A stretch of 43,756 nucleotides of DNA from positions 1-43,756 of the forward strand of contig SCTT01000232.1 in the NCBI GenBank assembly GCA_004322435.1, written 5' to 3'. This DNA comes from a bacterium. Its GTDB lineage: Bacteria; Elusimicrobiota; Elusimicrobia; UBA1565. The notes beneath the pieces were generated by a model that was given only the letters and a program-made list of their open reading frames with translations, was not told where the DNA came from and did not search any database. Below, piece after piece: positions 1-43,756 of the stretch. Position 1 is the first letter of the stretch. Every line of letters starts with the position of its first letter. The position numbers were made by a program, and so were the translations under genes.

Positions 1-8
1 GCCCGGTA

Positions 9-37
9 TTGACAGCTTCACACGCCCCGAGCATCCT
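9..37 (+). promoter_or_regulatory. Putative sigma70-type promoter for the giant gene: TTGACA-N17-CATCCT
   Basis: Perfect -35 hexamer TTGACA at 9-14. A weak -10 (CATCCT) lies 17 nt downstream, and the purine-rich SD-like tract AAGGAAGAAGGGGG lies directly before ATG57. Confidence 0.3.
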
Positions 38-56
38 TCATTAAGGAAGAAGGGGG

Positions 57-3000
57 ATGCCTTCGGCGGTAGCGGTCCATCGGATCGCGCTCCTGGCCGT
101 CGCCTTGGGGGGCGCCTTTGTCACGCCCGCCCAGGCCCACGCCCCGGGGGCGCCGGGCACTCCGGCCGTGACAAACCTCTCCACCGACTCCGTCTCGTGG
201 GCCTGGACGGCGGGCCTCGACGCGGACTCCTACCAGATCTTCCTGGCTTCGAGCATGGGCGGCCCCTACCTAACGACCGCCGCGACCTCCTTCACCCATG
301 CCGGGCTCGGCCCCAACGGCCTCTCGGACATCTATGTGCGGGGGCTCCATACCGGGGAGGACGGGCCTTTCTCGGGCCGGGCGACCGCCTACAGCTCGGC
401 CGCCCTTCCCTCGGGCCTCGCGGTCTCGAGCGTCACCGGGGTCTATGCGGTGCTGTCGTGGGGCGCCGCGGGGAACCCGGCGGAGACCTTCTACGACCTG
501 CAGAAGTCCCTCGACGGCTCCTCTTTCGCGACGCACTCCACCTACACCGTGACGGTCGCCACGGTCTCGGGGCTCGCGGCGGACACCAGCCATTACTTCC
601 GGCTGCGGGCGTACAACAAGGACTCCGTGGCCACGGACTTCGCGGGTCCCGTCTCGACGAAGACGGCCCCGACCGGCGGCACTCCGCTGCCCGCCCCGCC
701 CGCGGCGCCGTCGGGCTCCGCCCTGTCGACGTCGGCGGTGTCCTGGTCCTGGGGAGCGGTCTCCGGGGCGACGGGCTACCGGGTCTCTCTGGGCACCAAG
801 AGCTACGAGTTCCTGGCCTCGACGCCCGCCGCCGCCTTCGTCCACGCCGGCCTGACCGCCAACGAGACCTCGGGCATCGCGGTCTCCGCGGTCAACGTCA
901 CCGGCGAGGGGCCGCCGTCGCCGTCGGCGGTGAAGACCACGCTGGCGATGCCTCCGACGGGGTCGTCGGCCGCCGTCGTGACGGCGAACTCCGTGACCTT
1001 GGGCTGGGGCGCCAACGGCAACCCGTCGGGCACGGTCTACGAGGTGCAGAGCACGACCGAGGGCGGCTCCTTCGCCTTCGCCGGGAACTTCAACAACGTC
1101 GGGGCGACCCTCTCCGGCCTGACCTCGGACACGACCTGGCAGTTCCGCGTGCGGGCCCAGAACCAGGACGCCGTGCTCACCGCCTTCGACGCCGTCGTGA
1201 CGACGCGCACGGGGGTGCCCTTCCCAGGCCAGCCCGGGAACCCCGCGAGCACGTTCATCTCGACGGCCGAGGTCGTCTGGGCGTGGAGCGCGGCGACGGA
1301 CGCGACGGCCTACCAGGTGCGCTTGGCGACCGCCTCGGGGACGCTCGTGGCGACGCCGACGGCGCCCGCCTACGCGCACGTCGTGGGGCCCAACGCCCTC
1401 TCCTCGCTGATCGTCCGCGGCCAGAACGCCAACGGGGTGGGGCCGTTCACCTCAACCGTGACCGTCCACACCTACGCCCGCGCGCCGACGTCTTTGGCGC
1501 TGTCGTCGGTGACCTCGCTGTTCGCGTCCCTGACGTGGAGCGCCGACGGCAACCCCGCCGGCACCACCTACCTGCTCGAGAAGTCCACCGAGGGCGGCGC
1601 GTTCGAGGCGCACTCCACCTACACGGTGACGGCCGCCACCGTCGCGGTGCTGCTCCCTTCGACGACGTATACCTTCCGCGTGCTGGCCGTCAACGACGAC
1701 CTCGTCGCGACGGCCTACAGCGGGACGGTCTCCACCGTCACCGCCGCGACCGGCGGGACGCCCCCGCCCGGGAACCCCGGCTCGCCGACGCCGACGGTGC
1801 TCTCCACCGCGGAGGTCTCCTGGGAGTGGACGGCCGCCTCCGACGCCGAGTCCTACCGGGTGTTCCTCGATTCCAAACCCGCGGAGCTCCTGACCACGGT
1901 CCCGACGACCGGGTTCATCCACGCGGAGCTGCCCATCAACTCCCGCTCCGCCATCCGCGTCCAGGCCGTCAACGGCACGGGCGTGAGCCCCCAATCGAAC
2001 GGCGCCTCGGTGTACACCAAAGCCATGGTCCCGTCGACGCCGACCTTCACGGTGGTCGGGCACGACAACGTGAGCCTCGCCTGGGACGAGCAGGGCAACC
2101 CGCCGGGGACGGAATACGAGGTCGAGGGAGCGACCGTAGGCGGCGTCTTCGACGTCCTAAGCGGCGCGACGTTCGGCGTCGTGGACCTCGCGGGCCTGCA
2201 GGGCTCGACGACCTACCAGTTCCGCATCCGCGCGCTGAACTTCGGCGGCGTCCCGACGGGCTACTCGGGCGTCGCGTCGACGCGGACCCTCGAGCCCCCG
2301 CCGCCGGCCCCCGGCGCGCCGACCCCCGTGGTGCTCTCGACGGGGGACGTCGCCTGGTCCTGGACGACGTCCACGGCGGCGGTCAGCTACGAGGTCCGCT
2401 ACGCGACGGAAGTCACCCGCCTCCTGCTCTCCACGGCCGTCGGCTCCTTCACGCTCCGCGGCCTGGGGCCCAACGAGCCTTCGGGCATCGTCGTCCGCGG
2501 CGTGAACGCGGCCGGGCCCGGGCCGCTGTCCGGCGCGGCGACCGCCTACACCTGGGCGATGGCGCCGGCGTCCCTGGCCGACGTGTCGGTCGCGTCGACG
2601 ACGCTCTATTTGTCCTGGGACGCGGCGGGCAACCCCGCCGGGACCTATTACGAGCTCCAGCGCGCGACCGACGGCGCGACCTTCCTCGCCTACTCCACCT
2701 ACACCGTCGCCGCGGCGACGGTCTCCGCGCTGGCCCCGGCGACGACGTTCGAGTTCCGCGTGCGCGCGGCCAACGGCGACGGGGTCACGACGGCGTTTTC
2801 GAACACGCTCGCGACCGGCACGGCCCCTCCTCTGCCCGGCGTGCCCGGGGTCCCCGGGACGTTCTTTCTCTCGACGGGGGCGGTGACCTGGGCCTGGACC
2901 CCGGGTTCGGACACCGTCTCCTACGAGCTGGTCCTCGACTCGGACACGGCCCAGGTGCTGGCCGCGCCGGCCGTGAGCTCGGCCACGCTGACGTTCGGCC

Positions 3001-6000
3001 CCAACGAGCGCTCGGCGGTCCGGGTCCGCGGCGTGAACGCGGCGGGCTCCGGGCCGCTGTCGGGCGTCGGCCAGGTCTACACGCTGGCGATGCCGCCCTC
3101 GGCGCTGGCGGTCACGGACGTCCAGCCCTCGGCGGTCTCGCTGTCATGGAACGCCTCCGGCAACCCCGGAGGGACGAGCTACCAGGTCCAGCTCTCCTCG
3201 GCCGGGGGCCCGTTCGGGACGGTCTCCACCGTGGGCTCGGAGTTCGCCGACGTCGGGGGCCTCTCTTCGGCGACGGCCCACTCCTTCCGGGTCCGCGCGC
3301 TCAACGGCGACGGGGTGACCAGCGCCTTCTCGAGCTCCCTGTCGACCACGACGAAGAACCTGCCTCCGGGCGTCCCCGGCACGCCGTCCGCCGCCTTCCT
3401 CTCTACTTTGTCCGTCACGTGGGCCTGGACCCCGGCGGCCGACGCCTCCTCCTACGAGGCCTTCCTCGCGAGCGAGACCGCCACGCTCGTCGCGGCGCCC
3501 GCGGTGAGCTCCTTCACTCTGACGCCGGGGCCGAACGCCCCCTCCGCCGTCGTGGTGCGGGGCGTCAACGTCGCGGGACCCGGGCCCCTCTCGGGCGCGG
3601 CGACCGTCTACACGCTCGCCGCCGAGCCGACCGGCCTCGCGGCGGTCGACGTCACCGCGAACTCGGCGGACCTCGCCTGGCAGACCGGCGGCAACCCGCC
3701 CGGGACGGTCTACCAGCTCGAGGCGTCGAGCGGGGGGCCTTACGTCTCCGCCGCGGTCACGAGCGCCCTGGGCGCCTCGTTGGCGGGGCTCTCGTCTTCG
3801 ACGGCCTACGGCTTCCGCGTCCGCGCGGTCAACGAGGACGGCGTGCCGGGGGGCTATTCGGGGGTGCTCGCCACCGCGACGCACGCGCTGGGCGGCCAGC
3901 CGGCGCCGGGCGCGACGGGCACGCCGGCGACGGTCTTGGTCTCCAGCGCGGACGTCTCCTGGGCCTGGTCCCCCGCCTCCGACGCCGACCGCTACAAGGT
4001 GTTCCCGGCCTCGAACACGGCGGTCCTGCTCGCCTCTCCGACGGCGGCCGGCGTCGTGTTCTCTGGGATGACCCCGAACCGCCCCTCCGCCGTCGTCGTA
4101 CGCGGCGTCAACGACGCGGGCAACGGGCCGCTCTCCGCGGCGGCGACCGCCTACACGCTGGCGCTGGCCCCCTCCGCCCTGGCGGTCGACGAGGTCTCCT
4201 TCACGTCGGTCACGGTGTCCTGGAGCGGCGGGGCGAACCCGGCGGGGACCGAGTACCGGCTCGAGACCTCCACCGACCTCGTGTCCTACACGCCCTATTC
4301 GACGACGACGGCCGCGTCGGCCTACGTCGGCGGCTTCTCCTCCGACACGGTCTACGGGATCCGGGTTCAAGCGGCCAACGCCGACGGCGTCCCGACCGCC
4401 TACGCGCCCGCGGTCTCGACCCGGACCTTGAGCCCCATCCCGGGCCCGACCGGCACGCCGGCCCCGGTCGTCCTCTCCACGGGCGACGTCTCCTGGACCT
4501 GGGCGGCGGCCGACCGCGCGCTCGGCTACGAGGTGAGCCTGGCCTCGGACACCCTGTCGGTCTTGGCCTCGACCGGCGCCGCCGCGGTCGTGCTGCGGGG
4601 CTACGCCCCCAACACGCTCTCCGCGATCCGGGTGCGGGGGACGAACACGGACGGCCCCGGCCCCCTCTCGGCGTCCGGGGCGGCCTACACGCTGTCCATG
4701 GTGCCGACGTCCTTGACCGGGGCGGACGCCGCGTCGACCACCCTCCACCTCGTCTGGAGCCCCGCCGGCAACCCGGCGGCCACCGACTACGAGCTGCAGA
4801 TGGACGTCGGGTCCGGGTTCTTCTACGCCGGCGCGTTCTCGGTGGCCGAGGCGACGGTCTCGGCCCTGTCGCCGGCGACCACCTACCAGTTCCGCGTCCT
4901 CGCCTACAACCACGACGGCGTCCAGACCGCGTACTCGGCGCCGCTGGCCACCGGCACCGCGCCGCCCTTCCCCGGCGCGCCCGGGACCCCCGCGGCGGCC
5001 TACGTCTCGACCGGCGTCGTCACCTGGGCCTGGACGGCGGCCTCCGACGCGGCGACGTATGAGGCGCTGCGGGCCTCGGACACCGCCTCGGTGCTGGCGG
5101 CCCCGGCGGTGAGCTCGTTCACCCTGACTTCGGGCCCCAACGAGCCCTCCGGCGTGGTCGTGCGCGGCGTCAACGCCGCGGGCGCGGGCCCGCTGTCGGC
5201 TTCCGCCACCGTGTACACGCTGGCGATGCCGCCGACGGCCCTGGCCGTCACGGCGGTCTCCGCGACCTCCGCCGAACTGACGTGGAGCGCCTCCGGGAAC
5301 GCGGGCGGGACGACGTACCACATCGAGCGCTCCACGGACGGCAGTCTCTTCTTCCCGGCCGGGGACACCGCCGCCGTCGGGGCGACGGTGGCGGGCCTGT
5401 CCTCGGCGACCGCCTACTCCTTCCGCCTCCGGGCCGAGAACGGGAACGCCGTCCTGACGGAGTACTCGAACGTCGCGGCGACCCAGACGAGCAACGCGGT
5501 CGGCCCGCTGCCCGGGCTCGCCGGGACGCCGTTCACGCTCTTCGTCTCCTCGGACGACGTCTCTTGGACGTGGGCGGGCTCCTCCGCCGCGACCTCCTAC
5601 AAGGTCTTCCCGGCCTCGAGCCCGGCGACCCTGCTCGGCGCGCCGGCGACGAACCTGTTCTCCCTCTCGGGCATGGGGCCGAACGTCCGCTCGGCCATCG
5701 CGGTCGCCGGCATCAACGCCGAGGGCGAAGGCCCGCTGTCGGCGGCCGCGACGGCGTACACCTATGCGCTGCCCCCGGCGTCGCTGGCGCTCGGCTCCGT
5801 GGGCGCGAGCTCGGTGACGCTGTCCTGGAGCGCCGGCGGCAACCCCGCCGGGACGCGCTTTAAGGTCGACGTCTCCTTCGACGGCGTCTTCTTCGTGCCG
5901 TTCACGACGACGACGGCGGTCTCGCTGGCCGCCGTCAGCCTGGCCAGCAGCACCGATTACAGCTTCCGGGTCTCGGCCTTAAACGGCGACCTGGTCGAGA

Positions 6001-9000
6001 CGGCTTTCTCGAACTCGGTGACGACGACGACGCTCTCCCCCTTGCCGGGGCCGACGGGGACCCCGTCCGCCGTCGCCGCCTCCACGGGGCATGTGACTTG
6101 GGGTTGGAGCGCGGCGGTCCAGGCCTCTTCCTACCAGGTCTATCTGGCGACCAAGACCTCGGAGCTCGTCGCGGCGCCGACGGCCGCCTCCACCGTCCGC
6201 TTCGTGGGGCCCAACCAGGCCACGTCCATCGTCGTGCGGGGGACGAACACCTTCGGGGCCGGGCCCCTGTCGGGGGCGGCGACGGCCTACTCCTGGGCGA
6301 AGCCGCCGACGTCGTTGGCGCTGACGGCTGTTTCTTCGGCGGCGGTCGGACTCTCGTGGAGCGCGAACGGCAACCCGGCGGGGACCGTCTATGAGCTGCA
6401 GCTCTCGACCGACGGCGCCGCCTACGCGGTGTTCTCGACGATGACCGCGGCCGCGGCGAGCGCGGACCTGGCGGCCTCGACCACGTATTTCTTCCAAGTG
6501 CGGGCGCGGAACGCGGACCTCGTGAACACGGCCTTCGCGGCGGCCGTGTCGACGCGGACTTTGCCGCCTCTGCCGGGGACGCCGGGGACGCCCTTCACGG
6601 CCTCGGTGTCGACGGGCGGGGTGGCCTGGGTCTGGGCGGGGGGCGCGGACGCGGCGTCCTATCAGGTGTCGTTGGCGTCCAACACCGCGGAGCTCTTGTC
6701 CTCGCCGACGACGAATACGTTCCTCAAGGTCCTCGGCCCTAACGAGCCCTCGGGCGTGGTCGTGAGGGCGCTCAACGCCACCGGCTCCAGTCCGCTGTCG
6801 GCCTCGGCGACGGCCTACAGCTGGGCGAAGGCTCCGACGTCCTTCGCGCTGACGTCCGTGTCGTCCTACGCCGTGGGCCTGTCTTGGTCGGCCAACGGCA
6901 ACCCGGCGGGCACCGTCTACGAGCTCCAGCTCTCCACCGATGGCGCGGCGTACTCTCCGTTCTCGACCACGACCGCGGTCTCCGTGAGCGCGGCCCTGTC
7001 GGCCTCGAGCACCTATTTCTTCCAGGTGCGGGCGCGGAACGCGGACCTCGTGGACACGGCCTTCGCGGCGGCCGTGTCGACGCGGACTTTGCCGCCTCTG
7101 CCGGGGACGCCGGGGACGCCTTTCGCGGCCTCGGTGTCGACGGGCGGGGTCGCCTGGGTGTGGGCGGGGGCGGCGGACGCGGCCTCGTACCAGGTCTCGT
7201 TGGCGTCCAACACCGCGGAGCTCCTGTCCTCGCCGACGACGAACACGTTCCTCAAGGTCCTAGGGCCCAACGAGCCCTCGGGCGTGGTCGTGAGGGCGCT
7301 CAACGCGACCGGCTCCAGTCCGCTGTCGGCCTCGGCCACGGCCTACAGCTGGGCGAAGGCTCCGACGTCTTTTGCGCTGACTTCGGTGTCCTCGGCGGCC
7401 GTGGGCCTGTCCTGGTCGGCCAACGGCAACCCGGCGGGCACCGTCTACGAGCTCCAGCTCTCCACCGACGGCGCGGCGTACTCTTCGTTCTCGACCATGA
7501 CGGCCGTGACGGCGAGCGCGGTCCTCTCGCCTTCGAGCACTTATTTCTTCCAGGTGCGGGCGCGCAACGGCGACTTGGTGACCACGGCCTTCGCGGCGGC
7601 CGTGTCGACGCGGACTTTGCCGCCTCTGCCGGGGACGCCGGGGGCGCCTTTCACGGCGTCGGTGTCGACGGGCGGGGTGGCCTGGGTGTGGGCCGGGGCG
7701 GCGAACGCGGCCTCGTACCAGGTCTCGTTGGCGTCCAACACCGCGGAGCTCCTGTCCTCGCCGACGACGAACACCTTCCTCAAGGTCCTCGGCCCCAACG
7801 AGCCTTCGGGGGTGGTCGTGAGGGCGCTCAACGCGACCGGCTCTGGCTCGCTGTCGGCCTCGGCCACGGCCTACAGCTGGGCGCAGGCTCCCGCGTCGTT
7901 GGGGCTGACCGCGGTGACGTCGGGGACGGTGGGGCTGTCCTGGTCGGCCAACGGCAACCCGGCCGGGACGGTCTATGAGCTGCAGCGCTCGACCGACGGG
8001 ACGACCTTTGCGGCGTTCTCCACGTACACCGCGGCGGCGGCGACCGCGGGGGGGCTCGCGGCCTCGACGACGTACTTCTTCCAGGTCCGGGCCCGCAACG
8101 GCGACCTCGTGACCACGGCCTTCGCCGCCGCGGTGTCGACGCGCACGCTGCCGCCCGTGCCGGGGGCGCCCGGGACGCCCTTCACGGCGTCGGTGTCCAC
8201 CGGCGGCGTGGCCTGGGTCTGGGCTGGGCTCGCGGAAGCGGCCTCCTACGAGGTCGTGCTGGCGACGAAGGTCTCCGAGGTCCTGGCCGCGCCCACGACG
8301 AACGCGACGACGCGCGTGTCAGGGCCCAACGAACCCTCGGCCATCAGCGTCCGGGCCCTGAACCCGAGCGGGGCAGGCCCTCTGTCTTCGGCGGCGACCG
8401 CCTACTCTTGGGCGATGCCGCCGGCGTCGCTGGCCCTGACGGCGGTCTCCTCGGCGGCGGCGGGGCTCTCCTGGAGCGCGAACGGAAACCCGGCGGGGAC
8501 GCTCTACGAGCTGCAGCTCTCGCTCGACGGGTCGGCGTACGCGCCCTACTCGACGTATGCGGTGACGGGGGCGACCCCGGCGCTGGCGGCCTCGACGACG
8601 TACTACTTCCGGGTCCGGGCCCGCAGCGGGGACGCGGTGGACACGGCCTTCGCGTCGGCCGTCTCGACGTCCACCCTCCCGCCGGCGCCGGGCCAGCCCG
8701 GAACCCCGGTGGGCGCCGCGCTGGGCGTCGCCTCCGTCTCATGGACCTGGGGGGCGGCGGCCGACGCGTCGGGCTACTCCGTCTTCGTCGCCTCAGACCT
8801 CGTCGCGGCGGCGTCCACGACGGCCTCCGCCTCCTACCTCGAGCTGGGCCTGTCCCCCAACGTCCCGGCGGGGCTGGTCGTCGCGGGCGTCAACCCGTCG
8901 GGCCAGGGGGCGCTGTCCGCGGCGGCCACGGTCTACACGCTCGCGATGCCGCCGGCGTCCTTGGCGCTGACGGCGGTGTCCTCGTCGGCGGCGGGCCTGT

Positions 9001-11189
9001 CGTGGAGCGCGAACGGCAATCCCGCGGGGACCCTCTACGAGCTCCAGCTCTCCCCGGACGGGTCGGCGTACACGACGTTCTCGACCTACGCGGTCGCCGC
9101 GGCGACGCCCGCGCTTTCGGCGTCGACGACGTATTTCTTCCGGGTCCGGGCGCTCAACGGGGACCTGGTGGCCACGGACTTCGCTCCGGCGGTCTCGACG
9201 CGCACGTTCCCGCCGGCCCCCGGCCAGCCCGGGACTCCCGCGGGGACGGCGCTCGGGACCTCGTCTATCTCCTGGACCTGGGCCGTGGCGACGGACGCGG
9301 CCGGCTACGCCGTCTTCGCCGCGTCGAGCCCGGCGCTGGCGGTCGCCGCGCCCGTCGCCGCGGCCTTCTCGCAGACGGGCCTCGCGCCCAACACGGCGGC
9401 CGGGCTCTTGGTCGCCGGCGTCAACCCGTCGGGGCAGGGCCCGCTCTCGGCGGCGGCCACGGTCTACACGCTGGCCGCCGTCCCCTCCGGCGCCGCCGCC
9501 CCGGCCGTCCATCAGACGAGCGCATCCGTCTCCTGGGGCTTAAACGGGAACCCCGCGGGGACCCTCGCGGAGATCCAGCGCTCCACGGACGGCGCGGCGT
9601 TTACGGCGTTCCAATCGACGACCGCGACCGGCCTGACGATGACGGACCTCCTCGTGTGCGCGAGCTACTGGGTCCGGGTCCGGAACTTGAACGGCGACGG
9701 CCTGCCGACCGCCTACGACGGCGCGGCCTTCCTGACCCTTCCTTCGACCCCCACCGCGCCGGGAGGGCTCTCCGCCGCCCCGCTGGCGGGGAATCGGGTG
9801 TCTCTGTCGTGGACCCCCTCGGGCTCCGAGAGCGTCACCGAGTACCGCCTCTACTGGGACTCGGGGACCGGGACGGTCTCTTACGCCTCCCCGCTGGCGG
9901 TCGTGCCCGCGACGATGACGAGCCACCAGACCGCGGTGCTGGCCTCGAGCGCCGCCTACCGCTTCGCTCTGCGCGCCTTCAACCGCTGCGGCCTCGAGGA
10001 GGCCAACGTCGGCGTGCTGGCCTCCGCGCCGTCGTTGACCTCGCTGACCGGGGTCAAGGCCGCGCCCACGGCCCCGCTGAGCGGCCAGCGCGTCAAAGGC
10101 GACCGCGTGACGGTGGCCGCCGGACGGACCCTCGGCGCGGCCTCCGACGTCGTCCGCGTGCTGTTCCAGTACAAGGCCTCGAGCGCGTCGGCGTGGGCGG
10201 ACATCCCGGCGGTCGGAGGCGACGCGAACCCCGACACGTCGGAGCCGTACTACGTCCACTGGAACGCCGACGGACTGGGGCTGGCCGCGGCGCAGTCCTT
10301 CGACCTGCGCGCGGTGGCCTACGACGTGTCGGGCGCCTCGGACGCCGCGCCGAGCGCGGTGACCGTGTCGGTCGTGACCGCCGCCGCGACCGATTACGAC
10401 GTGGCCGAGGGGCTGGTGGGCGGGAAGCTGCAGAAGTCCCAGGTCCTCGACAACACCGTGACGACCACGCTGCAGACGGGCGGGTCCGTGCCGACGAGCC
10501 TGACCATCCCCGCGGGGGCCCTCGACTCGGGCCAGGCGACGGTCGCGGTGGTCAACGACCCCGGCGTCCTCTCGGGGACGCCGACCGGGGCCGAGTCCGC
10601 CGGCACCGCGGTCCAGATCACCTTGTCGGGCGGGCAGACCCAGCTCGCCAACGGCAAGACGGCCGCGGTGACGTTGGGCTATCCCGACGCCGACGGCGAC
10701 GGGTTGGTGGACGGCACGACGCTGCGCGCCGACCGCCTGGTGATGTTCTCCGCCCCGGCGCTCGCCGGGCCCTGGACCCGGGACTTCGGCTCGAGCGTGG
10801 ACGCGGCCGGCAAGAGCGTGACGGGGAACACCCCGCACTTCAGCTTCTTCGCGCTCTTCGCCGTCGCCTCGGCCAGCCTCGACGCCCTGCGCGTCTACCC
10901 CGTCCCCTACATGCCCAACGGCGGCAACGCCGACCAGGGCGTGCCCTTCGCCGCGGGCAACCCGAACTCAGGAATCGTCTTCGACAACCTGCCCAACTCC
11001 GTCACCATCAAGATCTACACCGTCACCGGCCAACGGGTGGCCCAGTTCGGCTCGGGCTCCTCGGGCGGCAAGGTGCAGTGGGACGTGAAGAACGACCGCG
11101 GCCAGGACGTGGCCTCCGGAGGCTACATCGCCGTCATCACGAGCCCGGGCGCGAACCCGGTCACGAAGAGGATCCTCGTCGTCCGATGA
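57..11189 (+). CDS. Giant (3710 aa) secreted cell-surface repeat protein: signal peptide, about 37 FN3-like modules, Ig-like region, T9SS/FlgD-Ig-like C-terminal sorting domain
   Basis: Uninterrupted 11.1-kb ORF with an SD-like purine tract upstream. The N-terminus MPSAVAVHRIALLAVALGGAFVTPAQA looks like a signal peptide. It has 18 alternating copies of module A (..STxxVxWxW..DAxSYxV..PNxxSxxxVRGVNxxGxGPLS) and module B (..LSWxxxGNPAGTxYELQxSTDG..STTYxFRVRAxNxD). All other ORFs overlapping this span are Arg/Gly/Pro-rich artefacts. Confidence 0.93.
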   Translation: MPSAVAVHRIALLAVALGGAFVTPAQAHAPGAPGTPAVTNLSTDSVSWAWTAGLDADSYQIFLASSMGGPYLTTAATSFTHAGLGPNGLSDIYVRGLHTGEDGPFSGRATAYSSAALPSGLAVSSVTGVYAVLSWGAAGNPAETFYDLQKSLDGSSFATHSTYTVTVATVSGLAADTSHYFRLRAYNKDSVATDFAGPVSTKTAPTGGTPLPAPPAAPSGSALSTSAVSWSWGAVSGATGYRVSLGTKSYEFLASTPAAAFVHAGLTANETSGIAVSAVNVTGEGPPSPSAVKTTLAMPPTGSSAAVVTANSVTLGWGANGNPSGTVYEVQSTTEGGSFAFAGNFNNVGATLSGLTSDTTWQFRVRAQNQDAVLTAFDAVVTTRTGVPFPGQPGNPASTFISTAEVVWAWSAATDATAYQVRLATASGTLVATPTAPAYAHVVGPNALSSLIVRGQNANGVGPFTSTVTVHTYARAPTSLALSSVTSLFASLTWSADGNPAGTTYLLEKSTEGGAFEAHSTYTVTAATVAVLLPSTTYTFRVLAVNDDLVATAYSGTVSTVTAATGGTPPPGNPGSPTPTVLSTAEVSWEWTAASDAESYRVFLDSKPAELLTTVPTTGFIHAELPINSRSAIRVQAVNGTGVSPQSNGASVYTKAMVPSTPTFTVVGHDNVSLAWDEQGNPPGTEYEVEGATVGGVFDVLSGATFGVVDLAGLQGSTTYQFRIRALNFGGVPTGYSGVASTRTLEPPPPAPGAPTPVVLSTGDVAWSWTTSTAAVSYEVRYATEVTRLLLSTAVGSFTLRGLGPNEPSGIVVRGVNAAGPGPLSGAATAYTWAMAPASLADVSVASTTLYLSWDAAGNPAGTYYELQRATDGATFLAYSTYTVAAATVSALAPATTFEFRVRAANGDGVTTAFSNTLATGTAPPLPGVPGVPGTFFLSTGAVTWAWTPGSDTVSYELVLDSDTAQVLAAPAVSSATLTFGPNERSAVRVRGVNAAGSGPLSGVGQVYTLAMPPSALAVTDVQPSAVSLSWNASGNPGGTSYQVQLSSAGGPFGTVSTVGSEFADVGGLSSATAHSFRVRALNGDGVTSAFSSSLSTTTKNLPPGVPGTPSAAFLSTLSVTWAWTPAADASSYEAFLASETATLVAAPAVSSFTLTPGPNAPSAVVVRGVNVAGPGPLSGAATVYTLAAEPTGLAAVDVTANSADLAWQTGGNPPGTVYQLEASSGGPYVSAAVTSALGASLAGLSSSTAYGFRVRAVNEDGVPGGYSGVLATATHALGGQPAPGATGTPATVLVSSADVSWAWSPASDADRYKVFPASNTAVLLASPTAAGVVFSGMTPNRPSAVVVRGVNDAGNGPLSAAATAYTLALAPSALAVDEVSFTSVTVSWSGGANPAGTEYRLETSTDLVSYTPYSTTTAASAYVGGFSSDTVYGIRVQAANADGVPTAYAPAVSTRTLSPIPGPTGTPAPVVLSTGDVSWTWAAADRALGYEVSLASDTLSVLASTGAAAVVLRGYAPNTLSAIRVRGTNTDGPGPLSASGAAYTLSMVPTSLTGADAASTTLHLVWSPAGNPAATDYELQMDVGSGFFYAGAFSVAEATVSALSPATTYQFRVLAYNHDGVQTAYSAPLATGTAPPFPGAPGTPAAAYVSTGVVTWAWTAASDAATYEALRASDTASVLAAPAVSSFTLTSGPNEPSGVVVRGVNAAGAGPLSASATVYTLAMPPTALAVTAVSATSAELTWSASGNAGGTTYHIERSTDGSLFFPAGDTAAVGATVAGLSSATAYSFRLRAENGNAVLTEYSNVAATQTSNAVGPLPGLAGTPFTLFVSSDDVSWTWAGSSAATSYKVFPASSPATLLGAPATNLFSLSGMGPNVRSAIAVAGINAEGEGPLSAAATAYTYALPPASLALGSVGASSVTLSWSAGGNPAGTRFKVDVSFDGVFFVPFTTTTAVSLAAVSLASSTDYSFRVSALNGDLVETAFSNSVTTTTLSPLPGPTGTPSAVAASTGHVTWGWSAAVQASSYQVYLATKTSELVAAPTAASTVRFVGPNQATSIVVRGTNTFGAGPLSGAATAYSWAKPPTSLALTAVSSAAVGLSWSANGNPAGTVYELQLSTDGAAYAVFSTMTAAAASADLAASTTYFFQVRARNADLVNTAFAAAVSTRTLPPLPGTPGTPFTASVSTGGVAWVWAGGADAASYQVSLASNTAELLSSPTTNTFLKVLGPNEPSGVVVRALNATGSSPLSASATAYSWAKAPTSFALTSVSSYAVGLSWSANGNPAGTVYELQLSTDGAAYSPFSTTTAVSVSAALSASSTYFFQVRARNADLVDTAFAAAVSTRTLPPLPGTPGTPFAASVSTGGVAWVWAGAADAASYQVSLASNTAELLSSPTTNTFLKVLGPNEPSGVVVRALNATGSSPLSASATAYSWAKAPTSFALTSVSSAAVGLSWSANGNPAGTVYELQLSTDGAAYSSFSTMTAVTASAVLSPSSTYFFQVRARNGDLVTTAFAAAVSTRTLPPLPGTPGAPFTASVSTGGVAWVWAGAANAASYQVSLASNTAELLSSPTTNTFLKVLGPNEPSGVVVRALNATGSGSLSASATAYSWAQAPASLGLTAVTSGTVGLSWSANGNPAGTVYELQRSTDGTTFAAFSTYTAAAATAGGLAASTTYFFQVRARNGDLVTTAFAAAVSTRTLPPVPGAPGTPFTASVSTGGVAWVWAGLAEAASYEVVLATKVSEVLAAPTTNATTRVSGPNEPSAISVRALNPSGAGPLSSAATAYSWAMPPASLALTAVSSAAAGLSWSANGNPAGTLYELQLSLDGSAYAPYSTYAVTGATPALAASTTYYFRVRARSGDAVDTAFASAVSTSTLPPAPGQPGTPVGAALGVASVSWTWGAAADASGYSVFVASDLVAAASTTASASYLELGLSPNVPAGLVVAGVNPSGQGALSAAATVYTLAMPPASLALTAVSSSAAGLSWSANGNPAGTLYELQLSPDGSAYTTFSTYAVAAATPALSASTTYFFRVRALNGDLVATDFAPAVSTRTFPPAPGQPGTPAGTALGTSSISWTWAVATDAAGYAVFAASSPALAVAAPVAAAFSQTGLAPNTAAGLLVAGVNPSGQGPLSAAATVYTLAAVPSGAAAPAVHQTSASVSWGLNGNPAGTLAEIQRSTDGAAFTAFQSTTATGLTMTDLLVCASYWVRVRNLNGDGLPTAYDGAAFLTLPSTPTAPGGLSAAPLAGNRVSLSWTPSGSESVTEYRLYWDSGTGTVSYASPLAVVPATMTSHQTAVLASSAAYRFALRAFNRCGLEEANVGVLASAPSLTSLTGVKAAPTAPLSGQRVKGDRVTVAAGRTLGAASDVVRVLFQYKASSASAWADIPAVGGDANPDTSEPYYVHWNADGLGLAAAQSFDLRAVAYDVSGASDAAPSAVTVSVVTAAATDYDVAEGLVGGKLQKSQVLDNTVTTTLQTGGSVPTSLTIPAGALDSGQATVAVVNDPGVLSGTPTGAESAGTAVQITLSGGQTQLANGKTAAVTLGYPDADGDGLVDGTTLRADRLVMFSAPALAGPWTRDFGSSVDAAGKSVTGNTPHFSFFALFAVASASLDALRVYPVPYMPNGGNADQGVPFAAGNPNSGIVFDNLPNSVTIKIYTVTGQRVAQFGSGSSGGKVQWDVKNDRGQDVASGGYIAVITSPGANPVTKRILVVR
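141..10002 (+). repeat. Coding tandem array of FN3-like modules, (A-B)x18 plus one divergent FN3; boundaries approximate
   Basis: I counted 18 W-x-W type-A modules, each followed by a GNPxGT type-B module, with a period of about 176-190 aa. A final module, LSWTPSGSESVTEYRLYWDS..YRFALRAFNRCG, follows. Confidence 0.8.
6561..8147 (+). repeat. Three near-identical in-frame 528-bp (176-aa) tandem units, a recent amplification inside the giant gene
   Basis: Unit starts (ttgccgcctctgccgggg...) are at 6561, 7089 and 7617, exactly 528 nt apart. Nucleotide identity looks above 90% by eye. The antisense ORFs 7013-7339 and 7541-7867 are near-duplicates offset by 528 nt. A fourth, more diverged unit begins near 8148. 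Confidence 0.85.
10887..11186 (+). other. C-terminal sorting domain (T9SS type-A CTD / FlgD-Ig-like) of the giant protein
   Basis: LRVYPVPYMPNGG...VTIKIYTVTGQRVAQF...VQWDVKNDRGQDVASGGYIAVITS...KRILVVR. This resembles the Por_Secre_tail / FlgD_ig pattern (..IYdvsGrlV..WdGkndsGqpvasGvY..). Confidence 0.6.
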
Positions 11190-12547
11190 AGACCACGGCC
11201 CTCCTCGCCCTCCTCCTCGCCCTGGCCCCTGCGGCCCGGGCCTCCGGCGCGGGCGCGGACCCCTTCAACTTCCTCTTCCTCGACGCCGGCGCCCGCCCGG
11301 TCGCTCTGGGCGGCGCCTATACGTCGCTGGCCGACGACGCCGACTCCCTGCTCTATAACCCGGCCGGACTGGCCGTCCCGCGCCGGCACCAGGCGACCTT
11401 CATGCACAACCAGCATTTCTCGGGGATCACCCAGGAGTACGCCGCCTATGCCTCGCCGTGGGGCCTGGGCCTCAACCTCAATTCGCTCAACTTCGGCGAG
11501 GCGACGCGGACGACGTATGCGAACCCGACGGGCGCGGGCCTGGGCAAGGTCGCGATGAACGACCTGGCCTTCGGCGCCGGATACGGCCGCGAGGTCCTCG
11601 GGGTCCGCGCCGGGGTCGGGTTCAAGTACATCCGGGAGTTCATCGCCGGCGTGACCGCCGACGGCTATGCGTTCGACTTAGGTCTCCAGCGCGACTCGGC
11701 GCTGCTGCCGGGCCTGACGCTCGGCGCGGCGCTCCAGAACCTCGGGCCCGCGGTCCGCTTCCAGCGCGTCGACGAGAAGCTGCCGCTGAACCTGCGCACG
11801 GGCGCCTCCTACCGCTTCAGCGCCTTCGGACAGCCCTCGGCGCTCGCCTTGGACGTCACCAAGGAGCGTTCGGAGTCCCCGCTCGTCGGCGCGGGCTTCG
11901 AGGTGGCGGCCATGGGATTTATGCCCCTGCGCCTGGGGCTCTCGACGCGCAACCAGGCCGGCCCCGGCGTCACCGCCGGGCTGGGCTGGCGCTACGGCGG
12001 GCTCGGCGTCGATTACGCCTTCGTCCCCTACGGGGACCTCGGGATGGCGCACCGCTTCAGCCTGTCCTGGCGCTGGGGCGCGGACCCCGAGGAGCGCCAG
12101 GACCGAGAAGACCGGGACGACCGGGAGGACCCGGCGCCCAAGCCGCGGCCCCGCGTCTTCGCCCCGCCCGACGCGAACGCGCGCTTCGCGGCCGCCGAGC
12201 GCGCCCGCTCCGCCGGCGACGTCAAGGGAGCCCGCCGGGAGCTCGAGGCGGCGCGGCGCCTCTTGGCCTCCGACGACCGCCGCCAGGTGCTCTATCTGAC
12301 GCGCTACGGCGAGCTCTCCTACGACGAGGGCGAGACCGACGACGCCCGGGAGCTCTTCTTGGACGCCATCCGCCTGGCGCGCCGCATCGACACGACCGGC
12401 CCGGCGGTGTCCGGCGCCTACATCGGGCTGTCGCGCTGCCTGGCCGACGCCGGCCAGAAGCGGGGCGCGCACGACGCGCTGCTCAAGGCCCTCGAGGCCG
12501 GTCCCACGGAGCGCCAGCGCGCCGAGATCGAGAAGCGTCTGCGCTAG
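11186..12547 (+). CDS. PorV/PorQ-family (FadL-like) outer-membrane beta-barrel with an acidic linker and TPR-like C-terminal extension (453 aa)
   Basis: The ATG overlaps the giant-gene stop (ATGA at 11186-11189). The signal peptide is MKTTALLALLLALAPAARA. The N-terminal motif FLFLDAGARPVALGGAYTSLADDADSLLYNPAGLA is typical of PorV/PorQ-like proteins. Alternating beta-strand-like sequence runs to ..HRFSLSWRWGA. Then come DPEERQDREDRDDRED and a helical repeat-like tail. Confidence 0.75.
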   Translation: MKTTALLALLLALAPAARASGAGADPFNFLFLDAGARPVALGGAYTSLADDADSLLYNPAGLAVPRRHQATFMHNQHFSGITQEYAAYASPWGLGLNLNSLNFGEATRTTYANPTGAGLGKVAMNDLAFGAGYGREVLGVRAGVGFKYIREFIAGVTADGYAFDLGLQRDSALLPGLTLGAALQNLGPAVRFQRVDEKLPLNLRTGASYRFSAFGQPSALALDVTKERSESPLVGAGFEVAAMGFMPLRLGLSTRNQAGPGVTAGLGWRYGGLGVDYAFVPYGDLGMAHRFSLSWRWGADPEERQDREDRDDREDPAPKPRPRVFAPPDANARFAAAERARSAGDVKGARRELEAARRLLASDDRRQVLYLTRYGELSYDEGETDDARELFLDAIRLARRIDTTGPAVSGAYIGLSRCLADAGQKRGAHDALLKALEAGPTERQRAEIEKRLR

Positions 12548-12598
12548 GGGGCCCAAAGGTCCCAGAGCGCGTCCGGCAAGCCGCGGTAACATATCCCG

Positions 12599-13543
12599 GT
12601 GAACCCCGCCGCCCTCGGCGCCGCGCTGGCGCTGGCCCTCCCCACCTCCCTGCCGCCCTCCGCGCCGGCCGACTCCGTCGGGGCCGTCCTCCGGGACTCG
12701 TCCGAGCGCGCCGCGCTGGCCGAGGTCTTGGACGGCCGGCTCGTGCTGGCCGCCGACGCCAAGGAGGACGAGGCGGTCTTCTATAAGGAAGCGCTGCGCA
12801 CCCTCCTTAAGACCCCCACCGGCCGCTCGCTGGCCGAGGCCTTCGCCGACCTCCCCGGAGGCCCCGTGACGGTGCGCTTCGAGAGCCTCGAGCGCATCGG
12901 TGGGAAGGCGGTCGCCGAGGACGGCAAGGACGCCGTCGTGCTTGGCCGCACTTTGCTCTCCTGGAAGCCGGAGTGGGCGGCGCAGCAGGGCGCCGGCCTC
13001 CTGGCCCACGAGCTGCTCGGCCACATGCTCTCGTCCCGCCGCGCGCGAGCGGCCGGCGTCGGCTGGGAGCACGCGGCCTGCCTCGAAGACGAGGTGGACG
13101 CCGGCCTCGTCGGCACCTTGGTGACGCTCGAGGCGGGGTGGCGCTTCTTGGACCCAGGGGCCGAGAGCCTGCTCAAGGACCGCCCCGCCTACGAGGCCGA
13201 GCTCCAGTGGCGCCAGCCCGAATACGCCGTCGCGCTCCGGGACGCGGAGCTCGCCGACCCCCGCGGGGCGCTGCGCGCGCGCCTCGCCCAGGTCGAAGGG
13301 CGCTTCGACACGCCCCAGACGCGCGAGCTCTTCGGCCGGGCCCTCCGGGAGCGCCTCGACTTCCTCGAGTCCCGCCCGGACGTCCGCCAGTCGCTCGCGG
13401 ACTACGCCGCCCATCCCTTCCACCGCGAGATGGAGGCGGCCATCGTCCTGCGCCTCGCGCGCCTGCGCACGCTGGCCCCACCGCCTCCCGAGGACCAGTC
13501 GCCCCTCTCGGGCGACGCCGAAGCCGCCCTCGCCCCGCACTGA
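12599..13543 (+). CDS. Secreted hypothetical protein with an HExxH (HELLGH) zinc-metallopeptidase-like motif (314 aa)
   Basis: GTG start. The N-terminus MNPAALGAALALALPTSLPPSAPA is hydrophobic. A single HELLGH motif is present, and the codon usage is GC3-rich. No family was recognised by eye. Confidence 0.6.
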   Translation: MNPAALGAALALALPTSLPPSAPADSVGAVLRDSSERAALAEVLDGRLVLAADAKEDEAVFYKEALRTLLKTPTGRSLAEAFADLPGGPVTVRFESLERIGGKAVAEDGKDAVVLGRTLLSWKPEWAAQQGAGLLAHELLGHMLSSRRARAAGVGWEHAACLEDEVDAGLVGTLVTLEAGWRFLDPGAESLLKDRPAYEAELQWRQPEYAVALRDAELADPRGALRARLAQVEGRFDTPQTRELFGRALRERLDFLESRPDVRQSLADYAAHPFHREMEAAIVLRLARLRTLAPPPPEDQSPLSGDAEAALAPH

Positions 13544-13560
13544 GCGCAGCGGGCGGACGC

Positions 13561-13589
13561 TTGACGGGCCCGCGCCGCGCCCCCATACT
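13561..13589 (+). promoter_or_regulatory. Sigma70-type promoter TTGACG-N17-CATACT placed 6 nt before the GTG start, implying a leaderless mRNA
   Basis: TTGACG is at 13561-13566, followed by a 17-nt spacer and CATACT at 13584-13589. The start codon GTG is at 13596, with no SD in between. Confidence 0.5.
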
Positions 13590-13595
13590 GGGGCT

Positions 13596-14246
13596 GTGGC
13601 GAGGCTGACCCTTTCCACCGACGAAGGCGAGCGCGAGGACCCGGACGGCCCCGCGGTCGACGCCGCTTTGGCCCGGCTCGCGGCGGAGTCCGAGGCCTAC
13701 GCGCTGCTGTCCTCGGAGACGGGCGAATACCTGCAGGCGACACGCAGCGCGGGGCGCCTGTCCTTGGAGCGCCAGGAGGGCAGCGCGCGCCTGTCGTGGG
13801 ACGGCGAGCCGGCCGCGTCCGAGCTCGCCTCGGCCTTCTCGGGGTTCCTCGCGGGGAGCGGGGAGTGGCGCGCGCATCCGCGCTGGAAGCGGTCCACCGA
13901 CGAAGACGCGGCGCGGGAGCACCGCCAGGCGCTCTTGGAGCTTCTGGGCGCGGCCCCACTCAAGGTCCCCAGCGCCCCCGACGGGACCCTCCTGTCGTCC
14001 ACCAACGGCGAGGTCACCGCGCTGCTCGCCTTCGCCTCCGAGGCCGCGCTCGCCGAGGCCTGCCCGGGGGCCGGGATGCTGACGGTCGAGGCCGCCCGCC
14101 TGCTCGCTCTCTTCCTCGCGGCGCCCCAGCAGGTCCTTTTCGTCGAGGCCGGTGCCGACTGGGTGAGCATCGACAAGGCCGAGGCCGCGGCGCTCGCGGA
14201 GCTCATCCAAGCCCCCCCGGGAGGGGGGGGTAAAAATCAGGCCTGA
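13596..14246 (+). CDS. Cytoplasmic hypothetical protein whose C-terminal half is SseB-like (216 aa)
   Basis: No signal peptide. The C-terminal half (..NGEVTALLAFASEAALAEA..LLALFL..VLFVEAGADWVSI) resembles the SseB / T3SS-chaperone-like pattern. This assignment is weak. Confidence 0.5.
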   Translation: MARLTLSTDEGEREDPDGPAVDAALARLAAESEAYALLSSETGEYLQATRSAGRLSLERQEGSARLSWDGEPAASELASAFSGFLAGSGEWRAHPRWKRSTDEDAAREHRQALLELLGAAPLKVPSAPDGTLLSSTNGEVTALLAFASEAALAEACPGAGMLTVEAARLLALFLAAPQQVLFVEAGADWVSIDKAEAAALAELIQAPPGGGGKNQA

Positions 14247-14347
14247 CACCGCGATTTTAAGCTGGAACCGCCCCCCCGCGCCGTGGCATAGTGGACGAGG
14301 TGGTCGTGCCCTGAATCCGTGAAGTCGGGCACGGCGGAGGTGGTGGC

Positions 14348-14944
14348 ATGCGCGTCTGGTCCCTGGCGTTGCTCTGTGCCGTCTTGGCCGGCTCTCCCGT
14401 CCTCGCCGGCCGTTCCCTTGAATCCCTGAAGTCCGCCGAGCCGCTCGCCGGCGCCGCCGCGCGCCTGGGAGTGGACGCCGTCCCGGCCCTGCCCGCCGGC
14501 GCGCCGGTGGCCGCCCCGGCCCCGGCCCCGGACTTCACCGTCTTGCGCGTCAAGCCGGACCCGGACAAGACCCCCGGGCGCCTGTGCACCACCGACGACC
14601 CCGACTTCCTCGAGTTCCGCTATCCCGAGCGCATCCCCTACTGCAAGCGCCACGTGACGAAGGAGGAGAAGCGGCGCGTCGCCGCGGCATACGGCATCCC
14701 CGAGTCCGAATGGCCCAACTACGAGTTCGACCACCTGATCCCGCTGGGCATCGGCGGCTCGAGCCTCGACGAGAACATCTGGCCGCAGCCCCGCGGCGAC
14801 GACGAGGCCGAGGGGAAGGACAAGCTCGAGCTGGCGCTCTACAAGGCGCTCGCGGCGGGCACCATCACCCAGGCCGAGGCCGTGCGCCGGAACATGGCGT
14901 GGTTTGAGGCGCGCGGGCTCCTGCTGCGCCGCCCCAGCATCTAG
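14348..14944 (+). CDS. Secreted HNH-family endonuclease (198 aa)
   Basis: SD GGAGG lies about 8 nt upstream. The signal peptide is MRVWSLALLCAVLAGSPVLA, followed by an Ala/Pro linker. The HNH core is YEFDHLIPLGIGGSSLDENIWPQP. Confidence 0.75.
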   Translation: MRVWSLALLCAVLAGSPVLAGRSLESLKSAEPLAGAAARLGVDAVPALPAGAPVAAPAPAPDFTVLRVKPDPDKTPGRLCTTDDPDFLEFRYPERIPYCKRHVTKEEKRRVAAAYGIPESEWPNYEFDHLIPLGIGGSSLDENIWPQPRGDDEAEGKDKLELALYKALAAGTITQAEAVRRNMAWFEARGLLLRRPSI

Positions 14945-15012
14945 GGACCCGACACTTTTCGGCCCCCGGCTCCGTCCAAGCTCCAGTGGGGGGACTCCCC
15001 CGGAGGAATGAC

Positions 15013-15567
15013 ATGAGGAAACTGATCGTCGCGGTTTTGACGTGCGGCCTGCTGGCCGCGGGCGGCGCGGCCCTGCGCGCCGAGGACAAGGAGGGCGGCG
15101 AGAAGCCCGGCTGGCGCGGGCATGGGCCGATGGCGGAACTCACCGCCGAGCAGCGGGCCTCGATGAAGGCGGCCTGGCGCGCGCACCGCGACGCGGTGAC
15201 GCCGCTTAAGGACAAGCTCGACGACGAACTCGAGCGCCTCAAGGGCTTAGTCGAGAAGGCCGGGCCGGACAAGGACCTGACCGCCTCGGTCGACAAGGTC
15301 AAGGAGCTCCACAAGGCCATCATGGCCGAGCGCGAGAAGTTCATGGAGAAGGCCGGCGCCTCGCTGACCCCCCTGCAGCGGGCCAAGGGCGCGCTGATGC
15401 TGGCGCGGCGCATGAAGGGCCATATGCGCGGCATGATGCGGGGTCCCGGCGGCGGCCCCGGGATGAAGCGGCGCGGCGGCGGGCCCGGCTGGCACGACGC
15501 GGTGTCGGATGACGACGACGGGCCCGGCGGGGATGACGACGAGGACGAAGGCCCCGAGCATCCGTAG
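15013..15567 (+). CDS. Spy/CpxP-family periplasmic chaperone-like protein with a Gly/Met/Arg and poly-Asp tail (184 aa)
   Basis: GGAGGA lies 5 nt before ATG15013. The signal peptide is MRKLIVAVLTCGLLAAGGAALRA. There are two LTxxQ motifs (LTAEQRASM and LTPLQRAK). I prefer the internal ATG to the ORF-track start at 14986. Confidence 0.7.
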   Translation: MRKLIVAVLTCGLLAAGGAALRAEDKEGGEKPGWRGHGPMAELTAEQRASMKAAWRAHRDAVTPLKDKLDDELERLKGLVEKAGPDKDLTASVDKVKELHKAIMAEREKFMEKAGASLTPLQRAKGALMLARRMKGHMRGMMRGPGGGPGMKRRGGGPGWHDAVSDDDDGPGGDDDEDEGPEHP

Positions 15568-15584
15568 GGATATCCAGCGAAAAC

Positions 15585-15619
15585 GGGGGGCGGCTCCTTG
15601 GAGCCGCCCCCCTTTCGTT
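15585..15619 (+). terminator. Rho-independent terminator
   Basis: GGGGGGCGGCTCC / GGAGCCGCCCCCC form an inverted repeat (12-13 bp stem), followed by TTTCGTT. It lies 18 nt after the stop of the Spy-like gene. Confidence 0.75.
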
Positions 15620-15697
15620 GGGCCTTAGGGCCCAGACGGGAGGCTCCCGGGCGGCCCTCTCCGACGGAGGGCTCCCCCCGTACCCTAATAAGCAGCA

Positions 15698-17089
15698 ATG
15701 GCAATCCCGTCTCTGCGCCGCGTCATCGCCCTGGCCCTGTCGGCCGCCCTCGTCTCGGCGGCCCCCGGCCTGGCGCCGTACGAGGCCTTCGCGCAGGTCG
15801 TCACCCGGACCGCCCCGAGCGTCGCCCCGGTCGTCCCCGGCGCCGCCGGCCTGGCCCCGGTCGCAGCCCCGACCCTGGCGTTTTCTCTCGCCCCCAGTCT
15901 GCCTACGGGGCTCTCCGCCGGCCTGACGCTCCCGAATGCCGTCGTGCCCCGCGCGGCCGCCGCCGCTTCCGCGGCTTCGGCCGCGCCCGTCGCCCGCGCC
16001 GCCCAGGCCGCTCCCGCCGCCGTGCTTCCCGCGGCGCGCCCGGCGTCGGTCTCACTTCCGCTTAAGACCGAAGCCGCGGACGCCCCGCGGGCCGAAGCCG
16101 TCCCCGACGCCTTCTCATCCCTACAGGCCGTCACGCGCGAAGCCGCTCCGGCCCGTCAGGGCGCGGCGCCCACGCTCGAGTCGGCTTCCTCCGCCCTCTT
16201 CGACGGGTCCGCCCGCCGGCCCGGCCTGGCCAACGCCGTCGCGGAACCCGAAGGGAAGGGGCCGGCCCGCCGCGGCGTCGGCCTCGCCCTCAAGCGCGCG
16301 ACGGCCGTCGGCGCGCTCGTCGTCGGCCTGCGGATGGCGGCCCCGAACATCCCCGGCATCCCGGCCGACACCGGATTCTGGACGCGCGCGCTCGACGTCG
16401 TCGGCCGCGGCGGCTACTGGCTCGGCAACGCGATGGCCTTCGCGTTCGCCGTCCCGCAGATCTACAAGACCTTCCGGGACGGCGGCGCGGGCAAGGTCCC
16501 GGTGTGGCGCGCCGTGGTCGGCGCCTCGGCGTCGCTGGCGCTGGGGCTCCTGTCGGCGCCTTTGGCCAAGCAGATGTTCTGGGGCGTGCAGAACATCTTC
16601 GGGGGCTTGGCGCTGGCCGCGCCCATCCTCATCGGCGCCTATCTGGCGCGCAAAGGCCTCAAGTTCTCGGCCAAGAAGGCCGCCGCGCTGACCGCGGCCA
16701 CCGCGACGCTCCTGTTCGCCCCCGCCTTCGCGATGTACGCGGCGGCCGCGGAGCTCGTCCCGGCCGCCATCAACGCGGCCGCGGCCGGCCCCATCGCCCT
16801 GGGGCTCCAGATCGCCACGGGCGCGGCCTTCTTCCTGCTCTTCGTGCCGGACATCATCGCCATCGTCAAGGGCCGCGCGCCCAAGGGCTTCACGAGCATG
16901 TTCAGCATGCTCTTCGCGCTGGCCTCCATCGGGTTCATCGCCTGGACCCTGCAGATGGCCGCGGCGGCGCCGGCGGGCTCCTCGGAGCGCGTCCAGTTCC
17001 TCATCTACGCCGCGCAGAACGCGGCCTACGCCGTGGTGTCGCTCTTGAGCTGGTTCTACATCCGGCGCGCCGAGCGCAAGAAGGCTTAA
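15698..17089 (+). CDS. Membrane protein with a PQ-loop-like C-terminal multi-TM domain and a ~200-aa Ala/Pro-rich N-terminal region (463 aa)
   Basis: The signal-like N-terminus is MAIPSLRRVIALALSAALVSAAPG. A long low-complexity A/P/S region follows. There are several hydrophobic helices, with AFAVPQIYKTFRDG (a PQ motif) and a second related helix pair (LFVPDIIAIVKGR). The true start is uncertain. Confidence 0.6.
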   Translation: MAIPSLRRVIALALSAALVSAAPGLAPYEAFAQVVTRTAPSVAPVVPGAAGLAPVAAPTLAFSLAPSLPTGLSAGLTLPNAVVPRAAAAASAASAAPVARAAQAAPAAVLPAARPASVSLPLKTEAADAPRAEAVPDAFSSLQAVTREAAPARQGAAPTLESASSALFDGSARRPGLANAVAEPEGKGPARRGVGLALKRATAVGALVVGLRMAAPNIPGIPADTGFWTRALDVVGRGGYWLGNAMAFAFAVPQIYKTFRDGGAGKVPVWRAVVGASASLALGLLSAPLAKQMFWGVQNIFGGLALAAPILIGAYLARKGLKFSAKKAAALTAATATLLFAPAFAMYAAAAELVPAAINAAAAGPIALGLQIATGAAFFLLFVPDIIAIVKGRAPKGFTSMFSMLFALASIGFIAWTLQMAAAAPAGSSERVQFLIYAAQNAAYAVVSLLSWFYIRRAERKKA

Positions 17090-17928
17090 GCCGTCAGCTC
17101 TTCGCTGAGCGCCCACAGGCGCTCGGCCGCGGCGTCGTCTAGGGCCGGCGGGCGCGGAGCCTTCTCCCGAGACTTGGCGAAGTAGCGCCCCGACACGCCC
17201 TCCGCCTCGGGCGAGGCGGCCAGGTGGACGATGGTCTCGGCGCCCTGTTCGGCGGTCAGCAAGAACGGCCGGGCCAGTCGGACGAACAGTCCGACGATGC
17301 CTTTGGAGTCGGCCCCGAAGCCCGTCGCGACGACGCCGGGGTGGAGCGCATTGGCCGTCACGCCCGAGCCCGCGAGGCGCTTGGCGAGCGCGCGCGTGAA
17401 GAGGATGTTCGCGAGCTTGGTCTCGCCGTAGCGCAGCATCGGCACGAAGCGCTTCTCGGCCTTGAGGTCGTCGAAAGGAAATCCCGCCGCCGAGCGGTGC
17501 GCGTCCGAGGCCACCACCACGACCCGCGCGGGAGCCGAGGCCTTCAGGCGCTCGGTGAGGAGCTTGGTGAAGAGGAAGTAGGAGAGGTGGTTTAAGGCCA
17601 GCGTCGCCTCGTGGCCCTCGGCCGTCATCCGGCGCTCCGGCATGATGGCCCCGGCGTTGTTGACGAGCACGTCCAGGCGCGGGCAAAGCGCGAGCACCTC
17701 GGCCGCGGCCCGGCGCGTCTCGGACATCAGCGAGAGGTCCGCGACGACCGTGTCCACGGAGACTCCCGTCGCTCGCACCGCGTCGGCGGCGTCGGCGCAG
17801 CGCCGCCGGTCGCGGCCCACGAGCACGAGGCGCGCCCCGCGCCGGCCGAGCTCCACCGCGGCGGCCTTCCCGATGCCGTTGGTGGCTCCCGTCACGACGA
17901 CGGTCTTGCCCTTCAAGTCCCAAGCCAT
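17086..17928 (-). CDS. Short-chain dehydrogenase/reductase (retinol-dehydrogenase-like SDR), 280 aa
   Basis: TGATNGIG (TGxxxGxG), NNAG (VLVNNAG) and YGETK (YxxxK) are present. It converges on the upstream gene with a 4-nt overlap. Confidence 0.88.
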   Translation of the reverse strand: MAWDLKGKTVVVTGATNGIGKAAAVELGRRGARLVLVGRDRRRCADAADAVRATGVSVDTVVADLSLMSETRRAAAEVLALCPRLDVLVNNAGAIMPERRMTAEGHEATLALNHLSYFLFTKLLTERLKASAPARVVVVASDAHRSAAGFPFDDLKAEKRFVPMLRYGETKLANILFTRALAKRLAGSGVTANALHPGVVATGFGADSKGIVGLFVRLARPFLLTAEQGAETIVHLAASPEAEGVSGRYFAKSREKAPRPPALDDAAAERLWALSEELTA

Positions 17929-17991
17929 GGGCCGATGGTAGCGAAGTTTCCGCGCCTTGAACGAGGGGGGCTTTTCGGGTACAACCCCGGC

Positions 17992-19164
17992 ATGGGCAAG
18001 ACCCTGCTCCTCTTCGCCCTAGCGGTATGGGCGGCGGCCCCGGCGGCGGTCCGCCTTAAGACCGACGACCCGGCGCGCTTTCACCGCTACTACGAGCGCA
18101 GCAACCGCCTCCTCTACGTGGGAGGGGAGTATCCCGCCAAGACGGGCCTGGGGGTCTTCGAGGTGGCGACGGGCAAGTCCCGCCTGTTCACCTTCCCCGA
18201 GCAGTTCCTGCCGGGCCCCTTCCTCACCCTGGAAGACCAGGACCAGGCCCTGGTCGAATCCGAGGACCACTCGGACGGCCAGGGCTCGTCCTTCATCCAG
18301 CGCGTGGACTTAAAAGACGGCACGGTCCTCGGCCGCATCCCTTTGGGGGAGGGCGTCGGCCTGGCCGGCCTCGGCCGCCCGGCCTGGTCGCGCGAGGCCT
18401 TCCTCATCCTGACCGCCCGCGACAGGACGTTCCTCAAGACCCTCGACCCGGCCACCGGCGCCGCTCAGGAGTCGCGGCTCCTGGGGGCCTTCCGGACGGT
18501 CCACGCCGTCTTCGACGAGACGGGCCCCTGGGCCGTCCTCCGCGTCGAGGAGAAGGGGAAGTCCCGGTTCTTGGTCGTCGACTTGCGCGCGGGAAAGGTC
18601 CTGCGCGACTTCCCCACGGAGACGGGCTTTGACGGCCTCGTGGGCGGGGCCGGCGGCATCTTGGCCCATGCTCGGCTGCCGGGCGAGACCACCACCGTCC
18701 TCACCCGGCTCGATCCCGCCGCCGGGACCGCGCGCGAGCTCGGGCGCTGCGAAGGCGAACTCGAGAACCTGATGGAGGCCGGCGGACGGGTCTACGTGCT
18801 CTCCCGGGACACGTCCGTGCCGCCCGTCGACAAGCTCCTCCGCGAGAGGCTCCTGGTCGTCTTCGACGAGAGGCGTCCCGGCCCGCCCCAGACGCTCCGC
18901 TGGACCAAACGCCTGGGCGAGTTCGCCGGGTATTCGGCGGCGGCGGGAAAGCTCTACTTCGCCGCGACCGAGCCCTCGAGCGTCTGGGAGCTGCCCGCCG
19001 ACCCCGCGGGGCTCCCGGCGGCGGTCCAGGAGCTCGACCGCCGCACCGGCGAGTTCTGGGGTTCCGACCGGCAGTCTTGGGTCCTGGGCGGCCTGGCCGT
19101 CGTCGTGCTCTTCGGCATCGCGCTGGCCGTAGCGATGCGGCCGGCCTGCAAGAGCTGCGGCTAA
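17992..19164 (+). CDS. Hypothetical exported protein with a C-terminal TM anchor (390 aa)
   Basis: I chose the internal ATG that gives signal peptide MGKTLLLFALAVWAAAPAAV. A beta-rich repetitive body follows. The C-terminal helix is WVLGGLAVVVLFGIALAVAM, and the protein ends CKSCG. Confidence 0.6.
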   Translation: MGKTLLLFALAVWAAAPAAVRLKTDDPARFHRYYERSNRLLYVGGEYPAKTGLGVFEVATGKSRLFTFPEQFLPGPFLTLEDQDQALVESEDHSDGQGSSFIQRVDLKDGTVLGRIPLGEGVGLAGLGRPAWSREAFLILTARDRTFLKTLDPATGAAQESRLLGAFRTVHAVFDETGPWAVLRVEEKGKSRFLVVDLRAGKVLRDFPTETGFDGLVGGAGGILAHARLPGETTTVLTRLDPAAGTARELGRCEGELENLMEAGGRVYVLSRDTSVPPVDKLLRERLLVVFDERRPGPPQTLRWTKRLGEFAGYSAAAGKLYFAATEPSSVWELPADPAGLPAAVQELDRRTGEFWGSDRQSWVLGGLAVVVLFGIALAVAMRPACKSCG

Positions 19165-19168
19165 AATT

Positions 19169-19198
19169 TATACTTGAAAATTACCAGTATGACTGGTA
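19169..19198 (+). promoter_or_regulatory. AT-rich promoter/operator: TATACT -10-like box plus the perfect palindrome TACCAGT-ATG-ACTGGTA
   Basis: The only strongly AT-rich intergenic island in this part of the window is 19165-19214. TATACT is at 19169-19174, and a 7-bp-arm inverted repeat is at 19182-19198. Both lie upstream of ATG19215. Confidence 0.4.
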
Positions 19199-19214
19199 TA
19201 TTTCAATTATAACT

Positions 19215-20369
19215 ATGCTCGCCCGCCCACAGCTGGAAGCCCGCCTGAGCGAGGCCCTCAAGACCGCGCCGGTCACCCTCCTCTTGGGTCCGCGCCAATG
19301 CGGCAAGACGACGCTCGCCCGGAGCGTCGCCGCCGGCCGTAAGGCCCGGTTCTTTGACCTGGAAGATCCGGAGACCGAACTGCGGGCCGAGACGGCGTCG
19401 TTGACGCTGCGCGGCCTCAAGGGCCTCGTCGTCATCGACGAATGCCAGCGCCTCCCGGCCATCCTGCCGCTCTTGCGGGTGCTCGCGGACCGGCGCCCGC
19501 TGCCGGCGCGCTTTCTCCTGCTTGGGAGCGCGTCGCCCGAGCTGGTCCGCGGGGCGTCGGAGTCTTTGGCCGGGCGGGCGGCGCACGTCGAGATGGGCGG
19601 TTTCTCTCTGGATGAGGCGGGCGGCCCGAGCGCCGGGCGGCTGTGGATGCGCGGCGGCTTCCCGCGCTCGTTCACGGCCTCCTCGGACGAGAGGAGCCTG
19701 CGCTGGCGTCTCGACTTCATCCAGACGCTGCTCGAGCGCGACCTCCCAAACCTGGGCGTCCGCATCCCCGCCCCCGCCCTGCGCCGCTTCTGGACGATGC
19801 TCGCCCACTTCCATGGGCGGACCTGGAACGCCTCCGAACTGGCCCGCTCGATGGGGACGCAGGAGGCGACCGCGCGCCGCTACCTCGACGTCCTGACGGG
19901 CGCCTACATGGTCCGCCAGCTCCAGCCCTGGTTCGAAAACACCGGCAAGCGGCTCGTGAAGGCCCCGAAGGTCTACTTCCGGGACTGCGGCCTGCTCCAC
20001 GCGCTCCTGGGACTGCGCGGCGGCGCCGACCTGCGGCGCCATCCGGCGCTCGGCTTCTCGTGGGAGGGGTTCGCGCTCGAGCAGGTCGTGCGCTGGACGC
20101 GGGCGGACCAGGACGCCTATTTCTACGCCACGCACGCCGGAACCGAGCTGGACCTGCTGGTCGTCCGCGGCGGGCGCCGCTACGGCTTCGAGTTCAAGTA
20201 CGCCGACGCCCCCAAGACGACGAAGTCCATGCGCATGGCCATGGCGGACTTGCGCCTCGAGCGGCTCTGGGTCGTGCATCCGGGAGAACGGGAGGAGCGG
20301 TTGGACGAGACCATCGATTCGACGCCTCTGGCCCGGCTGCCCCGGGCCTTGGCGACGGCGGGGCTGTGA
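19215..20369 (+). CDS. AAA_14 / DUF4143-family ATPase (384 aa)
   Basis: Walker A is LLLGPRQCGKTT and Walker B is LVVIDECQ. The C-terminal region is typical of DUF4143 ATPases (..YFRDCGLLHALLG..FEFK..). The start is at the internal ATG after the AT-rich island. Confidence 0.8.
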   Translation: MLARPQLEARLSEALKTAPVTLLLGPRQCGKTTLARSVAAGRKARFFDLEDPETELRAETASLTLRGLKGLVVIDECQRLPAILPLLRVLADRRPLPARFLLLGSASPELVRGASESLAGRAAHVEMGGFSLDEAGGPSAGRLWMRGGFPRSFTASSDERSLRWRLDFIQTLLERDLPNLGVRIPAPALRRFWTMLAHFHGRTWNASELARSMGTQEATARRYLDVLTGAYMVRQLQPWFENTGKRLVKAPKVYFRDCGLLHALLGLRGGADLRRHPALGFSWEGFALEQVVRWTRADQDAYFYATHAGTELDLLVVRGGRRYGFEFKYADAPKTTKSMRMAMADLRLERLWVVHPGEREERLDETIDSTPLARLPRALATAGL

Positions 20370-21001
20370 CGAGCGTCGTGCTGGGCGGCTCGGGGCTCGT
20401 CGGCGGGGAGCTGCTCAAGGTCATCGGCTCCGCCACGGCGCTCGTGCGGCGGCCTTTGACGGCGCCCGCGGGGGTGGTCGTGTCCGTCGTGGATTTTGCG
20501 AACCTCCCGCCTGGCGCGCTGTCGGCCTCCGACCTCTACTGCTGCCTGGGCACGACCATCGCGAAGGCCGGCGGGCAGGCGGCGTTCCGGGCGGTGGACT
20601 ACGACCTGCCTTTGGCTTTGGCGCGGAAGGCGTCGAGCGAGGGCGCGCGACGGCTCTTCCTAGTCACGGCCAACGGCGCGAACGCGCGCTCGTCCGTGTT
20701 CTACAACCGCGTCAAAGGCGAGTTGGAGGAGGCCGTGTCGGCGCTGGGGTTTGCGACCGTGCACATCCTGCGCCCGTCGCTCCTTCTGGGAGCTCGGAAC
20801 GAAAGCCGGCCCGCCGAAGCCGTGGCGCAGAGGCTCGCCCCGTTCTTGTCGCCGCTGATGGTCGGGCCGCTCAGGCGCTACCGGCCCATCGAGGCCGCGG
20901 CGGTCGCCCGGGCGATGGTCGCCCTGGCCGCCGGGTCCGAGACGGGCGTGCGCGTCCACGAGAACGAACGGCTGCTGGAGCTGGCCGACTCCGTCCGCTA
21001 G
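20366..21001 (+). CDS. NAD(P)H-binding (atypical SDR / HTATIP2-like) oxidoreductase (211 aa)
   Basis: The GTG start overlaps the upstream stop (GTGA). The Gly-rich N-terminus is VVLGGSGLVGGE, followed by ..YNRVKGELEE..ILRPSLLLG. Confidence 0.65.
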   Translation: MTSVVLGGSGLVGGELLKVIGSATALVRRPLTAPAGVVVSVVDFANLPPGALSASDLYCCLGTTIAKAGGQAAFRAVDYDLPLALARKASSEGARRLFLVTANGANARSSVFYNRVKGELEEAVSALGFATVHILRPSLLLGARNESRPAEAVAQRLAPFLSPLMVGPLRRYRPIEAAAVARAMVALAAGSETGVRVHENERLLELADSVR

Positions 21002-22506
21002 ACGTGCTTTAAGGCCTTCTTCGCGGCCTCGATGCCGAAGAGCGCGCCGTAGGCCACGTCCGAGACCTCGCCCGAGCTGTCGCTGTGCGCGAAGTAGATG
21101 GGACCGAAGTCCGCGCGTGAGGCGGGCTGGAGCTTCGTGTAGCTGCCCGGGATGGACATCGGCATCGGGTGGCCGCGGCGGAACATCCGCACCTCGGCCA
21201 GGTGGTCCACGCAGCCGGGGACGGCGACGGCCAATTCCTCGACGGCCTTCTGGGCGCGGTAGAGCGACTCCTCGTCGTCTAGGAGGTCGGCGCGCTCCTT
21301 CTCGAGGACGGGCGCGTAGAGCGTCAGGATCTGGGGCTTGTCCGGGTCGCCCTTCTCGCCGTTGGTGACCCAGTCGGCCTGCACGAAGTCGGTGAAGTAC
21401 TTGGAGCCCACGGGCCAGTTGTCGTAGCCCATGTTCCAGACGCGCTTGGTGAAGCAGCAGGTGAGGACCGAGTAGGGCGCGTAGCGCATCGCGGCCATAG
21501 CGGCGTCCTGCTCCTTGGGCAGCCCCGGCACGAGGCGGCGCGCCATGTACTTGGGCGCGCACATCACGACGGACTTGGCCGTCACCGCCTCGAGCTTGCC
21601 GTCCTTCATGAACGTGACGACGGCGCCCTTGCCCTTCTTCTTGACGGAGACCACGGTCGCCCCGAAGACGTAGCGCTTGCGGTCTTCTTCGGAGGTCTGC
21701 TCCCAGACCTTGCGGGAGATGATCCCCAGGCCGCCCTCGAAGGTGTAGCGCTGGCTCTTGGGCCAGTCGCGCGCGCCCTGGATGCCCAGATAGGCCGAGG
21801 TGTGCTCGGTGCGCGCGCCCCAGTTCGACGGCCCGAAGGCGTCCCAGTAGGCCTTAAGCGGCTCGGGCGCGCCCTTGAAGAAGTCGGAGAAGGGCATGAG
21901 GTCGAGCTTGTCCTTCTCCTTCTCGATGTCGATGGCCTCGAGGCCCTTGAGCCAGTCGCGGAAGCCCTTCTTGACCGAGTCCGGGTAGGGGAGCTTCTCG
22001 ATGAGCGGGCTGTCGGCCTTGCCGTCCCAGAAGTCCTTGATCCACACGCCCTCGAAGCTGGCGGCGTCGGCGCCGGTGATGGGCTTCATATCGAGCTTCC
22101 AGCCCTTGAAGAGCGCGTCCACCTCGGGCGAGAAGACCGAGGCCCAGGCCGAGCCGGTGCAGTAGTCGAGGCCGTTCCAGGTCTCGGCCACCGCGTTGCC
22201 GCCGATGACGGGCTCCTTCTCGAGGACCAAATAGTCTGAGCCGCGCAGGGCCCCGGCGGCGGCGTAGCCGCTGGGGCCGGCGCCGACGACCACGACGTCC
22301 ACCTTCTTGGAAGGCTTCGGCATCGCCGGGAGCTTGTGGTCGCGCACCGCGTGGCAGACCGCGTTCTGCTCGCCGCCGAGCTTGGGAGGGGCCGAGGGCG
22401 GCCCGCCGGGCCCGCCCGGCTCGGCGCCGGAGACGGGGAACGGGCAGGCCATCGCGGCCCCGGAGCCCAGGACCCATTTGATGAAGGACTTTCTGGTGAG
22501 GGCCAT
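20998..22506 (-). CDS. FAD-dependent amine-oxidase-like oxidoreductase with a Tat-like signal peptide (502 aa)
   Basis: The N-terminus is MALTRKSFIKWVLGSGAAMA (S/T-R-K-x-F-I-K, Tat-like). The dinucleotide fold is VDVVVVGAGPSGYAAAG..LEKEPVIGGN. The start overlaps the gabT stop (TGATG). Confidence 0.75.
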   Translation of the reverse strand: MALTRKSFIKWVLGSGAAMACPFPVSGAEPGGPGGPPSAPPKLGGEQNAVCHAVRDHKLPAMPKPSKKVDVVVVGAGPSGYAAAGALRGSDYLVLEKEPVIGGNAVAETWNGLDYCTGSAWASVFSPEVDALFKGWKLDMKPITGADAASFEGVWIKDFWDGKADSPLIEKLPYPDSVKKGFRDWLKGLEAIDIEKEKDKLDLMPFSDFFKGAPEPLKAYWDAFGPSNWGARTEHTSAYLGIQGARDWPKSQRYTFEGGLGIISRKVWEQTSEEDRKRYVFGATVVSVKKKGKGAVVTFMKDGKLEAVTAKSVVMCAPKYMARRLVPGLPKEQDAAMAAMRYAPYSVLTCCFTKRVWNMGYDNWPVGSKYFTDFVQADWVTNGEKGDPDKPQILTLYAPVLEKERADLLDDEESLYRAQKAVEELAVAVPGCVDHLAEVRMFRRGHPMPMSIPGSYTKLQPASRADFGPIYFAHSDSSGEVSDVAYGALFGIEAAKKALKHV

Positions 22507-23846
22507 CAGCGGAGCTCCTTGAGTCCGGCTTCGAGGACGCCCAGCGCCTCGGCCAACTCGGCGTCGGTGATGACGAGGGGGGGCAGGAGACGCAGGCAGT
22601 TGCCGTAGGAGCCGGCGGTCAGCACCACGACGCCGTGCTCGCAGGCGTACTTGGCCAGGGCCTTGGCGGCGTCGGCGTCCGGTTCGCCGCCGGCCTTCAC
22701 GAGCTCGAAGGCCAGCATCGGCCCGAGGCCCCTGACGTCGCCGACCTTGGCGGATGCCTTCTTGAAGCCCTCAAGCGATCGGCGCATCGAGGCGCCGAGC
22801 TCCTTGACGCGCTTGAGGAACTTGGGGTCGGCGAAGAGGTCGAGCACCGCGAGCGCGGCGGCGACCGCCACGGGATTGCCGCCGAAGGTCCCGCCGATAC
22901 CGCCCTCGACGGGCGCGTCCATCATCTCGGCGCGGCCGACGACGGCCGAGACGGGCATCCCGCCGCCCAGGCCCTTGGCCGTCGTCAGGAGGTCGGGGAC
23001 GAGGCCCAGCTGCTCCGAGGCGAACAGGGTCCCGGTGCGGCCGAAGCCGCACTGGATCTCGTCGGCGATGAGGACGACGCCGTTGGCCGTGCACCACTGA
23101 CGCAAGAGCGCCAGGAAGGCCTTGTCGGCGGGCAGGAACCCGCCCTCGCCGACGACCGGCTCGATGATGACCGCGGCCAGCTGGCTCGGCATCGTCTGGA
23201 CGGCGGCCACGTCGAGGAACTTCTTGAAGGCGGCCTGGGCGTCCAGGCCCCCGGGCGCGTAGGGGTAGGGCGCGCGGTAGACGTCCGAGCACAGCGGCGC
23301 GAAGCCGTACTTGTAGGGCTTGGCCTTGCCCGTCAAAGTCATCGCCATGTACGTGCGGCCGTGGAAGGCGTGCTCGAAGCAGAGGATGCCGGCGCGTCCG
23401 GTGTGCGCGCGGGCGATCTTCACCGCGTTCTCGACGGCCTCGGCGCCGGAGTTGGCGAGGAAGGTCTTCTTCGCGTGCGTGCCGGGGGCCGCGGCGTTCA
23501 GGCGCTCGGCGAGCGTCACGTAGGACTCGTAGGGCGTCGTGTTGAAGCTCGCGTGGATGAGCTCGCCGGCCTGCGCGCGGACCGCGGCGACGACGGCCTC
23601 GGCGGTGTGGCCGGTGTTGACCACGCCGATGCCGGCGGCCAAATCGATCAAGACGTTCCCGTCGACGTCGGTCAACAGCGCCCCGTGGGCGCTCTTGACG
23701 AAGACCGGGGTCGCGTGGAACGGGCCGCGCGCGACGGCAGCCTTGCGCCGGGCCATGAGCGCCAGACTCTTCGGGCCGGGGACGGCGGTCTTCAAGCGGA
23801 TGGCCCCGGACGCCGCCGGGGCGGACTTCGTCTTAGTACCAGCCAA
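22506..23846 (-). CDS. gabT: 4-aminobutyrate--2-oxoglutarate aminotransferase (class III PLP aminotransferase), 446 aa
   Basis: It resembles GabT throughout: ..VFVKSAHGALLTDVDGNVLIDLAAGIGVVNTGH.., ..LIADEIQCGFGRTG.., and the PLP-Lys region LLTTAKGLGGGMP. Confidence 0.85.
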   Translation of the reverse strand: MAGTKTKSAPAASGAIRLKTAVPGPKSLALMARRKAAVARGPFHATPVFVKSAHGALLTDVDGNVLIDLAAGIGVVNTGHTAEAVVAAVRAQAGELIHASFNTTPYESYVTLAERLNAAAPGTHAKKTFLANSGAEAVENAVKIARAHTGRAGILCFEHAFHGRTYMAMTLTGKAKPYKYGFAPLCSDVYRAPYPYAPGGLDAQAAFKKFLDVAAVQTMPSQLAAVIIEPVVGEGGFLPADKAFLALLRQWCTANGVVLIADEIQCGFGRTGTLFASEQLGLVPDLLTTAKGLGGGMPVSAVVGRAEMMDAPVEGGIGGTFGGNPVAVAAALAVLDLFADPKFLKRVKELGASMRRSLEGFKKASAKVGDVRGLGPMLAFELVKAGGEPDADAAKALAKYACEHGVVVLTAGSYGNCLRLLPPLVITDAELAEALGVLEAGLKELR

Positions 23847-25329
23847 GGGGAGCCTCGTCTAGGTTGATGTTGACCTGCTTCGTCTCGAGATACGCCTGGA
23901 TGCCGTAGAGGCCCAGCTCGCGGCCGTAGCCGCTCTGCTTGTAGCCCCCCCAGGGCATCTCGTTGAAGGTGGGGTGGTAGGTGTTGAGCCAGGTGATGCC
24001 GGCGCGCAGCTCTCTTAAGACGCGCACGCCCTTCGTGACGTTCGTCGTCCACACGCCGGCCGCCAGGCCGTACTCGGTGTCGTTGGCCAGGCGCACCGCC
24101 TCGGCCTCATCGGCGAACGGGATGACCGAGAGCACGGGCCCGAAGATCTCCTCGCGCGCGACGCGCATGGAGGGCTTCACGTGGTCGAAGATGGTGGGCT
24201 CGACGAACCAGCCCTTGTCGAACTCGGCGCCCTTGGGGCGCCCGCCGCCCAAGACCAGCTTGGCGCCCTCTTCCTTGCCGACCTTGATGTAGCCCTCCAC
24301 CTTGTCGCGGTGGGCCGAGCTCACGAGCGGCCCCATCTTGACGCCGGGGGTCAGGCCGTGGCCGAGCTTGATGCGCGGCGCCTTCTTGAGCATCGCGGCG
24401 ACGAGCTCCTTGTGGACCTTCTTCTCGACGAGGAGCCGCGAGCCGGCGGAGCACACCTCGCCCTGGTTGGCGAAGGCCGCGAAGAGGGCCCCGTCCACCG
24501 CGGCCTCGAAGTCGGCGTCGGCGAAGACGATGTTGGGGTTCTTGCCGCCGAGCTCGAGCGTCACCTTCTTCAAGTTGCCCGTGGCGGCCTGGGCGATGCG
24601 CCGTCCGGTGACGGTGCCGCCGGTGAAGGCGACCTTGTCGACGAGCGGGCTCTCGGCGAGCTCCTCGCCGACGCCGGCGCCGGGGCCGGTGACGACGTTG
24701 ACGACGCCGTCGGGGAAGCCGGCCTCGAGCAGGATGGGGCACAGCTCGAGGGCCGTCAGAGGGGTGAGCTCGGAGGGCTTGAGGACCACCGTGCAGCCGG
24801 CGGCGAGCGCCGGGGCCAGCTTCCAGGCGGCCATGAGGAGCGGGTAGTTCCAGGGGATGATCTGGCCGCAGACGCCCACGGGCTCCCGCAGCACGAAGCT
24901 CATCGAGTTGGCGGGCACCGACATCGTCTCGCCGTGGACCTTCGTGGCCAGGCCGCCGTAGAACTCGAAGCAGGCGGCGGCGTCGGCCGCGTCGTACTCG
25001 GCCTCGGCGAGAGGCTTGCCCATGTTGCGGACCTCGAGCTCGGCCAGGGACTTGGCCCGGGCCCGGATGCCCTCGGCGACCTTAAAGAGGAGGCGGCCGC
25101 GGTCCTGGGCGGTGGTCTTGCGCCAGGGGCCGGAGTCGAACGCGCGGCGGGCGGCGGCGACGGCCTTCTTGGCGTCGGCGCGGCCGGACTCGGGCACGCG
25201 GGCCAACAGCTCGCCCGAGGCGGGGTCGGTGATGTCCCGCAGGGCGCCGCCCTCGGCCTGGACCAGCTTGCCGTCGACGAGCATCGCGTAGGTCTTCACG
25301 GCGGTCTTCTTGGGGGCCAGGGTCTTCAT
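23833..25329 (-). CDS. NAD-dependent aldehyde dehydrogenase (aminobutyraldehyde / betaine-aldehyde dehydrogenase-like), 498 aa
   Basis: ALDH motifs FTGGTVTGRRI, ELGGKNP and GEVCSAGSRLLV (catalytic Cys) are present. The 3' end overlaps the gabT start by 14 nt. Confidence 0.88.
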   Translation of the reverse strand: MKTLAPKKTAVKTYAMLVDGKLVQAEGGALRDITDPASGELLARVPESGRADAKKAVAAARRAFDSGPWRKTTAQDRGRLLFKVAEGIRARAKSLAELEVRNMGKPLAEAEYDAADAAACFEFYGGLATKVHGETMSVPANSMSFVLREPVGVCGQIIPWNYPLLMAAWKLAPALAAGCTVVLKPSELTPLTALELCPILLEAGFPDGVVNVVTGPGAGVGEELAESPLVDKVAFTGGTVTGRRIAQAATGNLKKVTLELGGKNPNIVFADADFEAAVDGALFAAFANQGEVCSAGSRLLVEKKVHKELVAAMLKKAPRIKLGHGLTPGVKMGPLVSSAHRDKVEGYIKVGKEEGAKLVLGGGRPKGAEFDKGWFVEPTIFDHVKPSMRVAREEIFGPVLSVIPFADEAEAVRLANDTEYGLAAGVWTTNVTKGVRVLRELRAGITWLNTYHPTFNEMPWGGYKQSGYGRELGLYGIQAYLETKQVNINLDEAPLGWY

Positions 25330-25349
25330 AAGGGGGAATTGTACACCAA

Positions 25350-26282
25350 CTATTGCGTCCTCCTGTCGATGACGTAGGCGGAGCCGGTCTTGGCCTTGGC
25401 CGCCTTCTTGAGCTCGGCTCCCACCGAGCTGACCTCGCCGTAGCCCGTCAGGGGCCGGGACTGGTTGTGGCAGACCCCGACGGCGATGGACATGAGCGGG
25501 TATTCGACCGCGTTGCCCTGGCGGTCCTTCGAGAGGAGGCGCCCCCGGGCCCGGTCCTCGTCCTTATATAGGGAAGGGGCCGCGGCGTCGAAACGGGCGC
25601 AGACCTCCTTGGCCAGGGCCTCCATGCGGTCCGGCACCGTGACGACGAGGAAGTCGTCGCCGCCGATGTGGCCGACGAAGTCCTCGTGGGGGGCCCCGGC
25701 GGCCTTGACCGCCTCGAGGAGGACGTGGGAGGTCTCCTTGATGGCGCGGTCGCCGGCCGCGTAGCCGTAGGCGTCGTTGTAGGCCTTGAAGTTGTTCAAG
25801 TCGCAGTAGAGGACGGCCAGGGGGCCGCCCCGGCGCAGCGCGGCCTCGATGCGCGACTGGATGCTCGTGTTGCCGGGCAGGTGGGTCAGGGGGTTGGCGT
25901 CGAGGCACTGCTGGGCCCGGCGCAGGACCATCCGGACCCGGGCCACGAGCTCCGGCATGTCGAAGGGCTTGGTGATGAAGTCGTCGGCGCCCAGGTCCAG
26001 GCCGTGGATCTTGTTGTCCGAGGTGCCGGCCGCCGACATGATGAGGACGGGCAGCTGCTGGAGCAGCGGGTCGTCCTTGAGCTCGCGCACCACCGCGAAG
26101 CCGTCCATCCCGGGCATCCACAGATCGAGGATGACCGCGTCGGGGGGGTCCTTCCGGATGAGGTCCAGGGCCGTCGGACCGTCGGGGGCGGTGCGCACCT
26201 CGTAGCCGGCGCGCCCCAAGGACTCCCGGATGAGGAGCAGCAGGTCTTCGGTGTCGTCGACGACGACGAGGCGTCCGGGCAT
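25350..26282 (-). CDS. Response-regulator receiver + GGDEF-like domain protein (motif GGDDF), 310 aa from ATG26282
   Basis: The Rec domain reads RLVVVDDTEDLLLL..DAVILDLWMPGMDG..ITKPF. The GGDEF-like domain reads PLTHLPGN..LYCDLNNFKAYNDAYGYAAGDRAIK..FVGHIGGDDFLVV. The ORF-track start (TTG 26342) adds 20 non-conserved residues, and ATG 26336 is a further alternative. Confidence 0.8.
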   Translation of the reverse strand: MPGRLVVVDDTEDLLLLIRESLGRAGYEVRTAPDGPTALDLIRKDPPDAVILDLWMPGMDGFAVVRELKDDPLLQQLPVLIMSAAGTSDNKIHGLDLGADDFITKPFDMPELVARVRMVLRRAQQCLDANPLTHLPGNTSIQSRIEAALRRGGPLAVLYCDLNNFKAYNDAYGYAAGDRAIKETSHVLLEAVKAAGAPHEDFVGHIGGDDFLVVTVPDRMEALAKEVCARFDAAAPSLYKDEDRARGRLLSKDRQGNAVEYPLMSIAVGVCHNQSRPLTGYGEVSSVGAELKKAAKAKTGSAYVIDRRTQ

Positions 26283-26401
26283 CGGGGGGACTCTACCAAA
26301 ATGGCCCGCGGGGGGCTTCCCCCGAGGTTTGACCATGGTCAATGATTTGAATCAAGCGGCGCTCTCGGCCGTTTTTCGTAGAATGACCCGTCGCTCTTTG
26401 G

Positions 26402-26650
26402 ATGCCGTCAAAACCGACCGAACCACCGCCCGCAGGCCCCGGACCGCAGGGGAGCCCGTTGGGCGCGGCGATGAGCCTGGGGCTCGAGCTGGCCGTGGCG
26501 ATGGTCCTGGGCGTCGTCGGCGGCCGGTGGGCCGACGAGAAGCTCGGGACCTCGCCCGCCCTGCTCCTCACCGGGGTCGCGCTGGGGTTCGGAGCGGGAC
26601 TTTACCTCCTCGTCCGTGGCGTCAAACAGGCTCAGACCCCTCGCCGCTAG
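26402..26650 (+). CDS. atpZ: AtpZ/AtpI-family small membrane protein (82 aa)
   Basis: LGLELAVAMVLGVVGGRWADEKLGTSPALLLTGVALGFGAGLYLL is the typical two-helix AtpZ pattern. It is the first gene of the atp operon. Confidence 0.75.
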   Translation: MPSKPTEPPPAGPGPQGSPLGAAMSLGLELAVAMVLGVVGGRWADEKLGTSPALLLTGVALGFGAGLYLLVRGVKQAQTPRR

Positions 26651-26996
26651 CGCCGTCGAGGGCGCCGTCCTGGCCCTCGCGGCCGGGGCCGCGTCCTGGG
26701 CGCTTCTGGGGCCGGGGAGCCGGGGCCGGGCCGCCGTGGGCCTGGGCCTGGCCTGGGGGGTGTCGACGGCGAGCATCGCCCTCCTCGCTTTGACCCGCGG
26801 GGGGTCTTTCCAGACCTTCCTGCGGGGGTTCGGGGCGGGGGTGGGCTTAAGGGCCTCGGTCCTCGTGCTGCTCGTCGCGGCGACGTGGAGCGAGGGTTGG
26901 GAGGGGCAGGCGCCCCTGTTGAGCGCGTACGTGCTGGGAACATTGGGGCTGTTCACCCTCGAGGTGCGGCACCTGAGGCCTGAGAAGAGACCATGA
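26616..26996 (+). CDS. atpI: ATP synthase protein I-like membrane protein (126 aa; start uncertain)
   Basis: It has four hydrophobic helices and sits between atpZ and atpB. Its stop overlaps the atpB ATG (ATGA). GTG 26616 overlaps atpZ by 35 nt. Confidence 0.55.
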   Translation: MASNRLRPLAASAVEGAVLALAAGAASWALLGPGSRGRAAVGLGLAWGVSTASIALLALTRGGSFQTFLRGFGAGVGLRASVLVLLVAATWSEGWEGQAPLLSAYVLGTLGLFTLEVRHLRPEKRP

Positions 26997-27802
26997 ACAT
27001 CGAACAAGTCCTCCATCACCACCTCATCGACCACACCTTCTTCACCCTCTTCACGCTCCCCGGCGGCGTCGCGATGAACCTCACCAAGCACCTGGTGATG
27101 ATCTGGCTGGTGAGCCTGACCGCGCTCGGCACCCTCACCTTCGCCGCCCGCGGCGAGGGCCAGGCGGCCCTGATCCTGCGCACCGGCGTCGAGGCCCTGG
27201 TCCTCTACATCCGCGATAACATCGTCGAGCCCCTGCTCGGCCACGAGGCGCACCGCTACCTGCACTATTTCCTGACCCTCTTCTTCTTCATCTTCTTCTG
27301 CAACCTGGCCGGCATGCTGCCCTTGGACGCCGTCCCGGGCAACCCGGGCGTCTCGGGCACCGCCACCGGCAACGTCGGCGTGACCGCCGGCCTGGCCCTG
27401 TGCACTTTGGGGCTCATCGTTCTGGGCGGCGTGCGCGCGCAGGGCCTGTTGGGGTTCCTCAAGCACTTCGCCCCCGTCCCGGCCGGCCTGCCGATGGCCT
27501 TCATCGCGGCCCCGGTCCTGGGCGCCGTCCTCTTCGTCATCGAGATCGTGGGCCTCGTGGTCAAGATCTTCGCGCTCACCATCCGCTTGTTCGCCAACAT
27601 GATCGCCGGCCACATCGTCATCATCGGCTTCTTCTCGCTCATCTTCATCATCGGCCGCTCCGGCGTGCTCGTGACCGGCCCGTTCGCCCTTTTCATGGTG
27701 ACGTTCGTGAACTGCTTGGAGCTTCTTGTCGCGTTCCTCCAGGCGTTCATCTTCACCTTGCTGACGGCCGTCTTCGTCGGCGGGGTGATGCAGCACCATT
27801 GA
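26993..27802 (+). CDS. atpB: F0 ATP synthase subunit a
   Basis: The conserved LTIRLFANMIAGH motif contains the essential Arg. The protein is polytopic. Confidence 0.92.
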   Translation: MNIEQVLHHHLIDHTFFTLFTLPGGVAMNLTKHLVMIWLVSLTALGTLTFAARGEGQAALILRTGVEALVLYIRDNIVEPLLGHEAHRYLHYFLTLFFFIFFCNLAGMLPLDAVPGNPGVSGTATGNVGVTAGLALCTLGLIVLGGVRAQGLLGFLKHFAPVPAGLPMAFIAAPVLGAVLFVIEIVGLVVKIFALTIRLFANMIAGHIVIIGFFSLIFIIGRSGVLVTGPFALFMVTFVNCLELLVAFLQAFIFTLLTAVFVGGVMQHH

Positions 27803-27809
27803 CGCGCAC

Positions 27810-27830
27810 CGGCCGCGCAGGGCGCGGCCG
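27810..27830 (+). promoter_or_regulatory. Intercistronic GC hairpin between atpB and atpE
   Basis: CGGCCGCG-N5-CGCGGCCG is a perfect 8-bp stem in the 92-nt atpB-atpE gap. It may be an mRNA stability or processing element. No T-tract follows. Confidence 0.3.
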
Positions 27831-27894
27831 AGGTCGGACCCGGCCCGCCGAGCCGTTTCGCGAGGCCGTAAGCCGTAAACAGAGAGGAACTTAG

Positions 27895-28188
27895 ATGGCC
27901 ATGTGGCACCTTGCGTTCGGTTACCTCGGCGTCGGTCTCGGCGCCGGTCTCGTCCTGCTCGCCGCCGGCTTCGGCATCGCCAAGCTCGCGTCCGCCGCCC
28001 TCGAGGGCGCGGCCCGCCAGCCCGAGGCGGCCGGCCAGCTGCAGACGATGATGATCATCCCGGCCGCCATGATCGAAGGCGCGGCGCTGTTCGCGCTCGT
28101 GATCTTCTTCCTGGCCGGCGGCGCCTTGAACAAGGGCGTCGAGATGGGCGGGCACGGCGCGGAAGCCCCGGCGGCTTCGGCCCACTAA
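27895..28188 (+). CDS. atpE: F0 ATP synthase subunit c (97 aa, with a ~20-aa C-terminal extension)
   Basis: SD GAGAGGAA lies upstream. A Gly-rich helix 1 is followed by the loop ARQPE and helix 2 AAMIEGAALFALVIFF (carboxylate Glu, H+-type context E-G). The extra tail is GGALNKGVEMGGHGAEAPAASAH. Confidence 0.9.
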   Translation: MAMWHLAFGYLGVGLGAGLVLLAAGFGIAKLASAALEGAARQPEAAGQLQTMMIIPAAMIEGAALFALVIFFLAGGALNKGVEMGGHGAEAPAASAH

Positions 28189-28268
28189 GACCGCGGCGGG
28201 GGCTCCCCGAGGGGGAGCCCCCGCCCGGCACCGATTTGAAGCACCCTGAGAGAACGTAAGGAGCCGAC

Positions 28269-28775
28269 ATGGACGCGCTGCTGAACCCCGACAAGGGACT
28301 GATCCTCTGGACCATCATGTCCTTCCTGATCCTCGTGGGCCTCATGAAGGCCTTCGCGTGGGGGCCGCTGCTCCACGCCATCGAGGAGCGCGAGGCCAAG
28401 ATGCGCGAGGAGCGCGAGAAGGCCGAGGCCGCCCGCAAGGACGCCGAGCGCATCGCGCGCGAGCTCGAGGCGCGCCTGGCCTCCGCCGCCGACGAGGCCC
28501 GCGCCGTCGTCGCGAAGGCCGGTCTGGAGGGCGAGGCCCTGCGCTCGAGGCTCAAGGCCGACGCCGAGGCCGAGGCCAAGGCGATGCTCGACAAGACCCG
28601 CGCCCAGCTCGACGAGGACAAGCGCCGCATCGTCTCGGACCTGCGCAAGGAGGTCGCCGAGCTCTCCTTGGCCGCCGCCGAGCGCCTGGTCAAGAAGTCG
28701 GTCGACTCCGGCACCCAGAAGTCCGTGATGGACGAGTTCTTCAGCGACCTGGCCGCCGGGAAGGGCAAGAACTGA
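28269..28775 (+). CDS. atpF: F0 ATP synthase subunit b
   Basis: SD AAGGAG lies upstream. A single N-terminal TM ([16 protein letters not shown]) is followed by a long charged helix. Confidence 0.9.
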
Positions 28776-29314
28776 TGCAGCTCGCCGACCGCGCGCTCGC
28801 CCGCCGCTACGCCGCCGCCCTCTACCAGAGCGCCTCGGGGCGCAAGGAAGAGGAGAAGGTGGGGGCCGAGCTCTTGAAGGCGGCGCGCACGCTGGCCGGG
28901 GCCATGGCCGAGTTCCGCCACCCCCGCGTCAGCGTCGCCGACAAGAAGGCGCGGCTCAAGGCCGTGCTGGGCGAGGGCGTCTCGCGGCCCGTGCTGCGGT
29001 TCTTGGAGCTCCTCATCGAGAAGAAGCGCTTCAACCTGCTGCCCTCGATGGCCGGCGACTACCAGCGCTTCGCCGACGCCGGCCGCGGGGTCGTCCACGC
29101 GGCGGTCAAGACCGCGCGGCCTTTAAGCGAGGTCGAGGCCAAGCTCATGGCCGACCGGCTCGGCGGCTTCTTGGGCAAGACGGTCCTCTTGGACGTGAAG
29201 GAAGACCCGGAGCTGATGGCGGGCGTCGTGGTCCGCGTCGGCGATTGGGTCTTGGACGGGAGCCTCAAGGGCCGCCTCAAGGCCCTGCATCAGACGTTGG
29301 TCGGTTCAAACTAA
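28775..29314 (+). CDS. atpH: F1 ATP synthase subunit delta (OSCP), 179 aa
   Basis: The ATG overlaps the atpF stop (TGATG). The sequence is [10 protein letters not shown]...[28 protein letters not shown]. Confidence 0.88.
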
Positions 29315-29331
29315 AGACGAGGGCATCAACC

Positions 29332-30845
<1,514 letters not shown>

Positions 30846-30846
<1 letters not shown>

Positions 30847-31301
30847 TGAAGCGCGCCGTCGCCCTCGCCCTCCTGCTCGCCGCGGCCCTCCCCGGGGCGC
30901 GCGCCCAGTATCTGGGCGGGGCGGTGCCGTCGGCTCCCGGCATCATCAACATGAGCCTGATGGAGGCTCTGGTCGCCATCAAACACCCGGAGCTCGCGGG
31001 GGTGTTCGCCTACGTCCCCGACGCGCAGACCTCGGTGGCGATGGCCGACTTCCTGATGCGCGAGCACGGGGCGCTTAAGCGCTTCTTGAAGAAGGTCGAG
31101 GCGGACCACAAGAAGCTCAAGCTCGTCAACGGCTGGGACAAGGAGGTCTGCCTGCACATCGTCGCGGCGACCGCCAACCGGACCGTGCCGCCCGGGGCCG
31201 AGGCGCTCTCGAAGCGCCTCTACGACCGGGTGAGCCTGATGTCGCTGGCGGTCGGCGTCCCCCTCGAGGTCGTCATCCAGCGCCGGGCGGCGGTCCGGTG
31301 A
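30846..31301 (+). CDS. Secreted hypothetical protein (151 aa) inserted in the atp operon
   Basis: The ATG overlaps the atpA stop (TGATG). The signal peptide is MKRAVALALLLAAALPGARA. The stop overlaps the next start (GTGA). No family was recognised. Confidence 0.6.
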
Positions 31302-32230
31302 AGCGCGCGCTCGTCACGGGCGGGGCCGGCTTCGTGGGCTCGAACCTGGCCCTCGAGCTCGAGCGCCGGGGCGTGGCGGTCGTGGTCCTCGACGATTTCT
31401 CCTCCGGGCACTTCGAGAACTTGAAGGGCTTTAAGGGCGACTGCGTGGCCGGCGACGTCTCGAAGCCCGCCGAGTGGCTCGGCCGCATCGGGGCCGTCGA
31501 CTGCGTCTTCCACCAGGCCGCCATCACGGATACGACGGTCATGGACCAGAAGCGGATGCTGGAGGTCAACGTCGAGGGCTTTCGGAACGTCCTCTCCTTC
31601 GCCGTCGAGAGCGGCGTGCGCCGCGTCGTCTATGCCTCCTCCGCCGGCACCTACGGCGCCGGCCCCGTGCCGATGCGCGAGGGCCAGGCCCCCGAGCCGA
31701 TGAACGTGTACGGCTTCTCCAAGATGGTCATGGAGCGGGCGGCCGAGGGCTTCCTGCAAGAGGAGCCCTCCCTCAAGGTGGTCGGCCTGCGCTACTTCAA
31801 CGTCTTCGGCCCCGGCGAGGCCCACAAGGGCAAGGTCGCCAGCATGATCTGGCAGCTCTACGGCCAGATGAAGGCCGGAAAGCGCCCGCGCATCTTCCGC
31901 GCCGGCGAGCAGTACCGCGACCATATCTACGTCAAAGACGTCGTCGCGGCCAACCTCAAAGCCGCCGAGGCGGCCCAGTCGGGCGTCTACAACGTCTGCA
32001 CGGGCCGGGCCACGACCTTCAACGAGGTCGTCTCCGCCTTAAACGCCGTGCTCGGCACCAGCCTCGAGCCCGACTATTTCGAGAACCCCTACTCCTTCTA
32101 TCAGAACGAGACGCAGGGCGACCCGTCGGCCGCCGCCGCCGGGCTGGGGTTCAAGGCGTCGTGGGCGTTCCGCGACGCCGTCGCCGACTATCTGGGGAAC
32201 AAGGCCGCGAAGGTCGCGGCCGGGGCATAG
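31298..32230 (+). CDS. hldD: ADP-L-glycero-D-manno-heptose 6-epimerase-like NAD-dependent epimerase (310 aa)
   Basis: VTGGAGFVGSN, ASSAGTYG, PMNVYGFSK, RYFNVFGPGEAHKGKVASM and YQNETQGD parallel E. coli HldD (ASSAATYG, PLNVYGYSK, RYFNVYGPREGHKGSMASV, YQAFTQAD). Confidence 0.72.
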   Translation: MKRALVTGGAGFVGSNLALELERRGVAVVVLDDFSSGHFENLKGFKGDCVAGDVSKPAEWLGRIGAVDCVFHQAAITDTTVMDQKRMLEVNVEGFRNVLSFAVESGVRRVVYASSAGTYGAGPVPMREGQAPEPMNVYGFSKMVMERAAEGFLQEEPSLKVVGLRYFNVFGPGEAHKGKVASMIWQLYGQMKAGKRPRIFRAGEQYRDHIYVKDVVAANLKAAEAAQSGVYNVCTGRATTFNEVVSALNAVLGTSLEPDYFENPYSFYQNETQGDPSAAAAGLGFKASWAFRDAVADYLGNKAAKVAAGA

Positions 32231-32233
32231 ACC

Positions 32234-34928
<2,695 letters not shown>

Positions 34929-34929
34929 C

Positions 34930-35382
34930 ATGGCCAAAACCCTCACGGTAGAGCTCGTCACGCCCGAGAAGTCGGCGCTCACGCAGACGGCCGACTTCGT
35001 GGCCCTGCCCGCCTTCGAGGGCGAGATGGGCGTGCTGCCCGGCCACGAGGCCTTCCTCGTGCAGCTGGGCGCCGGCGAGGTGCGCGTGCGCCGCGGCGCC
35101 GAGACCTCGAGCTTCGCGGTGTCGGGCGGCTTCGCCGAGATCCTCCACGACAAGGTCTCGGTGTTCGCCGAGACCGCCGAGATGGCCTCCGAGATCGACG
35201 CCGAGCGCGCCCGCCAGGACCTGGAGCGCGCGAAGGCCGAGAGCCGGACGCCCGGGCTCGACCCGCTGACGCTGGCCCAGGCCGAGGCGCAGATGCGCCA
35301 GGCCCAGGCCCGCGTGCGCGTGGCCCAGCTGCGCGGCCGCCGTCCGGTGAAGCCCGCGCCGCAGGACACGCACGGGCTCTAA
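34930..35382 (+). CDS. atpC: F1 ATP synthase subunit epsilon
   Basis: It starts 1 nt after the atpD stop. The sequence is LTVELVTPEK..LPAFEGEMGVLPGHEAFL.., with a C-terminal helical hairpin. Confidence 0.9.
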   Translation: MAKTLTVELVTPEKSALTQTADFVALPAFEGEMGVLPGHEAFLVQLGAGEVRVRRGAETSSFAVSGGFAEILHDKVSVFAETAEMASEIDAERARQDLERAKAESRTPGLDPLTLAQAEAQMRQAQARVRVAQLRGRRPVKPAPQDTHGL

Positions 35383-35383
35383 G

Positions 35384-35815
35384 GTGCGCTCCGCGCGTCT
35401 GAGAGGCACGCTCCTCGTCCTGGGGGCGTGCCTCTTCGCTTTCGGCGCGGGGGCGCAGGCCCCCGAGGTGCCGCCGCAGGGACATCCCTACAAGGCCATC
35501 CACTCGTTGGCGCTGACCGTCAAGGACCTGCCGGCGGCGCGCGCGAAGGTCGAGGCGGCCTTGAAGGCGGCGGGAGCGTCCGACACGCTCGCTCCCGAGA
35601 ACAAGGTGGGATCCGACAAGGTCGGCTACGCGCAATGGTCCTGGGCGGTCCCCGCCAAATCCCTCGAGAAGCTCCTCAAGCGCCTGCGCCGCTTGGGGAA
35701 GGTGACGCGCGACGTCCGTCAGGCGAACATCCCGGCGGCGGGGACCCCGGCTCTGCCCGACCGCGTCCTGCTCAACCTCGCCGTCGACGGCCCCCCCGTC
35801 CCCGAGAAGAAGTGA
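35384..35815 (+). CDS. Secreted hypothetical protein (143 aa)
   Basis: The GTG lies 1 nt after the atpC stop. The signal peptide is LLVLGACLFAFGAGAQA. No family was recognised. Confidence 0.5.
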   Translation: MRSARLRGTLLVLGACLFAFGAGAQAPEVPPQGHPYKAIHSLALTVKDLPAARAKVEAALKAAGASDTLAPENKVGSDKVGYAQWSWAVPAKSLEKLLKRLRRLGKVTRDVRQANIPAAGTPALPDRVLLNLAVDGPPVPEKK

Positions 35816-36822
35816 GGGGCCGCCTCGGCGTCCTGCTGGCCGCGGCCCTGCTGGCCGGCTGCCTGCCGGAGCTTCCCGAGGGCAAGAAGAATCCCTGGGC
35901 GGTGAAGCCTCCGAAGACGCCCACCGACATCCGCAAGATCCCTCACACCTTCTCGCTGTCTTTGACCTCGGGCCGGACCGCCGAGAGCGTCCGGCTGGAC
36001 GCGCTGGCCACCGGCCAGGTCCGCACCCGCGGCGAGACTGTGTCCTCCATGAAGAGCTGGCACGCGAAGCTCAAGCTCGACGCTCCGGCCTTCGTCGTCC
36101 GCCACTCCTCGGCCGGAGTCGTCCTCTTCGGCACCGGCCTGTCCCCGGACCCGGCGCGCCGGCCCGAGAACCTCCTGAGCGTCGTCGAGCAGCGCCCTTG
36201 GACCTACGCGCGCAAAAAGGGCCAGGACGCGGTCAGCCAGCTGGCCGCCATGGGCATCGCCGCCGAGGACGTGCGCTGGGTGCTCCTGTCCTCGCTTGAG
36301 CCCGAGCAGGCGGGGATGGTCGAGGCCTTCCCCGAGGCGAGCGTCGTCGTCAGCCGCCGGGAGTGGGAGTGGCGGAAAGGGAAGCTCAAGCCCGCCGACA
36401 AGGGCTACGCCCTCTCGCCCGAGGCCCTGGAGGCCGCGCTCGGCCCGCGCCTCAAGCTCGTGGACCTTTCGGACAAGCCGGCCTTCGGCCCTTTCGAGAA
36501 CGGCCTGGACCTCTTCGCCGACGGCGCGCTCATCCTCGTGGCCCTGCCCGGCCGCACCCCGGGGACCCTGGGGCTGTGGGCCAACCTCGACGACGGGCCG
36601 CTCCTCATGACCGGCTCGGCCGCCTACGTCTTAGACAACTATCTGGACCTGGCCCTGCCGGTGCAGGGCCGCTTCGACGACCTTGAGGAGTATTGGCGCA
36701 GCCTCCAGTGCATCAAGGCGGCGATGCGCGGGGTCCCGCGACTGACCGTCGTCCCCGGAAACGACCTGACGCCCCTGCGGCTTTCGGGGCGCAAAGACAT
36801 CCCCATCCACGTCCGGAAATAG
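35812..36822 (+). CDS. Lipoprotein with a degenerate metallo-beta-lactamase (AHL-lactonase-like) fold lacking metal ligands (336 aa)
   Basis: The GTG overlaps the upstream stop (GTGA). The lipobox is LLAGC. The MBL-like blocks are VVLFGTGL, VLLSSLEPEQAG (in place of LTHxHxDHxG), LPGRTPGT (in place of PGHTPGH) and MTGSAAY (in place of GDA). Confidence 0.6.
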   Translation: MRGRLGVLLAAALLAGCLPELPEGKKNPWAVKPPKTPTDIRKIPHTFSLSLTSGRTAESVRLDALATGQVRTRGETVSSMKSWHAKLKLDAPAFVVRHSSAGVVLFGTGLSPDPARRPENLLSVVEQRPWTYARKKGQDAVSQLAAMGIAAEDVRWVLLSSLEPEQAGMVEAFPEASVVVSRREWEWRKGKLKPADKGYALSPEALEAALGPRLKLVDLSDKPAFGPFENGLDLFADGALILVALPGRTPGTLGLWANLDDGPLLMTGSAAYVLDNYLDLALPVQGRFDDLEEYWRSLQCIKAAMRGVPRLTVVPGNDLTPLRLSGRKDIPIHVRK

Positions 36823-36910
36823 GGCCCAAAGCCCGCGGGACCTCTGCCGTCGGTCCCCTGGGCCCTCCGCCTCAGAAGCCGTCCGCGGGGCTCCTCTATA
36901 CTCTCCCGCG

Positions 36911-38251
36911 ATGAAGAAAACCGCCCCCGCCCTCCTCATATCTCTGCTCCTCGCCGGGCCGCTGCGCGCCGCGTCCCCCGGCACCCTATTCCAAACGCGG
37001 ACGCTGCCCAACGGCCTGACGGTGGTCGTCCAAGAGGACCGCTCCATCCCCGTCGCGGCGGTCAACGTCTGGTACAACGTCGGCTCCAAGGACGAGAAGA
37101 AGGGCAAGACCGGCTTCGCGCACCTCTTCGAGCACTACATGTTCGAGGGCTCGGAGCACGCGCCGGGCGGCCAGTACTTCTCGCGCATCTTCGGCATGGG
37201 CGGCATCACGAACGCCAACACCACCTCGGACCGCACCGACTACTACGCGGTCGTCCCGTCGGAGGGCGTCGAGGAGGTCCTTCGCCTCGAGTCCGACCGC
37301 ATGGGCTGGCTGCGCGGCGCGATGAACCAGGGCAGCCTCGACAAGCAGCGCGGCATCGTCAAAAACGAGAAGCGGCTGCGCGAGGGCCAGCCTTACGGGG
37401 GCGCCTGGGAGGCCCTGGGCGAGACGGTGTGGCCCAAAGACCACCCTTACCGCTGGCCCGTCATCGGCTCGATGGCGGATTTGGACGGCGCCTCCCTCGA
37501 CGACGTGAAGGCCTTCCACGCCGAGTACTACGCCCCCAACAACGCGGTGCTGACCGTGGCCGGCGACGTGTCGGCCGCGGAGGTCTTCGCGCAGGCCGAG
37601 AAGTGGTTCGGGGCCATCCCGGCGGGAAAGGCGCCGTCCCGCAACAACATCCCCGCCGTCACGGCCCCCGCGCAGGCCTCGCGCACGGTCGTCGACGACA
37701 AGGCGCGCCTGCCGCTCCTCTTCGTCGCCTATCCCATCCCGGGCAAAGGCCAGCCCGGCTGGGCCGAGATGGCCGTGGTCGCCTCGGTGTTGGGCGGCGG
37801 CCGCACCTCGCGCCTCGTGCAGGCCCTGCAGTACGACCGCAACCTCGTCTTGTCGGTGGACGCCTCGGTGACGGGGATGCACGAGAACGACCTGTTCATC
37901 GTCTCGGCGATGCCCGCGCCCGGCGTCAAGGCCGACGTGGTCCGCGCCGCCATCGACGCGGAGCTCGCGAAGGTCGTCCGCGACGGCGTGACGCCTCGGG
38001 AGCTCGGGCGCGTGCGCGCGGGCCTCAAGACGGCGCGCCTCGACGCCTTGCAGGAGGCCGAAGGCGTGGCGGCGTCCTTGGCCGAGGGCCAGGGACGCTT
38101 CGGCGACCCCGGCTTCAACGAGACCGTCGACGCTCGCGTGCAGGCGATGGACCCCGAGGCCGCCCGGGCCGCGGCGGCCAAGTACCTCAGGCCCGGCAAC
38201 GCGGCCGGGGTGAGCGTCGTGCCGGCCCCGCGCCCCGGAGGACCCCGATGA
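36911..38251 (+). CDS. M16-family (pitrilysin-like) zinc peptidase, catalytic subunit
   Basis: A signal peptide is present. The inverted zinc motif is HLFEHYMFEGSEH (HxxEH). TATACT lies 8 nt upstream of the ATG. Confidence 0.88.
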   Translation: MKKTAPALLISLLLAGPLRAASPGTLFQTRTLPNGLTVVVQEDRSIPVAAVNVWYNVGSKDEKKGKTGFAHLFEHYMFEGSEHAPGGQYFSRIFGMGGITNANTTSDRTDYYAVVPSEGVEEVLRLESDRMGWLRGAMNQGSLDKQRGIVKNEKRLREGQPYGGAWEALGETVWPKDHPYRWPVIGSMADLDGASLDDVKAFHAEYYAPNNAVLTVAGDVSAAEVFAQAEKWFGAIPAGKAPSRNNIPAVTAPAQASRTVVDDKARLPLLFVAYPIPGKGQPGWAEMAVVASVLGGGRTSRLVQALQYDRNLVLSVDASVTGMHENDLFIVSAMPAPGVKADVVRAAIDAELAKVVRDGVTPRELGRVRAGLKTARLDALQEAEGVAASLAEGQGRFGDPGFNETVDARVQAMDPEAARAAAAKYLRPGNAAGVSVVPAPRPGGPR

Positions 38252-39708
38252 AGGCCCTGCTCCTCGCGGCCCTGTTGGCTCTCCCCGCGGCGGCCCAGGT
38301 GGCCGTCCCGCTCGACCGCACGGCCCCGGTGGCGCCCGCCGCGCCCCGCCCGTTCCAACTGCCGCCTCTGTCGGAGTCGAACCTTCCCAACGGCATGAAG
38401 GTCGCGCTCATCGAGGTCCATCGCGTCGCCCTCGTGAGCGTCCGGCTCGTCTTCCCGTTCGCCGGCTCCGCCAACGACCCTTCGGGCAAGGCCGGCCTCG
38501 CCGGCCTCACGGCCTCCTTGATGACCGAGGGCGCGGGCGCCTTGGACGGCCGCGCCTTCGCCGAGGCCGTGGACGATTTGGGCGCCTCGGTGTCGGCCTC
38601 GGCCGACAAGGACGCTCTGGTCGTCACCGTGTTCGCCGCCAAGGAGAACCTCGACGCCGCGCTGGCCCTGGCGGCTTCGATGGTGCGGACCCCGGCCCTG
38701 CCGGAGGCCGACTTCGAACGCAACCGCGCCGAGCGCTTGGCCGGGCTCGAGGCCGAGAAGGGCTCGCCGGGCGGACAGGCCGAGCGGCGCCTGCAGACCT
38801 TGGTCTTGGGCGGCCATCCCTACGGGACGCGCGCCGACGAGACGTCTTTGACCGCGCTCTCACCCGCCGACGCGCGGACCTTCCACGCGCTGCGCGTGCG
38901 GCCCGAGGGGGCCGTGTTCGCGGCGGCCGGCGACATCGACATGGCGGGCCTGACGGCGCTCGCACAGAAGCACTTCGGGACCTGGACCGGGGCGCCGACG
39001 CTCGTGCCGCTCGCCGAGACTCCGCGGCTCGCCGAAAGGGACCCGTCGTCCACGGGCGGCCTCGTCATCGATTTAATCGACGTCCCCGGCGCCCAGCAGT
39101 CGGCGCTGCGGCTGGGGCACCGGTCGGTCTCGCGCGACGACTCGGACTACCTGGCGGTCTCCCTGATGAACTTCATCCTCGGCCGCGCGCCCATCACCAA
39201 CCGCCTCGAGCACAACATCCGCGAGGTGCATTCCTGGGCCTACGGCGCCTCCTCGGGCGTCGACGCCTGGCGCCGCGGCGGGATGTTCTCGGTGGAGACC
39301 GACGTCCAGACCGACGCCACGGCCGACGCGCTGCGGGAGGTCTTGAAGGAGATGTCGCGGATGCAGACCGAGCTGGTGCCGGACGCCGAGCTGGCTTCGG
39401 CCAAGCGCCTGTTGGCGGGCCTGTTCGTGATGCGCCAGCAGAAGGTGCAGGACATCGCGGCGCAGGCCGCGGGCATCGAACTCAACGGCCTTTCGCCCGA
39501 CACCCTGCAGACCTACCGCGACCGCGTCGCGGCCCTCACCGCCGCGGACGTCCAGGCGGCGGCCCTAAAGCACCTGCGCCCGGCCGAGCTGCGCATCGTC
39601 GTCGCGGGGGACGCCAAGCTCGTGAAGGGCCCCCTGTCGGCCGTCGCCCCGGTGCGGGTCCTGGGCGCGGACGGGAATCCGCCCGCCCCGGCTCCCGCCG
39701 CCCGCTAG
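38248..39708 (+). CDS. M16-family peptidase-like protein, non-catalytic partner (no HxxEH), 486 aa
   Basis: The ATG overlaps the upstream stop (ATGA). A signal peptide is present. GLAGLTASLMTEG occupies the position of HxxEH. Confidence 0.82.
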   Translation: MKALLLAALLALPAAAQVAVPLDRTAPVAPAAPRPFQLPPLSESNLPNGMKVALIEVHRVALVSVRLVFPFAGSANDPSGKAGLAGLTASLMTEGAGALDGRAFAEAVDDLGASVSASADKDALVVTVFAAKENLDAALALAASMVRTPALPEADFERNRAERLAGLEAEKGSPGGQAERRLQTLVLGGHPYGTRADETSLTALSPADARTFHALRVRPEGAVFAAAGDIDMAGLTALAQKHFGTWTGAPTLVPLAETPRLAERDPSSTGGLVIDLIDVPGAQQSALRLGHRSVSRDDSDYLAVSLMNFILGRAPITNRLEHNIREVHSWAYGASSGVDAWRRGGMFSVETDVQTDATADALREVLKEMSRMQTELVPDAELASAKRLLAGLFVMRQQKVQDIAAQAAGIELNGLSPDTLQTYRDRVAALTAADVQAAALKHLRPAELRIVVAGDAKLVKGPLSAVAPVRVLGADGNPPAPAPAAR

Positions 39709-39896
39709 GGAATCAGGGCGCTCAGGCGGGCGACGACCCGGTTCCCGACCTCGCCCAAGTTCCGTTCCACGGCCGCCTTGTGCGCCTCGTAGCCGGCCGG
39801 GCCGTCGTCCTCGAGCCACGCCCGAGCGTCCCCGGCCGCCCTCTCCGCCGCGCCCAACGTCATCGACACCGTCCTGCGCAAGTTGAACCTGAGCAT
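39705..39896 (-). CDS. Small hypothetical protein (63 aa)
   Basis: ATG 39896 is preceded by GGAAGGAGG with a 4-nt spacer. The ORF-track start at 39914 lacks an SD. No family was recognised. Confidence 0.45.
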   Translation of the reverse strand: MLRFNLRRTVSMTLGAAERAAGDARAWLEDDGPAGYEAHKAAVERNLGEVGNRVVARLSALIP

Positions 39897-39949
39897 GGCC
39901 CCTCCTTCCGGCATCCATGGGACACCGCGCGGCAGGGGAAGTTCCGCCG

Positions 39950-40023
39950 TCCGGACGGTTGGCTGCCAACCGTCCGGAGGAAGGCATGCCTCCGGCTAGG
40001 GGGTCAGGCGCCCCGAGGGGGCG
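39950..40023 (-). promoter_or_regulatory. Cluster of three GC-rich hairpins between the ychJ stop and the small ORF; two of them are mutually exclusive
   Basis: Hairpin 1 is TCCGGACGGTTGG-CTG-CCAACCGTCCGGA (39950-39978, 13-bp arms). Hairpin 2 is CCGGAGG-N8-CCTCCGG (39974-39995) and shares CCGGA with the first. Hairpin 3 is CGCCCC-GAG-GGGGCG (40009-40023). No T-tract follows. Confidence 0.4.
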
Positions 40024-40521
40024 TCACTGGCCGCAGCACTTCTTGAACTTCTTCTTCGACCCGCACGAGCAGGGGTCGTTGCGGCCGACGTCGGGGCCCG
40101 ACTTCACGACGGTCTCGGGCTTGGGGGCCTTGCCGTCCACGAACACCCAGGCGCCCTTTTCCTTGCGGAACGTCGCGATCTCCCGGTGCTCGTACTCGTC
40201 GGCGCCCTGGGCGAAGCGCGCGGTGAAGTTCACCACGCCGGTCTCGTCGTCCTCGGCGCCGTCTTTGAGGAAGTTGATGGTGAGGCCCTTCCACGCCGAC
40301 TCCTTCGCCCACTTCTCGGAGGCGGCCCGGTCGAAGTCCGCCCGCCCCTCGGGCGCCAAGGTCTTCTCGAGGAACGTGATGTTCGCCTTCACGTAGCTCG
40401 TGTAGCGGGCGCGCATCAGCGCTTCGGCGGTCTTCGCCGGGGCCTTCCCCGTGATGACGGGCTCGCAGCAGGCGGCGTAGGCTTTTTCGGTGCCGCAGGG
40501 GCAGTGGGTGGGGTCGCTCAT
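40024..40521 (-). CDS. ychJ: YchJ-family (UPF0225) protein with SEC-C motifs at both termini
   Basis: The N-terminus has [13 protein letters not shown] and the C-terminus has [16 protein letters not shown]. The central part is NTF2-like: ..[11 protein letters not shown].. Confidence 0.85.
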
Positions 40522-40559
40522 CCCGCGATTCTAGCGAAATGGCGGCCCCACCCGCGTCC

Positions 40560-40934
40560 TCAGTTGGGCGCCGTCAGCGGCCCCGGGACGCCCGCGCAGG
40601 CCAGGCGGTCGAGCATCACGAACGCCCGGGTCATGTTGACGGCCCCGTTGACGGCCAGCGGGCTGTCGAGCACCGCGGCCAGCATCGCCAGCCCCTCCGG
40701 GTAGAACGCGAAGCGCGGCGCCTCCCCGCCGCAGCGCCGCGACAGGCGCTCGCCCTCCCCGGGAGACAGGCACAGCATGAAGTCGTCGGGGAAGCGGCGC
40801 GCCTCGCGGCGCACGCGCCGGCGCAGCTCCCCCGGCTCGACTCCGTACAGCAGCGCGGCGTCGGCGTCCAAGACGGCGCGGCGCCCGCGGACCGACACGA
40901 CCGGCGGCACGAACGGCTCGTTGGGGTTCTCCAT
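40560..40934 (-). CDS. ORF6N-domain (KilA-N-related) protein, 124 aa
   Basis: VRGRRAVLDADAALLYGVEPGELRRRVRREARRFPDDFMLCLS...AFYPEGLAMLAAVLDSPLAVNGAVNMTRAFVML matches the ORF6N pattern. Only the last 375 nt of the 592-aa ORF-track entry are used. Confidence 0.7.
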   Translation of the reverse strand: MENPNEPFVPPVVSVRGRRAVLDADAALLYGVEPGELRRRVRREARRFPDDFMLCLSPGEGERLSRRCGGEAPRFAFYPEGLAMLAAVLDSPLAVNGAVNMTRAFVMLDRLACAGVPGPLTAPN

Positions 40935-41024
40935 ACCTACACGTACGCCGGACCCCCCGAAAAAGTTCCATCCTCCGACGGAAGGCCTTCCTCCCGGGCC
41001 CCGTTCCCTGGTAAGCTCTGGCCC

Positions 41025-42092
41025 ATGCCCGAGCTCGCCGACCTCCTGCGCGCCGCCGTGGAGCAGCGCGCCAACGAGGTCTTCATCGTCCCCGACCAGC
41101 CGCTGCGCATCAAGCGGGCCGGGGTCCTGACGGAGCTGGCCGGCTTCGGCCCCCTGCCGGCCTCCGAGGTCGCCCGGCTCCTCCTCTCGAACCTCTACGA
41201 GGAGCAGCGGCGCCTGCTGCAGGACAACCTCGAGCTCGACTGCTCGATGGGCATCCCGCAGGTCGCGCGCTTCCGGGTGAGCATCACGACCCAGGCCCGC
41301 GGCCTGCAGGCGGTCGCCCACCTCATCCCGGCGACCATCCCCACCCCCGAGGACCTGCACCTGCCCGAGGCGGTGACGAACCTGGCCTCCCTGGCGCGCG
41401 GGCTCGTCCTCATCACCGGCGGGATGGGCTCGGGCAAGTCCACGCTCCTGGCCTGCCTCATCGAGCGCATCAACCAGACCCGCGACGTCCACATCGTCAC
41501 GGTGGAAGACCTCATCGAGTACTACTTCACGCCGCGCAACTCGGTCATCTGCCAGCGCGAGATGGGCACCCACGCCAAGAGCTACGCGCAGGCGCTTAAG
41601 TCGGTGCTCAAGCAGTCGGCGGACGTCGTGCTCGTGGGCGAGATCCGCGACCGCGACACGGCCGACGCGGCGCTGCACCTGGCCGAATCCGGCCCGCTCG
41701 TGTTCGCGACTTTGCCCACCACCGACTCGATGCACACCGTCGAGCGCATCGTGACGATGTTCCCGCCCGAGCGCCAGCGCCAGGCCCAGCTGCGCCTGGC
41801 CTCGACGCTCAAGGGCGCGGTGTCCCAGATCCTCCTGCCGCGGGCCGACGGCACGGGGCTCATCGCGGCCCGCGAGATCATGCTGATGAACCTCGGCATC
41901 GAGACCGCGGTGCGCGAGGGGAAGACCCCGCAGATCTACGGGGCCATCGAGGCGGCGACCAAGCTCGGGATGGTCAACATGGACAAGTCCATCGTGCGGC
42001 TGGTCGCCAAGAAGCTCGTCACCCGCGAGGCCGCGCTCGAGAAGTGCCACCGGCCGGACGAGATGACGTCGGCCCTCTCCATCATCAAGTAG
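41025..42092 (+). CDS. pilT: PilT/PilU-family type IV pilus retraction ATPase homologue with divergent catalytic boxes (355 aa)
   Basis: Walker A is GGMGSGKST, the Asp box is TVEDLIEY (usually EDPIE), and Walker B is VVLVGEIRD. The His box reads SGPLVFATLPT, with both His replaced by Pro. The C-terminus is REGK..QIY..GMVNMD. Confidence 0.72.
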   Translation: MPELADLLRAAVEQRANEVFIVPDQPLRIKRAGVLTELAGFGPLPASEVARLLLSNLYEEQRRLLQDNLELDCSMGIPQVARFRVSITTQARGLQAVAHLIPATIPTPEDLHLPEAVTNLASLARGLVLITGGMGSGKSTLLACLIERINQTRDVHIVTVEDLIEYYFTPRNSVICQREMGTHAKSYAQALKSVLKQSADVVLVGEIRDRDTADAALHLAESGPLVFATLPTTDSMHTVERIVTMFPPERQRQAQLRLASTLKGAVSQILLPRADGTGLIAAREIMLMNLGIETAVREGKTPQIYGAIEAATKLGMVNMDKSIVRLVAKKLVTREAALEKCHRPDEMTSALSIIK

Positions 42093-42094
42093 GC

Positions 42095-42403
42095 CTAGGG
42101 CGGCGGCATCCGGGGCGCCGGCTTGCCGAGCTCGGCCGCGAACGCCTCCGCCCAGGCTCGGCGCTCCGGCGGGGCCTTCGCGAGGTTCTCCCGCGCGCGG
42201 CCGAGCAGGTACTCGTAGCCGGTCCGGCCGCCCTGCCCCAGCTTGTGGTAGGCGGCGGCGGCCTGGACGACCCCCTGCAGAAACGACTTCTCCGCGCCCG
42301 TCGCCCCCAACCAGGCCGCCTCCACGAGCTCGTGGCACTCGAAATAGGCACCCGAGTCGAAAAGCCGCCGGGCGGCGCAGAGGTCGTAGGCCATGCCCCC
42401 CAT
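42095..42403 (-). CDS. DUF309-domain protein (102 aa)
   Basis: RRLFDSGAYFECHELVEAAW...FLQGVVQAAAAYHKLGQG is the typical DUF309 pattern. An alternative start is ATG 42394. Confidence 0.7.
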   Translation of the reverse strand: MGGMAYDLCAARRLFDSGAYFECHELVEAAWLGATGAEKSFLQGVVQAAAAYHKLGQGGRTGYEYLLGRARENLAKAPPERRAWAEAFAAELGKPAPRMPPP

Positions 42404-42446
42404 TATCCCAGTTTTCTCAAGTCTGGCACCATTTTGGCGGAATCCG

Positions 42447-42455
42447 TGCTATACT
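42447..42455 (+). promoter_or_regulatory. Extended -10 promoter (TGcTATACT) for the cold-shock gene, giving a ~100-nt 5' UTR
   Basis: TG-C-TATACT lies about 110 nt upstream of ATG42564, inside the relatively AT-rich 42404-42563 intergenic region. No good -35 was seen. Confidence 0.35.
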
Positions 42456-42563
42456 AATACCTGCGTAGGCTAGAGTACAGATTCAACCGTCAAGACTAAC
42501 CATCCTGCCAGGTCGATAATCACCTCTAAATAAAAAGCTTACCGTTAGTAACAAGAGAACAAA

Positions 42564-42764
42564 ATGAAAGGCAAAGTTAAGTGGTTCAACGACCAGAAGG
42601 GCTTCGGGTTCATCACTCCTGAGGACGGCTCCAAGGACCTGTTCGTCCACCACTCCAGCATCATGGCGTCGGGCTTCAAGTCCCTCGCCGAGAACCAGTC
42701 CGTCGAGTTCGACGTCGAGCAGTCCGAGAAGGGACCGCGCGCCGCGAACGTCAAGCCGCTCTAG
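42564..42764 (+). CDS. cspA: Cold-shock protein (CspA family), 66 aa
   Basis: RNP1 is KGFGFI and RNP2 is LFVHHS. The N-terminus is [22 protein letters not shown]. Confidence 0.95.
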
Positions 42765-42784
42765 CCAGCGCTGACGGAATGGGG

Positions 42785-42820
42785 GCCCCGCGCCGAAAGG
42801 CGCGGGGCTCTTTCTTTTCC
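42785..42820 (+). terminator. Rho-independent terminator of csp
   Basis: A perfect 10-bp stem, GCCCCGCGCC-GAAA-GGCGCGGGGC, is followed by TCTTTCTTTTCC. Confidence 0.85.
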
Positions 42821-42842
42821 CGGGTTTTTGTATCTTCGGGGC

Positions 42843-43298
42843 ATGGCCGTCCCCCGCCCCGCGCCCCGGCTCCTCGTCGTCGCGGCGCTCTTGGCCTCGG
42901 CGGGCTACGGCGCCCTGCGCCTGAGGGAGCTGGCGGGGGTCAAGGCGAAGCTGGACGCCGGCGCCTCCCCCGAGGCCGCTCTGGCGAAGCCGCAGGCTCC
43001 AGCGGCGGAGCCCGAGGAGCCGCCGCCGGCGGACCCCGGCGGACAGCGGCTCTTGAGCGTCAAGCGCGGGCCTTCCCAGGTCGGGTCCGGCTCCGGGGTC
43101 CTCATCGACCACAAGACGGGGCAGCGGCTCGAGGTGGGCGGCGGTTCGGCGCTCCCGCGTCCGCCCGCGGCTCTGCGCGGCCTGTTCTCGGACGATTTGA
43201 ACGCGCGGCGCAACCGCGCCTATGCACTGCTCTTGGGGACCGCGGCCTTCGCGGTCGCTCTGGTTGTGCGGGCGCGACGCGCTCTCAAACGTCCGTAG
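42843..43298 (+). CDS. Hypothetical membrane protein (151 aa from ATG42843)
   Basis: The N-terminal helix is RLLVVAALLASAGYGAL and the C-terminal helix is AYALLLGTAAFAVALVV. The linker is Pro/Ala/Glu-rich. The ORF-track TTG start at 42828 is also possible. Confidence 0.5.
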   Translation: MAVPRPAPRLLVVAALLASAGYGALRLRELAGVKAKLDAGASPEAALAKPQAPAAEPEEPPPADPGGQRLLSVKRGPSQVGSGSGVLIDHKTGQRLEVGGGSALPRPPAALRGLFSDDLNARRNRAYALLLGTAAFAVALVVRARRALKRP

Positions 43299-43339
43299 CG
43301 CCCCCTTGCGGCGGGAGAGGGGGCCGGTATACTAGGGCG

Positions 43340-43756
43340 ATGCGCGTGCTGCTGTTTTCCGCTCTCTTAGGGGCATCGGTCGCCGTTCGGGCGGAGGAGC
43401 TGTGCCCGGCAGGAGCCGCCGACCGGGTCCTGGCCAATCCCGGGGCGGTGCTGTCTCCCTGTCTTTCGGCGATGACGAAGGCGAAGCAGGAGCTCGCCCG
43501 GGTGGGAGCGCCGGAGAGCGGCGCGACCGCCGAAGAGCGGGCCCGGGCGGTGGAACGCTACGACGCGCTGCTGGCCGACATGACGGCTGTCCGGGCCAAG
43601 GTGTCCGCGTTGAAGGGAGACGAACGGATGGCCTTCGACTACGTGCTGAGGCCCTTCAACGCGCGTCACGACGAATTCCGGTCTCCGAAGGTCCAAGCGC
43701 TCCGGAATACGCTCGTCCCGGCCGGCGTCGAACCCGCCAACCCCGAGCTCCCGACC
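43340..43756 (+). CDS. Secreted hypothetical protein, 3'-truncated by the window end
   Basis: It is not in the ORF track because no stop falls inside the window. I translated ATG43340 by hand and found it open for all 139 codons. The signal peptide is MRVLLFSALLGASVAVRA. TATACT lies 6 nt upstream of the ATG. Confidence 0.55.
   Translation, partial: MRVLLFSALLGASVAVRAEELCPAGAADRVLANPGAVLSPCLSAMTKAKQELARVGAPESGATAEERARAVERYDALLADMTAVRAKVSALKGDERMAFDYVLRPFNARHDEFRSPKVQALRNTLVPAGVEPANPELPT

Follow-up and report, generated by a model that had tools for sequence, protein, structure and literature searches.

We identified a two-gene cassette, in which a cargo gene is followed by the gene for a PorV/PorQ-family barrel, and this cassette recurs throughout Elusimicrobiota, a phylum not known for type IX secretion (T9SS). 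The stretch of DNA that we analysed (the window) is a 43.8-kb contig of 43,756 nucleotides from an Elusimicrobiota MAG. The features of the cassette and of the gene downstream of it are listed in Table 1.

Table 1. Features of the cargo-barrel cassette and the adjacent HExxH gene in the window.
Feature	Position	Strand	Evidence
Cargo gene, 3,710 aa (signal peptide, FN3 array, conserved C-terminal module, C-terminal domain)	57..11189	+	ORF and translation
Probable Sec signal peptide, cargo aa 1-27, cleavage after AQA	57..137	+	Translation inspected by eye
Variable passenger, 18 tandem di-FN3 units of ~176-182 aa each	144..9251	+	DNA repeat spacing, motif spacing, identity matrix, Pfam fn3
Conserved stalk, cargo aa ~3066-3610 (~545 aa)	9252..10886	+	Alignment to other cargos, consensus, Pfam, PDB
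C-terminal domain (CTD), T9SS type-A-like/PorZ-like, cargo aa 3611-3710, invariant ...R-COOH end	10887..11186	+	TIGR04183, PorZ model, profile against PDB, alignment
ATGA stop/start overlap of cargo and barrel genes, putative translational coupling	11186..11189	+	Sequence; similar junctions in related loci
Barrel gene, 453-aa PorV/PorQ-family outer-membrane protein with C-terminal TPR	11186..12550	+	NF033709, UPF0164, TPR_12, PorV profile match
Most conserved barrel segment, aa 25-66, DPFNFLFLDAGARPVALGGAYTSLADDADSLLYNPAGLA..., FadL/PorV-type N-terminal segment with NPA motif	11258..11383	+	Invariant alignment columns
Predicted 14-stranded beta-barrel, aa 68-297	11387..12076	+	AF2 model ma8eb46878610
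Charged disordered linker, aa 298-329, ...EERQDREDRDDREDPAPKPRPR...	12077..12172	+	pLDDT <50 for aa 303-327; variable and gapped in barrel alignment
TPR helical domain, aa 330-453, presumed periplasmic	12173..12544	+	Pfam TPR_12, AF2 model, Foldseek
HExxH gene, 314 aa, HExxGH...E, undescribed gluzincin-like family, lineage-specific insertion	12599..13543	+	AF2, alignments, L004 indel
HELLGH motif, aa 137-142	13007..13024	+	Invariant in two family alignments
Glu165, candidate third zinc ligand, on the helix after the HExxH helix	13091..13093	+	Invariant; ligand role inferred

Among 89 loci selected by the barrel, the barrel gene was directly downstream of 71 of the 72 ORFs ending in the CTD. 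Loci were also selected from metagenomes by the CTD alone, and 64 of these 80 were paired with a barrel; all 46 in which the CTD scored at least 130 bits and the contig continued past the stop codon were paired, including every such close relative. The adjacency was found in about 135 independent loci, and therefore the arrangement is not due to chance. MAGs carry several cargo-barrel pairs each, and most of the related junctions are 0-20 nt long or an ATGA overlap. In the window, the TGA stop codon of the cargo overlaps the ATG of the barrel (cgATGAag), as had been noticed before. The passengers differ between loci (fn3, Kelch, NosD/beta-helix, NHL, Peptidase_S8, and Peptidase_S41) and the last ~645 aa of the cargos are common. 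No third conserved gene was found within 10 kb on either side of the pair in the flanks of 80 genome loci. The identity matrices of the CTD and the barrel co-vary, with a Mantel r of 0.71 reached by 0 of 2,000 permutations, but any pair of linked genes should give such a correlation, and it is no proof that the two proteins bind each other. The original prediction regarded the two genes as a dedicated, cargo-specific pair analogous to the SprB/SprF type of cargo and shuttle. At the level of gene organisation this analogy was borne out. Across Elusimicrobiota the pair is syntenic, with a barrel of its own adjoining each CTD gene.

The cargo of the window is the giant FN3-array protein that had been predicted. 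Its N-terminus resembles a signal peptide by eye (MPSAVAVHRIALLAVALGGAFVTPAQA, with HA following the cleavage site), and both products of the cassette appear on inspection to carry Sec-type signal peptides. Pfam fn3 matched the cargo with 476 bits in 17 stretches, while our own count gave 18 di-FN3 units, each of ~177 aa with a DNA repeat spacing of 528-531 nt, and thus the passenger consists of about 36 FN3 domains. Units 13 and 14 are 93% identical to each other. The stalk that follows contains one FN3 domain and ~320 aa without a Pfam match; the Pfam search of the stalk returned fn3 alone and the PDB search FN3-type matches alone. Over its last ~645-900 aa, the window cargo is 40-50% identical to its counterparts in over 60 loci, one of which (L006) encodes a cargo with a Kelch passenger.

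The CTD is about 100 aa long, is probably a beta-sandwich, and is homologous to T9SS type-A CTDs, although its scores on curated models are marginal. TIGR04183 (Por_Secre_tail, cut-off 23) gave 22.1 bits in a 729-aa fragment and 25.4 bits for the isolated 110-aa domain. FlgD_ig (PF13860) and PF18962 gave 20 and 16.7 bits, below the Pfam cut-off of 27. A likeness to T9SS type-A/FlgD-Ig sorting domains had been predicted, and on the models named for it the CTD scores above the cut-off or not far under it. The C-terminal end of the PorZ model was matched by all 21 related CTDs, and TIGR04183 by 19 of them. When a profile of the 21 CTDs was compared with the PDB, it matched residues 667-758 of PorZ (5M11, E=1.9e-7), and the alignment extends to the extreme C-terminus (...AVIR against ...IIR). 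PorZ is the best match of the window CTD among both curated models and PDB entries, and PorU is next (6ZA2, E=0.013 for the profile). The CTD is therefore most like the retained type of CTD rather than the cleaved type. CHU_C (type B) did not match the window CTD, and weak CHU_C matches were found in 12 of the 21 related CTDs.

The second gene was predicted to encode a PorV/PorQ-type barrel, and the quoted motif GARPVALGGAYTSLADDADSLLYNPAGLA is present in its product. NF033709 (PorV/PorQ family) scored 132.1 bits (cut-off 90), and a profile of the barrel matched PorV in the PDB (6H3I_F, E=1.8e-18). On the equivalog models it scored 79 bits for PorQ and 25 bits for PorV, below the cut-offs of both (220 and 250). 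PF03687 (UPF0164) gave 27.3 bits (cut-off 21.4) and TPR_12 gave 30.3 bits, while no match to the OMPP1/FadL/TodX Pfam families was returned. The AF2 model (mean pLDDT 81) contains 14 long strands and shows a barrel of the FadL/PorV type, not an unrelated porin. Its top Foldseek matches were FadL, TodX, CymD, OmpG, and chains of Bacteroidota BAM complexes. Residues 25-66, which are modelled with low confidence, may be compared with the hatch of FadL on the basis of the literature (PMC8407342, PMC12611786). The TPR domain was modelled as seven helices with pLDDT 93-98, and Foldseek matched it to Hop TPR2A and CTPR. In paralogues of the barrel, the TPR domain is replaced by an OmpA domain (P0111/P0112, PF00691), by HEAT repeats (P0096), or by nothing (short forms of ~305 aa).

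Since the CTD is closest to PorZ and the PorQ model gives the barrel a better score than the PorV model does, our best reading, to which we assign a probability of about 0.6, is that the cassette encodes a cargo together with its own CTD-binding anchor barrel. The barrel, a predicted member of the FadL/PorV superfamily, would insert in the outer membrane with its TPR domain hanging into the periplasm on the charged linker. The cargo would be a modular surface protein made of passenger, stalk, and CTD. The CTD would be kept on the cargo and dock non-covalently on the cognate barrel, which would thereby hold the giant protein at the cell surface. We propose this docking by homology and analogy with PorZ with PorQ and PorU with PorV in Porphyromonas and on type-B cargos with PorP/SprF. 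The ATGA overlap may couple the synthesis of cargo and anchor at near-stoichiometric levels. The outer membrane might be crossed through an unlinked translocon, or through the barrel itself with BAM. Against the anchor reading, there is no obvious passage for a 3,710-aa folded FN3 array through a 14-stranded barrel. Moreover, to our knowledge no CTD protein of Bacteroidota can do without the SprA/Sov translocon and the PorKLMN motor, and their absence from the 43.8-kb contig also counts against it, as do the marginal CTD scores and the barrel scores below the PorV and PorQ equivalog cut-offs.

In the original prediction, the cassette had a third member, a secreted HELLGH protein encoded 51 nt after the barrel that would process the CTD. 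The motif is present, while the gene starts 48 nt past the barrel stop codon. Searches of Pfam, NCBIfam, and PDB sequences with this protein gave no match. H137, E138, G141, H142, and E165 are invariant in the family alignments, and Glu165 is kept across an alignment of 15 diverse members and sits on helix 162-178 of the model. The AF2 model (pLDDT 87) has a zincin-like topology, with a three-stranded sheet followed by the HExxH helix and the Glu helix. Its weak Foldseek matches are all zincins (MATCAP, PprI, abylysin, meprin, PPEP-1, and BoNT light chain), with a best E-value of 7e-3 and TM-scores of ~0.2. The order of these elements, and an invariant Glu located 23 residues past the second His of HExxGH, resemble gluzincins and minigluzincins, from which the protein differs in having no sequence match and in these low TM-scores. 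The N-termini of family members are signal-peptide-like or lipobox-like. The protein is a probably secreted, putative gluzincin-like metallopeptidase.

A role of this protein in CTD processing or maturation is nevertheless very unlikely. The gene is on the same strand as the barrel gene with no terminator-like site between them, and it takes the equivalent position in two close relatives (L008 and L009). It adjoins the barrel only in these two loci and in the window, however. L004, which has a barrel of 76% identity, lacks the gene, and its flanks align with a gap of ~1,035 bp between them. None of the 160 other loci has it either, and a broadened HMM did not change this. Among the contexts examined for 166 representative proteins of the wider family, no link to the cassette was found. 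The gene is thus an indel of ~1 kb confined to close relatives and not a component of the cassette, and the proposed trio does not stand as a unit. The protein is also not homologous to PorU, and since the window CTD is most like the retained CTDs of PorZ and PorU, a processing peptidase is not called for.

Other readings concern export. The pair could serve a complete T9SS whose genes lie elsewhere in the genome, with SprA/Sov and PorKLMN exporting the cargo and the barrel acting as a private PorV-type shuttle; T9SS would then extend to a further phylum, and the cassette would not be a system of its own. Such a reading is unlikely. The CTD and the barrel each have homologues among T9SS components, and CTD proteins of Bacteroidota follow the T9SS core in their distribution (PMC10202324). 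No core T9SS family was matched in the other window ORFs that were scanned, as had been claimed, and on inspection the rest of the ORFs resemble genes for ATP synthase, dehydrogenases, an aminotransferase, and the like; since the window is 43.8 kb of a MAG, this absence says little. TXSScan, however, found T9SS in Bacteroidetes only among 2,484 genomes (PMC4793230), and reviews confine it to Bacteroidota or the FCB group (PMC10202324, PMC12398890). Our literature search returned nothing connecting Elusimicrobia with PorV, T9SS, SprA, GldK, or PorK, and no T9SS gene cluster recurs in the 10-kb flanks of the 80 genome loci.

Alternatively, the cassette could be self-sufficient, with the barrel, possibly together with BAM and the periplasmic TPR domain, both translocating and anchoring the cargo like a split autotransporter or a two-partner system. 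Only two genes are conserved across varied genomic contexts, in several copies per genome, and cargo and barrel are strictly one-to-one and translationally coupled. The long conserved module of ~645 aa adjoins the CTD, and the barrel has an interchangeable periplasmic protein-interaction domain (TPR, OmpA, HEAT, or none). FadL-family barrels also open laterally, and BamG holds a surface lipoprotein in that way (PMC12611786). On the other hand, folded FN3 or Kelch domains do not fit through a 14-stranded lumen that also holds an N-terminal plug, and there is no energy source. We know of no FadL-family barrel that translocates protein. Short barrels without a periplasmic domain are paired equally, and thus TPR is not essential. 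Self-sufficiency therefore seems improbable to us. It is extremely unlikely that the barrel simply imports hydrophobic nutrients in the manner of FadL, as has been suggested for the UPF0164 proteins of Treponema, and that its place next to the giant gene has no functional meaning. The UPF0164 score above cut-off, the best fold matches (FadL, TodX, and CymD), and the periplasmic TPR extension of the FadL-like proteins of T. pallidum (PMC8407342) are consistent with an importer. But the barrel sequence is like PorV/PorQ and not FadL, it co-varies with the CTD, and a CTD gene is kept joined to its start in all those independent loci.

The anchor reading can be compared with several known systems. 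The chains of Bacteroidota BAM complexes matched by the barrel model (9hiv_F, 9n2d_B, and 9hjm_F) are presumably BamG. BamG is a FadL-family barrel that holds a surface-exposed protein and does not import lipids (PMC12611786), but its partner, the lipoprotein BamH, is held by its N-terminus with no CTD involved, and BamG belongs to BAM and not to a cargo cassette. TP0548, TP0859, and TP0865 of Treponema pallidum (UPF0164) are 14-stranded FadL-superfamily barrels that share with the window barrel the NPA-type N-terminal segment and a periplasmic alpha-helical C-terminal extension with TPR motifs (PMC8407342). These proteins are proposed nutrient importers, however, and no CTD-bearing partner has been described for them.

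In the attachment complex of Porphyromonas gingivalis, PorZ and PorU keep their type-A CTDs, and their respective anchors, PorQ and PorV, are 14-stranded barrels of the PorV/PorQ family (PMC5562754, PMC10202324). The best match of the window CTD to PorZ, and the higher score of the window barrel on PorQ, resemble this arrangement. PorZ and PorU are machinery components that depend on a full T9SS, whereas the window cargo is giant and adhesin-like. We know of no translational coupling between porZ or porU and the porQ or porV gene, in contrast to the window pair. The pair also scores below the equivalog cut-offs (including 260 for PorZ), is found in Elusimicrobiota rather than Bacteroidota, and has a TPR tail on its barrel.

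The gene organisation follows the logic of type-B systems (SprB-SprF of Flavobacterium johnsoniae and PG1035-PorP), in which a large adhesin-type cargo is gene-linked to its own anchoring 14-stranded barrel, the cognate PorP/SprF shuttle (PMC10202324, PMC12618676). The CTD there is probably uncleaved and the conserved or needed region is longer than the ~100-aa CTD (PMC10202324, PMC12618676, PMC9143113 as cited there), which is a further likeness. The window CTD, however, is type-A/PorZ-like, and its barrel belongs to the PorV/PorQ family and not to PorP/SprF. In Bacteroidota one generic PorV serves all type-A CTDs (PMC12618676), whereas here each type-A-like CTD has a private barrel.

The original prediction described a 3,710-aa ORF with a stop codon overlapping the start of a barrel gene, a PorV/PorQ-type motif in the barrel protein and a HELLGH-containing ORF further 3'. 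All these features were found, and thus the description was correct. The giant FN3-array protein is referred to here as the cargo, its ~100-aa C-terminal domain as the CTD, the PorV/PorQ-family outer-membrane protein as the barrel, the product of the third gene as the HExxH protein, and the cargo gene together with the barrel gene as the cassette. The TGA stop of the cargo gene and the ATG start of the barrel gene overlap as ATGA at 11186-11189, in a window with 72% G+C. Related loci are designated by L-numbers and homologous proteins by P-numbers.

Features located in the window
Feature	Position	Strand	Remarks
Cargo gene, 3,710 aa	57..11189	+	ORF; signal-peptide-like N-terminus (by inspection)
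Barrel gene, 453 aa	11186..12550	+	ORF with the PorV/PorQ-type motif quoted in the original prediction
HExxH gene, 314 aa	12599..13543	+	ORF containing HELLGH, 48 nt after the barrel gene
Promoter-like site	13561-13589		TTGACG-17-CATACT, 5' of the 216-aa gene; also conserved in L004
Gene for a 216-aa protein	13596-14246	+	ORF without a signal peptide
198-aa ORF	14348-14944	+	Signal-peptide-like start; DHLIP...N stretch HNH-like by eye
Metal_resist (PF13801) gene	14986-15567
Perfect 12-bp G+C-rich hairpin	15585-15612		T-runs on both strands; directly after the Metal_resist gene; bidirectional terminator-like
F-type ATP synthase operon	~26990-35400		a, c, b, delta, alpha, gamma, beta, epsilon; by eye
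Two adjacent M16 (insulinase-type) peptidase genes	36911-39708		Each with active and inactive domains

The passenger of the cargo consists of 18 tandem di-FN3 units of ~177 aa each, as judged from motif spacing, with a repeat period of ~530 nt, and the Pfam fn3 model matched it in 17 stretches with 476 bits. Identity is 93% between units 13 and 14 and 48-69% among units 12-16. Such high identity among units points to recent internal duplication. The two adjacent 93%-identical units lie at window positions 6400-7500 (cargo aa ~2177-2530), and the repeat number of the cargo is at risk here, since the assembly could have collapsed or mis-counted near-identical units.

Conservation reaches far upstream of the CTD: over its final ~645-900 aa, the window cargo could be aligned at 40-50% identity with cargos from over 60 loci, one of them of the Kelch type. 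A stalk at aa ~3066-3610 comprises one FN3 domain and ~320 aa, and these ~320 aa had no match in Pfam or PDB. The passengers 5' of the stalk vary: among 31 cargos, 27 have fn3, 5 have Kelch propellers and 4 have NosD/beta-helix; SBBP, NHL and G8 were seen as well, and Peptidase_S41 and Peptidase_S8 in one cargo each. A word-based protein search with the 400-aa C-terminal module gave 14 matches, and NCBI annotation names some cargo fragments 'T9SS type A sorting domain-containing protein'.

The CTD scored 22.1 bits with TIGR04183 inside a 729-aa fragment (last ~75 aa) and 25.4 bits as an isolated 110-aa sequence (cut-off 23), and 16.7 bits with PF18962 (cut-off 27). The C-terminal end of the PorZ model scored 35.9 bits on the 729-aa fragment. 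When 21 related CTDs were scanned, the PorZ C-terminal end matched all of them, TIGR04183 matched 19 (E<=0.01) and FlgD_ig matched 18. The type B domain CHU_C (PF13585 / TIGR04131) had no match in the window CTD, and weak matches to it were seen in 12 of the 21 related CTDs. A profile built from the CTD alignment A3 matched residues 667-758 of PorZ (5M11) with E=1.9e-7, with the alignment running to the last residue, and more weakly residues 1083-1154 of PorU (6ZA2; E=0.013), so that the family is homologous to solved 7-stranded beta-sandwich CTDs. Of the T9SS proteins, PorZ and PorU are the two that retain their CTDs, and they are anchored by PorQ and PorV, respectively (PMC5562754, PMC10202324). 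In at least 70 loci the CTD HMM match stops exactly at the final residue, which places the domain at the extreme C-terminus. Its ending, ...VVKK..IIR, is conserved, with an invariant R as the last residue.

The barrel passed the check proposed in the original prediction, as the 'PorV/PorQ family' model NF033709 matched its residues 27-296 (model 4-325 of 326) with 132.1 bits against a cut-off of 90. This model was matched by all 17 barrel homologues tested, and NCBI lists some homologues under the name 'PorV/PorQ family protein'. UPF0164 (PF03687) also matched the barrel (27.3 bits, cut-off 21.4). The scores were below the equivalog cut-offs of PorQ (NF033711, 79.3 bits vs 220), PorV (NF033710, 25.1 vs 250) and PorV2 (NF052325, 40.1 vs 325). 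No match to the PorP/SprF family was found for the window barrel in Pfam or NCBIfam, and in precomputed annotation PF11751 was listed for two barrel homologues only. A profile of the 17 homologues matched Flavobacterium johnsoniae PorV (6H3I_F) with E=1.8e-18.

In the AF2 model of the barrel protein (pLDDT 81), 14 long strands are predicted at aa 68-297; then come a charged disordered linker at 303-327 and, with high confidence, a TPR bundle at 330-452, the C-terminal third of the protein being TPR. The predicted architecture is therefore 14 strands plus TPR. The best Foldseek matches were FadL (2R88 and 3PGR), TodX, CymD, OmpG and chains of the Bacteroidota BAM complex. The OMPP1/FadL/TodX family had no match in the Pfam scan, and the likeness is at the fold level only. 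Taken together, the HMM scores, the PorV profile match and the predicted 14-stranded fold indicate that the protein is a FadL-superfamily barrel of the PorV/PorQ family, and not an orthologue of PorV or PorQ. The possibility of an unrelated porin, which the original prediction had named as a way to fail, was excluded by the NF033709 score, the PorV profile match and the FadL-type Foldseek matches. The periplasmic end varies among barrels: it can be TPR (in proteins of ~455 aa), absent (in proteins of ~305 aa), an OmpA domain or HEAT repeats. Another idea, that the TPR domain recognises the invariant ...IIR end as Hop TPR clamps EEVD, was dropped since short barrels without TPR pair with the same CTD. 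By sequence comparison, then, the CTD and the barrel are shown to be homologous to T9SS CTDs and PorV/PorQ proteins.

The close barrel homologues are all from Elusimicrobia/Elusimicrobiota MAGs. In the first relatives inspected, the giant gene overlaps the start of the barrel gene by 4 nt, whichever passenger it encodes. For example, the cargo of L001 has an FN3 passenger (5,888 aa) and that of L006 a Kelch/FG-GAP passenger (4,360 aa), and their last 100 aa are nearly identical. The pairing was examined from both sides. Starting from the barrel, we collected 80 species-representative genome loci with the barrel profile, added the earlier loci, and scanned them with CTD and barrel HMMs built here; a barrel gene lay immediately 3' of 71 of the 72 CTD-ending ORFs, mostly 0-20 nt away. 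Starting from the CTD, 80 metagenome loci were chosen solely by CTD peptide patterns; 64 were paired, 15 were unpaired and one was at a contig edge. All 46 close relatives in this sample (CTD >=130 bits and a contig continuing beyond the stop) were paired, and the unpaired loci are distant CTDs in tandem arrays on few contigs. Overall, the adjacency is kept in ~135 loci, and several MAGs contain at least three pairs. Judged from these loci, the pairing is strict, translationally coupled and one-to-one, and the cargo is modular. The identity matrices of CTDs and barrels are correlated (Mantel r=0.71, reached by none of 2,000 permutations), as one would expect of genes that are passed on together; this does not prove contact.

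A more distant lineage (CTD 78-110 bits) encodes several ~1,430-aa CTD proteins in tandem arrays (L137, L143, L144, L146, L148, L150, L151, L155, L156, L160 and L164; contigs Ga0208977_1000137, Ga0208977_1000237 and Ga0156443_120). A PorV-like barrel is 3' of only some of these CTD genes (L148, L150), and the ratio of cargo to barrel in this lineage appears to be many-to-one, not one-to-one. Divergent pairs were also seen in unclassified 'bacterium' MAGs (L076, L081, L082 and L084-L088). Their barrels are PorV-like proteins of ~600 aa with about 30% identity and 100-130 bits, and 90-210 nt 5' of them is a ~1,540-aa ORF with a C-terminus that matches the CTD HMM weakly (22-35 bits). The cassette may thus extend beyond Elusimicrobiota. 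L042 carries an Omnitrophota label, yet its pair is very Elusimicrobia-like, and the label may reflect mis-binning.

The original prediction had counted the HExxH gene as the third member of a candidate self-contained cargo/porter cassette, and this part did not hold. In L004, where the barrel is 76% identical, the barrel gene is directly followed by a homologue of the 216-aa gene without any HExxH gene; the flanks of L004 and the window share ~76% identity across a gap of ~1,035 bp (window 12522-13555). The HExxH gene is also 3' of the barrel gene in L008 and L009, and it was found in none of 160 other loci with either narrow or broadened HExxH HMMs. From the gap in L004 and its absence elsewhere, the HExxH gene is a lineage-specific insertion and not a component of the cassette, and the trio as a unit was rejected.

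The HExxH protein itself belongs to a family of some size. A word-based search gave ten homologues, each at least 50% identical, and an exhaustive HMMER search gave 166 representative proteins (50% clustering; including P0134-P0279). Many of them are ~510-570 aa long, have a further N-terminal region of ~170 aa and begin with a signal-peptide- or lipobox-like sequence. Among 15 diverse members, H137, E138, G141, H142 and E165 are invariant. In the AF2 model (pLDDT 87), a three-stranded sheet is followed by the HExxH helix (124-151) and a Glu helix (162-178); the HExxH helix with a conserved candidate third-ligand Glu on the next helix is the arrangement expected of a zincin, and the predicted layout is gluzincin-like. 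The protein had no match in Pfam or NCBIfam and nothing relevant in a PDB sequence search, and no Pfam family was above threshold in ten family members scanned. Foldseek gave weak zincin matches, the best being MATCAP (7e-3, TM ~0.2), followed by PprI, abylysin, meprin, PPEP-1 and the BoNT light chain. Therefore, the HExxH protein cannot be assigned to a named peptidase family. It showed no homology to the PorU-type sortase (NF033707) in the NCBIfam scan. From its sequences, the family looks like an undescribed secreted metallopeptidase-like family.

Downstream of the HExxH gene, the 216-aa protein had no Pfam or NCBIfam match, and in both L004 and L009 its gene is again adjacent to the Metal_resist gene. 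The promoter-like site and this conserved neighbour suggest that the 216-aa gene opens a transcription unit separate from the cassette. The 198-aa ORF, also without a Pfam or NCBIfam match, sits between the 216-aa and Metal_resist genes and is absent from the corresponding place in L004 and L009, which makes it a second small indel of the neighbourhood. In the ATP synthase operon, alpha and gamma are apparently split by a 151-aa secreted-looking ORF (30846-31301) with no Pfam match and an NAD-dependent epimerase-like gene (31298-32230), and a small PilZ-like reading frame was seen by eye just 5' of the beta subunit gene. The M16 genes have the look of an ordinary M16 pair with secreted or periplasmic products, and nothing was found that ties them to the cassette.

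How the cassette might work can be sketched from its parts. The cargo and the barrel would both be exported by Sec, and the barrel would reside in the outer membrane, its TPR facing the periplasm. By docking on the barrel, the retained CTD would tether the giant protein to the cell surface, for which PorZ-PorQ, PorU-PorV and type-B cargo with PorP/SprF are precedents. No processing peptidase would be needed in this model because the CTD resembles retained CTDs. A more far-reaching reading, with a probability of roughly 0.22, is a T9SS-independent two-gene surface-display system in Elusimicrobiota and in the unclassified lineages with divergent pairs. A PorV/PorQ-family barrel together with BAM would suffice to surface and hold its own coupled CTD giant, and PorV, PorQ and PorP/SprF of Bacteroidota would descend from such stand-alone pairs, to which the SprA translocon and the PorKLMN motor were added later.

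Two other explanations have to be weighed. The cassette, with its T9SS-type CTD and PorV/PorQ-type barrel, might rely on an unlinked T9SS encoded elsewhere in the genome. None of the window ORFs scanned is a T9SS core gene, in agreement with the original prediction; in published surveys, T9SS is confined to Bacteroidetes or the FCB group (PMC4793230, PMC10202324, PMC12398890), and our literature search found no paper tying Elusimicrobia to PorV, T9SS, SprA, GldK or PorK. We consider this dependence unlikely. Alternatively, the barrel could be self-sufficient for its cargo. All-against-all clustering of flank ORFs within +/-10 kb, a coarse approach since greedy ORF calls are unreliable at 72% GC, gave no third conserved gene; the recurring clusters were the barrel (67 loci) and the cargo (65 loci), and next came antisense ORFs or generic response regulators. 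We regard a self-sufficient barrel as unlikely too. If the T9SS core is absent, this would be a minimal system of CTD and barrel that could be rebuilt from two genes, so that CTD recognition and anchoring would become directly testable, and the T9SS shuttle and attachment modules might have such a cassette as their ancestor. With the core present, the range of T9SS would extend to Elusimicrobiota. Either way, the pairing provides an annotation rule for the largest genes of Elusimicrobiota MAGs.

Some of the parts have already been named by the NCBI pipeline, so they are not unseen; we came across no account of the cassette or its phylum-wide rule. According to reviews, T9SS-type CTDs and PorV-family partners are confined to Bacteroidota (PMC10202324, PMC12618676). 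The closest gene logic is that of type-B cargo and PorP/SprF, where the cargo also adjoins its cognate barrel (through ATGA here). The families differ, since the CTD here is type-A/PorZ-like and the barrel is PorV/PorQ. All type-A CTDs of Bacteroidota use one generic PorV (PMC12618676), and therefore a type-A-like CTD with a private barrel is a new combination. What stands out is a strict gene-to-gene pairing of a type-A/PorZ-like CTD with a PorV/PorQ-family barrel of its own, phylum-wide and outside Bacteroidota. The barrel-plus-TPR architecture also occurs in the FadL-like proteins TP0548, TP0859 and TP0865 of Treponema pallidum, where the TPR extension is periplasmic and was reported to be unique among FadL members (PMC8407342). 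UPF0164, the Pfam family that the window barrel passes, includes these 'FadL-like' vaccine-candidate outer membrane proteins (PMC8407342). The treponemal 'FadL-like plus TPR' proteins are thereby linked to the PorV/PorQ family, and the UPF0164 proteins of Treponema may serve as protein anchors of the PorV/PorQ type and not import lipids.
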